Origin: a virus
Taxonomy: Duplodnaviria; Caudoviricetes
Direction: 5' to 3' (one strand)
DNA length: 64,000 nucleotides
IMG/VR virus record: IMGVR_UViG_3300037400_006004
Span: 1-64,000 of that record
The notes under the pieces were generated by a model. That model saw nothing but the letters and a program-made list of their open reading frames with translations, did not search any database and was not told where the DNA came from. Made by a program: the position numbers and the translations under genes. Numbering within the stretch: position 1 is the stretch's first letter; each line of letters starts with the position of its first letter. Of the stretch, positions 1 through 64,000 are shown piece after piece.

Positions 1-311
1 TATTACTTTATGCTAATACATTACTTGAAGACGTATCATTTACAGAACCTAATGATGTTAATAACTTTAGAATTCGTGGTGCAGAACAAGTTCCTGCAAT
101 GATGTATAAAGTATTAGCTGATGCATTCAAGCATTATAAAGACTCTAAACATGCTAAGAATCCTGTAAAAATTACAGTTGATCCAGATATTCTTACAAAG
201 AAACTTATGGAGCTTAAGACTATTGAATCTTATTCTTCACTTAATCCTTCTCTTGAATTAGAGAGAATGGGTACAGCTTCAATGAAAGGTCTTGCTGGTA
301 TTAATGTCAAT
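1..311 (+). CDS. Phage multisubunit RNA polymerase beta subunit, 5' exon (partial, runs off window)
   Basis: Open frame from nt 3 (LLYANTLLED...NFRIRGAEQV...KGLAGINVN); joins in frame to the exon at 1775 to rebuild the beta fork-loop/Rif-region motif. Confidence 0.85.
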
Positions 312-336
312 AAAATTTTTATTTAAAACAACACCT

Positions 337-348
337 AACAATCCTTTA
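337..348 (+). promoter_or_regulatory. Late promoter AACA-N6-TA inside an RBS-sequestering hairpin (336-372)
   Basis: AACA ATCCTT TA; 336-348 pairs with 359-372, covering AAGGAG. Confidence 0.65.
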
Positions 349-374
349 ATAAATAATTTAAAGGAGTTGTTAAT

Positions 375-1445
375 ATGGGAAATCCAAAATTAACTGAAGA
401 TAAATTCAAATCGAATATAAAATTTTTATATGGAAATAATTTTAAATTAATAGAATTTATAGATGGACAAACAAAATGTAAAATTCTTCATAATAAATGT
501 AATCAAATATTTGAAACTCTACCAAATGAATTTACTAGAAAAAGAGTTAGAGATAGATTTTTACAAGATTTATGTCCTAAGTGTAGAAAAGAATCTGAAC
601 AAAAAGATTCTGAAAAGAATATTAGGGAAAAAATTAAGATTTTAACTAATGGTAAAATTTCCTTAATTAGCTCATTTACTAATACTCATTCAGAAGCTAA
701 ATTTAAATGTAATATATGTAATAAAGAATTTATTACTGAACCTCATACATTAATTCAAAATGTAAAGACAAATAAAAATCCAGAAAAGAGTTTTGGTTGT
801 CCATATTGTTCTGGAAAATATCAAATGACAAATGAAGAATTTGTTAACAAAATTAAAGAATTAGATGATTCTTATGAATTATTAGAACCATTTGAAAATA
901 TGCATAAAAAAGTAAAAGCTTTTCATAATAAATGTAATAAAGAATACTGGATATATCCTGAAAATTTTATTCATAAAGGTGAAAGATGTCCTTGTGAAAC
1001 AAATCACATAAATTCAAAAATGGTTTTATTTATTGAAGAGTGTTTAAATAAGTTTAATATTAAATTTGAAAGAGAAAAGAAATATAATAATTTAAAAGGA
1101 AAAATAAATTATTTACCTTTTGATTTCTATTTAAATGAATATGATTTATTAATAGAATTTGATGGACAACAGCATTTTGATAAAAATTGTTTTTATGGTG
1201 AAAGATTTTCAGAAATTGTTAAAAATGATCGTTTAAAAAATAATTATTGTATAAAAGAATCTATTAGTTTATTAAGATTTCCATATAAATTAAAAAAAGA
1301 AGATATTGAAATTATTTTATTAAATTTAAGCAAAGAAGAAGAAATTTTTGAATATATAAAAAAATTTAATTTATTATTTTATAATTCTCAGGAAGATGAA
1401 TTTTATAATTTTAATAAATATTATAATACTTATAATAAAGTATAA
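375..1445 (+). CDS. Intron-encoded homing endonuclease: Zn-ribbon repeats plus Vsr/DUF559-like PD-(D/E)xK domain
   Basis: Repeated HNKC...CPxC units; C-terminal PFDFYL...LIEFDGQQH; AAGGAG RBS. Confidence 0.8.
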   Translation: MGNPKLTEDKFKSNIKFLYGNNFKLIEFIDGQTKCKILHNKCNQIFETLPNEFTRKRVRDRFLQDLCPKCRKESEQKDSEKNIREKIKILTNGKISLISSFTNTHSEAKFKCNICNKEFITEPHTLIQNVKTNKNPEKSFGCPYCSGKYQMTNEEFVNKIKELDDSYELLEPFENMHKKVKAFHNKCNKEYWIYPENFIHKGERCPCETNHINSKMVLFIEECLNKFNIKFEREKKYNNLKGKINYLPFDFYLNEYDLLIEFDGQQHFDKNCFYGERFSEIVKNDRLKNNYCIKESISLLRFPYKLKKEDIEIILLNLSKEEEIFEYIKKFNLLFYNSQEDEFYNFNKYYNTYNKV

Positions 1446-1774
1446 GCTTTGTTGACATTTAAATAAACCTTCCTAATTGCAGGAAAGACTAAACGAACTT
1501 AACTACCAAACTATAGTAGTAATACATATAGTGGCGAAGTTTAACAGACTTAGGTATGGTTAAAAGGTTAAGTTTTAAGTCCAATCGATGCAGCGAAGTA
1601 TCCTACAATGATAGGATATGAGTTCAGAGACTATCGAAACCTAATATACTAGTAAACTAGTTAAAAATAAGGTAAGTTGAAATACTTACACGAAGGGTTT
1701 TGTGTTGTTTTTTACCCCAAACGGAAGGCACGTTGTATTAGCCATATACAAGTGAAGATATAGTCCACCTAATG

Positions 1775-3181
1775 GAAGCTTATACTAAGAGAGTTCGTGG
1801 TTATAATGAGAACATGAAGAATCTTATATCCATTAACACTCCTGAAGGTAATCAGGTTGGTATCGTTAGACAGTTAACATATGACCCTAAGATTACTAAT
1901 ATATATGGATTTATTGATCCAGATAACAGTAAGAGTAACGGTTCTACTTCTCAGTATGACGTATCTGAGCTTATGAACCCTTCAACTACTACACACGCTG
2001 ACTCACCTCGTATTTCAATGCAATCAGTACAGCAAAAGCATATTGTATCAGTATTAGGACAGACTGCACCTTTAGTTGGTTCTGGTATTGAAAAGACTGC
2101 ACCTTATATGATTTCTGATGAGTTTGCATTTAAAGCTAAAGAAGATGGTGTAGTAGAATCTATTGATGTTAAAAATAAAGTTGCATTACTTAAATATAAA
2201 TCTGGTAAGCAAGATTTAGTAGATCTTGATATTGTAGAAACTAATAACTCTAATGGTGGTTTCTATAATTCTCAGAAGTTTGAAATGCTTTATAATGTTG
2301 GAGAGAAATTTTCTAAGGGTGCTATAATTGCTAAGAATCCTAACTTTTTCACTGGTGATGGTAAGAAAGATGATATTGTATATTGTCTCGGTAGAACTAC
2401 TAAAGTAGCTATCGCTTCTGGTGACTTTACACTTGAAGACTCTTCTATTATCACTGATGCTGTATCAGAAGGAATGGCAACTAAGGTTACAATGAGAAAA
2501 ACTAAGATTCTTGATAAAAATGCTACAGTAAGTTTTGTTGCTAAAGAAGGTCAGCCTATCAAAACAGGTGATCCTTTATTAGTATTTGAAAACTCTTTTA
2601 ATGATGAATCTATGAATGATATTCTTGGTAAGATTGGTTCAGAATTTGCTGAAAATATTGCTGAAATGGCTAAGAATGAACTTAAATGTAAATATACTGG
2701 TAGAGTTGTTAAAGTTAATATTTATTATACTAATGAACTTAATGAATATTCTGAAAGTTTACAAAAAGTTCTTAAATCTTATATCAGTGAAAAGAAATCT
2801 AGAAAAACTATTATTGAAAGGGTTAAAGGTAGTGGTTACGATTCATTAAATTCACCTATTATTGATAGACAAACAGAAACTAAAATTAAAGGTGAAGATG
2901 TTATTGATGGAGTAATGTTTGAATTCTTTATTGAGTATTATCAAGAGTTAGGTATTGGTGATAAGATTATTTATGGTACTGCTCTTAAAACTATTGTTTC
3001 TAAAGTACTTGAAAAAGGTGAAGAACCTTATTCAGAATATCGTGAAGATGAAAATGTTGAAGCAGTTCTAAGTCCATTAAGTATTAACTCTCGTATGACT
3101 CTCGATGTCTTTATTGATGGTTATGCAAGTAAAGCTTTAATAGAACTTAAACGACAGATAAAAGATATATATCAAGGATAA
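1775..3181 (+). CDS. RNA polymerase beta subunit, 3' exon
   Basis: TPEGNQVGIVRQL, HADSPRISMQSVQQKH, LEDSSII, GDK...K, LSPLSINSRMT match beta conserved blocks; stops before the normal beta C-terminus, as in split jumbo-phage RNAPs. Confidence 0.92.
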   Translation, partial: EAYTKRVRGYNENMKNLISINTPEGNQVGIVRQLTYDPKITNIYGFIDPDNSKSNGSTSQYDVSELMNPSTTTHADSPRISMQSVQQKHIVSVLGQTAPLVGSGIEKTAPYMISDEFAFKAKEDGVVESIDVKNKVALLKYKSGKQDLVDLDIVETNNSNGGFYNSQKFEMLYNVGEKFSKGAIIAKNPNFFTGDGKKDDIVYCLGRTTKVAIASGDFTLEDSSIITDAVSEGMATKVTMRKTKILDKNATVSFVAKEGQPIKTGDPLLVFENSFNDESMNDILGKIGSEFAENIAEMAKNELKCKYTGRVVKVNIYYTNELNEYSESLQKVLKSYISEKKSRKTIIERVKGSGYDSLNSPIIDRQTETKIKGEDVIDGVMFEFFIEYYQELGIGDKIIYGTALKTIVSKVLEKGEEPYSEYREDENVEAVLSPLSINSRMTLDVFIDGYASKALIELKRQIKDIYQG

Positions 3182-3184
3182 ATT

Positions 3185-3218
3185 AATTCCCTAAAGACAT
3201 AATAGTCTTTAGGGAATT
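3185..3218. terminator. Bidirectional intrinsic terminator hairpin
   Basis: AATTCCCTAAAGAC / GTCTTTAGGGAATT. Confidence 0.75.
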
Positions 3219-3278
3219 TTTATTTTATTCCGTTTATAAACATAATTATATCCGATTATAATTTAAGGAGTGATATAT

Positions 3279-5000
3279 ATGCGTTGGGATACAGAAACTT
3301 TTAAAAAAGAAGTAGAAAAAAATAAAAGTTATAAATTATTATCAGAATATACTGGCTGTCATAATAAAGTAAAAATTTTACATGAAAAATGCAATAATAT
3401 TTATGAAGTTACACCTACTAATTTTTTAGCAGGAAGAAGATGCCCTAAATGTGCTATTTTAGAGCATAATAGAGATATCGCTAAAAAGAAAAGAAATAGA
3501 AATAGAACAACAGAGAGTTTTAAAAAAGAAATTTATGATTTAGTTGGAGATGAATATACAGTGTTGGGAGAATATGTAAGTACAGATACCCCAATTAAAG
3601 TAAAGCATAATATATGTAATACAATATATAACTCAAAACCATATAATTTCTTAGCAGGAAGAAGATGCCCTAAATGCAGTAAAATTAAAAGTTCTGAAAA
3701 GCATAAAATAGGAATTGAAGAGATTAAAAGAAGAGTAGAAAAAATTTTAGGCGATGATTATGAAGTACTATTAAAGCAACCATATATTGATAACAATACT
3801 AAAATTAAAGTTTATCATACTAAATGTGGTAAATTATTTGAAGCAACACCTACTAATTTATTAAAAGGAAGAGGTTGTTCTCATTGTAATAAGTCTGAAA
3901 AATACACTACAGAAAAATATCAAGAACTTTTAGGAGATAACTATACAGTTTTAAGTGAATATAAAACAAATAAAGATCCAATTACAGTAAGACATAATAA
4001 ATGTGGATACGAATGGACTGCTAGAGCATTAGATATTTTACATCCTTGGTGTAAAAATGATAAAACTATAGAAAGATGTCCTAAATGTAATAAAACTTTA
4101 GGTAAATCTTATGGAGAAAAAGAAGTATATAAATATCTTAAAGAAGATTTAGGTATTAAAAATATAATTGAAAATGATAGAACAATTCTTGACGGAAAAG
4201 AATTAGATATTTATCTTCCAGATTATAATTTGGCTATTGAATATGATGGTTTATATTGGCATTCAGAAAATTTTGTTGATAAAAAATATCATATTAATAA
4301 AACCAATGAATGTAAAAAGAAAGGAATTCAACTAATTCATTTAATGGAAGATGAATGGACTAATAAACAGGAATTAGTTAAAGAAAAATTAAAATATATG
4401 ACACATCATTCAACTAAATCTGTTTATGCTAGAAAATGTTATATTGAAGAAATTTCGGCATCTGATAAAAATGAATTCTTAGAAGAAAATCATATTCAAG
4501 GAAAAGATTCAGCACAAATTAAACTTGGATTATGGTATGAAGAAGGAAATGAAGCTATATTGGTTGCAGTTATGACTTTTTGTAAACCAAGATTATCATT
4601 AGGTCAAAAAAATAATAAAACAAAATTTGATTATGAATTATCCAGATATGCAACACAAAATGGGTTTAACGTAGTTGGTGGATTTTCAAAACTATTTAAA
4701 TATTTTGAAAGAAATTATGAATGGAAGAATATTATTACATATGCTGATTTAAGATGGTCTGTTGGAAACCTTTATCTAAAAAATGGTTTCGTGTTAGATC
4801 ATATTAGTGAACCAAGTTATTCATATATTAATAAAAGTAATATTAAACGTTTTAATCGATTTAAATTTAGAAAACAAGAATTACAAAAACAATTTCCTAA
4901 TATTTATTCAAATAATAAAACTGAATTTCAAATTATGAAAGAAGCTGGCTATTTAAAAATTTATGATTGTGGTAATATGGTATTTTATTATAATAAATAA
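3279..5000 (+). CDS. Free-standing Hef-like homing endonuclease (Zn-ribbon repeats, Vsr-like nuclease, GNAT/Mom-like C-terminal domain)
   Basis: Four H-x-x-C...CPKC repeats; ELDIYLP...AIEYDGLYWH; ARKC..NHIQG..YELSRYA..TYADLRWS; late promoter 3239-3250. Confidence 0.7.
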   Translation: MRWDTETFKKEVEKNKSYKLLSEYTGCHNKVKILHEKCNNIYEVTPTNFLAGRRCPKCAILEHNRDIAKKKRNRNRTTESFKKEIYDLVGDEYTVLGEYVSTDTPIKVKHNICNTIYNSKPYNFLAGRRCPKCSKIKSSEKHKIGIEEIKRRVEKILGDDYEVLLKQPYIDNNTKIKVYHTKCGKLFEATPTNLLKGRGCSHCNKSEKYTTEKYQELLGDNYTVLSEYKTNKDPITVRHNKCGYEWTARALDILHPWCKNDKTIERCPKCNKTLGKSYGEKEVYKYLKEDLGIKNIIENDRTILDGKELDIYLPDYNLAIEYDGLYWHSENFVDKKYHINKTNECKKKGIQLIHLMEDEWTNKQELVKEKLKYMTHHSTKSVYARKCYIEEISASDKNEFLEENHIQGKDSAQIKLGLWYEEGNEAILVAVMTFCKPRLSLGQKNNKTKFDYELSRYATQNGFNVVGGFSKLFKYFERNYEWKNIITYADLRWSVGNLYLKNGFVLDHISEPSYSYINKSNIKRFNRFKFRKQELQKQFPNIYSNNKTEFQIMKEAGYLKIYDCGNMVFYYNK

Positions 5001-5006
5001 AAAAAT

Positions 5007-5033
5007 ACCCCTAAGACAATTTGTCTTAGGGGT
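5007..5033. terminator. Bidirectional terminator between convergent units
   Basis: ACCCCTAAGAC / GTCTTAGGGGT. Confidence 0.75.
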
Positions 5034-5039
5034 TATTTA

Positions 5040-5423
5040 TTAAATAAGTTTTATAATAAGATATGATAGAAAAGAATCGGAAACTATATAATGCTCTTTA
5101 CAGTAATTAGTAGAATAATAACCGTATTCAGTTTTGTGTTCTTTAACTAATTCAAGTATCTTTATAACATTTTTCTCAATAAATTCTTTATTTTCTGCTT
5201 GTATTATTTTATAAAATGGTCTAGAATCAGTTGTTATTGCTGAAGTATTACTTTCATTAATGATAACTGTTAAATAATCAAAAATATGTCCATCTGCTAT
5301 TTCTTTTATTATAGTAGCTTTATCTCTATTATATTTTTTTAAATTTTTTTCTCTATAACCTTGTAAGTTTAATATTTCATCCATTAAACTTTTTACTCTA
5401 TTTGGATCATTGATAACTTCCAT
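5040..5423 (-). CDS. Array protein with shared C-terminal module
   Basis: Ends YIVSDSFLSYLIIKLI; start moved to ATG after AGAGGA. Confidence 0.7.
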   Translation of the reverse strand: MEVINDPNRVKSLMDEILNLQGYREKNLKKYNRDKATIIKEIADGHIFDYLTVIINESNTSAITTDSRPFYKIIQAENKEFIEKNVIKILELVKEHKTEYGYYSTNYCKEHYIVSDSFLSYLIIKLI

Positions 5424-5433
5424 TATATCCTCT

Positions 5434-6027
5434 CTAATCAATTATTTCTTTAAGACTTAGTAATGCATAAGTTTCTTCATCTACTGTACAAATAATAAGA
5501 TCCTTCCAAAATCTTTTACCATTATAAGCTTGCCCTATTCCTGCTTTAGCTTCTTTTACTACAGTTATATTTTTTATTTTAAGTATATTATCATCATTAA
5601 ATAAATAATTTATAAAAGAATGCCATTCTACATAACAAGATTCTTTACCAGTAGTAATTATAAAAAATCTAATACTATACATTATATCATTATTTATAAG
5701 TCTTTCTTCAATTTCATATTTATTATTTATCACGAAGCAATCTTTACTATTAAAAGCATATTCTATAATTTTATCTGAATTTATAACACATTTTTTATAA
5801 CGTTTATTTGGTTCATTTAATTTTAATGCTAATTTATATCTACAATAAGTATAACTAAAATTTTCTGGATTATTTAGAAATTCAAAAGTACTAATGGTTT
5901 TATTTTTACATTTAAAATCATCGAAAATAATAAAATCAAATAGGTCTGGTAATAATGAAATTTTGGCTCTACACACGTCATTTAAATCTTTATAAAATGG
6001 TAAATGAAATGCTATATTATTACTCAT
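5434..6027 (-). CDS. Array protein with shared C-terminal module
   Basis: Ends CTVDEETYALLSLKEIID; TAATG coupling with the upstream gene. Confidence 0.75.
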   Translation of the reverse strand: MSNNIAFHLPFYKDLNDVCRAKISLLPDLFDFIIFDDFKCKNKTISTFEFLNNPENFSYTYCRYKLALKLNEPNKRYKKCVINSDKIIEYAFNSKDCFVINNKYEIEERLINNDIMYSIRFFIITTGKESCYVEWHSFINYLFNDDNILKIKNITVVKEAKAGIGQAYNGKRFWKDLIICTVDEETYALLSLKEIID

Positions 6028-6194
6028 TATTTTACCTCCCAAAGCTGTTTAATAAGTTCCTTTCTAGTAGTGAAAACATCTGGGTTATTTCTATAAAGAT
6101 CTTCAATATACATATCTGCACCTACTTCAGTATAACGAATACCAAAAATTCTATTAGTAGCTGCCTCAATAATAACATAAACTGAATTTTTCAT
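6027..6194 (-). CDS. Small hypothetical protein (55 aa, not in ORF track)
   Basis: MKNSVYVIIEAATNRIFGIRY...KQLWEVK; GGAGAAG RBS; fills the gap exactly. Confidence 0.65.
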   Translation of the reverse strand: MKNSVYVIIEAATNRIFGIRYTEVGADMYIEDLYRNNPDVFTTRKELIKQLWEVK

Positions 6195-6196
6195 AA

Positions 6197-6541
6197 TTAA
6201 TCTTCTCCTAACTTTAAAATTTCATAATAAGCATAAAATTCATCAGATACAGTAATAATTGTATCAAAATTATATTTAAAATAATTTGCACAATTATCTT
6301 TAGTGTAAGTGTCTTTGGCGGTTGGACATCTCTGTGTAAAAGATAAGAAAGTACTTAGTACTGTATCCTTATCGTCTTTAATATTATTATAATAATCCTT
6401 TAAGATTTTATCATCGATTTCTTTAAAATCATTTTGATTACTTGCAGGAACTATTCTTACATGATCTATACGGTTGTGACTTTTATTTAAGCCACTAATA
6501 GCAAGATCGAATTTTTTTAAAAATTCTTCAGTTTGGTTCAT
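6197..6541 (-). CDS. Array protein with shared C-terminal module
   Basis: Ends ITVSDEFYAYYEILKLGED. Confidence 0.75.
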   Translation of the reverse strand: MNQTEEFLKKFDLAISGLNKSHNRIDHVRIVPASNQNDFKEIDDKILKDYYNNIKDDKDTVLSTFLSFTQRCPTAKDTYTKDNCANYFKYNFDTIITVSDEFYAYYEILKLGED

Positions 6542-6942
6542 TATAAATCCTCCTCTAAATATTTATATCTATATTGATATGCCGTTTGATTTGGGATAGT
6601 TTTAAGGATATCCTTAAGTTTTTCTAATCCAGTTTTTTCATTAATAGTATCAAGTAAAATTAACTCAGCATAACTATTTTCTTTTAGGAATATATTAATT
6701 TCCATATATTGTGCGTTCATTGTTTGAGGCCCTTCTAGTGTAGTAAGCTCAACAGTTGTTGTTTTTACTAAACCAATAAAGTCAAGAAGATCATCGTAAT
6801 GATCTTCTATATACTTTTTATTAAAAAGGCTATGATTTTTTAAATCATAAGTTTCATTAGTATTTCCATTATGTAAGATATAAACTCCAGTACAATTATA
6901 TTTTTGATTAATATCAAGCCATTCTTTTAATGTTTTTTTCAT
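6541..6942 (-). CDS. Array protein with shared module
   Basis: IFLKENSYAELILLDTIN followed by a short tail. Confidence 0.75.
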   Translation of the reverse strand: MKKTLKEWLDINQKYNCTGVYILHNGNTNETYDLKNHSLFNKKYIEDHYDDLLDFIGLVKTTTVELTTLEGPQTMNAQYMEINIFLKENSYAELILLDTINEKTGLEKLKDILKTIPNQTAYQYRYKYLEEDL

Positions 6943-6943
6943 T

Positions 6944-7303
6944 TTAACTCCTTTCAATTTCTGCTCTTAAATTAACAGTTGATTGATGTCTATTTGATGA
7001 AGTATCTAACATATTTAATAAAGTTAACTCAATATAAATATTTTCTGGAATTTTTATTAATAAATAGCTTATAGGGCTATTCGGTTTATTGGGAAAAGTC
7101 CATGCAATAGCAACTATAGATTGATTAATTAATTTTTCTCTATCGTTTAGCATATTGTCACGAAACCATTTAAAATATATTCTTGGTTCAATAATTGTTT
7201 TCTCATCTTCATTATATGTAATTACAATTGTTGTAAAACCTTTTATAGATAAAACTGTTTCTCTCCATTTAAAATATTTTATTTCTTTTTCCTCTTCTGT
7301 CAT
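6944..7303 (-). CDS. Array protein with shared module
   Basis: IKIPENIYIELTLLNMLD. Confidence 0.75.
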   Translation of the reverse strand: MTEEEKEIKYFKWRETVLSIKGFTTIVITYNEDEKTIIEPRIYFKWFRDNMLNDREKLINQSIVAIAWTFPNKPNSPISYLLIKIPENIYIELTLLNMLDTSSNRHQSTVNLRAEIERS

Positions 7304-7305
7304 AG

Positions 7306-7722
7306 TTAATCTCCTATTTCATTACCATTAATTAATTCAAGTAGATCAAAATAAACAAAAGCATCTTTTGATACATATACTTTCATAGTTACATAATTTT
7401 TAATATAATGAAAATAATAATGAGAATTTTTCATTATAGATGGTGCGTTATTAGTCTCTAGTCTAAGAATATGGTCACTAATATTAGTTTCATCTAAATC
7501 AGATGCTTTAATATAATCAAAGAAACTTTTTGGATTTCGTAGCATAGTTTCTTCTGAATAATATAAAGAATGTAAATTGTCTTCATATATTAGTTTAATT
7601 TCTAATTGTACGTCAGACCGACTTAGATAATATTCTTCAATATCCTTTAATTGATTAATTAGTATTTTATTTTTTTCTTCTTCCGATTGCCAAAATACTT
7701 TTAGTTCATCATCTAATCCCAA
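7306..7722 (-). CDS. Array protein with shared module
   Basis: VYVSKDAFVYFDLLELIN; TTG start after GGAAGTG. Confidence 0.75.
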   Translation of the reverse strand: MGLDDELKVFWQSEEEKNKILINQLKDIEEYYLSRSDVQLEIKLIYEDNLHSLYYSEETMLRNPKSFFDYIKASDLDETNISDHILRLETNNAPSIMKNSHYYFHYIKNYVTMKVYVSKDAFVYFDLLELINGNEIGD

Positions 7723-7745
7723 CTATATCACTTCCTTTCATTTAT

Positions 7746-7753
7746 ATAATATA
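7746..7753 (-). promoter_or_regulatory. Early-type promoter TATATTAT (internal to array)
   Basis: Motif shared with upstream regions of many non-structural genes. Confidence 0.55.
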
Positions 7754-7762
7754 TAAATGATA

Positions 7763-8224
7763 TTATTCAATAAGATTAAGTAACTCGAAATATGTAAAAG
7801 TTTCTTCATTGACTTTAAAGCAGTATGTCATAAATTTAAAAAATGAAGGAGGAATAGCAGTTGCTAAACTTACACCATTCCTTAAGTTTTCAATATACTC
7901 TAAAGCTTCTTCATCTTTTGTATCAGATACTACTGTAAATGAAGGAGTTAATTCTAAGAAAATTTCTTTTAATTTATTTTCATCATTGACAAATTCTTTA
8001 ATAAATTTAAAAAACTCAGTATGATTTATTCTAATTGTTTTTGTATCGTCATCTGGAGGCATAAGATAAATAGTTAAAGGACATAAAAAAGCTTTTTCTG
8101 CTTTTTCTAATAATGGAATTATTTCTATTAAAAAGAATTTTTTAATATCAGTATTAAATAGTTCTATTTCAGGAATATTAGTTTGAACACAATCATCTTC
8201 AAGAAATTCATTAAATGTTTTCAT
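7763..8224 (-). CDS. Array protein with shared module
   Basis: FKVNEETFTYFELLNLIE. Confidence 0.75.
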   Translation of the reverse strand: MKTFNEFLEDDCVQTNIPEIELFNTDIKKFFLIEIIPLLEKAEKAFLCPLTIYLMPPDDDTKTIRINHTEFFKFIKEFVNDENKLKEIFLELTPSFTVVSDTKDEEALEYIENLRNGVSLATAIPPSFFKFMTYCFKVNEETFTYFELLNLIE

Positions 8225-8367
8225 ATAATAGTAAGATCTCCTTTCCGATCTAAAGTATTATGCAATTTAAGTAAACTTTCAGTTGATTCTGGAAAATATA
8301 TATACAGAATACCCATAGAACTATTATACCAACTTTTAAATTCTATTTTAGTTATCAATCTGATCAT
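8221..8367 (-). CDS. Minimal array member (48 aa, not in ORF track)
   Basis: MIRLITKIEFKSWYNSSMGILYIYFPESTESLLKLHNTLDRKGDLTII; GGAGGA RBS; ATGA overlap with the next gene. Confidence 0.6.
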   Translation of the reverse strand: MIRLITKIEFKSWYNSSMGILYIYFPESTESLLKLHNTLDRKGDLTII

Positions 8368-8887
8368 AATCGTGTTTATCCTCCTTTACTAAAGAAATAG
8401 TCATAAAATATGCTTTAACTGCTTCACTACATGTTATTGTATAAATTCTTCTAGCTCCGCCTTCTCTATGCTTTCTAAGATTTTTAATTCCTGTAGGATT
8501 TAAAGTATATCCTGTTTCTTCTACTCTAAATGAAAAGAAATTTTCATTAATAAACTCAGTATTTTTTTCATTTAATAATTCATTAATATAATTAATAAAA
8601 TCAGTAATAGGAAATGTTATTTCATATGTATTATATGTCATAATCCTTGGTGAACCAAGAGAAGAAGTAAAATTACTAATGGCAGTAGCACCATCTTTAA
8701 CAGTTCTTTTAACATAAAATTCTTTAAAATATCTACATCTAAATTCCATATTAAGCCAAAAATCTTCATCGGATCTCATATTTACAATATCAGATCCTTC
8801 TTCAATTGTTTCAAGTAAATCTTCAAATACTTCAAATTTAGTTTTAGGTTTCAAATTTTCAAAAAATTCAGTTGTATTTCTAGTCAT
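8348..8887 (-). CDS. Array protein with shared module
   Basis: ITCSEAVKAYFMTISLVKE; closest to 9240..9932. Confidence 0.75.
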   Translation of the reverse strand: MTRNTTEFFENLKPKTKFEVFEDLLETIEEGSDIVNMRSDEDFWLNMEFRCRYFKEFYVKRTVKDGATAISNFTSSLGSPRIMTYNTYEITFPITDFINYINELLNEKNTEFINENFFSFRVEETGYTLNPTGIKNLRKHREGGARRIYTITCSEAVKAYFMTISLVKEDKHDYDQIDN

Positions 8888-9238
8888 TTAAATTCCCTCC
8901 ATAGGAAAACCTAATATATCTATTATTTTAAGATAAGCATGTATACTGTCGTAAAGTTCATTACGACAGTATACATGAATTATACTAAAAGTATCATCGC
9001 CTTCTAAGCCTTCTAAAGTAAATGGTGAATATACACCAATTTGCTTAACTAATGTAGAATGATCTATCTTTTCTGATAAATTATCAATTGTTTCTAAAAG
9101 ACTTTTTAGATAGGTACATGGAAAGTAAAGTAATATTTTAGTATCATCTTCATTATGTATTACAGAATATTTGACATTTTCATCGGTTGATAAAGCAGAA
9201 AGTAACTGAGATACAGTAAGATCTTTAACTTCTGTCAT
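8888..9238 (-). CDS. Array protein with shared module
   Basis: VYCRNELYDSIHAYLKIIDIL. Confidence 0.75.
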   Translation of the reverse strand: MTEVKDLTVSQLLSALSTDENVKYSVIHNEDDTKILLYFPCTYLKSLLETIDNLSEKIDHSTLVKQIGVYSPFTLEGLEGDDTFSIIHVYCRNELYDSIHAYLKIIDILGFPMEGI

Positions 9239-9239
9239 T

Positions 9240-9932
9240 TTAACCCTCCAATACAGATAAAGCTTCGAAATAAGCTTTTACTGCTTCAGTTGTTTCAATT
9301 TTACATGCAATATCAGGACGTTTTTTATGTTTAATAAACTTTTTAAGTTCACATCTACTACCAATATTTTTAAATGGATTATTTTTATCTTTATTATCTG
9401 TATAAGTTAGTTCAACTGAAAGAATATTTTCTTTTAAATAATCGTCATCGTCACCTAAATTTAAAAGAAAATCTACATCTGCGAAAATAGTTCCTTCTGG
9501 AACATTTTCTATTTTATCAAATACTACTGGATCGCCATTAAAATCCTTTAAAAGATAGCAATAAAGCTCTCCATTACAATATAATCCAATAGTATCATCA
9601 CATAGTTTATTCATTGTTGGCTGGGAGTCTAATTCGAAATTAAATCCTATTGAATCATAAAGATTTTTTAAATATCCAATAATATAAGCATTATTTAGTC
9701 CATATTTAGAAGGGTTATTACTTTTAAGGTCTTCCATAGTTTGTCCTGTAGTTTTAAAAACAACATTACTTACTACGTCATCTATTGTTTTACGTTTTTG
9801 ACCCATTAAAAACATTTTGTCTGTTTTTAATTTATTAAATATATATTTGAAATCATTAATATCTACTACAGGAAAGTTAACTTCTTTAGAAGTAAGATCT
9901 TTTATAAGTCTCTTCATATTTTTATTTATCAT
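9240..9932 (-). CDS. Array protein with shared module
   Basis: IETTEAVKAYFEALSVLEG. Confidence 0.75.
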   Translation of the reverse strand: MINKNMKRLIKDLTSKEVNFPVVDINDFKYIFNKLKTDKMFLMGQKRKTIDDVVSNVVFKTTGQTMEDLKSNNPSKYGLNNAYIIGYLKNLYDSIGFNFELDSQPTMNKLCDDTIGLYCNGELYCYLLKDFNGDPVVFDKIENVPEGTIFADVDFLLNLGDDDDYLKENILSVELTYTDNKDKNNPFKNIGSRCELKKFIKHKKRPDIACKIETTEAVKAYFEALSVLEG

Positions 9933-10377
9933 GTTTACCTCCTAATTGGTCAAGATTTAATATACTTTGAAGGGCTATTTCAGCATAAGCAGACTCAGTA
10001 ATAGATATATCATAATGATAAAAATCAAATGGATGTGTTGTTGGAGAATCTTTTAGATTTTTTCCAAAATCTTCATTATCCATATCTAATACATTAGCGT
10101 ATTCAAGATTTATTGAAATAATATCATCTTTAACTTTTTTGAATATTTCATTCATGCCACCAATTCCATTAGTTTTAAGATAATTCTTTACTTTATAACG
10201 TTGATTTAAGAATTGATTAAAACTAGTAAGACTAAAAGATAAAGCAGGATGTCCTTCACAACTCATAAGACATCCTACTCTTTCTTCAAAACCTATTCGA
10301 TTAAGTATATTTAGAATATATAAACCATCTCTGTTTTCTTTTTTAGAATCATATATAACTTCTCTAAAGAATTCCAT
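9922..10377 (-). CDS. Array protein with shared module
   Basis: ISITESAYAEIALQSILN. Confidence 0.75.
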   Translation of the reverse strand: MEFFREVIYDSKKENRDGLYILNILNRIGFEERVGCLMSCEGHPALSFSLTSFNQFLNQRYKVKNYLKTNGIGGMNEIFKKVKDDIISINLEYANVLDMDNEDFGKNLKDSPTTHPFDFYHYDISITESAYAEIALQSILNLDQLGGKHDK

Positions 10378-10387
10378 TTAAACCTCC

Positions 10388-10834
10388 TTAAAGTGTTGAA
10401 GGGTCTTTTATACCAGTAACCCAAAAATCATAGATTTCTTTCATAGTTTTACCCATTGATTCATAAATAATATTATCTCGATAAGGAAAATCTGTAGTTA
10501 GATAAAGAATATTAAGTCTAGCATATCCTTCATCTGTTACATAAACTTTAAACTTATCAGTATGAACTGATATACTATTAGGATCTTTATTAACAAATTC
10601 TTCTACTGTAACTTTGTTAACTATATCACGTCCATCTTCAAGTTTAATAAGTAATAAATATCTTAACTTATAACTTTTCATAATAATAGTTTCATTAGTT
10701 TCTAAATTAATAAGATCGACAATAATAGATTCATCCATTATTTTATCCATTATATCTGTAAAATATATTGGATCAGACCATAAACTAAAATGGTAAAGCT
10801 CTTTTTCCTTTTGGTTGTTTTCCATAAGCTTCAT
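10388..10834 (-). CDS. Array protein with shared module
   Basis: VYVTDEGYARLNILYLT plus tail. Confidence 0.7.
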   Translation of the reverse strand: MKLMENNQKEKELYHFSLWSDPIYFTDIMDKIMDESIIVDLINLETNETIIMKSYKLRYLLLIKLEDGRDIVNKVTVEEFVNKDPNSISVHTDKFKVYVTDEGYARLNILYLTTDFPYRDNIIYESMGKTMKEIYDFWVTGIKDPSTL

Positions 10835-11441
10835 ACCTCCATCTCTTTTTTTCCTTTTCTAATCTAGTGTTTTCATCAAATTTCTTTTTTAACTCAGTTG
10901 TAAAATCTTTTAGTAATTTACTTTTGTTATATTTACTTATACTAGTGATATCATTCATATAATATCTATAAGCTATATCAGTATCATGATATTCAAGAGT
11001 AGGAAATAATGTTAATATATTAATAATATCTCCATCGAAATCACTAGACTTAGATCTAATATCACTTACAACACTTTTTTGTCCATATCTATTAGTTAAT
11101 ATAGGGTGATCGCTATTTTCTCCTATTACATTTTCTAATTCTAATAGTGCATAAAGTTCTTGTGTAACAGTTATTACAAAAGTTTTATATGAAGAATACT
11201 CTACTGAAATAAGCTCAAATTTACTAATGCCATTTTTAACAACATTATAATTTTCATTTCTGAAAATTACATCACATAATAATATACTATTAGTTTTAAA
11301 AGAAGTTACTGGAGATTTAGGAAATTCAAGAAGTTTAACTTCTACTTCTCTTCCGATACAATAACCTGCACTATTAACTATATTAACTAAAGTATCGATT
11401 ATTGGTTGAGATAAATTCATTTTATTTTTTCTCATTTTCAT
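10785..11441 (-). CDS. Array protein, module internal
   Basis: ITVTQELYALLELENVIG followed by a ~110 aa extension. Confidence 0.7.
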   Translation of the reverse strand: MKMRKNKMNLSQPIIDTLVNIVNSAGYCIGREVEVKLLEFPKSPVTSFKTNSILLCDVIFRNENYNVVKNGISKFELISVEYSSYKTFVITVTQELYALLELENVIGENSDHPILTNRYGQKSVVSDIRSKSSDFDGDIINILTLFPTLEYHDTDIAYRYYMNDITSISKYNKSKLLKDFTTELKKKFDENTRLEKEKKRWRYEAYGKQPKGKRALPF

Positions 11442-11443
11442 AT

Positions 11444-11815
11444 TTATTCTCCTTTTTTATTATTTTCATTAATAGTATATTTTAATGATACTTCAGTACA
11501 AATATCTAATGCTCTTTTATGTTTAGGTTTTAATAAACATAAAAATTTCTTTTGCAAGTTCATTGTAGGCATATTACTCGGTATATCTTTTTTTCTTATT
11601 ATTCTTCCAGTATATTTTTCATAGAAACATGTGTCAAAAGTAACTTCAAAATCATCTTCTTCTGTTTCATTTAATAATCTTAAAAATGTATCTGTGTCTA
11701 TAGGATAAGTTTGATCTAATTCAGGTAAGTAAATAGTAGGTATTATATTTTCGTTAAATATAGATTTATGACACATAATATCATACATCATTTCTTTGTA
11801 TTTAAATAATGCCAT
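11444..11815 (-). CDS. Array protein, variant module
   Basis: LLKPKHKRALDICTEVSLKYTIN; paralogue of 11841..12185. Confidence 0.7.
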   Translation of the reverse strand: MALFKYKEMMYDIMCHKSIFNENIIPTIYLPELDQTYPIDTDTFLRLLNETEEDDFEVTFDTCFYEKYTGRIIRKKDIPSNMPTMNLQKKFLCLLKPKHKRALDICTEVSLKYTINENNKKGE

Positions 11816-11840
11816 TAGAATTCTCCTTTTTTTTACTTTT

Positions 11841-12185
11841 TTATTTTAATCCTAGTATATGATTAGTTACATATTCTTGAGATAAAAGATCTATTTCAAA
11901 CGGATTAGTTTCTTCTGTCTTTAATGTTTTTTCCATTAAATATGCAGCACAAATTTGTAAAGCTCTGTCATTAGCTGGATATAATACAAAATAAAAATTA
12001 TCATCTTTCCATTTAGACTCGACATTAAAATCAGAATTTTCAGTTTCTTCAATCATTTTCTGAACTAATTTTAATTCATAATTTAAAATTAATTCTTTAG
12101 AATCTGGAATAGACACAACTACAATTGGAACTTTTCTTGGATTTGAACATAAAAGTAACATTAACTGTGTATAATTAAATAACAT
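11841..12185 (-). CDS. Array protein, variant module
   Basis: VLYPANDRALQICAAYLMEKTL. Confidence 0.7.
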   Translation of the reverse strand: MLFNYTQLMLLLCSNPRKVPIVVVSIPDSKELILNYELKLVQKMIEETENSDFNVESKWKDDNFYFVLYPANDRALQICAAYLMEKTLKTEETNPFEIDLLSQEYVTNHILGLK

Positions 12186-12197
12186 TAAAATTCCTCC

Positions 12198-12590
12198 TTA
12201 GTTAACATTAGAAAATAATTGATTTATAGCTAATTGAGCATATATATTATCTTTAATAGTAAGTGTAGTCATTTCTAAACATGTGCCTGTTGCTATAAGA
12301 TTTATACATTCATATGACATATCAATAAATATACTCTCAACAAATTCTCTATAATTTTGAAAATCAAAATTACTTTTAAGAAATCTATTAGTAAATATAT
12401 TAGTAGGTATTAATATTGGAATATCTTCAGTTTCACCAAATAATCTTAAACTAGTCTTTAATTTATAATCCCAATTATATGGAATTATTTCTCCTCTGTC
12501 TTTTTTGTTATTAAGTGTTTTACCACTACCTGAAAAGATATAATAACCTATTCTAAGATCTTTACTTCCTATGGGTTTACTTATTTGCAT
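12198..12590 (-). CDS. Array protein with shared module
   Basis: MTTLTIKDNIYAQLAINQLF; paralogue of 12581..13027. Confidence 0.75.
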   Translation of the reverse strand: MQISKPIGSKDLRIGYYIFSGSGKTLNNKKDRGEIIPYNWDYKLKTSLRLFGETEDIPILIPTNIFTNRFLKSNFDFQNYREFVESIFIDMSYECINLIATGTCLEMTTLTIKDNIYAQLAINQLFSNVN

Positions 12591-13027
12591 TTTCTTAACA
12601 CATCCTCCAGCATTATTTGAGCATATAAATTACAATCTATTACAATTGTAGTCATATGTTCTGGTATATAATTATCATATGAATTTTGAATGAATATATC
12701 TTCATAAGATATATTCTTTATCATTTCATTTAATTTATCTACTTCTTTATCATCACAATTCATACTTATAATAGCTTGATTTGTAGAGAAAACTAAATAT
12801 CCCATTTGTTTAATAATAGTTAAAAATATAGATGGTCTCATAAGCATTATTTCATTCAAATCATTTTCATTTATAATTCGTAGTGTTCCACTGGTAAATC
12901 TTGTTATACCAGGTACATATCTACCAATTTCACCCCTTTCAATATTTACTAATCGTTCATTGCTTATTTCTTCATTAAAAAGTATTTTAGTAATAGATGG
13001 TTTAAGTAAATTTAACTCACCAATCAT
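12581..13027 (-). CDS. Array protein with shared module
   Basis: MTTIVIDCNLYAQIMLEDVL. Confidence 0.75.
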   Translation of the reverse strand: MIGELNLLKPSITKILFNEEISNERLVNIERGEIGRYVPGITRFTSGTLRIINENDLNEIMLMRPSIFLTIIKQMGYLVFSTNQAIISMNCDDKEVDKLNEMIKNISYEDIFIQNSYDNYIPEHMTTIVIDCNLYAQIMLEDVLRKCK

Positions 13028-13039
13028 AATATCACCTTC

Positions 13040-13364
13040 TTAAGTAATAACAGAATTTAACATATCAAGAGCAATTAAAGTTTCATCTTTACAGTTAATA
13101 GTAACTATTAAACTAGTTAAATTTTTATCTTCATTACGTACTGTTTTATACCAATTCTTTAGATGATCACTTACATCATCAATATTTATGCTTTCAATAT
13201 GGTTTAATAAATCATCATCACTATTAAGCATTTCATATAATCTTGTATATTTAATATTTCTTTTTTTTAGATTTATAAGTTAAAATCCACTGTATAGATG
13301 AATCTGACATACAACCTATTCTGACAATTCTATTTAGTCTATTTTCTATTTCATATCTTTCCAT
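13040..13364 (-). pseudogene. Array gene frameshifted in an A8 tract (13261-13268)
   Basis: Strong RBS plus ATG at 13364 (MERYEIENRL...); removing one A joins it to 13040..13231, ending INCKDETLIALDMLNSVIT. Confidence 0.7.
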
Positions 13365-13387
13365 AAAAGATACCTCCTTTCATTTTT

Positions 13388-13395
13388 ATAATATA
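13388..13395 (-). promoter_or_regulatory. Early-type promoter TATATTAT (internal to array)
   Basis: Same motif and context (..AAATGAAAGGA) as the 7746 site. Confidence 0.55.
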
Positions 13396-13398
13396 AAT

Positions 13399-13854
13399 TT
13401 AATTAATTACTCTCATTAACTCAAACATAGTATAATCATTTTCAGTTAGTACTATTTCTACTGGAGAAAAATCTGAACTATCTGGTACAGTTTTATTAAA
13501 TCTTTGTATATAATTTTTAGAATTGAAAAAATCTTGGTTATTCAAATTATTGAATAACCAATTTAATACATCAATTTTACTTACTTCATTTCTATATAAT
13601 TTACTTTCTTTTTTAGTTGTGACATACCATTTTATAGATACTCTTGATGTTTCTGTAAATAATGCAAATTTCCATGCTAAATATAATCCTTCATTAGTAG
13701 TTAAACTAATTTTATCATAATAATCATAAACAGAAAAGCTATATAAATGAAGTTTTTCTGCCATATCTTTTATTACAGTCCAAGGCTCTCCATAACGTAA
13801 AGCTTCATACATTTTAATATCATTTGATGGACACATTACTGAAATATCTTCCAT
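13399..13854 (-). CDS. Array protein, possibly two module copies
   Basis: LTTNEGLYLAWKFALF and IVLTENDYTMFELMRVIN. Confidence 0.75.
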   Translation of the reverse strand: MEDISVMCPSNDIKMYEALRYGEPWTVIKDMAEKLHLYSFSVYDYYDKISLTTNEGLYLAWKFALFTETSRVSIKWYVTTKKESKLYRNEVSKIDVLNWLFNNLNNQDFFNSKNYIQRFNKTVPDSSDFSPVEIVLTENDYTMFELMRVIN

Positions 13855-13855
13855 A

Positions 13856-14311
13856 TTATAATACCCCCTTATCTAAACCTAAATCATTTTCCCACCTATA
13901 GTGTGGATCTTCTTCACTTTCAGATAATCTTACTTCTGTAATTACATCTTTTAAAGATAATTTAACATAATTTTCTTCTTTTAGATATACTGTAATTTTT
14001 GCACATTTATTTTGCTTATATTTCCAATCATGAGTAAACCAAGTGAATGATTTATAAGTACCATCAGAGCTTTCAATTTCTATCTTATTAATCAGTTTAT
14101 ACTTATCTTCTTCTTCCATTTCATCAAGTAATCTTGTTAATCTAGCTGATGACATAGTATAAGAAGAATTAATATCATCTTGATTGGTTATATGAAGTTG
14201 TATATGCTTATTATTTAGCTGTCTTAGAATTTCATCTAATACAGACTTCGGAGTTTTTTCATTATAAAGATAAGAAATCATTGATTTAGCTTCTTTAACT
14301 TTCACTTTCAT
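13856..14311 (-). CDS. Array protein with shared module
   Basis: VYLKEENYVKLSLKDVIT. Confidence 0.75.
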   Translation of the reverse strand: MKVKVKEAKSMISYLYNEKTPKSVLDEILRQLNNKHIQLHITNQDDINSSYTMSSARLTRLLDEMEEEDKYKLINKIEIESSDGTYKSFTWFTHDWKYKQNKCAKITVYLKEENYVKLSLKDVITEVRLSESEEDPHYRWENDLGLDKGVL

Positions 14312-14687
14312 TACATTCTCCTAATACATATTTGATTAATAAAAATGAATATAACTCTTCTGAAGTTATAATAATATTTGCAACAATATTTGGGTTATGA
14401 TATCTATAATCTACTCTTTCAATATCATTTTTAAGTAATAAATATATGAATATTGGATTTTGAAGATCATGTGATAAATGGCCTTTATTAAAATAATAAC
14501 TTCTAATATTTTTCATAAACGCTTTATAACCAAAATTTCTTGATTGCCAAGTATTAAAATAAAAGCAATTATTTTTATATTTTACATTTATAGTACAATA
14601 TGAAACTAGAATTTCTTTAAGAATAATATCTAAATCATTAGAATTTTCTTCATCATTAATATCATAAAACATTGATCGCATATCCAT
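14295..14687 (-). CDS. Array protein with shared module
   Basis: IIITSEELYSFLLIKYVLG. Confidence 0.75.
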   Translation of the reverse strand: MDMRSMFYDINDEENSNDLDIILKEILVSYCTINVKYKNNCFYFNTWQSRNFGYKAFMKNIRSYYFNKGHLSHDLQNPIFIYLLLKNDIERVDYRYHNPNIVANIIITSEELYSFLLIKYVLGECNESES

Positions 14688-14689
14688 AA

Positions 14690-15130
14690 TTAGTTCTCCC
14701 TTAATATTTCTCTTAATTTTAAATAAGAATACACATCTTCACTTATATTAACTTTAAGAAATAATGTATGTTCTCCATAATTTAAACGAACTGGCATATA
14801 TACAATATTTTCTTTATTTTCGTCATCTTCTAAACCAAGGATAAAATTATTACTAATAGTGTTACTGCTTTTTAGTTTAAAAAATTTATTAAATGTTTCC
14901 TCATTAATGTTACAAATATATTGATATAATTCAGAACATTCTCTAGAAATAAAATAACATTTGTCTGAATGACTCATTATCCATTCTTCATTACATGGAT
15001 TTATCATTCCAGTTTTACATATAAATACAGGTTTATTATTATAATAGAAATATACCCAATATCTATTCATACTTAAAAAACTTTTAAAAAATTCATATGT
15101 AAATTCAACTTCAAATGTAGGTATATACAT
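14690..15130 (-). CDS. Array protein with shared module
   Basis: VNISEDVYSYLKLREILRE. Confidence 0.75.
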   Translation of the reverse strand: MYIPTFEVEFTYEFFKSFLSMNRYWVYFYYNNKPVFICKTGMINPCNEEWIMSHSDKCYFISRECSELYQYICNINEETFNKFFKLKSSNTISNNFILGLEDDENKENIVYMPVRLNYGEHTLFLKVNISEDVYSYLKLREILREN

Positions 15131-15143
15131 ATTAATTTCCTCC

Positions 15144-15674
15144 TTAATTATCTAGAGTTGATTTAAGAGATAAGAATGCAGCAATAGAATCTGAAAGTTC
15201 TTTTGGAACTACATATGACAAATATGAAAAATCATATACATCAAATTTTATATTTGGCATATTTTCTTTAAATTTATTTGCAAAAAATTCCATTCTTTTT
15301 TCTATTTGTTTATTTGCAAAGGTAATTGTTTTTATTTTAAATTCATTATAGAATTCTTCTTCATTAAGAGATTCTACATAATTTAAAATCATTTCAGTTA
15401 TTTCTCTTGTATATGGTCTATATTTATCTTCGCTAGATATATAAATTATAGCTTTATTATTCTTATCATAAATTCCTAATGTATAATTGATAGTAGCATT
15501 CCAATTAGGATTTTCTTCAAAAATTCCTTCTATAGATTTTCCATCATTAGTAATACCTTTATATGGTTTAGGACAATTATCTAAGATAGTTATAATATAC
15601 TTTATAAAATTATTATAACCTATATTTTCAGTAAAATAATTTTTAATGAATAATAATAATTCGGAATGTGTCAT
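15144..15674 (-). CDS. Array protein with shared module
   Basis: YVVPKELSDSIAAFLSLKSTLD. Confidence 0.75.
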   Translation of the reverse strand: MTHSELLLFIKNYFTENIGYNNFIKYIITILDNCPKPYKGITNDGKSIEGIFEENPNWNATINYTLGIYDKNNKAIIYISSEDKYRPYTREITEMILNYVESLNEEEFYNEFKIKTITFANKQIEKRMEFFANKFKENMPNIKFDVYDFSYLSYVVPKELSDSIAAFLSLKSTLDN

Positions 15675-15675
15675 T

Positions 15676-16122
15676 TTAAACCTCCATCATTTTCATTAAA
15701 TCAAAATGAGTTTTAACTTCTTCAGATATTTCAAATACAAATATAAATATATCTTCAGGTCTTATCTTTGGATGATTACCTCCAACGACTATATTCATTA
15801 TTGTATGTTCATCATAATATTGTAAAGATCTTTTTGTTTTATTTAATATTAAACCAACTCTACAACCTTTTTCATATGGTATATCATAATCAATTAATTC
15901 AAAATTAGAATTAAAATATCCATCAGTAATATTTTCAAGATATTCTCTAAATTTTTCTATATGTGTCAAATTTTTTTTTAAATATAATTTCAATGGATCA
16001 TGTGGACATATTATTGAAAAATTATAAATATCTTCTCCTTTATATCTTAATACTACACTTGGATACTGATTAACTAAAATACTTTTAATTACAGTATTTC
16101 TTGTTATTTTATAAATAAACAT
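15676..16122 (-). CDS. Array protein with shared module
   Basis: FEISEEVKTHFDLMKMME. Confidence 0.75.
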   Translation of the reverse strand: MFIYKITRNTVIKSILVNQYPSVVLRYKGEDIYNFSIICPHDPLKLYLKKNLTHIEKFREYLENITDGYFNSNFELIDYDIPYEKGCRVGLILNKTKRSLQYYDEHTIMNIVVGGNHPKIRPEDIFIFVFEISEEVKTHFDLMKMMEV

Positions 16123-16134
16123 AAAGCCTCCTTA

Positions 16135-16644
16135 TTATTCATCTACTAATAACTTAACTTTGAATGTTGTATATAAATCTTTATCACAAAGAAAAATGTA
16201 ATTACAATAAGCTACACTTGATGCTACATTAGTTTTTTCAGTAGTTAAATTTCGTTCATACTCAAAAATAAGGTTTTTTATCTGATCTAATTCAAGACCA
16301 GATAAAAATTTAAAGAAATTAAAAACTTTTCTTCCATCAATAATCACAGCTCCTGGTTCTGGAAGAGGAAATCTTAAAGTTATTCTAATAGCAATTGGAT
16401 GTGGTAATTGTCCAACTCTTAAATCACTAAATGGATAATAACGTCTAGCAATATTATAATATTCATCTGCTACAAATGCACCACTAACATTTCTATCAAA
16501 GTTTAAATTAAAAGATTCTTTAAACTCTTTTTCAGTTATATTTTTCATTTTTGTTTGATTATAATATTTAGAATGGAATCCAATATTATTAAGAATTTCT
16601 AAAGTCATATCTATATTAAATGGATCTGCACAATAATTTCTCAT
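16135..16644 (-). CDS. Array protein with shared module
   Basis: FLCDKDLYTTFKVKLLVDE. Confidence 0.75.
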   Translation of the reverse strand: MRNYCADPFNIDMTLEILNNIGFHSKYYNQTKMKNITEKEFKESFNLNFDRNVSGAFVADEYYNIARRYYPFSDLRVGQLPHPIAIRITLRFPLPEPGAVIIDGRKVFNFFKFLSGLELDQIKNLIFEYERNLTTEKTNVASSVAYCNYIFLCDKDLYTTFKVKLLVDE

Positions 16645-16659
16645 AATTTTATTCTCCTT

Positions 16660-17292
16660 TTAAAGTTTTAAAGTTGCTTTTAAAGAAATTTTAGCAATTT
16701 CCGCTTCAGTAAGACCTAAAATATAAAGTCTTCCATTTTTTAAATCAAAATAACATTTTATTTCTGATTTTTTTCTTTGACTTTGACTTTTTAGTTTTAG
16801 TTTACTAATAAATAATCTAAACATTTTTAGATTTGGTTGATTATTAAATGCTTTAAGTTGATGTATAAATTGGTATATTTCATTATTATCAAGCGTAATT
16901 ATTAAATTATCACTTAAAACTATATCTAACTTATAATACATACATATAAATTTATGGAAATTTTTAGCTATATCACTATATCCAGTTATAATAGCATCAC
17001 GACTAAAACCATTAGAACCACCATTCATGTTTAATGATTTTTCAGAAAGATCATCTATTTTGAAATTTTGTGCTGCTAAATTAACAATAATTTTAAAATA
17101 AATTTCATCCATAAAATTACCTATACAATATAGATCATCTAAAACAATTATTCTATTTTTATCATTGCATTCATAAGAAGTATTAATAGTATAATTACCA
17201 TTTTCATTTTTTGAAAGTCTAATTTTATCATAACGTGAGTCAAATGTATGATATATTATATTATCTACACAATTAAAAATACTTTTATCCAT
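16660..17292 (-). CDS. Array protein; C-terminus matches the LRR-like repeat proteins
   Basis: YFDLKNGRLYILGLTEAEIAKISLKATLK. Confidence 0.75.
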   Translation of the reverse strand: MDKSIFNCVDNIIYHTFDSRYDKIRLSKNENGNYTINTSYECNDKNRIIVLDDLYCIGNFMDEIYFKIIVNLAAQNFKIDDLSEKSLNMNGGSNGFSRDAIITGYSDIAKNFHKFICMYYKLDIVLSDNLIITLDNNEIYQFIHQLKAFNNQPNLKMFRLFISKLKLKSQSQRKKSEIKCYFDLKNGRLYILGLTEAEIAKISLKATLKL

Positions 17293-17294
17293 AA

Positions 17295-17843
17295 TTAATC
17301 CTCCAAAGGTCTTTTATCATTTTTCATATATTTAAGGTATTTTACAAATAATTTAGATTTTAAATCATTAAGTCTTAAATATGCATCTATCGTCTTTTCA
17401 TAATCTCCATCATAATCATAAGCAGAATTTGGTAATAACCAATTTGAATATGTTCTATTATCTACTGTAAGTAAAAGAGCAATATATGAAAATAATTTTT
17501 CACTTACAAAATACTGAGTATCACTAAAATGATGCGTACTATTTTTTAATAAATCATCAGTAGTATAACCGATAAGTTCAGTATTTTTATTTTCGATAAA
17601 TTCATGATAGCATTCATTAGATGCTAATATATTAAATAAAAAATATGGATGAACTGTAAGACAATGTTCACCTACATCAAAACGATTTTGTTTCATATAC
17701 GGAACTCTTACAAAAACTTCAATATCTGCTGCTGCATTCTCATCTCCTAACTTAAATATGATATCTTCACTTCTTTCAGGTTTTGTTTTAGCATCAAAAT
17801 AATATGGATAAAAATTATCCTCTTCAGCAATTTTTTTAATCAT
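17295..17843 (-). CDS. Array protein, module internal
   Basis: YFVSEKLFSYIALLLTVD plus tail. Confidence 0.7.
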   Translation of the reverse strand: MIKKIAEEDNFYPYYFDAKTKPERSEDIIFKLGDENAAADIEVFVRVPYMKQNRFDVGEHCLTVHPYFLFNILASNECYHEFIENKNTELIGYTTDDLLKNSTHHFSDTQYFVSEKLFSYIALLLTVDNRTYSNWLLPNSAYDYDGDYEKTIDAYLRLNDLKSKLFVKYLKYMKNDKRPLED

Positions 17844-17855
17844 TTTAAATTCTCC

Positions 17856-18116
17856 TTAACTATTTAAAGTCAATTTTAAATCAAATAAAGTTTTCATAAT
17901 TTCATATAACTCATCATTTACTTCAAAATCAATTATATAACCAACATAGCTAATTTTAATGATTTTATTCCTATAATCATTCAACATTGTAACAACATCA
18001 TTAATATCTAAATTTATCAAATAATTATTATTTTTATTAGAAATTTCAAATATATACATAAATGGAGTATCATTAACATATTTTACAAATTCCTCAATAT
18101 CATTTGGTGTTATCAT
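17856..18116 (-). CDS. Array protein (compact 86 aa member)
   Basis: FEVNDELYEIMKTLFDLKLTLN. Confidence 0.75.
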   Translation of the reverse strand: MITPNDIEEFVKYVNDTPFMYIFEISNKNNNYLINLDINDVVTMLNDYRNKIIKISYVGYIIDFEVNDELYEIMKTLFDLKLTLNS

Positions 18117-18136
18117 ATTTTCCTCCTTATAAAAAG

Positions 18137-18167
18137 AAACCCCTAAGAGAAATTCTCTTAGGGGTTT
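18137..18167 (-). terminator. Terminator hairpin after gyrA
   Basis: AAACCCCTAAGAGA / TCTCTTAGGGGTTT. Confidence 0.7.
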
Positions 18168-18172
18168 TATAT

Positions 18173-20671
18173 TTATCTTAATGCTACACTTAGAATAATA
18201 TCATTTTCATCTTTAATATTGATAAGTTTTTTACCATAAGTTGTTCTCTTTAATGGTTCTAAGAAATCTTCAGTACTAATTGCAAGAACTTTACTTGTTG
18301 TCGTAATAATAATATCTTTTACATCATCTTTTTCATGAATAGGAATAATTTCAACAAGTTTGTCATCTTTAAGTGCAATACCGATTCTTCCTTTAATTGT
18401 AGCACTTCTCTTTAACCTAGGAAATCCATCATTAATATCAACCATTTTCTTTGTGTTAGGATCTTTTTTCTTAACCATATCAGTAATTAATGTAGTCTTA
18501 CCAAGACCATTTTCTGTAATGAAAAAGATTTTATCCTTTAAATTATTGATAATACATGCACTTGCAATATAATCGTCTTCAGCTAATTTCATAACCGTAT
18601 TACCCTGAGTTGTTCTACCGATAGGTTTAAACTCTTCATGATCGTATCTTACAGTCATACCCTTACTTGAAGCGATAATGATATCCTGAACCTTTTCATT
18701 TGTATTGATAAATCCTACAAATACAATCTGATCATCATTCTTAAGATCAATAGCAATAATACCACTACTATTAATATTCTTGAATTCTTCAAGAGAAGTT
18801 TTCTTTCCAAGTCCATTCTTAGTAACGAATATTAAATAAGAACTCTTATCTGCAATCTGCTCATCACTAAGACATAAGAATTTAACGACCTTTTCATTTG
18901 CTTTGAGATTTAATGGAAGTTTTGTTCCTTTACTTTTTACAGAAGTTTCCTGAATTTTATATACCTTGATATCAAAAACTCTTCCTGTATTCGTAAAGCA
19001 AAGAAGATGATCCTTAGTATTCGTTACAAACATATCTTTCACATCAACTGAGAAATTATTACCCTGAGTATTTCTCTTCTGAGTCTTAAATTTATCAGCA
19101 GGAAGTCTTTTAATATAATTATCTTTTGTAAGAATAACTACACAATCTTCTTTTTCGATAATATCTTCCATAGTGATATTTGTATCAATATCACTATATT
19201 CAGTCTTTTTAGGAGTTCCATATTTCTTTTTCATGTCATTCTGTTCATTGATAATTCTCTTATTAATATTATCAATCTTAAGAGATTCCATGAGTTCTTC
19301 TACTTTACCTTCTTTATCTTTCTTTTCATCTTTAAGTTTATTAATTTCAAGACTAGTAAGAGAAGATAACTTCATATCAAGAATATTATCGATCTGAACT
19401 GTTGTTAAATCTGGAAGTCTCTTTTTAAGATTAACTGCAGCTATATTCCTATCCTTAGACTTTCTAATAATTTTAACAACATCATCAATTGCACTTAATG
19501 CAAGAATCTGTCCTTCAAGAATATGGATTCTTCTTTTAAGTTTATTGATATCAAATACAATAATCCTACGAATAGTCTGCTGTCTAAATTCAATAAACTC
19601 TTTGAGAATTCTCTTGATATCATAGTAATCGTAATACTTATTATTTAAGCATACGAGCTGAATTTTAAAACTTCCTTCAAGTTTTGTATATTTATAAAGC
19701 TGCTGAAGAATTATATTCGGATCATAGTCTTTCTTGACCATTATATTAATATCAATATCCTTTTTGGAGTGATCCTGAATGTCCGAAATACCTTCAATTT
19801 TTCCTTCTTTGATAGCCTTGACAATACTGTTAATAAGACCTCCATCAGTACTATTAGTACTACCTGGAGTAATTCTTGGACCGATTGTTAAGAGATAAGG
19901 AATTTCTAGAATTTTAATAACAGAAGTTCCATTTTTCTTACTTTCAATTTCTACCTTACCTCTAACTTTGATAACACCTTTACCTGTTTTATAGGCTTCG
20001 GTAATATCAGAAGAATTGCAAATAATTCCTCCAGTTGGAAAATCTGGTCTTAAATTCTTTGCAAAATAATCAAGTGAAGTATCTGGTTGTTTAATAAGTT
20101 TAATTGTAGCATCACATACATCATTAATATTATGAGGAGGAATACTACAAGCAAATCCAGATGCAATACCTACTGAACCATTAATAAGAATATTACATAC
20201 CTTTGCAGGAAGTACAGTAGGCTCTAGAAACATTACTGAATAGTTATCTACAAAATCTACTGCATTCTTATTAATATCTTCACAAAGTTCAAGACCATAC
20301 TTTGTTAATCTTGACTCAGTATATCGATATGCTGCAGGACTGTCACCATTAATAGTACCAAAGTTTCCATGACCATCAATCATTGGAAGATTGTTACTGA
20401 ATGACTGTGCTAATCTAGTAAGAGCCTGATATGCAGTAGCATCACCATGTGGTGAATATTTACCAATAACTGATCCTACTGTCATAGCACATTTTACATG
20501 TGGTTTATCAGGAGTACAACCAGTATTATACTCATCCCAAATACAATATCTCTGTACAGGCTTCATACCATCCCTGACATCAGGGATGGCACGTTCCTCT
20601 AGTACAGATCTCATATATTTGAGCATATAATCTTCCTGTAACTCTGTTAAACCAATATCGATAATTCCCAT
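18173..20671 (-). CDS. gyrA: DNA gyrase / type IIA topoisomerase subunit A
   Basis: RAIPDVRDGMKPVQR, YSPHGD, AAYRYTE catalytic Tyr, beta-pinwheel CTD with degenerate GyrA box QKRNTQG. Confidence 0.93.
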   Translation of the reverse strand: MGIIDIGLTELQEDYMLKYMRSVLEERAIPDVRDGMKPVQRYCIWDEYNTGCTPDKPHVKCAMTVGSVIGKYSPHGDATAYQALTRLAQSFSNNLPMIDGHGNFGTINGDSPAAYRYTESRLTKYGLELCEDINKNAVDFVDNYSVMFLEPTVLPAKVCNILINGSVGIASGFACSIPPHNINDVCDATIKLIKQPDTSLDYFAKNLRPDFPTGGIICNSSDITEAYKTGKGVIKVRGKVEIESKKNGTSVIKILEIPYLLTIGPRITPGSTNSTDGGLINSIVKAIKEGKIEGISDIQDHSKKDIDINIMVKKDYDPNIILQQLYKYTKLEGSFKIQLVCLNNKYYDYYDIKRILKEFIEFRQQTIRRIIVFDINKLKRRIHILEGQILALSAIDDVVKIIRKSKDRNIAAVNLKKRLPDLTTVQIDNILDMKLSSLTSLEINKLKDEKKDKEGKVEELMESLKIDNINKRIINEQNDMKKKYGTPKKTEYSDIDTNITMEDIIEKEDCVVILTKDNYIKRLPADKFKTQKRNTQGNNFSVDVKDMFVTNTKDHLLCFTNTGRVFDIKVYKIQETSVKSKGTKLPLNLKANEKVVKFLCLSDEQIADKSSYLIFVTKNGLGKKTSLEEFKNINSSGIIAIDLKNDDQIVFVGFINTNEKVQDIIIASSKGMTVRYDHEEFKPIGRTTQGNTVMKLAEDDYIASACIINNLKDKIFFITENGLGKTTLITDMVKKKDPNTKKMVDINDGFPRLKRSATIKGRIGIALKDDKLVEIIPIHEKDDVKDIIITTTSKVLAISTEDFLEPLKRTTYGKKLINIKDENDIILSVALR

Positions 20672-20674
20672 AAA

Positions 20675-23068
20675 TTAGTCCTCCTGTTCCTGATTCTGTT
20701 TCTTAAGTAGAATCATCTTTCTGAATGCTACATACTTAGGATTATCATCCATAAAATTATCCATTGAAGCCTTTGCCTGTTCTACATCTTCAATAGTTAT
20801 CTTGTATAGATTTCTCTTATCTTTATCAAGAGTAGTATCTCTAAGTTCATCTGCATCCATCTCACCAAGGCCCTTTAATCTTACTCTACTCTTAGGAGTA
20901 ACATCGATAATAAGCTTATCATAAGCCTCGATAGTGAATAAAGAATACTCTTCAGTATCCATATTATCACTATAATAATATATACTTCCGATTGGAATCG
21001 AATTTTTCTTAATAAACTTGAATGTATTTGTAATGAATGTAGTAATATCAGAAAGTTCAAAGAAGACATATTTATCATTAAGAAAACCTTCATACTTATT
21101 AGTATTAGCGTTGAAAATAATATCTCCACCACTAAGCATATTTAAACACTTTTTAACATTCTTTGTAGTTGCACCATTTATAATGCAATAATCAAATACA
21201 CAAAGTAATACTTCTTTGCTAATACCAAAATTATTATTAGCATAGTTAACGATATACTTAAGAAGTTCATCATATTTATTAAATACTGTAGTAATTTTCT
21301 TAATAGTATTTAAAGCCTTATCGTCTTCAGTTACGAAACTATAATTGTTAAGAATAGTTTTATAAATATATTCGTCATATTCTTCCTGATCGATAAAATA
21401 TCTCTTCTTACCCTTTTCAATAATTGAATAGAGTGGAGGAATTGCTACATAGAAATGACCAGTTTCAATAATAGCTCTCATATGGTCAAAGATATATGTC
21501 ATAACAAGCATTGCAATATGATAACCGTCAACATCTGCATCACAGAGTGGAATTACTTTACCATATTTTAAATCTTCAATATTAAAGAGGTCATCAATAG
21601 CATTTTTAATACCTGTTAGGATAAATGCTAAATCAGCACACTCTTTATTTTCAAGAACTTTTCTTTTTTCCATGTTAATTGTATTTAACATTTTACCACG
21701 AAGACTATATACTGCCTGTGTTCTTTTATCTCTTGCTTCTTTTGCAGTACCAGATGCAGAACGTCCTTCTGTAATAAGAATTTCATTCTCATTAATATCC
21801 TTTGAGATACAATTTGCAAGTTTGCTTAAGTCACTTACAATAGAGAACTGATTCTCACCCTTTTTAAGAGTATCTTCTCTAGCCGCTCTAGCATTTTCAG
21901 CTGCTCTTACACTTGTAATAATCTTCATACAGATATTCTTCATATCTTTCTGATTATTATGTGAAAATTCTTCAAGTGCTTCAGAAATAGGTGTAGCAAT
22001 CTTATTAATTTCAGAAGACTTAAGTTTAAGTTTAGTCTGGTTTTCAAAGATTGGATCAGGATGCTTAATAGAAATAATTCCTACAAGACCGTCTACTATA
22101 TTATCACCAGTGATCTTATTTAAAAGCTTTTCATCCTTCTTAGAAAGAAGTTTATTATCAGTAATATACTTCTTAAAGAATCTAGTTAATGTAGTCTTGA
22201 AAGCTGTTTCCTGTACACCACCTTCTCTCATATAAAGAGAATTACAGAATGAGATTAAATCAGTATGGGATTTCTTATCATAACTAAATTCCATATCGAG
22301 CTGGAATACAGTTTTACGAACTTCACTACCATCATCATAATCAAATGGAATTTCTTTAGAAATCTTAATTGTGTTACAAATAGGTTCTTTATTATATTTC
22401 TTAATAAAATCAGAAAGGCCCTTTGGTGAATAAAATTCAAATTTTTCATTTGTATCTTCATTAACAAGAATAATCTTTACACCTTTAAGAACGTAAATTT
22501 TAGAAGATAATTCATTTTTGATAGTTTCAATATCAAATTCAACTGTCTTCATAAATTTCTTATTAGGTTTAAAGAATACAATTGTACCAGACTTTTTCTT
22601 TTTAGTTCCTGTAGCCTTAAGTTCAGTAATTGGAAGTCCATTACTAAACTTCTGAACGTATGCCTTTCCTTCCCTTACAGTCTCAACAATAAAAGACTCT
22701 GATAATGCATTAACAGCTGTAGTACCAACACCGTTAGTACCAGCAGAAGCTGAATATTCATTGTTATTAAACTTACCACTTGAGTGGATCGTACAAAATG
22801 CTTTTTCAATAGCTTTCGGTGGAATACCTCTACCATAGTCTTCTACTACAACTGTACCATTTTTATTTGAAATTTTAATTAAAATTTCATTACCAAAACC
22901 GTTTAAAGCTTCATCAACTGAGTTATCAACAACTTCACGAATCATATGAGTACAACCTTCAATATTGATATCACCAATATACATAGAAGGCTTTTTCTGA
23001 ATATTTTCAGGATAATCATACACCTGAATACTGTTTTCATCATACTGTTGAGTTTTCTTCTTACTCAT
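20675..23068 (-). CDS. gyrB: DNA gyrase / type IIA topoisomerase subunit B
   Basis: EVVDNSVDE, DYGRGIP, TEGRSA, LRGKMLN, DADVDG, KGLGEM; long TOPRIM insertion. Confidence 0.93.
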   Translation of the reverse strand: MSKKKTQQYDENSIQVYDYPENIQKKPSMYIGDINIEGCTHMIREVVDNSVDEALNGFGNEILIKISNKNGTVVVEDYGRGIPPKAIEKAFCTIHSSGKFNNNEYSASAGTNGVGTTAVNALSESFIVETVREGKAYVQKFSNGLPITELKATGTKKKKSGTIVFFKPNKKFMKTVEFDIETIKNELSSKIYVLKGVKIILVNEDTNEKFEFYSPKGLSDFIKKYNKEPICNTIKISKEIPFDYDDGSEVRKTVFQLDMEFSYDKKSHTDLISFCNSLYMREGGVQETAFKTTLTRFFKKYITDNKLLSKKDEKLLNKITGDNIVDGLVGIISIKHPDPIFENQTKLKLKSSEINKIATPISEALEEFSHNNQKDMKNICMKIITSVRAAENARAAREDTLKKGENQFSIVSDLSKLANCISKDINENEILITEGRSASGTAKEARDKRTQAVYSLRGKMLNTINMEKRKVLENKECADLAFILTGIKNAIDDLFNIEDLKYGKVIPLCDADVDGYHIAMLVMTYIFDHMRAIIETGHFYVAIPPLYSIIEKGKKRYFIDQEEYDEYIYKTILNNYSFVTEDDKALNTIKKITTVFNKYDELLKYIVNYANNNFGISKEVLLCVFDYCIINGATTKNVKKCLNMLSGGDIIFNANTNKYEGFLNDKYVFFELSDITTFITNTFKFIKKNSIPIGSIYYYSDNMDTEEYSLFTIEAYDKLIIDVTPKSRVRLKGLGEMDADELRDTTLDKDKRNLYKITIEDVEQAKASMDNFMDDNPKYVAFRKMILLKKQNQEQED

Positions 23069-23168
23069 TAAAAATCCTCCTGTCAATAAATTAGAATTTT
23101 ATTCCAAATATATAATATATGCTTAAAATAAAAAAATAGACCCATAAAATGGGTCTATTTTTTATATA

Positions 23169-23408
23169 TTAATCTAGTATATCCATTACTGTTAATTTTG
23201 CTTCAAGAGACTTTACAAATTTTTGTAAGTCATTTAGCTCAGCATTATTAACAGCATTTGAAATTTCAGTAGTTTCAAGTAAATTATCTAATTTACTTTT
23301 AGCTTTTTTATATTTTGAATATATTAAATTATATCTTATATTACAAATAATCTTTTTAACACACCATAGACTAACTAATATTGAAATAACAAATAAAATT
23401 TTATACAA
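23169..23408 (-). CDS. Small membrane-anchored hypothetical protein
   Basis: N-terminal hydrophobic helix; AGGAGG RBS with TTG start. Confidence 0.6.
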   Translation of the reverse strand: MYKILFVISILVSLWCVKKIICNIRYNLIYSKYKKAKSKLDNLLETTEISNAVNNAELNDLQKFVKSLEAKLTVMDILD

Positions 23409-23428
23409 TTTAAAAGTCCTCCTTTTGT

Positions 23429-24706
23429 TTAAGATGGCTGATAACCAGATCTCTGACGATGTCTCTTTCGTCTATTAGTCTTAGGCTTAGCCACTACTTC
23501 TTCAACTTCCATTGACTTAAGAGCTTCATGCATTCTTTCAAGCATTTTGCCAAAGTCACTATTATCTTTACGTCTTAGTTTTTCTTCATAAAGAAGTTCA
23601 GCTCTATTTTTAAAATAACTATTGAGTTTTGGTCCATACTTAGGATTATAATCATACTTTACAAACTGATAATTCGATTCTTCATCCTGAATAGTAAGGA
23701 TTAATGCATATACATCATCATCATCAGGAATATAATGATTTTCTTTAGTTTTTTCAGCACGACTTTTAATCCATGTACCAATAGAGTATCTACCATTAAT
23801 AGAACGAGGATTGTTATATTCTTTAAAAGTATTTAAAATAGGATAAATACTTTTAAGAAGAGTATACATATCATCATAATCTTCTTTATTAGCTGTAATA
23901 TTATTTAAGCAAATTTTAAATTTACCTAAATAAGTCTGATAATTCATTACAAAATTAGCTACCTGTGGAATAAATGTAGGAATATTTTCATGATTTCTTG
24001 CGTTGGACCAATCATAAGTCTTTTCCATTAATTCTTTAATACATCTGATTAATTCTTCATCAAGTGTATTATTATTAGCTGCATAAATAAGATTGAATAT
24101 AGCAGTACTATAATCATTAATCATTGAAATATATTCTTTCTTAAGATTTTCATCAAAGCTAATAAGCTTATAATTATTTTCCATACATTTCTTCATAAAA
24201 ATATAATATGGATGCTTTTTATATTTAGGAATAAGTTTTTTACAATTATTTAAAAATTGATTTGCATCTTCATACGAACAAGTATCATCAATTCCAATAC
24301 GCCCATAAGGATCAAGTTTTTCAACACAATCTGGACAGATTCTTACAGATACTTTACATCTTGGAAAATTATTGGAAGATACCTTATAGATATCTTCAAG
24401 ATCATGTTCTTTATTACAAAAAGCACATTTACATTTTTTATTTTTTGGATTCTGAAAATTAATAGGAATAATACCATCTGCTTCTTGACCGACCACATAC
24501 CAATCTTTAAAGAAATATTTAATTTCTTCAATATCAGATTGAGATAGAGGTTTATCAATATTAACTTTTCTTAAATCTCTATAGCTTACTGCATCTTTAG
24601 ACTTAGAAAGAAGAATCTTGAAAGCATTTTTCATAGCTTCCATTTCATCTTTTGATGGTGTTTTTCCTTTTTCTAATTTAATGAGTGTATTTTCAAATGT
24701 AGTCAT
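23429..24706 (-). CDS. Hypothetical protein with CxxC Zn site and basic C-terminal tail
   Basis: 425 aa ORF, CAFC...CPDC. Confidence 0.7.
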   Translation of the reverse strand: MTTFENTLIKLEKGKTPSKDEMEAMKNAFKILLSKSKDAVSYRDLRKVNIDKPLSQSDIEEIKYFFKDWYVVGQEADGIIPINFQNPKNKKCKCAFCNKEHDLEDIYKVSSNNFPRCKVSVRICPDCVEKLDPYGRIGIDDTCSYEDANQFLNNCKKLIPKYKKHPYYIFMKKCMENNYKLISFDENLKKEYISMINDYSTAIFNLIYAANNNTLDEELIRCIKELMEKTYDWSNARNHENIPTFIPQVANFVMNYQTYLGKFKICLNNITANKEDYDDMYTLLKSIYPILNTFKEYNNPRSINGRYSIGTWIKSRAEKTKENHYIPDDDDVYALILTIQDEESNYQFVKYDYNPKYGPKLNSYFKNRAELLYEEKLRRKDNSDFGKMLERMHEALKSMEVEEVVAKPKTNRRKRHRQRSGYQPS

Positions 24707-24762
24707 TTTCCATTACCTCCCTAGTGAAATCCTAATTTTTTGTTAGTTGCGGACTTAAAATT

Positions 24763-24797
24763 TAAAGACCATTATCATAAACTGATAATGGTCTTTA
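24763..24797 (-). terminator. Hairpin after helicase gene
   Basis: TAAAGACCATTATCA / TGATAATGGTCTTTA. Confidence 0.6.
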
Positions 24798-24801
24798 TAG
24801 C

Positions 24802-26034
24802 TTATATAGCGATTATAATCTCTTTAGAAGCACGAGTTATACCAGTATATAACATCTGCCAATAAAGAGGATCTCTATAATTTCTAAATGGTTCAAAAAT
24901 GAAAAATACTTTATCCCATTCAGAACCTTGAGACTTATGACAAGTTATTGTGTATCCAAAAGTAAGTTTATTAATGGTTGAAAATTCATCAAAGAACATT
25001 TTTCTTTTCTTAAGAATATCACCATATTTATACTTTACTATATTTTCTTTATCGAATAATTCTTTATCTGTTGTGAATCCTTGCTTAAAATACATCATAT
25101 CTATTGGAACATAAAAAACACTATTGTTAAAGAAATCTGGTCTTAATTTAGCATTTGCATGATAAGTAGAAGACATAATTTCTAAATCATTTTCTAGATA
25201 ACAACCTAATCCATTTACTAAATTTGTAACTACATTATTTTCAGCACAAATAGCATTCCAATTATTTCTTAAACATATAAGTTTTTCACCTTTTCTAGGA
25301 ATCCAATTATCAGATGTAATTCCCATAAATGCTCTTCTATAAAAGCTATTCATCTTCTTTACAGTATCGTTTTTACCTGCTATAATCTGATCTGCATTTT
25401 TAAGAGCTTCTAGGTCAAGTTCATTTTTCCTTATAACTTTTACTCCATCACCATAATCTCCAAGTTTAATATATTTATGCTGTCTTGCTTGATCTGCTAA
25501 ATATATAATTGGATTATCTAAGGCTTGCCTTAATGGTTTAGTTAAAGTTGCATCTGGAACTAAACATAGATTACTAGCTTCTCCCATTGGTGGTGGTAAT
25601 TGATTTGGATCTCCTAAACAAATGGTTTTAATACCAAAAGAAAGTAAGTCATCCATAATATTTTTACTTACCATATAAAATTCATCTATTACAAGAAGTT
25701 CAATATTTTCATCAATAGAACTTTTTTTTACAAAATCTGTAACTTCTCCGTCTTCATTTATTACTGGATCATAGATTAATTTATGAATTGTCATAGCAGG
25801 ATTTCCTTTTTTGATAAGAACTGAAGCTGCTTTACCAGTATATGTAGCATATCTTACATTACAACTATTTATGCCAATTAGCTCAATAAGATATTTAACT
25901 ATTGTAGATTTACCTGAACCAGCACATCCTAACAATACAAAAGGTTTTTTGTATTCCTTATTTAAATACCATTGTTTAGCTAATTCTATAGCATAATTTT
26001 GTTCATCTGTTAATGTAAATGATACATCAGACAT
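24802..26034 (-). CDS. Dda/RecD-like SF1B helicase
   Basis: GCAGSGKST, VIDE, GDPNQLPP, LRQA, YTITCHKSQGSEW, LYTGITRA. Confidence 0.9.
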   Translation of the reverse strand: MSDVSFTLTDEQNYAIELAKQWYLNKEYKKPFVLLGCAGSGKSTIVKYLIELIGINSCNVRYATYTGKAASVLIKKGNPAMTIHKLIYDPVINEDGEVTDFVKKSSIDENIELLVIDEFYMVSKNIMDDLLSFGIKTICLGDPNQLPPPMGEASNLCLVPDATLTKPLRQALDNPIIYLADQARQHKYIKLGDYGDGVKVIRKNELDLEALKNADQIIAGKNDTVKKMNSFYRRAFMGITSDNWIPRKGEKLICLRNNWNAICAENNVVTNLVNGLGCYLENDLEIMSSTYHANAKLRPDFFNNSVFYVPIDMMYFKQGFTTDKELFDKENIVKYKYGDILKKRKMFFDEFSTINKLTFGYTITCHKSQGSEWDKVFFIFEPFRNYRDPLYWQMLYTGITRASKEIIIAI

Positions 26035-26353
26035 TTAATTACCCTCCTTTTAATCCTACAATAATATTTTATTATTGTAAAAATTAAATTTAAATATCAT
26101 AAAATTCATTAAACCATTCTTTAAATGATTTTCTCCTTTCTTCCATTTTATTCTTTAAAAACTTTCTTTCTGCTTCTTTTCCAAGGCGATATCCATATAT
26201 AATACCACCCAATGTTGCTGCACAACAACAGAGCCATACTACGACAAAAGTATATTCAACCATACATAATACCTCCAGAAAATATATTTATTTCCATAGT
26301 TATAATATATAAATATAAAATAAACTTTACATTATTATAAAGGAGGGATTTTA

Positions 26354-26887
26354 ATGCAACATTTTGGATTATTTGATGAAAAAATAGTTCATCGTTTTAA
26401 TTTTCAAGGAGAATATGTTGGATATGTATTAGATAATTCAGAATTTGAAGATACTTTACAAATAAAGGTATTTGTTCCAGAATTATTTGGTTATAATTAT
26501 ACTCCAGCTATTAAAAATATAGATAGTACTGTAGAAATATCTACAAGTCATTTATTTAATAAAGATGAGGTAAATATTACAACTCAAGTAAATAAACAGG
26601 AATATATTTATGCTAGAATTATATTAGATAGATCTGATATTACTGGAACGAAAGAATCTTTTTTAAAAGAAGTAAGACCTAAGATTGGTGAAAAAGTAAT
26701 TGTATATTTCTTTAATAATAACCCAACTAATTGTGTGTATGAAAATAAACTATTCTTAACTGATGGAGAAACTTTAGAAATAACTGAAGATACTACAACT
26801 GCTTCTAAAATTATTAAAATTATTAATAAAGAAAGTGAAAAGAAATCTAAAACTGATAAGATTGTATGGCAATATTTTAAAGGATAA
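26354..26887 (+). CDS. Baseplate spike OB-fold-like protein (gp5/gpV N-terminal type)
   Basis: YVGYVLDN..IKVFVPELFG ... PKIGEKVIVYFFNNNP. Confidence 0.55.
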   Translation: MQHFGLFDEKIVHRFNFQGEYVGYVLDNSEFEDTLQIKVFVPELFGYNYTPAIKNIDSTVEISTSHLFNKDEVNITTQVNKQEYIYARIILDRSDITGTKESFLKEVRPKIGEKVIVYFFNNNPTNCVYENKLFLTDGETLEITEDTTTASKIIKIINKESEKKSKTDKIVWQYFKG

Positions 26888-26902
26888 GAAAGGGTGATAT
26901 AT

Positions 26903-27574
26903 ATGGCTGATAACAGTACTGAAAAACAAATTAGTTTCCAAATAGTTAATGATTCTACTTCTGATAAAACTAAAACTAAAAAAGAATTTCAAGAATTTTT
27001 AGAAGATACTATTATGAAATTAGAATTACAATATAATGACTATGTAGCATTCGTAGTAGATAATATTAATGATACTGAAGGTGCTAATAGAGCTATTCTT
27101 TTAAGATTAAATGGAGGAGATACACAAGTATTTTTTAATAGTTCAGATACATTCTTAATGTCAAGAGCTGTTTCTGCAAAAGAAGAAGTTACTAGTAATA
27201 ATTATGGTTTAATGTCTCCTATTAATCTTGCTAAATTATTAAATCTTGATAATAATTTAAATATTGAAAAAACTAATTCAACAGTAGCAAGTAATAATAA
27301 AATTTTATCCGATATTATTGAAGTAGATGAAGAAAAAACTATTAATAATACAAATAAAATTTATAAATTTAAAGAAGGTAAAATTAGTACTATCGATGAT
27401 ATTAAAGATCAATTAGAAGCTCATTCTGAAAATATTGAAGCTATTTCAGATTTCTTACAGTTAGAAAATACTAATTCTCAATATCTTAATATTCAAGAAT
27501 ATATTGAAACATTAGTTGATGCAAAAGTTGATAAAATTGTTAGTGATTATATTAATCATACTCATAGAAATTAA
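26903..27574 (+). CDS. Putative spike-associated protein with C-terminal HxH
   Basis: Ends YINHTHRN; co-transcribed with the OB-fold gene. Confidence 0.45.
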   Translation: MADNSTEKQISFQIVNDSTSDKTKTKKEFQEFLEDTIMKLELQYNDYVAFVVDNINDTEGANRAILLRLNGGDTQVFFNSSDTFLMSRAVSAKEEVTSNNYGLMSPINLAKLLNLDNNLNIEKTNSTVASNNKILSDIIEVDEEKTINNTNKIYKFKEGKISTIDDIKDQLEAHSENIEAISDFLQLENTNSQYLNIQEYIETLVDAKVDKIVSDYINHTHRN

Positions 27575-27610
27575 AATAATCCCTATAGGTTTTTACCTAT
27601 AGGGATTATT
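27575..27610. terminator. Bidirectional terminator (CCCTATAGG family)
   Basis: AATAATCCCTATAGGT / ACCTATAGGGATTATT. Confidence 0.8.
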
Positions 27611-27612
27611 TA

Positions 27613-28101
27613 TTAATGATATTCTTTCTTTATTTCATCATCCATTGGAGTTCTCCAACATTTTCTACAAAACATATTAGTTTTATCAAATTTATTTGGA
27701 TCTCCTGCTAAACATTCACAGCAATTTTTACCATAAATACTTTGAACACAAAAACTAGGAATATGATATTTATCAATAGAAACATTTGGCATCTTTTCTT
27801 TGATATCCATTAAATAACTAGTAGGTGGATTATCATTAAGCCAGTTTAGTACAGTTCTGTTTATTTCATTACCTCCACCAAATTGCTTATATAAAATTGC
27901 ATATCCGCATACTCTACCACTATTTAATGGGCAATATTCACAACCTTCATTATTAGAAATATGATCACACATATATTGAATATCTCTAATATTAACATCT
28001 TTTTTGCCTTCAAAAACTAAATCAGTAATGACATCTGTATTTTCAAATGGATCTAAAATTTCAACTTCCATTAATTCATCTTTTTCTTTATTATCAGACA
28101 T
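27613..28101 (-). CDS. Cys-rich hypothetical protein
   Basis: CEYCPL, CCEC, CRKCW; late promoter 28129-28140. Confidence 0.65.
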   Translation of the reverse strand: MSDNKEKDELMEVEILDPFENTDVITDLVFEGKKDVNIRDIQYMCDHISNNEGCEYCPLNSGRVCGYAILYKQFGGGNEINRTVLNWLNDNPPTSYLMDIKEKMPNVSIDKYHIPSFCVQSIYGKNCCECLAGDPNKFDKTNMFCRKCWRTPMDDEIKKEYH

Positions 28102-28225
28102 TAGTTATCACTCCTTTTATCAACTTATTAAATATATGTTGAATATTAGACTTTTTAAAAAATAAATTATTTTATAACAAATTATTGTAGAGTTAAAGTT
28201 ATAGCTAATGAAAAGAGGTAGTAAA

Positions 28226-28471
28226 ATGAAAAAGCAATTAAAGTTTATTAACGTTTCTGATGTAGCTAATTTTGTCAATATAGGACTCGGTGTACCATTT
28301 GATATTACTGCTGGTAAAGGTAGATATGTTGTAGATGGTAAATCTCTTATGGGAATTTTATCTTTAAACTTATCAGATCCAGTAACTATTGAGTATGACG
28401 AAAATGATTCTAGATGTACTGAAGAGATAGAAAGTGCATTTTTAGAAAAAATAAAAAATTACATTATATAA
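28226..28471 (+). CDS. HPr-family protein lacking His15 (clostridial Crh-like type)
   Basis: GRYVVDGKSLMGILSLNLSDPV keeps the Ser46 motif; no His in the protein. Confidence 0.8.
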   Translation: MKKQLKFINVSDVANFVNIGLGVPFDITAGKGRYVVDGKSLMGILSLNLSDPVTIEYDENDSRCTEEIESAFLEKIKNYII

Positions 28472-28533
28472 CATATTTTTATAAAATTAGATATTTCAGT
28501 ATATCTATTGAAATATCTAATTTCATTATATAT

Positions 28534-28607
28534 CGCAGGTTATTGTATCGGTCACATATCTGGCTCATAACCAGATCAGACGGGTTCGACTCCCGTACCT
28601 GCAACCA
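28534..28607 (+). tRNA. tRNA-Met(CAT), probably initiator
   Basis: Cloverleaf; anticodon arm TCTGG-CTCATAA-CCAGA; TTCGA T-loop; C1:A72 mismatch; encoded CCA. Confidence 0.9.
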
Positions 28608-28609
28608 AT

Positions 28610-28707
28610 GGGAGCTTACTGGAAGTGGTCATAACCAGTGAGTATAGAGTACTATATACAAAAGCCTTTGCGGAGGCACATTCGTTCGAATCGAATAGTT
28701 CCCACCA
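28610..28707 (+). ncRNA. Class-II tRNA-like RNA with non-canonical anticodon arm
   Basis: Acceptor GGGAGCT/AGTTCCC-ACCA, D arm CTGG/CCAG, long variable arm and perfect T arm; no canonical 7-nt anticodon loop. Confidence 0.7.
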
Positions 28708-28744
28708 ATTTTATCTATTTATACATTATCCTCCTAGATTATTA

Positions 28745-28776
28745 TTTGCTCTTATGGATTTTTCCATAAGAGCAAA
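28745..28776 (+). terminator. Terminator after tRNA cluster
   Basis: TTTGCTCTTATGGA / TCCATAAGAGCAAA. Confidence 0.7.
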
Positions 28777-28824
28777 ATTTTCAACATCACTTTATTATAT
28801 TATATAAAGAAAGGAAGTGTTATA

Positions 28825-30150
28825 ATGAATATTACTTTTGGTAATACAGGTCGAGAAGAAAAAATAGTTAATCAAACATATAGTACTATATCAATATGTA
28901 GTTCAGCTAACTCTTTATCTTCAATTATAGGTTCTGTAACGAGTTATATTACTGAATACTTTAAATCAAAATTTCCAGAAAAGTATTTTAAAGAAACTTA
29001 TATTTCTTCTACAATGGCAGCAAGTGCTATTCAAAAAGATTATTTTGAACCTAAAAAGAGACCTTATTTATTTATACAACCTCAATTTGATTTATCAGAA
29101 GGTATAATGGGTCAGTTACCTATGTTATTTACTGATTATTCTTGGGTTTATTTACAAAATCTTAGAAAAAATTATAATTTAATATTTGAAGATCCAAATA
29201 CTGGTATAAGAATATTTAATGCATTTAAAAGAACTAAAATTCAATTTAGAATAGGTATTAGAGTTAATTCTGAAATGCAAGGATGGAACTGTTTATCATA
29301 TATAGATCAGAATTTCCAAACAAATGGATGGTTTTTCTTAAATAAAATATTTTTACAAACACAAGTTCCTCCTTTTATTATAGAAAATATAGCAAATAGA
29401 TTAAATTATGATCTTTCAGATCCTTTAGATCAAGAAAGAATGGAAGATTTTATGATGCAGTATTCTTATAATGGAATATATTTAACTAAAGATTTAGCTA
29501 CTGGTAATGATAGGTTTATGTATAAATATCCAGTAAATATCTTAGTCAATTATCCAGATATGTCAAGTAATAATAGAAATATGAGACAAAATGTAATTCA
29601 AAATTCTCAAATTGAATATCAAATTACTGCAGAATTATGGACTCCTTCTATGTTTATTATGGAATTAGATAATATGGAAAGATTCAAAAATATTAAACTT
29701 ATACAACCTTCAAATTATGAAGATGGTACATATAGATTCTCAATGGTTCTTAATGAAGATTATATTCCATATACTAAAAATGATAGAAATATTATATTTA
29801 GACGAAACTTTATTCCTGAAGTAAATGTTGAATATGATACGGTAGATCTTAAAGCCGTTCTTCCAACAAATGTGCATAAAGTATGTGATTTATTAAAAAA
29901 ATATAGAATAAAAATGAGTAAAGTTTTTACAGTAGATTTATATATAAACGGTAAATTACTATTTCCTGAAAATTATAGTTTTGATGAAAAAGATTTTATT
30001 CTTAAAACAAAAAATCCTATGTCAAATACTACATATACAGTTGTATGTTATGCTGATATGGGTATAATAAATAAGATTAATGACTTAATGGGTGAAGATA
30101 AAGCATCAGACAAAGAACTTGATGAATTATTAAAAAATTTAAAAAAATAA
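28825..30150 (+). CDS. Hypothetical, probably virion structural protein
   Basis: 441 aa; late promoter 28783-28794. Confidence 0.55.
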   Translation: MNITFGNTGREEKIVNQTYSTISICSSANSLSSIIGSVTSYITEYFKSKFPEKYFKETYISSTMAASAIQKDYFEPKKRPYLFIQPQFDLSEGIMGQLPMLFTDYSWVYLQNLRKNYNLIFEDPNTGIRIFNAFKRTKIQFRIGIRVNSEMQGWNCLSYIDQNFQTNGWFFLNKIFLQTQVPPFIIENIANRLNYDLSDPLDQERMEDFMMQYSYNGIYLTKDLATGNDRFMYKYPVNILVNYPDMSSNNRNMRQNVIQNSQIEYQITAELWTPSMFIMELDNMERFKNIKLIQPSNYEDGTYRFSMVLNEDYIPYTKNDRNIIFRRNFIPEVNVEYDTVDLKAVLPTNVHKVCDLLKKYRIKMSKVFTVDLYINGKLLFPENYSFDEKDFILKTKNPMSNTTYTVVCYADMGIINKINDLMGEDKASDKELDELLKNLKK

Positions 30151-30213
30151 CAGGATAGGTAAATTTTACCTATCCTGATATTATAGGGTATAATTATGAT
30201 GTAGATCTATTCA

Positions 30214-30420
30214 TTAATTCCAATCATCATAATTATACCCAAATGAATCTTCAGTATACCCTCTATCGTCTGCACTCTCCTCTCGTTTCGGGGCATCTGC
30301 TTTAATATTATAACGTTGAGCATACATTTCTGCCTGATCTTTAGAATGGCACGACTTGACTACTTTACCAGTTTTACTGTCAATGACATTGCCGTCTAAA
30401 CAAAAATATCTTGGTTTCAT
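30214..30420 (-). CDS. Small early hypothetical protein
   Basis: AAGGAGG RBS; TATATTAT at 30451; higher GC. Confidence 0.65.
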   Translation of the reverse strand: MKPRYFCLDGNVIDSKTGKVVKSCHSKDQAEMYAQRYNIKADAPKREESADDRGYTEDSFGYNYDDWN

Positions 30421-30497
30421 TTTATGTACCTCCTTTGTACATTCAATAATATAATATATATTTGTTTCCCATATAGATAATTCTATATGGGAAACTT

Positions 30498-31124
30498 TTA
30501 TTTACCTTCTCCATATTCGGATAAAAATCCTTCAACAAATCCTTCTAACCAATCAATGGTAAAAGGTTCTTCTTTATATTCGTTACAACGTTCTTCTATA
30601 AAATCTTCTAATTCTTCATCATCTAAATGACCACAAAGCATTTCTTTACATACAGTTTCTATTTGACTTTTGATTACTGGATTAAAATCAGGTAATTCAT
30701 TATTAAAATCTTGAAAACCATACTGAGATAAATTTGGGTTATCGACTAATTTAAGTTCAACTCTTCTAGTCATATCCATTCCTAAACTAATAGATGCTAT
30801 TAATGATTTATTAGTCATATCAACTCCATTTTCAGCTAATTCTGCCATTTTATCATTTATCATATTTTGAATAACTTTAGGTTTAAATAAATCATTCATA
30901 TTAATATTATCATTTAAATAATTTGTAATTTCTTCTTTTGTTTTAAAATCTTTAGTTGCAGTCATTAATTGTTGTCTAGTAAAACTCCATAAAAAATTAT
31001 CAACTTCTTCTATATTATTTTTATCGATATCATTTATATGACTTATGAATTCTGGAAGATTTTCTATAAAATTAACATTGGGTTTATTAAGTTCACCTTC
31101 TGCATGAATCTCTGAATTTAACAT
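30498..31124 (-). CDS. Acidic early hypothetical protein
   Basis: 208 aa; TATATTAT at 31152; terminator 30464-30495. Confidence 0.65.
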   Translation of the reverse strand: MLNSEIHAEGELNKPNVNFIENLPEFISHINDIDKNNIEEVDNFLWSFTRQQLMTATKDFKTKEEITNYLNDNINMNDLFKPKVIQNMINDKMAELAENGVDMTNKSLIASISLGMDMTRRVELKLVDNPNLSQYGFQDFNNELPDFNPVIKSQIETVCKEMLCGHLDDEELEDFIEERCNEYKEEPFTIDWLEGFVEGFLSEYGEGK

Positions 31125-31235
31125 AAAAATTCCTCACTTTCAAAGTTCAGTATAATATAATATTATATTTCAATTTTTTTAATAAATATTTATAAAACAA
31201 CCTAATAAATTTATATTGAAAGGTGGAAACACACT

Positions 31236-32003
31236 ATGATGTTAGAAAAAAACGAAGATAAAAGCTTAAGTAACTACGATCAACGAGATATTTTGAGTAA
31301 CCTTTCTTCGGAGATATCCTTAGATACAATATCACAACAGATAGAAAAACTTTTTGATGAGGATGATACACCTAAAAATAGCAGTGATGTATTTGAAAGT
31401 TTTATTCAACAGTATAATTTCTTAAAAGAAAAATATAAGGATAATGAAGAATTTTTACCAGAATTAGAACAAATTGTAGATGAAGCTTCTACAAATATTA
31501 TGTCTTCTATTGAAGAAAAATTTGATTTTAAAGTTACTTTTAGTGAAGCATTACCAACTCAGGATAAACTTCATTATATTCACATGATTTATAATTTCTT
31601 TATTAATTATGTAGAAGATAATATGGAAAGCTTATTCTTTAATTATTTTGTAGAACATTTTGATGAATTTCCTACAAGAGAAGTTAACACTAAGGACCAG
31701 ACATACATTAATTTTAAAGGAATTATTCCTTCAGAATCATTGAATCAAGTTTATAATTTTGTAGATAATATTGAAACTATTAAGACTTATAAACTATTTG
31801 CAGAAGATATTATTGAACTTATGGTTGAAAATGATCCAATGAAAGAATGTAACTTCTGGATTACTAAGATTTTTATAGATAATCTATTTACTGATGTTGC
31901 TTATGGTGATGGATTTAAAGACGCTATTTTAAAAATTGCATTTAATTCTAATAAAATTTATAAGGTACAAAATCTAATCATAAAGAAATATGCTAATAAA
32001 TAA
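31236..32003 (+). CDS. Hypothetical late protein
   Basis: 255 aa; late promoter 31196-31207; terminator 32009-32041. Confidence 0.65.
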   Translation: MMLEKNEDKSLSNYDQRDILSNLSSEISLDTISQQIEKLFDEDDTPKNSSDVFESFIQQYNFLKEKYKDNEEFLPELEQIVDEASTNIMSSIEEKFDFKVTFSEALPTQDKLHYIHMIYNFFINYVEDNMESLFFNYFVEHFDEFPTREVNTKDQTYINFKGIIPSESLNQVYNFVDNIETIKTYKLFAEDIIELMVENDPMKECNFWITKIFIDNLFTDVAYGDGFKDAILKIAFNSNKIYKVQNLIIKKYANK

Positions 32004-32045
32004 AATTTAATTCCTATAGAGATAATTTCTCTATAGGAATTATAA

Positions 32046-32438
32046 TTAATGATTTTTCATTTTTTCTCTAGCTAGATAAGTTCTTCCCATTCTACCTAAT
32101 TTTCTAAAATCTTTATCTGAGTTTATATCATATTCATGTGTTGTTTCATTATTTCCATTTTTAATTCTCAATTTCTTTTCTTTACGATTATATTCTATTT
32201 TAGATTTTGGATCTAATTTATTAATATCTATGTTTCCTTTTCTAACTTCATTAGCTATTCCTATTGTTGAAGCCATATCTCTATCACGTTGTCTATCTTT
32301 ATGTATTCCATAAAGTACACTTCCAGCTACACCTGCTGCTGATAATCCAGCTGCAATTTTAGCTCCTTTATTTTCATTAAGAATATCATATAAAGCATCA
32401 TAGTAACCTTCCATAAAAATTTCATCATAAGTAGCCAT
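32046..32438 (-). CDS. Putative internal head protein (FMEGY...LNE leader family)
   Basis: MATYDEIFMEGYYDALYDILNE followed by a Gly/Ala hydrophobic segment; late promoter 32469-32480. Confidence 0.55.
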   Translation of the reverse strand: MATYDEIFMEGYYDALYDILNENKGAKIAAGLSAAGVAGSVLYGIHKDRQRDRDMASTIGIANEVRKGNIDINKLDPKSKIEYNRKEKKLRIKNGNNETTHEYDINSDKDFRKLGRMGRTYLAREKMKNH

Positions 32439-32530
32439 ATCAAATACCTTCTTTCATAAATAATTTAATAATTATTAGTTTTTTTTTAAATAAACTAATC
32501 TTTATAAATCTTAAAAAAGAAGGTGTTATT

Positions 32531-33268
32531 ATGCTTAAATTTTTAGAGCAAGATGGAGAATCTATTAGATTTACAGGCGATATTCTTAACGTATATTTAC
32601 CTAAGAATTATTTTGAATCTGGTGTTGCTTCATATAATGGTAATGAAGTAAATACTATTGCATATTTCTTTTTTGAAGTAAAAACTTTTGCAATGGAAGA
32701 AAAAGATGAAATGGGTCATATATATACTTTTAAACTTCCTGCTAGAATAGTATTTGAATTTGATGATAAGAATTCAAAAACTATGAATATTAAAGATACT
32801 GGTGATATTCAGTATGATATTCTTACTATGAATAGAGGAAGTATTTTTGTAAAAAATATTAACGTAGAAAAATCAGCTGCAAACGCTAAAGACTTTTTAT
32901 ATATGTTACATAAAGGACGTTTTCCTTCTTTAATTCCATATGATGAAATTATTAAAATTTATATGCAAAATATTGATCTTAATGGAATGGATTTAGGTTG
33001 TCAAAATACTATTTATGAGATGATGATTGGTGAATTAATGAGAAATAAGAAAAATGTTAAAGAACCTTTTAGAAAAACTGCAAATAAAGCTAATGTATCT
33101 CCTCTTGACTATAAAAATATTAATATGAAGAATATTGCATTCTTTAGTAGTTCTTACTCAGCAATTGGCTTTGAAGATATGAATAAGGCATTAATTAGTT
33201 CTACGGCTAAAGCGCTTAATAATGAAAAAGAAATTACTTCTCCTGTTGAGAAAGTTCTTAAATATTAA
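32531..33268 (+). CDS. RNA polymerase beta' C-terminal split subunit
   Basis: LNGMDLGCQNTIYEMMIGELMR and SSYSAIGFEDMNKALISS align by eye to beta' QGVKINDKHIEVIVRQML and SFISAASFQETTRVLTEA. Confidence 0.65.
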   Translation: MLKFLEQDGESIRFTGDILNVYLPKNYFESGVASYNGNEVNTIAYFFFEVKTFAMEEKDEMGHIYTFKLPARIVFEFDDKNSKTMNIKDTGDIQYDILTMNRGSIFVKNINVEKSAANAKDFLYMLHKGRFPSLIPYDEIIKIYMQNIDLNGMDLGCQNTIYEMMIGELMRNKKNVKEPFRKTANKANVSPLDYKNINMKNIAFFSSSYSAIGFEDMNKALISSTAKALNNEKEITSPVEKVLKY

Positions 33269-33370
33269 AAAAAAATAACCCTTATGGATTTTTTCCATAA
33301 GGGTTTTTATATTTATATTATTTATTTGAAATAATAAATTTTAATATTTTAAAAAGTGAGGTATGTAAAT

Positions 33371-34747
33371 ATGATTAAAATTAGTTGTCATGAAGATATC
33401 ATTAATTATTGTCAAGAAAATAATATAGGTGTTGAAACATTTAATGAACCAGTAGAAATCGTTATAAAAAATACTACTAATTTATCAGAATTATTTTCTA
33501 ATTGTAAACTTTTTAATCAGCCTGTAATCATTCCTGAAGGTACAACAAATACATCATTTATGTTTGTAGGATGTATATCGTTCAATCAGCCTGTAACTAT
33601 TCCTGATACCGTACAATATACTAACAATATGTTTGATACGTGTATTAAATTTAATCAACCAATAATATTACCAGCAGAATTAAAAGAAGCTATCGAAATG
33701 TTTCTAGACTGTTATACATTTAATAGTCCTGTTTCTTTTGAAAAAATTAAAAGTTATCAACATAGAAAAATGTTAACTTTAGATTCTATGTTCGAAAACT
33801 GTCATAAATTTAATCAACCAGTTAATATTCCATATGCTAATTCTTGTGAAGGAATGTTTCAAAATTGTTACAACTTTAATAGTAAAATAAATTTTGTAGA
33901 ATATGATAAATGGTATGATATTTACACAAAAGAAGAAGATCCTCTTACTTTAACAAGATTTCTTTTTAATTGTTATTCTTTTAATCAAAAGATTGAATTT
34001 CCCAATCAATTTACTAGATATGTAACAAAAGCATTTGAAAATTGTTATTCATTTAACCAAGAAGTAGTTTTTGATGGATGGACTAAACATTTAGAACATG
34101 CTTTCCGTAATTGTACCGAATTTAATTCTAATATTACACTACCAAAAAACAAACGAGATATCTGCGTTAATGGATTACTAGAAGGATGTATTAGTTTTAA
34201 TTCTTCTATTATAACAGATATAATTCCTTACAGTATTGAAGGAATGTTTAAAAATTGTAAAAATTTAACACATTTAAGCTTAGATATAAAAGGAATTTTA
34301 GATAATTACAATATTAAAGAAATTTTTAAAAATTGTGATAAACTCAGATTCGATGAACCTTTAAATATATTTGACAATATAAAAGATATTAAACATAGAT
34401 ATGAATATTATGAAGATGCTTTTGCAGGAACAAATATTGATTTAAAAAGTAAAATAGAAAATTTTAAAAATGTTACTACATTAATGAAGTTTTTTGCTTT
34501 TGTAAGTAAATATGATTTTGATCGATTTAAAGAAAGAGTAAAAGTTAAAATAAATGATACAAATATTACGGTTAGTTTAAAATCATTCTTATCAACTAGA
34601 TTTACACATAAAAATGATTATACTTATATGTATAATGATTATACAGAAACAATTACAGTATTATATGATAATGAATATACTCGTAGAAATCCTATATCAG
34701 ATCATGCTATTGCTAAGATGCTTTTAGATAGCACACTTGAAAAATAA
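33371..34747 (+). CDS. BspA/DUF285-like LRR repeat protein with array-type C-terminal module
   Basis: Degenerate MF..C..FNQP repeats; ends PISDHAIAKMLLDSTLEK; TATATTAT at 33314. Confidence 0.75.
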   Translation: MIKISCHEDIINYCQENNIGVETFNEPVEIVIKNTTNLSELFSNCKLFNQPVIIPEGTTNTSFMFVGCISFNQPVTIPDTVQYTNNMFDTCIKFNQPIILPAELKEAIEMFLDCYTFNSPVSFEKIKSYQHRKMLTLDSMFENCHKFNQPVNIPYANSCEGMFQNCYNFNSKINFVEYDKWYDIYTKEEDPLTLTRFLFNCYSFNQKIEFPNQFTRYVTKAFENCYSFNQEVVFDGWTKHLEHAFRNCTEFNSNITLPKNKRDICVNGLLEGCISFNSSIITDIIPYSIEGMFKNCKNLTHLSLDIKGILDNYNIKEIFKNCDKLRFDEPLNIFDNIKDIKHRYEYYEDAFAGTNIDLKSKIENFKNVTTLMKFFAFVSKYDFDRFKERVKVKINDTNITVSLKSFLSTRFTHKNDYTYMYNDYTETITVLYDNEYTRRNPISDHAIAKMLLDSTLEK

Positions 34748-34830
34748 AAATATTTCTTAAGGAAATTTTCCTTAAGAAATATATATACAAATATAAAATA
34801 TAATATTTTAAGTCTAAAGGAGAAAATATT

Positions 34831-36072
34831 ATGAATAAATATATCATTATTAATGGAGAAAAATACAATAATATAGGTGATTATTGTGCAAAACAAGGTA
34901 TATCACTGGAATGTTTTAATCAACCAGTTATTATTCCTGAAGGAGTAAAAGATTGTTCGAGTATGTTTCAATGGTGTGAATCATTTAATCAGCCAGTTAT
35001 TATTCCAAAAGGTGTTAAAGATTGTTCGAGTATGTTTAGTGATTGTACATCTTTTAATCAGCCAATAATTATTCCAGAAAGTGTTGAAGATTGTTCGAGT
35101 ATGTTTGCTGGTTGCAAATCTTTTAATCAACCAATAATTATTCCTGAAGGAATGGATAATTGTAACTTTATATTCTATAATTGTACATCTTTTAATCAAC
35201 CAGTTACTATTCCAGAAGGTGTTGAAAGTTGTTTATATATGTTTGCTGGTTGCAAATCTTTTAATCAACCAGTTACTATTCCAGAAGGTGTTGAAAGTTG
35301 TTTATATATGTTTGCTGGTTGCAAATCTTTTAATCAACCAGTTACTATTCCAGAAGGTGTTGAAGATTGTTCGTATATGTTCTATAATTGCAAATCTTTT
35401 AATCAACCAGTTACTATTCCAGAAGGTGTTGAAGATTGTTCGTATATGTTCTATAATTGTACATCTTTTAATCAACCAGTTACTATTCCAGAAGGTGTTG
35501 AAAGTTGTTTGTATATGTTCTATAATTGCAAATCTTTTAATCAACCAGTTACTATTCCAGAAGGTGTTGAAGATTGTTCGTATATGTTCTATAATTGCAA
35601 ATCTTTTAATCAGCCAATAATTATTCCAAAAAGTGTTAATGGATATCTTAGAATGTTTACAGAATGTTGTAATTTTACAGAAAGTGTAGTTTTAATTATA
35701 GGAAAAAAGAAAGATATATACATATTTGATAATCAAAGATACCTGATAAATGGAAAAGAATATAGTAATGAAGACCTTCCATATATTAAATTTAAATCTA
35801 CTGATAAAATAAAAATTGATGTTAAATGTAATAAAATTATAGTTGAAAATGAAATTGATGCATTTAGATTTAAAACTGCAACTTTTACAAATAGTGATAT
35901 TATTACTTTCAAAATAAATGGAAATATTTATCGTAAAACACAATTAAAGAATTTTAGAATAAATAAAAATGATAAATTTGAATATGATAAAAAGACTAAA
36001 ACATTAACCTTTTTTAATGAAATAGATGAAGCTAGAATAGCTAAAAGTATGATTAATAGAGCATTATCTTAA
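34831..36072 (+). CDS. BspA/DUF285-like LRR repeat protein with array-type C-terminal module
   Basis: Eleven 23-aa FNQPVTIPEGV..C..MF..C.S repeats; ends EIDEARIAKSMINRALS. Confidence 0.8.
   Translation: MNKYIIINGEKYNNIGDYCAKQGISLECFNQPVIIPEGVKDCSSMFQWCESFNQPVIIPKGVKDCSSMFSDCTSFNQPIIIPESVEDCSSMFAGCKSFNQPIIIPEGMDNCNFIFYNCTSFNQPVTIPEGVESCLYMFAGCKSFNQPVTIPEGVESCLYMFAGCKSFNQPVTIPEGVEDCSYMFYNCKSFNQPVTIPEGVEDCSYMFYNCTSFNQPVTIPEGVESCLYMFYNCKSFNQPVTIPEGVEDCSYMFYNCKSFNQPIIIPKSVNGYLRMFTECCNFTESVVLIIGKKKDIYIFDNQRYLINGKEYSNEDLPYIKFKSTDKIKIDVKCNKIIVENEIDAFRFKTATFTNSDIITFKINGNIYRKTQLKNFRINKNDKFEYDKKTKTLTFFNEIDEARIAKSMINRALS
34915..35673 (+). repeat. 69-bp tandem repeat, 11 copies (coding)
   Basis: Unit e.g. 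35191-35259, followed by an identical copy. Confidence 0.9.
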
Positions 36073-36126
36073 GCTATAACGAATAAAAATAACTCATAGA
36101 ATACATATTCTATGAGTTATTTTTTT

Positions 36127-36516
36127 TTATAGCATATTTTCTTTTTTCATTCTAGCAGCTCTAACAGCATTTATATTAGCTATAGATTTTTCATGTTCAG
36201 CTTGAGCTTTTCTACGTTTATTCTTAGATTCTTTTTCTTCAACTTCTGCTTTCTGTTTTCTTTCTTCCATTTTAAGTCTCTTCCAAGTTTTAAAGTTTGG
36301 ATACATTTTAGGATTTCTTCTATGATCCAGCTCGTATTTTCTCATTTCTTTATCTTCAAAGTTATCAATACTAAGTTGTCCACCTGCTTGCTGATATGCA
36401 AGATATCTCATTTTCTTTTTTCTATCTTCTTTCTCTCTTTCTTTATCAGCTGCTTTAAATTCTTTTTTAGCTTTAATACTTTGAATTATACTTTCAACTA
36501 AATATGTGTTTTTCAT
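36127..36516 (-). CDS. Basic hypothetical late protein
   Basis: Lys/Arg/Glu-rich, 129 aa. Confidence 0.6.
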   Translation of the reverse strand: MKNTYLVESIIQSIKAKKEFKAADKEREKEDRKKKMRYLAYQQAGGQLSIDNFEDKEMRKYELDHRRNPKMYPNFKTWKRLKMEERKQKAEVEEKESKNKRRKAQAEHEKSIANINAVRAARMKKENML

Positions 36517-37199
36517 ATTTCCACCACCTCATATCTATTATTATCTTCATCATAAGCAAATTCTTCTTCTTCAACAGTATCAAATCTTACAATTTTAATA
36601 ACAGATGTATCAAAACCACTATCTTCAATAATATTATAGTCTTCATCTATTACATAAAGTTCTTTATCTTTTGTACATACAATAGTATATTCATCTGGTA
36701 AGACTTGTTTCTTTTTAGTTTCTTGCTTTTTGGTTTCTTCACCTTCAGATAATCTAGCTTCAAGAATTTTATCAATTTCAGCATCAGATGGTTGTTCTAC
36801 TGGAATATTCTCTTCATCTTCAATAGCACTCTGTTTAAGAATACTTTTATCATTTTTATTAAGTAACTTATAAATTTCAAGAACTTCTTGGCTAACACCA
36901 GATGCTTGTTCTTCAAGTTTATTATTAGCAGTAAACATTTTAGTTTCAATTTCCATCTTAGCTTTTTTAATATTAGTTAATTCTTTAATAATATTTAATT
37001 TTTTCTCTTTAATTGAAATTAAATTAGCTGTTTGTGAAGCCATAAAAACAGGGTTAGCTCTAGTTGGTGTCTTACTTACAGCATCTAATCTAGTCTTAGC
37101 TTCTCCAAAAAGAACATCTAAAGAAGATAATTCATCTTTAAGCATTTGATATTCTTCATCAAGTTCTTCTGGTGTAAGAACTAACTTATTTCCAGCCAT
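36513..37199 (-). CDS. Coiled-coil/acidic hypothetical late protein
   Basis: Late promoter 37227-37238. Confidence 0.65.
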   Translation of the reverse strand: MAGNKLVLTPEELDEEYQMLKDELSSLDVLFGEAKTRLDAVSKTPTRANPVFMASQTANLISIKEKKLNIIKELTNIKKAKMEIETKMFTANNKLEEQASGVSQEVLEIYKLLNKNDKSILKQSAIEDEENIPVEQPSDAEIDKILEARLSEGEETKKQETKKKQVLPDEYTIVCTKDKELYVIDEDYNIIEDSGFDTSVIKIVRFDTVEEEEFAYDEDNNRYEVVEI

Positions 37200-37291
37200 T
37201 TGTATCACTCCTTTATTAAATAATAATAATCTATAGTTTTTATAATAATGAAAAAAAAAAGACTACCTCAAGTTATGAGGTAGTCTTTAAT

Positions 37292-37846
37292 TTATTCTTC
37301 GTCTTCTTCTTTTAAGTCATCATGAAAAATTGAATATATAAAGTATTTACCAAAATAAAGCTTCATATATTCTTTTAATACTGGGTCATTCGATTCATTG
37401 ATGATATTTTTAAGTTTTCCTTCATCTAAAACAACCTTTTCTTCATCTTCGAATCTATAAACTAAAATAAACGAAGTAAATACTTCGCTATCCCAGCTTC
37501 CAGTAATAGGATATTGGTATATAATTGGCTCACCATCAGAAGCTTTCTTAAGATCTCCAACAGCTAAATTTAGTTCAAGACCTTTTATCATAATAGATGC
37601 TTTTCGATTACTATCAAATTTAATAATATGAGAATTATAATCATCATTAAGTTTCATCCAAGCCTCCGTCTTTACAGTATTTCCAAAGTCTTTCTGAAAT
37701 CCATTTGAAATTCCTTCATACTTTTCTTGAAATACTGAAGGATGTCTATATTCATCGATTCTATATGAAACTGTTCCATTTTCATTAATAACACGACAAA
37801 TATATATTCCTTCTTCTGTAGGTTTTTCGCTTATATGAGTAAACAT
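37292..37846 (-). CDS. Hypothetical protein with DUF551-like N-terminus
   Basis: ISEKPTEEGIYIC...EAWMKL. Confidence 0.55.
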   Translation of the reverse strand: MFTHISEKPTEEGIYICRVINENGTVSYRIDEYRHPSVFQEKYEGISNGFQKDFGNTVKTEAWMKLNDDYNSHIIKFDSNRKASIMIKGLELNLAVGDLKKASDGEPIIYQYPITGSWDSEVFTSFILVYRFEDEEKVVLDEGKLKNIINESNDPVLKEYMKLYFGKYFIYSIFHDDLKEEDEE

Positions 37847-37848
37847 AA

Positions 37849-38007
37849 TTAATAACCTCCTCTACATGCAAGTTTTTCCTTTTGTTTCTTTTTATTTGGA
37901 ATAACTTTAGCAGCAGGGTTCATTGCACCCCAAGTGTTTCTTTTAGAATTATTAATTTTCTTCTGCTCTTTTTTAGATAATTTTTCAAATGAAATAAACT
38001 TTTCCAT
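37849..38007 (-). CDS. Small basic protein (52 aa, not in ORF track)
   Basis: MEKFISFEKLSKKEQKKINNSKRNTWGAMNPAAKVIPNKKK...; GGAGGG RBS. Confidence 0.65.
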   Translation of the reverse strand: MEKFISFEKLSKKEQKKINNSKRNTWGAMNPAAKVIPNKKKQKEKLACRGGY

Positions 38008-38035
38008 ATTATATCCCTCCATAAATAGAATGTTA

Positions 38036-38269
38036 TTATTTACCTTTCTTTTTTATACTTTTTATGTGATCATAAGGTTTTTTACCGAACCTCCTACAAT
38101 AATTTATAAATATAACTCCATTTATATTATTATGTGATGGTAACGCAAAACTTTCCTTTTGTGAATTTATATAAATTATATGCTCACCGTCATTTCGGAC
38201 AAAAGTAAAGCCATCATTTTTCAAAATCTTTTGAAAATCCTTCTTTTTGATATTAGACAATACGCTCAT
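38036..38269 (-). CDS. hicA: HicA-family mRNA interferase-like protein (orphan)
   Basis: KILKNDGFTFVRNDGEHIIY...LPSH; early promoter 38316-38323. Confidence 0.65.
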   Translation of the reverse strand: MSVLSNIKKKDFQKILKNDGFTFVRNDGEHIIYINSQKESFALPSHNNINGVIFINYCRRFGKKPYDHIKSIKKKGK

Positions 38270-38332
38270 TGTAATCTCTCCCTAAAAATATAATTTTGGT
38301 AAATCTACCACGATAATAATATAAATTTAAAA

Positions 38333-38362
38333 AACCCCTTAAGGATTTTTCCTTAAGGGGTT
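38333..38362 (-). terminator. Terminator after chaperonin gene
   Basis: AACCCCTTAAGGA / TCCTTAAGGGGTT. Confidence 0.75.
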
Positions 38363-38366
38363 ATTA

Positions 38367-40028
38367 TTAAAATGTTCCTTTACAAATAAACTGATTTGAA
38401 GTTACAAGAATACCAATAATACTAATTACTGCCTTAAGAATTTCTGTTTCTGTCTTAAGAGAATTAATAATATCAGTATTTTTATCATTCTCAAAATTCT
38501 TTGTTTTTAAGTTATATATACATCTTTCATCTACACATTTATTAATTATTTCATTTGCTTGTTCTTCTGTTTTTCCTGCATTTAAAAGTACATACTTATA
38601 ACAATCTTTAAAAGAATTACTTACAAGATTAGTAAGAGTATTTAAAAGTTCATAATTAGAAGAAGCTCTATCATAAACAGTATGCTTAATGGTCTTTGGA
38701 ATTGTAAGATTACCACCAGATACATATCCAGTTTCTAATGCTGCCTTACAAGCAAAAATACTGTCTTCAATAAGATACTTACGATTATTCTTTTCAAGTT
38801 CAGTATCTCCACCAACATAATACTTTACAATAGAAGAATTAAGATTACCTCGTCTAGTTTCAAGTTTAAAAATTCTATCTTCAAATGTATCATCATGAAG
38901 TTCTTTAAACTTATTAATCTCTTCAGTAATATGATCTACTCTATCTTTAAGTTCCTGATCGGAACATCTTCTACCAATAACTTTAGTTGTCTTATTAGTG
39001 ATTGCAATTTCATCACAAGAACCTAGCATTTTATAAAAATTCTTTTTAAAGTCTTCTTCTTTATCAAAAGTCTTATCATAAATAGTACTCTTAGTAAATA
39101 ATGCAATATCCTTAAAAATTTCTTCCTGATTCTTATTAGCGAAATTAAAATCTACTAAACAAATCTGAAGATTAGGATTCTGCTTCTTATTAATAATCCA
39201 ACAAGAAACAAACTCTACAGAAAAACTTCTAGCAATAATAACTACAGGCTTAGTCTGCTGAGATACAAGATTACCAATTACATCTACAATATAATTAAGA
39301 TCAGTAGAATCAAGTCTATCATTACACATAAAAATAAAAGGTTCTTTAACTTTAAACTCAGGCTTATTTCTATTATTGGAAAAATCTTCTGCAATCATAC
39401 CAGTTGCAAATTCAAGACCATTAAGATACTCATATGTATCATTATTATCTTTAGAATTCTCTAAATAAATAAAGCCTTCTCTACCAATCTTTTTATAAAT
39501 ATCATAAATATTCTTACCAACAATTGGATCATTATTATTAGAAACTTCTGCAATCTTTCTAATTACATCAAAATTCTCTTCAGTAATAGGAGTTGCAAAT
39601 TCTTTAATATCTTGATTAATATATTCTTCAATCTGTTTTAAACCATCAAAAATTTCCTTTGGAGCATAGTCTTTTAATTCAGTAGCAAGAGCATTGTTAA
39701 TATTATTAAATAAACTTTCTGCAATAACTACTGAAGAAGTACTACCATCACCAACTGTTTGTACTAAATTAAAGGAAATTTTCTTAATAATTTCATAAAT
39801 AGTTCTAGCTACAGGACTTTCAAATCTAAGTGATGACAAAATAGTATAACCGTCCTTTGTAGCAACATGTCCATTAATCTTATCTTCAATAATAGTCGAA
39901 GATCCATAATATCCTAAAGACTTTCTTAAACTATCTGCAATAATTTTTAAAGTCTTTTCAGATAATTTCTTATAATCTTCTTCACAAACTATATTTGAAG
40001 CTTCGCTATTAATAAGTGTGTTATCCAT
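38367..40028 (-). CDS. Phage GroEL-like chaperonin
   Basis: SLGYYG, TKDGYTI, VGDGSTS, IEDSIFACKAALETGYVSGG. Confidence 0.9.
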   Translation of the reverse strand: MDNTLINSEASNIVCEEDYKKLSEKTLKIIADSLRKSLGYYGSSTIIEDKINGHVATKDGYTILSSLRFESPVARTIYEIIKKISFNLVQTVGDGSTSSVVIAESLFNNINNALATELKDYAPKEIFDGLKQIEEYINQDIKEFATPITEENFDVIRKIAEVSNNNDPIVGKNIYDIYKKIGREGFIYLENSKDNNDTYEYLNGLEFATGMIAEDFSNNRNKPEFKVKEPFIFMCNDRLDSTDLNYIVDVIGNLVSQQTKPVVIIARSFSVEFVSCWIINKKQNPNLQICLVDFNFANKNQEEIFKDIALFTKSTIYDKTFDKEEDFKKNFYKMLGSCDEIAITNKTTKVIGRRCSDQELKDRVDHITEEINKFKELHDDTFEDRIFKLETRRGNLNSSIVKYYVGGDTELEKNNRKYLIEDSIFACKAALETGYVSGGNLTIPKTIKHTVYDRASSNYELLNTLTNLVSNSFKDCYKYVLLNAGKTEEQANEIINKCVDERCIYNLKTKNFENDKNTDIINSLKTETEILKAVISIIGILVTSNQFICKGTF

Positions 40029-40033
40029 ATAAG

Positions 40034-40423
40034 TTACTCCTCTATTAAATCAACTTTTACTTTTAAAGTTTGATCTTTAGAAATAAAAGTATATATTTTT
40101 TTATCTTTTGTGATATCAAAAACACCATCTAAACCATATTTCTTTATTATAGAATCGATATCCTTTGGTTTACTAAAAACAAAGGATATCTTTCTAAAAT
40201 TACGTATATTACTATCTTTTGAATTACAGTCAAAACCTTCTTTAACTTTATATTTAACATTTTCTAAATTCAAAATATTAACTAAAGCATTAAATTGATA
40301 TCCATGTTTTTTATCTAACGATTCTTTAAAATTTTCATATGCTATATCAGCTAATTGGTCAATTTCACTTTTTACTAAATGGTCAGATGGTTGCATAAGA
40401 TCATTATAATAAAAATAAATCAT
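40034..40423 (-). CDS. Hypothetical protein co-transcribed with chaperonin
   Basis: 129 aa; TATATTAT at 40445. Confidence 0.6.
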   Translation of the reverse strand: MIYFYYNDLMQPSDHLVKSEIDQLADIAYENFKESLDKKHGYQFNALVNILNLENVKYKVKEGFDCNSKDSNIRNFRKISFVFSKPKDIDSIIKKYGLDGVFDITKDKKIYTFISKDQTLKVKVDLIEE

Positions 40424-40462
40424 TTAAATCAACCAACTTTCTATATAATATATGCTCAGCCA

Positions 40463-40690
40463 TTAGCTTCCTTTTTGTAGTTTCTTTCTTTCATTCTCTA
40501 GTTTTTCTTCTCTTACTTCTTTCATAGCTAAAAGTAAAGAATATTCCATATCCATCATTTCTTGAATGGATATTTTACCTTCGAATAAATCAACTAAATA
40601 TAATAAGAAGCTAGCACTATTTTTATATTTTTCTTTTATTCTTTCATTACCAATAATATCTTTACTTATTGGCTGAGCATTAGACGAAAA
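40463..40690 (-). CDS. Start-less -1 frame extension (T4 gp51-like / TAC frameshift product)
   Basis: Open -1 frame of ~75 codons from CTTTTTC: ...LYLVDLFEGKISIQEMMDMEYSLLLAMKEVREEKLENE. Confidence 0.55.
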   Translation of the reverse strand, partial: FSSNAQPISKDIIGNERIKEKYKNSASFLLYLVDLFEGKISIQEMMDMEYSLLLAMKEVREEKLENERKKLQKGS

Positions 40691-41928
40691 AGTACATTTT
40701 CCATATCAACTGGCATAGCACCTAAGTCTTTCTTACAAGAAGGACATTTAAAATTAGGAATTCTATATTCTGTCTTATATTTTTCAGTCCATTCATCAAT
40801 AGCTTTTGCAAGCTGCTTTGTATCATTAATAGATAACTCTTTAAGAACTCTAATTATCTGATCCTGAGAAGTTACAGGATAATAAATAGGAGATCTCTTT
40901 TCAAGAGTTTCTGGTACGTTAAGAAGAAATATATCTTTAATAAATAATAATGTAGCAAGATCATCAGACATACTTTCAAGCTGATCTGCTGGAGTAGACT
41001 TTAGAAGATCAAGCTGATCTTTAAGAGAAGGAATTCTAATATCAATAACTGTCTTAGATTGATCTAGACAAATTCTCTGATGTTCAGCAACAAGAGAAGC
41101 CTTCTTAACTTTTTCAGGTGTATCAGCAGTTCTAGCTACTTCATCAAGTCTCTTAAAGATTTCATCATCTTTACTAAATACTAAACTATCATTTGGAATA
41201 TCTTGTGAAAATTCATGTTGACAGTGAATACATTTAAAATCAAACTTAGTAGATCCTGGGAATGTCTGCATATGTAATCCATAGAATAAGCTCTGTAAAT
41301 CAAAGAATGAAGTACATTCACAGAATGTATCAAAACTAATAGCTCCAATACTTGTAGCCTGAAGTCTACTATGAATAATCTGATACATCTTAAGAGTTGT
41401 ATGATATTCATCCATTGTAGAATTAGTAATAGCATCAATATCATTATATTTAAGAGCTTCCATATAAGCAACATAACAGCTCTGTGGAAGAGTAACCTGA
41501 AAAGTAGGTTTACTATTAAATACGAGATCAAGATTGTTATGTTTTTCAAGACTGTTAAGACTGTCTGAAATAACAAGATTATTTAAATCAATATTCATAG
41601 TAGGAAGAAGATCATTAATCTGTACCTTCATATCATTAACAATCTCATGCTTTGCACTCATAAATAAAGGATTAGGATTAGCCTTTTCTTTCTGAGTGAG
41701 AACTTCTTTTGCAGAAAGACTAGTAGAATTCTTTCTCTTAGTAGGAGTATTTCCTCCAGATTTCTTAGTGGTCTTCTTTTCACCATTATCATCTACATTA
41801 GCATTAAAACTAAGACCACCATTAACTTCATTTCTAGCACGTTCCATAGCTGCAAGCATTTCTGGATTAGCTCCAGTAGGATCGGGTGCTATATTGTCAT
41901 TAGGTTCAAAAGTAACTTTTTTAGCCAT
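40666..41928 (-). CDS. T4 gp26-like baseplate hub / tail assembly chaperone
   Basis: FKCIHC, IRIPSL, FKCPSC...VLF C-terminus; follows the gp25-like gene. Confidence 0.55.
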   Translation of the reverse strand: MAKKVTFEPNDNIAPDPTGANPEMLAAMERARNEVNGGLSFNANVDDNGEKKTTKKSGGNTPTKRKNSTSLSAKEVLTQKEKANPNPLFMSAKHEIVNDMKVQINDLLPTMNIDLNNLVISDSLNSLEKHNNLDLVFNSKPTFQVTLPQSCYVAYMEALKYNDIDAITNSTMDEYHTTLKMYQIIHSRLQATSIGAISFDTFCECTSFFDLQSLFYGLHMQTFPGSTKFDFKCIHCQHEFSQDIPNDSLVFSKDDEIFKRLDEVARTADTPEKVKKASLVAEHQRICLDQSKTVIDIRIPSLKDQLDLLKSTPADQLESMSDDLATLLFIKDIFLLNVPETLEKRSPIYYPVTSQDQIIRVLKELSINDTKQLAKAIDEWTEKYKTEYRIPNFKCPSCKKDLGAMPVDMENVLFRLMLSQ

Positions 41929-41954
41929 AATAGTTTATTCCTTTCTAAATAAAT

Positions 41955-42590
41955 TTAAAGATCCATCTGAGATATAACTTTTCTATTAGATGTATCTCCA
42001 GTAAAAAACAGATTAATCTTATATTCTTGTGAATTTCCTTTTTCATTAGTATCAAAAATTGTAAAGAAAATAGCAAGAGTATTATAAGCACCATTGGCAC
42101 TTCTTAAAAACTCTACTTGATGCTTTGTATTTATATTAGATTGAATGATTGATTTATTTAGCCATTTTTCCATTTGAGTATTTATACTTTCTTCTAACTC
42201 ATATTTAGTAGTATTATTTGCAAATTCAAATAAATAATCTTCAATACCTACGCCAAAATCAGGATTATTAGGATAAGTGCCTTTTTTAGTAATTAAAATA
42301 TGTTGAATAACTCTAGCTACTGCTTCTTTACCAGTAGGCTGCTTTATTTTTTTAAATTCTGTTATATTTAAAGAAACATCACGAAATTCAGTAGGTGTAT
42401 TATTTTTAAGAGCTGCTTCTTTACCAGCCTTAACTAATTGCTCTATAATTCGATTAGCTTCATCAATAGGGTTATTCTTATAAATCTCATACAAATCACT
42501 TACATTTAATTCTCCGCCTTTTCTAGCTCTATTTATAGCATCAATATAACTCTGATCATAAGTTCCACTTTCTCTTTTATCATTAGGCAT
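41955..42590 (-). CDS. Baseplate wedge protein gp25-like
   Basis: ILITKKGTYPNNPDFGVGIEDYLFE; late promoter 42633-42644. Confidence 0.75.
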   Translation of the reverse strand: MPNDKRESGTYDQSYIDAINRARKGGELNVSDLYEIYKNNPIDEANRIIEQLVKAGKEAALKNNTPTEFRDVSLNITEFKKIKQPTGKEAVARVIQHILITKKGTYPNNPDFGVGIEDYLFEFANNTTKYELEESINTQMEKWLNKSIIQSNINTKHQVEFLRSANGAYNTLAIFFTIFDTNEKGNSQEYKINLFFTGDTSNRKVISQMDL

Positions 42591-42713
42591 TTTATCACCT
42601 CAATTCTTTTAACTTATTAATATATTAAATTATACTTTTTTGTTAATTATAGTTTTTATTATAAAATAGAAAAAATAATAAACAATTATTATACGATAAA
42701 AAGGAGTGATATT

Positions 42714-44078
42714 ATGGGCCAATTAACTGAAGTAACTTTACAAAAATATGAAGATAATAAAACAGTTAGTGAAATGGAAAAAAATATTCAAGAAGCTATG
42801 GGTTATAAACCTGCTAGTGAAGAGTTACATGATATTAATGAATTATCTAATATTGCCAATGATGATTCTAGTATCCCTAGAAAATATGGATACGTGCCTA
42901 AACTAACTGTTACTTTTAGTGACGGTTCTGTATATGATTTACTTGAGTTTACAACTATAGTTCAAGTAGAATTAAATTTAGATTTTTATGTATTTCCATT
43001 AATCTCTGTAAGATTAGATCCTCCAGTTACTTTAATACCTAAAATACAATTTGATGATGATTTAGAAATTAAATTTGAGTTATTATATAATGCTATAACT
43101 GATATTGAAAGTGCTCCAATGTATGATACTTTATGGAATATAACATTACGAAAAATAAAGCAAGAGAGTTCACCTATTATAATTAATGAAATATTTTATC
43201 AAGAAACTAATGAAGGATTAAGAACTGAACCTATTGAATTAAAACTTATTCCAACAGAATGTCTAAAAGCTAATAAAAATTTATTTTCTGGAGTATATGG
43301 TGATTGTACTATGATGCAATTACTTACATTAATTACTGAAAAATTAAATTATAAATCTTATATTGTAAATCCAGATAATGTAAGAAAATATAACCAAGTA
43401 ATTTTTCCACCATGTAATACTTTTTATGCAATTGAATACTTAGACCAATATTATGGATTATATGATAGAGGTTTAAAAATGTTTTATGGTTTTGGACAAA
43501 ATATTATAATGCCTAAGAATCATTATATAGAAACAGGACAAAATAAAGTAAAAGTAAGCTTTTCTCAACAAACCAATGGTAATGATATTTTTACTTTTAC
43601 ACAAGGTGGTATAGAACGTTTAGGAAGTGATAATTATATTTCAATTACTCCTAATAATGTAAAAATTCTTGATAGAAGACACTATATAAAAGAAACACTT
43701 GGTACTAAAGTAACTACCTATTCAAGAGATGATCATGCATATTTTGAACAAGCTAGAGAATATGATTATACAGATGGTAATGAAAATATTGAAAAAGTAA
43801 AATCATATATAAATCAATATAATAATACTAATAAAGAAAAAGAATTTTTATTACAATCTGCTTATTCAAGACAATTAGAATTATTATTAAATGATGCAAT
43901 AATTCCTCCAGATTCTTGGTTTAAATCATTTAATATTAATTTTGATTCTGAAAATTATAATAGACTAAATGGTTTGTATAGTATGAATGGATATTACTTT
44001 AGATTTAGTAAAATTTCTAATGGTAATGGTACTTCTGAATTTAACGTTCAATCTGCTATAGAATTAATAGAAGTTTAA
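42714..44078 (+). CDS. Putative baseplate hub/structural protein
   Basis: 454 aa in structural context; beta-rich C-terminus. Confidence 0.45.
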   Translation: MGQLTEVTLQKYEDNKTVSEMEKNIQEAMGYKPASEELHDINELSNIANDDSSIPRKYGYVPKLTVTFSDGSVYDLLEFTTIVQVELNLDFYVFPLISVRLDPPVTLIPKIQFDDDLEIKFELLYNAITDIESAPMYDTLWNITLRKIKQESSPIIINEIFYQETNEGLRTEPIELKLIPTECLKANKNLFSGVYGDCTMMQLLTLITEKLNYKSYIVNPDNVRKYNQVIFPPCNTFYAIEYLDQYYGLYDRGLKMFYGFGQNIIMPKNHYIETGQNKVKVSFSQQTNGNDIFTFTQGGIERLGSDNYISITPNNVKILDRRHYIKETLGTKVTTYSRDDHAYFEQAREYDYTDGNENIEKVKSYINQYNNTNKEKEFLLQSAYSRQLELLLNDAIIPPDSWFKSFNINFDSENYNRLNGLYSMNGYYFRFSKISNGNGTSEFNVQSAIELIEV

Positions 44079-44118
44079 AAAAATATCCCTAATGGAAAAT
44101 TCCATTAGGGATATAATA

Positions 44119-44664
44119 TTAGTCTCTATACCATGTAGCATTTCTATGCTTATCAGTTCCAAGAGAATCTTTACCTTTATTAATAAATTCTTCTTTAACT
44201 TCTCCAGTAGTATAATCTAACATTTCACATTTTTCTTCATAATTATATTCAATGATTGCGTTTGTTTGATCTGCTGCAAAATAAACTGTATCACCTGTAG
44301 TTCTATCTACAACACTTATAACATTTTCACTAACTGCTTTAGCATTATTTAAATCATATCTTTCACAGTTAAATACTTGTACTGTAGAAGTATAAATGTC
44401 TGAAACACTATACCAATTCATTCTCCATTTTACTTCATCATAAATTTTAAGTAAATTTCTCTTCTTATATTGAGGCTTTGTACGATCATCAATATATTCA
44501 ATTAATGTATCTCTCTCTAATAATTCATTACCATCTTCAGTTAATGGCTTATGCAATTTAACTAATAATAGCTCAAATTCTTTATAATTGTCAAAAAAAT
44601 TAAAAACATTTTTGCCTATCTTTGGGCTACTGGTAATTATACTAACAACTTCAGAAGCAGTCAT
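44119..44664 (-). CDS. Hypothetical late protein
   Basis: Late promoter 44693-44704; terminator 44083-44114. Confidence 0.6.
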   Translation of the reverse strand: MTASEVVSIITSSPKIGKNVFNFFDNYKEFELLLVKLHKPLTEDGNELLERDTLIEYIDDRTKPQYKKRNLLKIYDEVKWRMNWYSVSDIYTSTVQVFNCERYDLNNAKAVSENVISVVDRTTGDTVYFAADQTNAIIEYNYEEKCEMLDYTTGEVKEEFINKGKDSLGTDKHRNATWYRD

Positions 44665-44761
44665 ATTATCATTCCTTTCTAAAATAAGATTATAACCATT
44701 TGTTAAAAATAAAAAATTTTGTAAATAATAAATTATTATTATAATAAAGGAGGGATAATTA

Positions 44762-45229
44762 ATGTATATTCCTATATTAAAATTTAAAATAACAGATTAT
44801 AAAGAAAAAGAAATTCCAAAAAAATTATTTAGAAAATCTAAAATTGTTACTGAAGAAGAATCATATGAAATTACTTTATCATATAATATAGATGAGGATA
44901 GGTTTTATTATGAAGATGAAAATAAACTTATACCAACTAAAAAAGATTTATCAAGATCTATTATTATGATATATGATATTTATAAACGATATGAAAAATT
45001 TGGTTTTAAAGATAATTTTAAAGTATCTGAAAATAAGTTAAATCAATTTCTTAAAAATTTTTTTAATTGTAATAATAATGAAAGTGAAATATATTTAAAA
45101 AAATTGATATTTGGAAGTCAACCAGTAAATTTATTAGCTATTAATTCAATATTAAATGAACTTGAAATTGATGGTGTAGATTTTACACAATATTATTATT
45201 TTCAATATCCACGAATTAGTTTTAGATAA
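44762..45229 (+). CDS. Hypothetical protein
   Basis: 155 aa; AGGAGG RBS. Confidence 0.6.
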   Translation: MYIPILKFKITDYKEKEIPKKLFRKSKIVTEEESYEITLSYNIDEDRFYYEDENKLIPTKKDLSRSIIMIYDIYKRYEKFGFKDNFKVSENKLNQFLKNFFNCNNNESEIYLKKLIFGSQPVNLLAINSILNELEIDGVDFTQYYYFQYPRISFR

Positions 45230-45288
45230 AAAAAAGAAGGCACATTGCTATCACCTGAGTGCCTTCCTTTTTTTTTGGTAAGAACGAC

Positions 45289-45495
45289 TTAGTCGTTCTT
45301 ACACTCCTTGTTGTTGATGGCCTTGACAAGGCCATCAACGACTCCAACTGCCAATGCAATGGCAGTTGTTGCAGCTACCTGTCCTACAACATTTCCTGCA
45401 GCATTACATGCTGCATCTGCAAACATCTCCTTTCTTGCAGCCTTTCTTGCAGCGATCTTCTTAGCTTCCATCTGTGCCTTAAAATTATTAAACAT
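45289..45495 (-). CDS. Small Ala-rich protein with hydrophobic helix
   Basis: MFNNFKAQMEAKK...; elevated GC; ~120-nt leader; terminator 45236-45266. Confidence 0.6.
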   Translation of the reverse strand: MFNNFKAQMEAKKIAARKAARKEMFADAACNAAGNVVGQVAATTAIALAVGVVDGLVKAINNKECKND

Positions 45496-45660
45496 GGTAT
45501 TCCTTTCCCCCACTGCCCTTAGGCCCATGAATGTGAGTAGCCGTTAGTTATTAATGTAATAAGGGAACATACAAAAAGGTGGCTTAATCCTTTTCAATTA
45601 TTTACCTTATTCACAATTATAATATGTATTCAGAAATATAGTTTAATACGGTTTAATAAA

Positions 45661-45691
45661 AATCCCTATAGGTTTTGTACCTATAGGGATT
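45661..45691 (-). terminator. Terminator (CCCTATAGG family)
   Basis: AATCCCTATAGGT / ACCTATAGGGATT. Confidence 0.75.
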
Positions 45692-45697
45692 ATAATT

Positions 45698-46849
45698 TTA
45701 AATAAATAAATCATCACCAAGATTATCAATACCATCTCTAGGAGTAACTTCCTGCCTATTATCTGGATTAATCTTAGCTTCAATTCCTTTTGAAACTTTA
45801 GAATCTTCTTTCTTTAATGTAGCAATACTATTATGCTGAGCTTGCTTATTATCATTATCAAGAGCTTCTCCAAGCTTCTTTAATTTACTAGCAAGACCAG
45901 ATTGTTTTTGACTAATAGATTTATCTCTAGGATTTCCATTTCCAACAGCTAGACTATTAGCTTCAACCATTCCACTAATATACTTTAAGTTTTCAGAAAT
46001 TTCAATCTTTTTAAAATAATAATAACAAATAAGAGTTCTAGAAAGATAAACTAATGCAAGAATACTACTACCAACAGCAAGAACACCTAAAGCAATAGCT
46101 GCAGGAGTATTAGCAGCAGCTAAACCGCCTATAGCTGATCCAATTCCACCAAGGGTAGCTCCGATTCCAACTGCTTCATGATATACCATTTCATATTCTT
46201 CACATTTAGCTTCAAAGTCTTCATTAAGCTTAAGTTTATTATTTCTACAAATATCATTGAATTTTTCAATGTTCTTAAAAAGAATATTTTTTGTAAGAGA
46301 ATTCTTTGGAGGATCTCTATATATTAATGTATTTGCTTCAGTAAATGAAGTACTATTAATTAAAATTATAGAAGCAAATTCAATAGTAGCAGCAGCAATA
46401 GTTTGATAAGCTAAAATATTAGCTGAATCATTAGTTTGATATGCTCTTTCAAAATATTTAACATTCTTTTCAAGATTACCCATAGCAGCTTCTACATTTT
46501 GAAAAGCAGTAACAGCTTCTACAGTGTTTTTACCTTTAGCTTTTTCAACAATTGGTTTAAGCATAGAAATACACTGTTTTGTAGTTTTATAAGATTTAGA
46601 TTTCTTAATATCTCCCTTAGTTTTAGGAAGATCTAAGAAAGTTCCTTTTTTAGTAAGATGTGCTAATTTCTTTTCAGAATTTTTCATAGCACTTCCACCC
46701 ATCATGTCTGCTAAAGACATTTTTTGCTCTTCAGTAAGACTATTTAAAAAAGTGGAAGAAATTAATGTAGTATCCTTATCTTGATGGTTTTCCTGTATAA
46801 TGTAATCCAAACTGAATCTGTCTGGAGTCATATTCATAATGTATGGCAT
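45698..46849 (-). CDS. Putative virion/internal protein with Gly-Ala-rich hydrophobic segment
   Basis: YHE-AVGIGATLGGIGSAIGGLAAANTPAAIALGVLAVG. Confidence 0.55.
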   Translation of the reverse strand: MPYIMNMTPDRFSLDYIIQENHQDKDTTLISSTFLNSLTEEQKMSLADMMGGSAMKNSEKKLAHLTKKGTFLDLPKTKGDIKKSKSYKTTKQCISMLKPIVEKAKGKNTVEAVTAFQNVEAAMGNLEKNVKYFERAYQTNDSANILAYQTIAAATIEFASIILINSTSFTEANTLIYRDPPKNSLTKNILFKNIEKFNDICRNNKLKLNEDFEAKCEEYEMVYHEAVGIGATLGGIGSAIGGLAAANTPAAIALGVLAVGSSILALVYLSRTLICYYYFKKIEISENLKYISGMVEANSLAVGNGNPRDKSISQKQSGLASKLKKLGEALDNDNKQAQHNSIATLKKEDSKVSKGIEAKINPDNRQEVTPRDGIDNLGDDLFI

Positions 46850-46868
46850 AATTGTTTCCTCCTCTCTA

Positions 46869-48242
46869 TTATCTACCAAATAATGATTTAATATCATCGA
46901 TACTTATTGGCTTTGGTTTCTTCTGAGTTTTAAAATCATTAAGTTTTTTAACAGTATAACTTGCAGATGGTTCATCATAAAGATAAACTGTTTCAGTAGA
47001 TTCATCTATATAAGCAAAATTTAATAAATAAAGAGAATCCATTAATCTTTGAGCAAATTTAGGCATAGAAAGATCAATTCTATAAGTGCTTGCAATATAA
47101 TCAACTTCATCTTTAGTAATTACTAAAGTAGCTGTTTTAATTGGAGCATTCTTTTTTCCTGCAGAAGAAGAATGGAAAATTTGTTTATTTTCATTCTTAA
47201 GCTTTCTAAGCTTATACCACCAATAGTTAGAAGTCTTAGCTGCTTGAATACCAGTATTCTTCATGTTAGTGAAGTCAAAAATTAATTCACCAAGACCTTT
47301 AAAGAATCCATATTCGCCAGTTGTCCATTTAATAAATTTAAATAAAGTAGAATTTTTAAATTCATTACCAATATTAAATATAATATCTTCGGATTTAATT
47401 GGATGAGCAATACATTTTACACCAAAAATAACTTCTTTTTCATCAAGAGAAGTTCTTGATATAGTAGAATTATGACCAACGCCTATTCCACCTACATTTC
47501 CAGCAGCTTTAGCAGCAGAACCACCAAAATGTCCACCAATTAATGCACCAGCAATTTTAGTAGCACCGTTCATATCAGTAGTAGAATTTCTTTCAGAAAC
47601 AGTAGAGTTAGCAATAGAAATTTTAACTTTAATAAATGTTGGTTGTAAATCATTAACCTTTTTAAACATATCAGGATTAAAAGGTGCTTTATCATCAAAT
47701 TCAGCAGTAATAGTTTTATCATTTACACTATGAGAACTTCTGCTTACAGAACCTAAACCAAAGTTTACAGTAGTTCCACGATTTGCATCTGTAACAGTAT
47801 TATTTTTATATTCTGCTTCATTTAGATATTTTGGAAGAGTTGCTTCATTTAAAGACCATTTACAAAACTTATCTTCTACTGGAATAGCTAATGATTTACT
47901 AGCTAAATCAATATTTTCAAGTAAAGTTGGTTTTCCTTCAATATTAGTATGAAGTAGTCTTAAAGAAGTAATTAGGTCTCCAGAACCATTTGTTAATGTA
48001 CCAAAATCATTTTGAAGTAATAATCTAAGCATTATTGCATTTTCAACTTCAAATCCACCGGCTAATGTAGCAGCAGCATCTTGAGAAATATTTTGAGATA
48101 ATAAAATTGGAAACTGTAGGATTAAATCTTTAGTCATCTTTTTAATAGAATTACCAGTATAGGCATCAGTATCAAATCTAGAGCTTCTTCTATAATTTGC
48201 ACGTCCTGCAGCTTTTTGGATGAAAGTATCAAAACTTGCCAT
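46869..48242 (-). CDS. Putative virion structural protein
   Basis: Late promoter 48270-48281; SLNE/YLNE motifs; Gly-rich segment. Confidence 0.55.
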   Translation of the reverse strand: MASFDTFIQKAAGRANYRRSSRFDTDAYTGNSIKKMTKDLILQFPILLSQNISQDAAATLAGGFEVENAIMLRLLLQNDFGTLTNGSGDLITSLRLLHTNIEGKPTLLENIDLASKSLAIPVEDKFCKWSLNEATLPKYLNEAEYKNNTVTDANRGTTVNFGLGSVSRSSHSVNDKTITAEFDDKAPFNPDMFKKVNDLQPTFIKVKISIANSTVSERNSTTDMNGATKIAGALIGGHFGGSAAKAAGNVGGIGVGHNSTISRTSLDEKEVIFGVKCIAHPIKSEDIIFNIGNEFKNSTLFKFIKWTTGEYGFFKGLGELIFDFTNMKNTGIQAAKTSNYWWYKLRKLKNENKQIFHSSSAGKKNAPIKTATLVITKDEVDYIASTYRIDLSMPKFAQRLMDSLYLLNFAYIDESTETVYLYDEPSASYTVKKLNDFKTQKKPKPISIDDIKSLFGR

Positions 48243-48360
48243 ATATATCATTCCTTTCTATAAAAATTATAAAAAGTTGTTAAAAAAAATGGGTAATATT
48301 CAAAAGTAAATATTACCCATCTTATATCACTCTATTGATAGAGAATTACTTATGACATTG

Positions 48361-48549
48361 TTAAAATAAATATAAGATACTATTAATTAAACATATAAAA
48401 CCTTCTCCCACTGTTTCACATTTGTAATTACTATTTTTAGCTCCTGGAAATAGGTTAGTCCATGTTGGACCATAAATTTCTTTTTTATCTTTTTTTCTTT
48501 CTTTTTTACTGTTATCTTTAAGATTTTTAGATATTGTATCAAAAATCAT
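48361..48549 (-). CDS. Small protein (62 aa) inside a highly structured mRNA
   Basis: AGGAGGAG RBS; TATATTAT at 48671; terminator 48289-48320. Confidence 0.5.
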   Translation of the reverse strand: MIFDTISKNLKDNSKKERKKDKKEIYGPTWTNLFPGAKNSNYKCETVGEGFICLINSILYLF

Positions 48550-48741
48550 AAGAATCTCCTCCTAATTAAAATTAGGAAGAGGAGCATGCAGACAGGACTG
48601 TATACAAGGCCTACAATATTTTAGGGTTTAAAGAGTGATATAAGCGACAGTCTAACTCCTTTCCATCTTTATAATATATATTTAATAATTTTCTATATAA
48701 ACAACAAACCAATATTATGTTTATATAAAGAAGGTGAGATT

Positions 48742-50352
48742 ATGCAAAAAGCAATAGATATTATTAAAGAAAGATATCAGGATCAAATTAATATATATGA
48801 ATATTTCAATCCTTATAGACTTAAAGAAAACGTAGAACCTTTTATGGGAGGATTTCCAATTATTTTTATGACAACTCCTTCTATGACTGTTTATGAAAAT
48901 GGTGAAGTTCCAGAAACACTATTAAATGCAAATCCATTATTTGCATTACTTGCAGAAAATGACCCTTACATTTTAAAACAGTTACAATATTCTTTTGGAG
49001 GTTCAACTTCTGCATTTATTAAATTAGTAACAAATAGATTTAAAGGTATTACATTAAAAGATTTTAATATGAGAACTGTTGATGAACATGAAAACTATTA
49101 TGGTTGGAAACAAATATTACCAGCTTCTACTGTTGATAACTTTACAGCAGAATCTTCATTAACTATAAATTTTTCAGAGTCTAAAAATTTAGATATGACT
49201 AAACTATTTTATGCTTGGATGAATTATATTGAAGTTGTAAGATATGGTTTACATGAACCTAGAAAAGTAACTAGAGATAGCAGAATATTAGATTTTACTT
49301 CATCAATATATTTCTTTTTATTAGATTTTGATATGCGTACTATTTTATATTTTTGTAAATATACTGGTGTATATCCTACTAATGTACCATTAAGTAGTTT
49401 AATTATGAGTGATATTACTTCTAGAGGACCAGTAGAAACTTCAATGACTTTTACATATCAATATAAAGAAGAAATGAATCCACAAATAATTTATGATTTT
49501 AATGCAGTAGCAGGTTATCCTGCTTCTATTTATGCTGATACAGCAAAAGGTGATACATCACCTTCATCTTATTATGGAGATTTCAAAAATTTTAATCCAG
49601 AAAAAGATAAGATTGAAGTATCAAGTAGTGATAATGATCCAACTAATAGAATTCTAGATGATGGTAGAGATTTTCTATATAATAAAAAATTTAGTACTAT
49701 ACAAATAAGAACTATGACTGAAGGTAAATATGATACTCAAAGTCAAACTGCTTTTAATTCAGCAGAAAATAATACTAAAAGAACACTTGTTATGGAATTC
49801 TTAGATAATAATGAAATGCCTAGTGCTTCTGATAGTGATTTAAGTTCTTTAGTTGAAAATATGAAGAGCCAAAAATATTTAGATCTTAAACGAAGAATAA
49901 AAGCAGATGCAGTTAATATTATGGGTGAACTATCTACTGGTCTTGTCGGAACTGCCACTAAAAAACAGTATAATGATTACATTGAAGACACTAAGAAAAA
50001 ATTAGGAATAGATAATGAATCATTAGACAAAATTAAAGGTGAATATAAAGCTAAAGTTGAAGCAGGTGAAATAACTCAAGAGGAATATGATGCTAAGTTA
50101 GAAGAACTACAAACTTGGGCTGATAAAAAAGTTAAAGATAATGTATTAGACTATTTAACTTATAAAGGTAGTGCTGAATTTAAAAATACAGTTAGACAAG
50201 CTAACTATATGAAGATGATTGAAAATTATACTAAAATGGGTATGGCTATTCCTAGTATGGCTGAGTTTTATGCAAATAAACGTTCAGAAAATTCAGAAAA
50301 AGCTGATAAAGCATCTGATGATTTTTTGAAATATTTTTATGGAATGATTTAA
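48742..50352 (+). CDS. Tail-tube-fold baseplate protein (gp48/gp54-like) with C-terminal extension
   Basis: FYAWMNYI, KYTGVYPTNVPLSSL...ETSMTFTYQY; late promoter 48703-48714. Confidence 0.55.
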   Translation: MQKAIDIIKERYQDQINIYEYFNPYRLKENVEPFMGGFPIIFMTTPSMTVYENGEVPETLLNANPLFALLAENDPYILKQLQYSFGGSTSAFIKLVTNRFKGITLKDFNMRTVDEHENYYGWKQILPASTVDNFTAESSLTINFSESKNLDMTKLFYAWMNYIEVVRYGLHEPRKVTRDSRILDFTSSIYFFLLDFDMRTILYFCKYTGVYPTNVPLSSLIMSDITSRGPVETSMTFTYQYKEEMNPQIIYDFNAVAGYPASIYADTAKGDTSPSSYYGDFKNFNPEKDKIEVSSSDNDPTNRILDDGRDFLYNKKFSTIQIRTMTEGKYDTQSQTAFNSAENNTKRTLVMEFLDNNEMPSASDSDLSSLVENMKSQKYLDLKRRIKADAVNIMGELSTGLVGTATKKQYNDYIEDTKKKLGIDNESLDKIKGEYKAKVEAGEITQEEYDAKLEELQTWADKKVKDNVLDYLTYKGSAEFKNTVRQANYMKMIENYTKMGMAIPSMAEFYANKRSENSEKADKASDDFLKYFYGMI

Positions 50353-50368
50353 AAGGAGGGATTAAATT

Positions 50369-53300
50369 ATGGCTGTTGATGTTACTAATAAAATACCAAC
50401 TGTTGAATACAGTGATCCTTCTGTAGATACTAATGCTAAATCAATTATTAAAATTAATTCAACTAACTATAACGTGTATGATAATTGGTTTGATTTTATT
50501 AAAAAATATTTTGGTGTAGATCAAGTAGGAAATCCTTATATTAATACATTAAAGTCTTCATTCTTTGGTTACTTTAATGAACTTGCTTCAAGTGAAATTA
50601 AAAATGCAGTATATCATAGAAATTTCTTATATGATGAACATTTTTTAAATACTGCTATACTTCCTGAAAGCATTTATAATTTTGCTAAGCAGTTTAACGT
50701 TCCTATTGATACTGCAACACCAGCTACTATGTTTTTAAAAATCGGTGTTACAGAAGAAAGTTTAACTTCAAGTTCTCTTTTAAGAGAAATATCAATAGAT
50801 AATGAAAATACAAATAAAAATGCAAATACTTTAAAACTTTATACACTTACATTTACCAGAGATAATACTTTATTTACTGTAGGTAATTATAATTTTTCAT
50901 TAGCTTATCCTATTATATTAACTATACAACAAATAAGCGATGAAGATGATAACTATTCTTATAGCTATGCAGTTAATTATGATACTACAGCAGAGCATTA
51001 TCCTTTTGTTGAAGCAACAGGTTCTTTACCATTCTTAAAAGTTTGGAAAGAAAATGTAAATGGTGTTGATTTTGTATATATTGGATTCCAAGTATATCAA
51101 TTTGAAAAGAGAACTCATGAAGTTCTTATTACTACTTCAGAAGGAAACCCAGATACATTATATCATACTTTTAATTTTGATGATCAGTTAGCATTCTTTG
51201 ATGCTAAATATGAATTTAATGGAAAAATTGCTGATTTACATCTATATTTTAATAATATCTATGTACCAACAGAACAAGAATATTTTGCATATTATACTTA
51301 TTTAAACGATAATTGTATTCAGATGTCTTTTTCATCAGATCAAATAACTGGTTTTAAACCTTCACCTGGTTCTACTATTTATTTTAGAACTTATACTACA
51401 TTAGGTGAAGAAGGAAACTTTGACTATACTGGTGGAGTATCTATGAAATTTACTAATAATACGTCATATAGTTATCTTGATTTCTCTTGTGAAACATTAG
51501 TTAATGGTTCATCTGGCGGTAAAAATAGATTAGATACTTTTGGACAGAAAACTAAAATTCTTGAAAGAATTACTACCAGAAATAATATTATTACCGATAA
51601 TGATTTACTTAAATTCTTTGATTCAGTTAATGAATCTTTAAATATTAATGGAAGTACCATTCAATTTTTAAAGAAACAAGATGATGTTATTAAAAGAATT
51701 TATTGTAATTTCTTACTTTTAAGAGATGAAAATAAACGTGTAATTCCTACTAATACAGCACCACATCTTAAAATTAAAGCATCAGATTTATTGCCTGTTG
51801 GAGATAGTGTTGCTAGTAATAAAGGTTCTAAAACAAAAAATAAATTTGTTCTTAAAGAGCATTCAATTATTAAATGTAATTACGTAAGAGATATTCCAAA
51901 TTATAATCCTTTAACTACTGATCCAGATTTAGTTGTAGATAATTTTGAAGATTATTTCGATAAAGATGATAATATAAGATATTCTCAAGATTATATTAAA
52001 TATATACTTGATAATAATTATTTCCAATCTATTATAGATACTAAAAAAGATTCTTATGAAATTGCTTTAGATAATCTTGAAAGTATATATGATATTATGA
52101 AATTTTTTGAAGTAGAAAATGATGAATTAGTATATACTTTACCATTTATGATTTCTATTGAAAAAGAACCTTTCCTTAAAGCTACTTATTATAATATGGA
52201 TATCAATACTAATGTACAACTTAACTATAAATATTTAAATAGTAAAGTAGGTGCATCATTTAATATTAGCACTCTTTCTATAGAAAAAGATATAAATCCA
52301 ACAGCTACTAATAAATATTCTTTAGATTCTAATGTATATAAATTATCATTTAATTTAAATACTAATTTAAGTTATAGTGATTTAAAGAATAGAGTTGTTG
52401 TTAAATGTATTTTAACAGATGCTAAAGAAACTAAAACATTTGGACATTTCTTCTTCAAATTAAAAGATGTTGAAACTAATAAAGATGGTGTAGTAAGTTA
52501 TTCTTATAAGTATGAAGCTGAACTTGCCACAGACTATACATTTGATAGTGGTATGCTTAATATGTATAATTGTCTTTACAAGAATTCTTCAACTTCAGAT
52601 AATTTTAGAAGTCAGCTTTATAGAACAGTTCCTATTGAAGAAGACATCTGTTTCCAGATTGGTATTCTTTATTATGATAAAAATCAAGCACAAACACAGA
52701 CTAAAGAAGAAAAGGATGACTGGTATTATCCTTTCCCAATAGGATTTATTCAAACTATTGAAGATCCAGTTGATATAATTAATGCTGGTACTGGCGGAAT
52801 ACCTTTTGAAACTTGTGAAAATTTAACAGATCAATCTAACTATTATGATGAAGGAACTGATAAAACTAAATGGGTTGGTTATAAAAATGTAGATTCTGTT
52901 TTATTCCTTCCAGTAGATGAAGATGCTTCAAATGGTAGCGGTACTTTAAATAATAATTATGAATTTTATGAAGATGGTCCATTTGATTGGAATGTTATTA
53001 TAGATGATAAACAACCTTATAAAAATTCTATTGGTAAAGTAGAATATTTCTTAAACGAACATAATTTACTTGATGGAAAGATTATCATTAAAATTAAAGA
53101 TACCTATCCAGTAGATAATCCAGACGCTGATACTAATCATTTAAAGTTAGAAGGTTATGCTAAAATAGCAATTCCTAATTTTGTTTTAGATGTTCATAAT
53201 TATACTATTGAAATTGGACATAAATTATTTTATGATGAAGCATTAACTAATTTTGGAAATACTAATGATAATATTAATATTAATAAAACATTTGATAGAG

Positions 53301-54541
53301 ATGGTAATAAATATATAACATTTACTATTAAAAGTATAATTCGTTTAGAAGATGATCAAGATGTAAGTTATGTAAAACTTATTGCTGAAGAACAACCAGA
53401 TGAAAATGCAACGTCTAATGACACATCAACATATAGAAGAGTTATAGATATTGTAAATATGAAAGGACAATTAGGTTATAGTATTTTACAGCATGTTAAA
53501 TATATGGATAGATTAGCAGTAATGTTTTATAATGCACGTAGATCTGAAACTCTTCCTAATGATAATAGCACAGAAAATCCAGTAGATATATCTCAATTAT
53601 CAATTCAATCAGCTATTTTAACTAGAACTGATAGTGATATTGATAATAATGCTGATTCTAGAGATAATATTGATAACTATGTATTAGCTACTGTTCTTAA
53701 TAACTCTAATACAGTAAAAATGTATCAAAATATGTCTAGTATTATGAGCTCAATAGTTCTTTATGATGAAGAAAATGATGAATTTGATATTGAGTTAGTT
53801 CCTATGATTTCATTAAGATACTATATGGCTAGACCTAAAATGATTTATGATTTACTTACTAAGTTTATAGATATTGTTGATAGTTTACTACCTAGACTTG
53901 AAAATAATACTAATTGTGATATGAAATTCTATAATACTTACGGTCCTTCAAGATATTTCTATTTTAGTAAAGAAGCTATTACTGAAACAAAATATGTTGA
54001 TGCTGAAACAGATGAAGAAGTTGATGTTAATGGTGATGATTTCAATCCTTATAGAAGTACAGTAGTATCTACTAATAATTATACTAAATATAATTATCTA
54101 GGTAGAACCGATATTATTCTTGATTTTACAATTTTTGTAAATGAAAGTGTTACTAATCAAAAGGACGAAGAAATTAAAAAATATATTTCTGACTTTGTAG
54201 AAGCTTCTAATGATGAACTAATACTTCCAATTTCTAATTTAATTACTTCACTTCAAAATAATTTCCCAATTATCAAGTATATTAAATATAATGGTGTATT
54301 TAGTGATATTGTAGATAGTAATAATTCATCAAAAAATAATGATTATCAATTAATCGATAATGATTTTGATTTTAATGCAATGACTAAAGATGAAATTAGA
54401 GTATATGTTCCAGAATATCTTAATGTAAAGAAATCTGTTGTTAAGGAAAATGAAGATACTATTAAATATACTAATGATATATTTGATCTTCTTAGATATT
54501 CTACTTATGATTATGTAATTAATATCACATATAAATTATAA
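50369..54541 (+). CDS. Baseplate wedge protein, T4 gp6-like
   Basis: HFLNTAILPESIYNFAK..ATPA; YTTLGEEGN; SSGG...RNNIITDNDL. Confidence 0.7.
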   Translation: MAVDVTNKIPTVEYSDPSVDTNAKSIIKINSTNYNVYDNWFDFIKKYFGVDQVGNPYINTLKSSFFGYFNELASSEIKNAVYHRNFLYDEHFLNTAILPESIYNFAKQFNVPIDTATPATMFLKIGVTEESLTSSSLLREISIDNENTNKNANTLKLYTLTFTRDNTLFTVGNYNFSLAYPIILTIQQISDEDDNYSYSYAVNYDTTAEHYPFVEATGSLPFLKVWKENVNGVDFVYIGFQVYQFEKRTHEVLITTSEGNPDTLYHTFNFDDQLAFFDAKYEFNGKIADLHLYFNNIYVPTEQEYFAYYTYLNDNCIQMSFSSDQITGFKPSPGSTIYFRTYTTLGEEGNFDYTGGVSMKFTNNTSYSYLDFSCETLVNGSSGGKNRLDTFGQKTKILERITTRNNIITDNDLLKFFDSVNESLNINGSTIQFLKKQDDVIKRIYCNFLLLRDENKRVIPTNTAPHLKIKASDLLPVGDSVASNKGSKTKNKFVLKEHSIIKCNYVRDIPNYNPLTTDPDLVVDNFEDYFDKDDNIRYSQDYIKYILDNNYFQSIIDTKKDSYEIALDNLESIYDIMKFFEVENDELVYTLPFMISIEKEPFLKATYYNMDINTNVQLNYKYLNSKVGASFNISTLSIEKDINPTATNKYSLDSNVYKLSFNLNTNLSYSDLKNRVVVKCILTDAKETKTFGHFFFKLKDVETNKDGVVSYSYKYEAELATDYTFDSGMLNMYNCLYKNSSTSDNFRSQLYRTVPIEEDICFQIGILYYDKNQAQTQTKEEKDDWYYPFPIGFIQTIEDPVDIINAGTGGIPFETCENLTDQSNYYDEGTDKTKWVGYKNVDSVLFLPVDEDASNGSGTLNNNYEFYEDGPFDWNVIIDDKQPYKNSIGKVEYFLNEHNLLDGKIIIKIKDTYPVDNPDADTNHLKLEGYAKIAIPNFVLDVHNYTIEIGHKLFYDEALTNFGNTNDNININKTFDRDGNKYITFTIKSIIRLEDDQDVSYVKLIAEEQPDENATSNDTSTYRRVIDIVNMKGQLGYSILQHVKYMDRLAVMFYNARRSETLPNDNSTENPVDISQLSIQSAILTRTDSDIDNNADSRDNIDNYVLATVLNNSNTVKMYQNMSSIMSSIVLYDEENDEFDIELVPMISLRYYMARPKMIYDLLTKFIDIVDSLLPRLENNTNCDMKFYNTYGPSRYFYFSKEAITETKYVDAETDEEVDVNGDDFNPYRSTVVSTNNYTKYNYLGRTDIILDFTIFVNESVTNQKDEEIKKYISDFVEASNDELILPISNLITSLQNNFPIIKYIKYNGVFSDIVDSNNSSKNNDYQLIDNDFDFNAMTKDEIRVYVPEYLNVKKSVVKENEDTIKYTNDIFDLLRYSTYDYVINITYKL

Positions 54542-54589
54542 AAAAAAAGAGATAGGATGTACAGTCCTATCTCTTTTTTTTAAACCCTA

Positions 54590-54904
54590 TTATCCCATAT
54601 ATTCTTCGGGATAGAAAGCCTTCAGGATATTCTCCTGAAACCAGCTTTCAGGGTAAACACCTAAAGTTTTTAAAAGCTTTGGTGTTTCTTCATCTTTGAT
54701 TTCGTCGGGCCATTCCTGGAACTGATAGCCATAGAAGCCGAAACCTCTACGAATATCTTCTGAGGAAGGATACACCCCTCCAAAATGGTCTCTAGACTGC
54801 ATTGGCATTCCAGAGACAACTAACCGTGCAATATATACACGGTTAGATTCATCTACCTGCAGATGAAGACTGCAGGTTTCTGACATCGTTATAGTTTTAT
54901 CCAT
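54590..54904 (-). CDS. Early hypothetical protein (elevated GC)
   Basis: AAGGAGG RBS; TGTATTAT upstream; terminator 54548-54574. Confidence 0.6.
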   Translation of the reverse strand: MDKTITMSETCSLHLQVDESNRVYIARLVVSGMPMQSRDHFGGVYPSSEDIRRGFGFYGYQFQEWPDEIKDEETPKLLKTLGVYPESWFQENILKAFYPEEYMG

Positions 54905-55054
54905 AATATACCTCCTTATGGATTCTCACTGGGTTAAGTTTACTATGATGTGAGAAATCAATAGTAACTTTTTTTACATAATAATAATACATATTTAGAA
55001 ATATACTTTAAAACAAAAAGTTATAATTTTTATAGAAAAGTGAGGTGTATTGAA

Positions 55055-55903
55055 ATGCAACATTTTCATGAGGAAAAAATTTTAAGTACTTATAATACTA
55101 AAGCTGCTCAAAAAAGAAGAGAGCGTGCTGCTAAAACACAGGAATTGTTAGAGTCATTTGATGCTTTAAGAGAGACAGATGATATAATTGAAGCTAGAAA
55201 AGAAAAAGCTTTAAAGGAAAGTATGTATCAAACATTTGCTACTAGAAGACAAATGGAAAGAAATAATACATATGAATTAAATCAAAAGAATAATTATATT
55301 AATGAACAGATTGATAATCTCGCTAGAGATTTATTCTTCTATACTGTTTATGAATCTCTCTTAGTTGATGAACCAATTAAAAATGCTAATTATCAATATA
55401 TTCGTGAACACACTAATGAATTCTATGATCTTTGTAATAAAAATCAAATGATTTCAGTTAAAGAAGATAGTGGATTTGATGATATTCTTCAAACTGGTAT
55501 TTATATGCTTAAGGAAGAATTAATTGATAATAACAGTTGTGATTTAGGTAGAGTACTTCAAGAAACAGTTGAGAAAGAGAATTTCTTAACTTTCTATGCA
55601 ATAGAATCTATTAAATTTAAGACTGCTGAGAGTCTTAAGAATGAGAAGCAAGCTTCTATTTTAAAGGAACAGTTAATTAGCGAAGACAAGTATGTTGATC
55701 CTTCTAAGTCTTTATTTAGATATCTTTTTGAAAATAATATTAGAGATACTATTGATAAAACAAATGTAACTGAACCTGAAAGCCTACAAGATATGGCTAT
55801 GCTAGAAACTATTCTAGATTACACTATTATGGAAGCTGCAAATACTCTACAGCTAGTTGAATTTACTAATCTTAAGTCTATTTGCAATAGTAAATCTAAT
55901 TAA
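55055..55903 (+). CDS. Hypothetical late protein
   Basis: Late promoter 55012-55023; terminator 55909-55938. Confidence 0.6.
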   Translation: MQHFHEEKILSTYNTKAAQKRRERAAKTQELLESFDALRETDDIIEARKEKALKESMYQTFATRRQMERNNTYELNQKNNYINEQIDNLARDLFFYTVYESLLVDEPIKNANYQYIREHTNEFYDLCNKNQMISVKEDSGFDDILQTGIYMLKEELIDNNSCDLGRVLQETVEKENFLTFYAIESIKFKTAESLKNEKQASILKEQLISEDKYVDPSKSLFRYLFENNIRDTIDKTNVTEPESLQDMAMLETILDYTIMEAANTLQLVEFTNLKSICNSKSN

Positions 55904-55944
55904 TTATAAATCCCTAATACCTTTTAGGTATTAGGGATATTTTA

Positions 55945-56775
55945 TTAAATATAAATATGGTATCTAATATTAAAGGATGATAATAACTTCTTAGAAAGAG
56001 AAATTTCGTCAAATGTTAATCTACTTGCAAGAGTAATACTATTAGTGTCAATATCAGTAATTAAACCAGATTGACCGATTTCACAATATGCTAACACTAA
56101 ACCAATTTCACTAAAAGATTTACCAATTAAATCATAAGAACCAATGCTAAATTTAATAATATACTCAACTTCAAAATTTTCAGTATTAATCTTTAATTCA
56201 GAATTAGTTGTATTAATAGCTTTACAATAATAATTATCTTGATCCTGAAAGCTTGCTGGAGAGAAATACTTAATAGTACTATTAGCATCTCTAATAATAT
56301 AATCTTGATTAAAAGATTCTGAATTAATATTAATAAATTCATCAATATTTTGATAACTTCCTGCTGTATTTAATAAAGTTCCTCCTGCATCTGCAACAGA
56401 AATCATAGGAACTGGAATAAAGCTAGTAGTATTATTATCTAAATCAGGTGTTTCAATAAAATTATCAGTAGGTGAAGGAACTCTTAAAATACTGGGATTA
56501 CTAATATTAGCTCCATTGTTACCAAACATAAAACCGCATATAGTTGGTACATAATTTTCTTTACCTTCTGTTTTTTCAGGAAGATAAGTACCTGCAACTG
56601 TTTGAAGAATTTTTTCATCTTTGAAAAGATTATATAAAATAGCAAGTCTTGTTGATAAAAGAATTAAATTATTTATTTTTTTAATTAAATTTCCTTTATC
56701 ATCAAAAATTTCTACCATACCTCTTATTGGTTTATGTTCTAAATCATATTCTCTAAAATTAAGTGGTGATGACAT
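55945..56775 (-). CDS. Putative baseplate/tail-fibre attachment protein
   Basis: SEIGLVLA...LASRLTFDEI...IRYHIYI; late promoter 56806-56817. Confidence 0.5.
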   Translation of the reverse strand: MSSPLNFREYDLEHKPIRGMVEIFDDKGNLIKKINNLILLSTRLAILYNLFKDEKILQTVAGTYLPEKTEGKENYVPTICGFMFGNNGANISNPSILRVPSPTDNFIETPDLDNNTTSFIPVPMISVADAGGTLLNTAGSYQNIDEFININSESFNQDYIIRDANSTIKYFSPASFQDQDNYYCKAINTTNSELKINTENFEVEYIIKFSIGSYDLIGKSFSEIGLVLAYCEIGQSGLITDIDTNSITLASRLTFDEISLSKKLLSSFNIRYHIYI

Positions 56776-56880
56776 AATAAAACCTTCTTTCAATATAGTT
56801 TTTTATAATATTAAGTTAGTTTTATATTTAAATGTAAAACTAACATATTTGTATAATAAACTATTTAAGGAGAAAAATTA

Positions 56881-57507
56881 ATGGGTATTGCTGAAAAAAC
56901 GGTAAGAAAGAAAAATGAAAAAATAAAAAAAGCGAATGTAACTATTATTGATTATAATGATGATGCACTTTATTATGATCGAGAATCAAAAGAGCATTTA
57001 AAAGCTGTATCTATTGGTATTGGTATAGATCAATGTATTGAACCTCAAATGAGACCTAGAAAAGGTGGATTTGGTAATTTGTATGATCCATTGGAGAAAT
57101 ACAAGAATATATTAAGAGAAAAAGTAAAAGAACAATTGGAAATAAATAATATAAAAATTGATATAAGTGAAGATAAATATATTAAAAGTACAATTGTAGT
57201 AATTAAAGAACCTCCATCAACTCTTACTAAAAAAGAAAAGTTATACGCTTTACTAGGAAAATTTAAATTTAATAAAAAACCAGATATTGATAACTGTGTA
57301 AAAACTATTTATGATAGCTTCGAAAAAATATTCTTTTTTAATGATAGCCAAGTAACTACAGAAACTTTTACAAAAAGATATGGTACACATGATTTTACTA
57401 AAATATATTTAGATATATTTGATCAACCAAAAATTACTGGAAGACTTACTAAAAAAGAATTAGAGAAATATCCAGAAGAAATCATAAATTATATAAATAA
57501 TACTTAA
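56881..57507 (+). CDS. rusA: RusA-family Holliday junction resolvase
   Basis: PQMRPR; KKPDIDNCVKTIYDS...NDSQV. Confidence 0.8.
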   Translation: MGIAEKTVRKKNEKIKKANVTIIDYNDDALYYDRESKEHLKAVSIGIGIDQCIEPQMRPRKGGFGNLYDPLEKYKNILREKVKEQLEINNIKIDISEDKYIKSTIVVIKEPPSTLTKKEKLYALLGKFKFNKKPDIDNCVKTIYDSFEKIFFFNDSQVTTETFTKRYGTHDFTKIYLDIFDQPKITGRLTKKELEKYPEEIINYINNT

Positions 57508-57531
57508 AAATATGGAAGGAATGACTTAATT

Positions 57532-58008
57532 ATGGCAAATAATTTAGATGAACTTTTTACTGATGAAGATAGAAATGAGTTAGAACAAATTCAAAAAATG
57601 AGAAAAAATATTCTTAAGAATATTGGAATTGCTAATTTTATTGATCTTATTAGAAATCTTATTGATGATTCAGAGCATTATGAATTTACTTCAGCTGCTA
57701 AACGAAAATTTATTAGTATTAATACACCAATTTTTACTATTAGAAAAAAAGATTTTGTCTATAATGAAAAAGATTATAGAACTCAAGGAAATAAAGATGA
57801 TAAGATTAATGAAATTACTAAAGAAATCACTAAAGAAATTTTAGATAAAACTACTACAGCTATTCTTAATATCATTAATAGTGATGAAGAACTTAAAAAA
57901 ATTTATGGAGATATTAATGAAACTTTAAGAGGACTTATGTGGACTACTGTATTTGAAATTAGAGTTTCATTACAAGATAATATCATTTATATGAGATATT
58001 GTATTTAA
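57532..58008 (+). CDS. Hypothetical protein
   Basis: 158 aa, co-oriented with rusA. Confidence 0.6.
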   Translation: MANNLDELFTDEDRNELEQIQKMRKNILKNIGIANFIDLIRNLIDDSEHYEFTSAAKRKFISINTPIFTIRKKDFVYNEKDYRTQGNKDDKINEITKEITKEILDKTTTAILNIINSDEELKKIYGDINETLRGLMWTTVFEIRVSLQDNIIYMRYCI

Positions 58009-58226
58009 AATTCTTAGAAAAGATAATCTAAATGCAATTAATAGATTTATAGATTCTTATAATCTAGATATTTCTTGTAATAAGTAAGGCTATTAAGTGG
58101 TATTGCACTTGAAAATTACCAGAATGTGATTATATATATTTTATTAAAGGACGGTCTAAATCAAGAAGTTATATTGTTGAAATGTAGTAGCTAAAACTAC
58201 ATATACCAAGTCTTTAAAAAATAAAA

Positions 58227-58263
58227 ATTATTCCCTATAGGTTTAAAACCTATAGGGAATAAT
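58227..58263. terminator. Bidirectional terminator (CCCTATAGG family)
   Basis: ATTATTCCCTATAGGT / ACCTATAGGGAATAAT. Confidence 0.8.
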
Positions 58264-58423
58264 TTAGAAATATTAACCCAACCAGTAACATACTTATCAA
58301 AAGGAATTTTACCCACATACTCAATAGTATTAGTTATTCTATTTCTCTTTGTACTTCATTATAATCATATCCAGCTTCAGTAAGAAGTCTTCTTCTTTTT
58401 TCGCCATTACTCCATTTACCTTC

Positions 58424-59143
58424 CTATATTTCGTTAGCAATTTCTTCAACAAGTTTTTCAGATTTAATTGATTGATGATTTGGATCAGCAAAAGAAACAC
58501 CAATAATTTTTGGATAATCTTTAAAAGAGTAATCCGTATATACTGCTCCACATTTGTCACATCCTGGAATTTTTCCAGATCTAGTGCATTCGGAAGTATT
58601 ACCAATAATAGCATACTGCCAACAACTCCATTCATTAGGAGAACAATTACCCATAGAAGTTGACCATTTTGCTAACCATTTTTCATATGGAATTTCAGCC
58701 ATATTAAATCTATTAATAGCTGAATAGGAAGTATATATACCTGCTTTATAGCCAGCAGCTTCTACTGTTTTACACCAATTATTAACCATATTAGTTAATG
58801 TAGCTTTACTAACACCATTTACTAAAGATGTCTTAGGATCTTCAACATCATAATAGCATGGGAATGAGAATTTCTTTTCTTTAATTACAGAAAGAAATGC
58901 ATTAGCTTCTACAATACCATCTTCAGGAGTATTTGCATAACTAAACCAATAACAACCTACTTCTAATCCTGCTTCAGTTGCTTTCTTATAATATTCTTCA
59001 AATCTATTATCTTTTTGGCTAGCAACTCTACCATAACCTGTTCTAAGAATGACAAAATTGTATCCTCCTGCTTTTAATTTTTTAAAATTTACAGTTCCAT
59101 TCCACTGTGAGAGGTCTACACCATTATATAAGATATCTGACAT
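58424..59143 (-). CDS. GH25 muramidase endolysin, truncated by TAG inside a CW_7 repeat
   Basis: GVDLSQWNG, YYDVED, WQY; past the TAG the frame continues EGKWSNGEKRRRLLTEAGYDYNEVQ to 58334. Confidence 0.88.
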   Translation of the reverse strand: MSDILYNGVDLSQWNGTVNFKKLKAGGYNFVILRTGYGRVASQKDNRFEEYYKKATEAGLEVGCYWFSYANTPEDGIVEANAFLSVIKEKKFSFPCYYDVEDPKTSLVNGVSKATLTNMVNNWCKTVEAAGYKAGIYTSYSAINRFNMAEIPYEKWLAKWSTSMGNCSPNEWSCWQYAIIGNTSECTRSGKIPGCDKCGAVYTDYSFKDYPKIIGVSFADPNHQSIKSEKLVEEIANEI

Positions 59144-59268
59144 AAAAAATCACTCCTAAACAAAATAAAATAAATTATTGTTGGATGTAAGAAAATTATA
59201 TAAAACTTAAGTAAAATATGAAAAAAAAATATGAGAGAACCCTATAAAGAGTTCTCTCATACTCGCTC

Positions 59269-59574
59269 TTACATGGTAAACACTTTTGTAAGAACGATAT
59301 AAAAGTTTTCGATGAGGCTACGAAAAGTGATAGTAGCCTCAACTATGTATAAGAATGGAAGAATCATAAACAACATTGATCCGTCCAAGAAGAAAACTGC
59401 TATCTTCCTTAACAGTTTTCCGAAGCCAATCTTATTGGCTTTGTCGCCATAGATACCTATGGCGACAATTGCTATTGCAAGACCCATAAGGCCGACTGCA
59501 ATAGCAGCGTAAAATGATGCTGATGAGGCAAATGCAATTGCCTCATCAGCATCATTGAAAAATGAAATTTTCAT
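59269..59574 (-). CDS. Early membrane protein (2 TM)
   Basis: Two hydrophobic segments; TGTATTAT upstream; terminator 59231-59260. Confidence 0.6.
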   Translation of the reverse strand: MKISFFNDADEAIAFASSASFYAAIAVGLMGLAIAIVAIGIYGDKANKIGFGKLLRKIAVFFLDGSMLFMILPFLYIVEATITFRSLIENFYIVLTKVFTM

Positions 59575-59688
59575 GCTATCGTCTCCTTTCTTGTCCTTGT
59601 CCGTATTAGTTGATAGCACAATTATAATACATTTTTAAGCTATTAATTTGTTACGGTTTTCTCTTTTTCTAAAATAATCTGAAGAATC

Positions 59689-59904
59689 TCAAGGATTGCA
59701 TCTTTCATGTCGTTCATTGTCATCCACCTCCACTACATTAATATCAAGATCTTCGTTAATATGTGTCTCTAGTTTGTCTGGAATAAATTGATCGTGTACT
59801 ACTTGTTCCCAATCAACCTCTTCATTTTCATCTTCTACTTCTGTCTCAAGGTCAACATAATACGTAAGAGTTTCGATTACCATTACCTGCTTTTTTACTT
59901 TCAT
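59689..59904 (-). CDS. Small acidic hypothetical protein
   Basis: AAGGAGG RBS before MKVKKQ. Confidence 0.6.
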   Translation of the reverse strand: MKVKKQVMVIETLTYYVDLETEVEDENEEVDWEQVVHDQFIPDKLETHINEDLDINVVEVDDNERHERCNP

Positions 59905-59947
59905 TAATATTCCTCCTTTGAATAAAAATTGGGTTAAGGATTTCTCC

Positions 59948-60307
59948 TTAACCCAATAAATTATCGAGATCATTAAAGTTTCTTAATTGAGGATTTGGAT
60001 CTTCCTGAACTGGAAGTTCCGCATCTAGCTTCTTTTCAGCTAAGCGAGTTCTCTCTTCTTGCTTTGTCTCGAAATAAGCTTTACATAAATAACCTAAAAT
60101 AGCTGCAATAAGACATCTAATTATTTCCGTACTGACATCTGTTACTGTATTTGAATCACCATACTTAATTAATGCAATTGTAGCTAATACATAAGACCAA
60201 GTGACCCAAATGACCGATAGCCATAAAACGAGAATTATTAGTCTTTTTGTAAAGGTTAAATATGTATCTTTTTTCTTACTTGAAGTTGATTTCTTAACTT
60301 GTTTCAT
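59948..60307 (-). CDS. Holin-like membrane protein
   Basis: Basic N-terminus, two TM helices, YLCKAYFE; near the lysin; late promoter. Confidence 0.55.
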   Translation of the reverse strand: MKQVKKSTSSKKKDTYLTFTKRLIILVLWLSVIWVTWSYVLATIALIKYGDSNTVTDVSTEIIRCLIAAILGYLCKAYFETKQEERTRLAEKKLDAELPVQEDPNPQLRNFNDLDNLLG

Positions 60308-60313
60308 ATTATC

Positions 60314-60344
60314 ACATCCTTTACAATATTTATAAAAGGATGTT
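60314..60344 (-). promoter_or_regulatory. Late promoter inside an RBS-sequestering hairpin
   Basis: AACA-TCCTTT-TA; ACATCCTTT/AAAGGATGT 9-bp stem. Confidence 0.6.
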
Positions 60345-60400
60345 CAAATAATGAAAAAATATAGGTGATAACAAAAGTTATCACCTATATTATAATTTAT

Positions 60401-60772
60401 TTAATCTTCAAATCTATCTCCGTTTATGTTGATAGTATCAGAGATTTCTCCTGTTACTTCTCTAACGTATTTTGTAAACTTTTCAGCCCACTTAGCATAT
60501 TTCTTATATGCCTTTTCTCTTGCTACTCGTCTTCCTATGGAGCGATTGAATGTATCGCCTTCTGCACATTTAGAATATGCAGTAAAACTTTCTGGAACAT
60601 ATAAAATTTTTGGAAGTGGCTTAGACATATACTTAGGATTTGATTCTCTAAGAATACTTCTTACACTTTCACAGATTGCTTCAGCTTTCCAGCAGTCTAG
60701 CATCTGAAGCTCGCACTTAGTTGTACCAGTCTTTTCAGACACACCGTAAACCTCTCTGAACTTGAACTTCAT
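60401..60772 (-). CDS. Early hypothetical phage protein
   Basis: AYSKCAEGDTFNRSIGRRVAREKA motif; TATATTAT at 60826. Confidence 0.65.
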   Translation of the reverse strand: MKFKFREVYGVSEKTGTTKCELQMLDCWKAEAICESVRSILRESNPKYMSKPLPKILYVPESFTAYSKCAEGDTFNRSIGRRVAREKAYKKYAKWAEKFTKYVREVTGEISDTININGDRFED

Positions 60773-60897
60773 AAATATTTCTCCTTTAATTAAAATTTTT
60801 AGTGTATGAAAATTCATACACTAAAATAATATATATTTATTTTATTCATTGGAAAACAAAGCCTTATTAATATAATAAAATAAAAGGAGTGAGAATA

Positions 60898-61605
60898 ATG
60901 CTTACTGCAACAAGAATAATTCAAAGATTAGAAAAAAAGCTTGGATACAAATTCATGGATTTAGAAATATCACATGAAGAAATTATTGAAAATATCAAAG
61001 ATGAAACATTAAGAACTTTTTCTAAATATTTTCCTTATCAAGAAACATGTGTTATAGATCCAGAAAACAGGGTAGAACCTTATGAAAATAGATTCTATAT
61101 TAAAACTCAAAATGAATGTGTTGGAATAAATAGGCTTATTGGTGGAAGCTTATTAGGTGCTAATTATATTACTGGTTTACTTCATCCTGTAGCGGCAGAT
61201 ATGTTGTTAGGTGATCCAATTTCAAGACAATTAAATATTGATTTGATGTCTTTTACTTCAAATCCTATTACCTTTAAATATGTAGAACCAGGTATGATTG
61301 AAATCTATCCAGTTTATAATAATGTAAGAAGTTATCTTATTGTGGCAAATACTGTTCATCCAGATCATTTTGGAACTATTCCAGTTAATCTTGAAGATGA
61401 ATTTATGAAATATGCTTTAGCAGATACACAATCTACATTATATATGATGAGAAATAGATTTCAAAATATTCAAACACCTTATGGTAACATTGAAATGTTC
61501 ATAGACCAATTACAAGGTGCTGAAGATAAAAAGGAACAGATTGAAGAAAGATGGAGAAATAATTCTCATAAGAATTCTACTAGAAAAAAAATTTTTGTAG
61601 GATAA
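60898..61605 (+). CDS. Neck protein, T4 gp13-like
   Basis: EKKLGYKFMDLEISHEEI...LRTFSKYFP; KYALA; late promoter 60855-60866. Confidence 0.6.
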   Translation: MLTATRIIQRLEKKLGYKFMDLEISHEEIIENIKDETLRTFSKYFPYQETCVIDPENRVEPYENRFYIKTQNECVGINRLIGGSLLGANYITGLLHPVAADMLLGDPISRQLNIDLMSFTSNPITFKYVEPGMIEIYPVYNNVRSYLIVANTVHPDHFGTIPVNLEDEFMKYALADTQSTLYMMRNRFQNIQTPYGNIEMFIDQLQGAEDKKEQIEERWRNNSHKNSTRKKIFVG

Positions 61606-61616
61606 GGAGGGTTATT

Positions 61617-61832
61617 ATGATTAGTAAGGAAGAATATTTAAGAAAAATTAAAAATTCCAAATATTATAAATATGCTGATGATAAAGAAGAAATACTAGCT
61701 GATGCTGAAAGAATATGGGAAAGACGTTATGAAAAAAATAAACAACATAATAAATTTGAAAGAAAATTAAAATCACCGATAACATATGTAAAATTACATA
61801 AAGCTAAAAATTTAGATGATTTAGATATTTAA
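61617..61832 (+). CDS. Small basic protein; paralogue of the N-terminus of 62531..63211
   Basis: MISKEEYLRKIKNS...ILADA. Confidence 0.6.
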   Translation: MISKEEYLRKIKNSKYYKYADDKEEILADAERIWERRYEKNKQHNKFERKLKSPITYVKLHKAKNLDDLDI

Positions 61833-61856
61833 TAATTTTAGAAAGGAATGATTTTT

Positions 61857-62516
61857 ATGAATTATAGAGATTTTTTAGTAGATAATTTAGAAAATGAAGG
61901 ATTTTTAAATGAAGGAAAAGGTGACAGTAGAAGAAATAGACGAAAAGGACATAAGAACAAAAATAATAAACCTAATCCCACTCCTAAACCTACTCCTAAA
62001 CCTACTCCTACTCCAAAACCTACTCCTAAACCAAATCCTAAACCTACTCCTACTCCTACTCCAAAACCTACTCCTAAACCAAATCCTAATCCTAATCCTA
62101 AACCTAATCCCACTCCAAAACCTAATCCAAAACCAAATCCTAATCCAAATAAAACCAAAATAGAAAATGTAACTAAATCTAGTAAAGATGAAGATAAAAA
62201 GGGATTTAAAAAATGGAGTGAATTTTCAGATGAAGATAAACAAAAATTAAAGAAAGATGCAAAAGTAGCAGGAGCTATTCTTGGAGGAACTGCTTTAGCT
62301 AGTGTTGGAATTAATCATATTATAAAGAGACAGAATAAAGAATATGATGATGATGAAGCATTAACTAAAGAAGAAAAGAAAGAATTAAAAGAAGCATATG
62401 AATATTTATTTGAAAATTTCTCTGAAGTAGATGTTTCTATTTTAGAAATGTTAGATGAATATGATTTTATGGTATTAGATGAAATTTCAGAAGGTTATAA
62501 CAGATTTGAAGATTAA
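61857..62516 (+). CDS. Putative internal head protein with Pro-rich linker and hydrophobic helix
   Basis: GFLNE-GKGD; (PK/PT/PN)n; [15 protein letters not shown]. Confidence 0.55.
61971..62150 (+). repeat. Low-complexity CCT/CCA hexamer repeat encoding (PT/PK/PN)n
   Basis: cctaatcccactcctaaacctactcctaaa... Confidence 0.85.
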
Positions 62517-62530
62517 GAAAGGAGATTATT

Positions 62531-63211
62531 ATGATTAGTAGAGAAGAATATTTAAAACGAGTTAAAGAATCTCCTAGATATCAAAGAACACTTAATAAAC
62601 TTGAAAGAAAAAAAATATTAGCAGATGCTAATAAAAAATATGATAGACGAATTGCTAGGATACAAAGAGAAGCTGAATTTGAAAAAGAATTAGAAAAAAT
62701 GAATGAAGCTTTTATGGAAGGTTATTTAGATGGTTTAAGTAAATCCCAAGAACTCGATGAAGATCTTTTAGCTAGTATTGGTAGAAGATATGGAAAAGCT
62801 GGAGCTGTTGCAGATAAAGCTGTAGACTCGGTAAAATCTAAATTACCAAAAATCAAAAAATTGGAGATACTCAAACAACGCCAAAAGAAAAAGCCAAAAA
62901 TTATAGATAGAGTTGTTGATAAAGCGGCTAAACCATTAACTAATTATCATACTAAAAAAGCAGTTAATTCATATACTAAACGTCATGGTCATGCTCCAGA
63001 TGATAAAGTTGTTGAAAGATTCAAAAAAGGACAAGTTGCTCCTGCTACTAGAGCTGGTTTAAAAGGATTTGCAAAAGTAGATGCTGCTGCTTCATTAATT
63101 CCTGGTCCAACTTCCGCTTTAGGTCATGCTCCCATAATTGGTTTAGGAGTTGCTGATGAAATTAAAAAGAATAGACAAATGAAAAAAGCTAGACAAAATT
63201 TAAAAAAATAA
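62531..63211 (+). CDS. Putative internal head protein (FMEGY family)
   Basis: NEAFMEGYLDGLSKSQELDE followed by basic and Gly/Ala-rich regions. Confidence 0.55.
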   Translation: MISREEYLKRVKESPRYQRTLNKLERKKILADANKKYDRRIARIQREAEFEKELEKMNEAFMEGYLDGLSKSQELDEDLLASIGRRYGKAGAVADKAVDSVKSKLPKIKKLEILKQRQKKKPKIIDRVVDKAAKPLTNYHTKKAVNSYTKRHGHAPDDKVVERFKKGQVAPATRAGLKGFAKVDAAASLIPGPTSALGHAPIIGLGVADEIKKNRQMKKARQNLKK

Positions 63212-63213
63212 AT

Positions 63214-63250
63214 AAAATCCCTATAGAGTTGAACTCTATAGGGATTTTAT
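63214..63250. terminator. Bidirectional terminator (CCCTATAG family)
   Basis: AAAATCCCTATAGAG / CTCTATAGGGATTTT. Confidence 0.8.
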
Positions 63251-63261
63251 TTTATTAATTA

Positions 63262-63915
63262 TCAATAATCATCAATCATTTGAGCACTATGTCTAAAATC
63301 ATCAGAACGTTGTCCAGCTGTAGCAGAAATAGCACCTGCAATACTAGATAAACCACCTGTAATGGGAGCAGCTAAAATACCAACTGTAGCTTTAGTTCCC
63401 ATATTCCTCTTACGTAGTCTATAGAATTTTGTAGCTTCTTTAACAAATGTATCTTTTTTAACTGGTTTTAAAGCACTTGATTTACAATATTTTACATATT
63501 TATTATATAGCTTTTCAATTTTTGATTTATCTTTTAATTTGGAAGAAGCAACACCATAAGAAATTAATCCGGCAGATAACCAGTCTCCAGCAGTTGTATG
63601 ATGCGCTAAATAATCTTGAGTTGAAGATCCTTCATTTAATTCTTGAATGGCATCATCATAACCTTCTAAAAAAGCTTCTTCTTTCATACCTAAAACTTTT
63701 TTACCAAATTCATAAGGATTTTCTTTTCCTCGTTCAATCTTCTTTTGATTTGCTTTAGACATTTTATCAATTTTTCTTTTATCTCTAATTTCACGAAATT
63801 TTTCTTTTTCAAGCATCATATCTGTGTCAAAATCAAACGTAGGTTTGTATTTCATTTTTTTTATTTCTAATAATGCATTCATATAACCTTCCATAAAAAT
63901 TTCTTCATAAGTCAT
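63262..63915 (-). CDS. Putative internal head protein with two FxEGY motifs
   Basis: MTYEEIFMEGYMNALLE ... EEAFLEGYDDAIQELNE; late promoter 63945-63956. Confidence 0.55.
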   Translation of the reverse strand: MTYEEIFMEGYMNALLEIKKMKYKPTFDFDTDMMLEKEKFREIRDKRKIDKMSKANQKKIERGKENPYEFGKKVLGMKEEAFLEGYDDAIQELNEGSSTQDYLAHHTTAGDWLSAGLISYGVASSKLKDKSKIEKLYNKYVKYCKSSALKPVKKDTFVKEATKFYRLRKRNMGTKATVGILAAPITGGLSSIAGAISATAGQRSDDFRHSAQMIDDY

Positions 63916-64000
63916 TTTACTAACCTTCTTTCTATATAAATTTATAATAATAAGTTATTTAATTATCTTTCATTATAAGCTTTATTAATTAATAATACAA

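What the first reader, a model, noticed from the sequence alone, without database searches (positions are those of the whole stretch)
5040..18116. 13-kb array of ~30 hypervariable small genes sharing one C-terminal strand-helix module: candidate new adaptor/effector system
Seen: 30 tightly packed, often translationally coupled minus-strand ORFs (48-230 aa) with no obvious N-terminal similarity. About 27 carry, at or near the C-terminus, a hydrophobic strand followed by [STNK]-[ED]-[EDN]-x-[YF]-[ASTV]-x-[LFI]-x-[LI]-xxx-[LI]. Examples: TVDEETYALLSLKEII, TVSDEFYAYYEILKL, KVNEETFTYFELLNLI, SITESAYAEIALQSIL, TVTQELYALLELENVI, NISEDVYSYLKLREIL, TSEELYSFLLIKYVL, VLTENDYTMFELMRVI. Neighbouring pairs are closer paralogues, and internal early promoters sit at 13388 and 7746. 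Inference: an expanded family in which a constant module docks on one shared partner (protease/unfoldase, chaperonin, RNAP, a transport gate or a hetero-oligomer) while variable regions recognise different host targets such as defence proteins, by analogy to F-box/SOCS-box adaptor families. I recognise no described family for it.
Basis: partly seen in the sequence, partly recalled or inferred. Interest (0 to 1): 0.9.

Follow-up and report, generated by a model that had tools for sequence, protein, structure and literature searches.

The report
Expanded early small-protein family in phage
A cattle-gut giant phage carries a 13-kb block of about 30 fast-evolving early genes; 27 of them share a conserved final strand-plus-helix, which looks like the core of one small protein fold that has no match in any database, and the block is a likely but untested host-takeover or anti-defence arsenal.

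Summary
Window 5040-18116 (-) contains 30 packed ORFs, and 27 share an 18-residue strand / N-cap / helix motif. A profile built only from other phages ranks array genes as its top 11 hits among 527 ORFs. Conservation lies in codon positions 1 and 2, so it is at the protein level.

The 'docking adaptor' reading is not supported. AlphaFold models of an 86-aa and a 153-aa member give the same order, alpha-beta-beta-alpha-beta-beta-alpha, with the motif as the last strand and helix. The conserved residues are typical buried or helix-capping positions. No intact member is shorter than about 86 aa, and six members carry 21-113 residues after the motif.

The best reading is a clade-restricted expansion of one small acidic cytoplasmic fold in a hypervariable island after gyrA:
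- Two AR9-type early promoters lie inside the array.
- dN/dS is 0.41, against 0.03-0.06 for gyrase. It is 0.20 in the motif and 0.45 elsewhere.
- Close strains differ by whole-gene gains and losses. Related phages have 0, 7, 8 or 12 genes at this site.

Pfam, PHROGs, PDB, BFVD and a 1.84-billion-protein search find nothing outside this clade. Function is inferred, not shown: probably host takeover or counter-defence. This is a new member of a known kind (phage early-gene expansions), of moderate interest.

The parts
5040..18116 (-). Array of 30 small ORFs (48-230 aa). 27 carry the strand/N-cap/helix motif, and two more (11444-11815, 11841-12185) look like diverged members.
17856..18116 (-). 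Smallest intact member (86 aa). AlphaFold order is a1-b1-b2-a2-b3-b4-a3; the motif is b4 plus a3 (nt 17880-17933).
   Evidence: pLDDT 81, pTM 0.66
7763..8224 (-). Typical 153-aa member. It has the same core order plus an N-terminal extension and an insert between b3 and b4. The motif is at nt 7772-7825, with pLDDT about 90 or more.
10785..11441 (-). 218-aa member with the best-scoring motif in mid-protein (aa 88-105, nt 11127-11180), followed by 113 residues.
6027..6194 (-). 55-aa gene without the motif. It is the only array gene with orthologues in distant relatives: it is the single ORF after gyrA in L001/L012 and is also present in L003. It marks the ancestral backbone.
11444..12185 (-). 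Two adjacent ORFs (123 and 114 aa) that the profile misses. They have the same strand/helix layout and a variant last helix shared by the two. Probably diverged members.
   Evidence: no hit; read by eye
13381..13400 (-). AR9-type early promoter match (12 of 13 consensus bases, N6, G), directly upstream of the RBS and ATG at 13362-13364.
   Evidence: consensus from PMC5312081
7739..7758 (-). AR9-type early promoter match (11 of 13, N6, G), 17 nt upstream of gene 7306-7722.
13040..13364 (-). One 107-aa member, split in the window into 37-aa and 63-aa ORFs by an extra A in an A8 run at 13261-13268. It is intact, with A7, in strain L019.
8221..8367 (-). 48-aa remnant (b-b-a) of a 129-aa member that is intact in strain L019. 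The window lacks about 690 bp here.
18136..18168 (.). GC-rich hairpin (CCCCTAAGA...TCTTAGGGG) between gyrA and the array. Strain sequences diverge from the window immediately after the gyrA stop.
5007..5033 (.). Near-identical hairpin at the other end of the array. It is the left edge of a block replacement in run X3.
18173..20671 (-). gyrA-like topoisomerase subunit. Conserved anchor used to find related phages and strains.
3270..5000 (+). 576-aa zinc-ribbon (DUF4379-like) gene. Conserved anchor on the far side of the island.

Best explanation
The array is a clade-specific expansion of one small, acidic, cytoplasmic alpha/beta domain of about 86 aa with order a-b-b-a-b-b-a. It sits in a hypervariable island between gyrA and a conserved zinc-ribbon gene of a cattle-gut AR9-like giant phage.

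The shared 'module' is the last strand and helix of that domain. It holds the core hydrophobics and a helix N-cap with a hydrophobic staple, so it stays recognisable while the rest of each paralogue diverges beyond sequence detection.

The genes lie in early transcription units, presumably read by the injected virion RNA polymerase. They are kept by purifying selection but evolve about 6-15 times faster than the neighbouring gyrase. Whole genes are gained, lost and replaced between strains.

Inferred mechanism (not shown): each paralogue uses its variable surface and inserts to bind and block or redirect a different host protein, such as defence or housekeeping factors, early in infection. The array would then be a strain-specific host-takeover or counter-defence arsenal.
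For: Shown:
- The motif is real, specific to the array and conserved at protein level.
- Two members modelled separately have the same order of elements, with the motif as the final strand and helix at high confidence. The same PDB chain region (4pde_A 39-112) tops both VIA lists.
- Intact members are never shorter than about 86-88 aa in four phages. The two shorter ORFs are truncations.
- AR9 early-promoter matches occur inside the array and upstream of gyrB, and about 25 more lie in front of minus-strand genes.
- At equal dS (0.13), dN/dS is 0.41 for the array, against 0.026 for gyrB and 0.064 for gyrA. It is 0.20 in the motif and 0.45 in the rest; Fisher p=0.006 on amino-acid changes.
- There are five whole-gene indels against a strain 92-97% identical in DNA. 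Two block replacements appear in run X3. Strains with 99% identical GyrA differ from the first base after the gyrA stop.
- Related phages hold 0-1, at least 7, at least 8 or about 12 genes at this site.
- 22 of 30 proteins have pI below 6, and none has a membrane segment.

Inferred: the takeover or counter-defence role rests on analogy with early hypervariable small-gene regions of other phages.
Against: - No function, target or expression was observed, and the host is unknown.
- Upstream of the motif no sequence homology is detectable. The common fold therefore rests on two AlphaFold models built with family alignments of low quality, at pLDDT 75-81.
- The first block of the array (18116-13400) has no early-promoter match of its own and follows a terminator-like hairpin.
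- dN/dS below 1 does not show an arms race.
- A DUF285 fusion in a relative shows the element can be joined to another binding domain, which would also fit an adaptor.
Confidence: 0.55

Rival explanations
1. Adaptor family. The constant C-terminal element docks all paralogues on one shared machine, such as a protease or unfoldase, RNA polymerase, a chaperonin or a transport gate. The variable parts recruit different host targets, as in F-box or PRANC proteins.
For: - The motif is more constrained than the rest of each protein.
- In relative L003 a DUF285 repeat protein carries the motif at its C-terminus.
- In relatives the proteins usually end 0-3 residues after a very hydrophobic helix.
Against: - The conserved positions are those expected for a buried strand, a helix cap and a packed helix face. 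The only conserved charge is the acidic N1/N2 of the helix.
- The models place the motif inside the domain.
- Six members have 21-113 residues after the motif.
- No candidate partner was found.
- No F-box, SOCS or other adaptor domain is detected.
Confidence: 0.12
2. Oligomerisation element. The terminal strand and hydrophobic helix pair between chains, by sheet extension or helix packing, so members form homo-oligomers or mixed oligomers.
For: - The helix is unusually hydrophobic, especially in relatives.
- The genes are co-transcribed and translationally coupled, which favours co-assembly.
- The motif resembles the strand plus first helix of ribbon-helix-helix dimers.
Against: - The monomer models already bury the strand in a four-stranded sheet.
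- The second helix of a ribbon-helix-helix is absent.
- No experimental or computational support for pairing was obtained.
Confidence: 0.12
3. The proteins act on the phage's own programme or against competing phages, rather than against host defence. Examples would be modulators of the two phage RNA polymerases or of replication, or superinfection exclusion.
For: - Early units next to gyrase, helicase and RNA polymerase subunit genes.
- A precedent exists for a roughly 35-copy small-protein expansion in Bacillus phage G, suggested there to be transcription factors or DNA-binding proteins (PMC7824862).
Against: - Most members are acidic, which does not fit DNA binding.
- Close relatives do without the array altogether (L001, L012, L007), so it is not part of the core programme.
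Confidence: 0.1
4. Artefact. The motif would reflect AT-rich composition, a repeated DNA element, or the ribosome-binding sites that overlap gene ends.
For: GGAGG of the next gene does shape the last few codons of many members.
Against: - Shuffled, reversed and non-array controls fail to reproduce it.
- Cross-phage profiles recover the array in both directions.
- Third codon positions carry almost no information.
- The motif lies 10-130 codons from the next start and is internal in six members.
Confidence: 0.02

Closest known systems
[quoted passage not shown]
   Same: Dozens of small paralogues of one domain in a giant phage, generated by duplication; function unknown or only guessed.
   Different: Here the copies are so diverged that only 18 residues align. 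The domain matches no family or solved fold. The array is shown to vary between close strains and lies in early units.
Hyperplastic early regions and the internal-protein locus of T4-like phages
   Same: A strain-variable block of small genes between conserved anchors. In the internal-protein locus a short constant element is attached to variable, defence-countering cargo.
   Different: The T4 element is an N-terminal capsid-targeting peptide removed by the prohead protease, and those proteins are virion cargo made late. Here the constant part is C-terminal and part of the fold, the N-termini are unalike, and the genes follow early promoters.
Host-takeover modules of large Bacillus phages such as SPO1 (from my own knowledge)
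   Same: Clusters of about 20-30 small early genes with their own early promoters, thought to shut off or redirect host functions.
   Different: Those genes are mostly unrelated to each other. Here 27-29 belong to one family.
F-box / PRANC-type adaptor families of eukaryotes and poxviruses
   Same: A variable binding part plus a constant C-terminal element, in large fast-evolving families. One relative has a repeat-domain fusion.
   Different: No sequence or fold similarity. The constant element here is a strand plus helix inside an alpha/beta domain, not an independent helical box. No ligase-like or other partner is known.
Ribbon-helix-helix (Arc/MetJ/CopG) domains
   Same: A strand followed by a capped amphipathic helix with a similar residue pattern.
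   Different: The second helix is missing, the element lies at the C-terminus, the proteins are acidic, the strand is modelled within an intramolecular sheet, and there is no Pfam match.

Membership tests
Ribbon-helix-helix superfamily | Strand-helix-helix unit of about 45 aa with a second helix after a short turn | tested here: not met
   17 of 27 members end 8 or fewer residues after the first helix. The models show one terminal helix.
Ribbon-helix-helix superfamily | Match to RHH sequence families | tested here: not met
   No RHH family is reported for any of the 30 proteins in Pfam.
F-box / SOCS-box / PRANC adaptors | Recognisable helical box domain | tested here: not met
   Pfam gives no such hit. 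The motif is modelled as strand plus helix within an alpha/beta domain.
F-box / SOCS-box / PRANC adaptors | Binding of the constant element to one shared partner | not testable with these tools
   No partner candidate and host unknown; needs pull-downs.
DUF285 / BspA-like repeat proteins | DUF285 repeats | tested here: not met
   None of the 30 array proteins matches. DUF285 is present in window 33356-36072 and in L003 12569-13198.
T4-type internal proteins | Conserved N-terminal capsid-targeting peptide with a protease site | tested here: not met
   In the full-length alignment A5 only the start Met is conserved at the N-terminus.
Phage lineage-specific expansion / hypervariable early-gene island (a kind, not a protein family) | Tandem same-strand paralogues of one domain | tested here: met
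   27 profile-positive members in one 13-kb run. Recent tandem duplicates at 52-63% identity occur in L003.
Phage lineage-specific expansion / hypervariable early-gene island (a kind, not a protein family) | Variable content between conserved anchors in related genomes | tested here: met
   0-30 genes lie between gyrA and the zinc-ribbon gene in eight related contigs and strains.
Phage lineage-specific expansion / hypervariable early-gene island (a kind, not a protein family) | Early expression | tested here: inconclusive
   Promoter-consensus matches only. No RNA run is listed.
Any solved fold (PDB) | Structural match of the modelled domain | tested here: inconclusive
   Foldseek E is 0.1 or more. 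VIA best Z is 4.3 and 3.1. The profile against PDB sequences gives 0 hits.

The most novel reading that the evidence does not exclude
The conserved terminal strand-helix is a common handle. Through it, some 27 early proteins, and in relatives a DUF285 repeat protein, would plug into one shared phage or host machine or into each other. That would make a prokaryotic-virus counterpart of F-box-type adaptor families, in which strain-specific variable domains deliver different host defence proteins to a common fate.
Probability: 0.1. Interest if true: 0.85.

Novelty: new member of a known kind. Interest (0 to 1): 0.45.

Why it matters
Jumbo phages are suspected to hide many counter-defence proteins among their small unnamed genes. 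This island gives a concrete, bounded candidate set:
- It is one fold diversified into about 30 versions.
- It lies in early transcription units.
- It turns over gene by gene between natural strains in cattle guts.

If the members bind different host targets, the array would be a natural library on a single scaffold, useful for finding new defence systems and inhibitors. It would also document how a phage builds such an arsenal by duplication and divergence. The domain may also be a fold not yet represented in structure databases. The limits are that the phage and host are uncultured and that no function is shown.

Tried and rejected
Searches that found nothing:
- megablast of the array against GenBank phages: no match.
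- IMG/VR scan with GyrA: none.
- PHROGs for all 30 proteins and Pfam for all 30: only scattered sub-threshold hits with no shared family.
- Profile of 50 members against 1.84 billion representatives: 9 hits, all query members or their strain variants.
- Profile against PDB sequences: 0 hits.
- ESM Atlas: no usable hit.
- Foldseek against PDB and BFVD, and VIA-align wide, on both models: nothing significant. Two small proteins of 'Myoviridae sp. ctAca11' recur weakly, which is a lead only.

Tests without a usable result:
- Homodimer prediction for the 86-aa member: 'no answer'. It is not used as evidence either way.
- The genome search on the relatives' records: records not held. I could therefore not test whether phages lacking the array at this site carry it elsewhere.
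- No RNA holder is listed among public runs, so expression is untested.
- hhalign of the regions upstream of the motif, window members against relatives and odd against even members, scored no better than reversed or shuffled controls. The test is weak because those regions do not align.
- Earlier-scan lookup by sequence: nothing.

Ideas rejected:
- The earlier-scan claim that the two DUF285 proteins at 33356-36072 end in the same module. Their C-termini score -0.2 and -4.6 and are not found by the HMM.
- A DNA-level repeat, or ribosome-binding-site overlap, as the source of the motif.
- A strict C-terminal signal such as a degron, tail anchor or secretion tag, because the motif is internal in six members and there are no membrane segments.
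Full report
CONTEXT. The window is the first 64 kb of a single 106,618-bp contig with about 25% G+C. Its GyrA-like gene (18173-20671, -) has relatives at 48-99% identity on metagenomic contigs of up to 184-299 kb. The contig is therefore probably part of a jumbo phage. The neighbours include gyrB, a PIF1-type helicase and a split RNA polymerase beta-like gene. The AR9 early-promoter consensus AAATATATATTAT-N6-G (PMC5312081) matches about 25 intergenic sites in front of minus-strand genes. Public runs that hold the sequence are bovine-gut metagenomes.

Thirty minus-strand ORFs of 48-230 aa fill 5040-18116. Twenty of 29 junctions overlap or are 2 nt or less apart, and the next gene's Shine-Dalgarno often lies in the last codons of the previous gene. 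Pairwise BLASTP finds nothing significant among them.

An 18-residue matrix, and a gapped HMM, detect a strand / S-T-D cap / acidic pair / aromatic / small residue / hydrophobic helix face in 27 of 30. The controls are as follows.
- Leave-one-out scores beat the 99th percentile of shuffles in 13/30 members, against 3/107 other proteins of the genome that hold seven times more residues. Reversed sequences do not score.
- The profile finds nothing else in the 106 kb at E<0.1.
- An HMM made only from arrays of other phages ranks window array ORFs as its top 11 hits of 527 ORFs.
- The window-only HMM ranks array ORFs of three other phages as its top 10 of 94 ORFs, always at the C-terminus.
- Information content sums to 5.1, 12.3 and 2.6 bits for codon positions 1, 2 and 3, with Leu and Ser drawn from different codon families. 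The conservation is therefore in the protein, not in a DNA repeat or the overlapping ribosome-binding site.

WHAT THE MOTIF IS. AlphaFold2 on the smallest intact member (86 aa, 17856-18116) gave pLDDT 81 and pTM 0.66, with the order a1-b1-b2-a2-b3-b4-a3. A 153-aa member (7763-8224) gave pLDDT 75 and pTM 0.65, with the same order plus an N-terminal extension and an insert between b3 and b4. Its last strand and helix, which are the motif, have pLDDT of about 90 or more. The same region of the same PDB chain (4pde_A 39-112) heads both VIA lists, and several other chains recur, which fits one shared topology. All scores are low, however (Z 4.3 and 3.1; Foldseek E of 0.1 or more), so no known fold can be assigned.

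The conserved positions read as fold-core features:
- alternate strand positions that are hydrophobic;
- an N-cap S/T with acidic N1/N2;
- a hydrophobic residue before the cap and an aromatic at N4, the classic 'hydrophobic staple' (textbook knowledge);
- a small residue at the next position, which is the most conserved column;
- a hydrophobic i/i+4/i+7 helix face.

Intact members are never shorter than 86-90 aa in four phages. The window's 48-aa and 63-aa ORFs are truncated copies of 129-aa and 107-aa genes that are intact in a sister strain. The 63-aa ORF was cut off by an extra A in an A8 run at 13261-13268. Six members carry 21-113 residues after the motif. Together this points to the last beta-alpha unit of a domain of about 86 aa, not to a free-standing tag.

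One caveat applies. Upstream of the motif no sequence homology can be shown, so the common fold rests on two models made with poor family alignments.

EVOLUTION.
- Distant relatives. With GyrA as anchor, related contigs show the same site to be hypervariable. One 54-aa ORF in L001/L012 is the orthologue of the motif-less 55-aa gene 6027-6194, the only array gene conserved across phages. L007 has nothing at the site. L009 has at least 7 motif-bearing genes. L015 has at least 8, plus an ABC-type ATPase. L003 has about 12, including four recent tandem duplicates at 52-63% identity and a DUF285 repeat protein that ends in the motif. No motif-bearing gene has a detectable orthologue across these phages.
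- Sister strain. L018/L019 is 92-97% identical in DNA, has a syntenic array, and differs by five whole-gene indels. At equal dS (about 0.13), dN/dS is 0.41 for the array (range 0.09-0.95), against 0.026 for gyrB and 0.064 for gyrA. Within members it is 0.20 in the motif and 0.45 elsewhere, with amino-acid changes 27/378 vs 340/2881 (Fisher p=0.006).
- Other strains. Contigs of strains with 99% identical GyrA diverge from the window at the first base after the gyrA stop and end about 105 nt later. In run X3 one contig joins 5005 to 8361 with 593 other letters between, and another joins 14364 to 18172 with 409 other letters. That strain therefore lacks about 7 kb of the array.
- Neighbours. Adjacent paralogues are slightly more alike than distant ones (p=0.016), as expected for tandem duplication.

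EXPRESSION AND PROPERTIES. AR9-type early-promoter matches sit at 13381-13400 and 7739-7758 inside the array and at 23105-23124 upstream of gyrB. The first block, 18116-13400, has none and follows a hairpin. No RNA data were available. Twenty-two of 30 proteins have pI below 6 (median 5.2, against 6.6 for other proteins of the phage), and none has a membrane segment.

INTERPRETATION. I read the array as a clade-restricted expansion of one small acidic fold in an early, strain-variable island. It is under purifying selection but evolves fast, which is the usual signature of host-takeover or counter-defence genes. That function is inferred by analogy only.

The adaptor model keeps some room, because the motif is more constrained than the rest and a DUF285 fusion exists in a relative. 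It lacks any positive evidence and is disfavoured by the fold-core nature of the motif. Oligomerisation and phage-internal roles are the other live rivals. The artefact explanations are excluded.

COMPARISON AND NOVELTY. No match was found in Pfam, PHROGs, PDB sequences, BFVD or the ESM Atlas. A full HMMER pass over 1.84 billion representatives returned only the query members and their strain variants. The phenomenon itself is known: jumbo phages with arrays of more than 30 similar genes (PMC13282480), and a roughly 35-copy zinc-ribbon expansion in phage G (PMC7824862). I therefore file this as a new member of a known kind, with an unassigned and possibly new fold and unusually well documented strain-level turnover. 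Interest is moderate (0.45). It would be high only if a common partner or a set of defence targets were demonstrated.

Noticed in passing
window 5007-5033 and 18136-18168 (also about 82724 of the contig): Near-identical GC-rich hairpins (CCCCTAAGA...TCTTAGGGG) bracket the array. They are the only copies in the 64-kb window, and a third lies at about 82.7 kb. The 99%-GyrA strains carry a different hairpin after gyrA. They may be terminators that also serve as recombination borders.
   Followed up: partly
window 13261-13268: An A8 run splits a 107-aa gene into 37-aa and 63-aa ORFs; strain L019 has A7 and an intact gene. This could be a sequencing error, a pseudogene or slippage.
   Followed up: partly
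window 20321/20322; L018 2281-6096: A sister strain has a LAGLIDADG intein (Intein_splicing + LAGLIDADG_3) inserted in gyrA at this point (1271-aa product). The window's gyrA lacks it.
   Followed up: no
L015 6740-8302: A 520-aa ABC-type ATPase (PF00005, with a weak SMC_N hit) sits inside the small-gene array of a related phage.
   Followed up: no
L018 6977-7570: A 197-aa gene without the motif and with no Pfam hit is inserted in the sister strain between the orthologues of 17295-17843 and 16660-17292.
   Followed up: no
whole contig, minus strand: About 25 intergenic matches to the AR9 early-promoter consensus AAATATATATTAT-N6-G, nearly all in front of minus-strand genes. This supports an AR9-like virion RNA polymerase programme.
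   Followed up: partly
window 33356-36072: Two adjacent DUF285 (BspA-like) repeat proteins of 463 and 413 aa, the first behind an early-promoter match at 33309-33328. Their C-termini look loosely like the motif by eye but do not score.
   Followed up: yes
window 5040-5441, 5434-6042, 6541-6957: The TTG starts given by the ORF finder are probably too far upstream. Orthologues in L019 are 5-6 residues shorter and begin at the internal ATG, so some apparent gene overlaps are overstated.
   Followed up: partly
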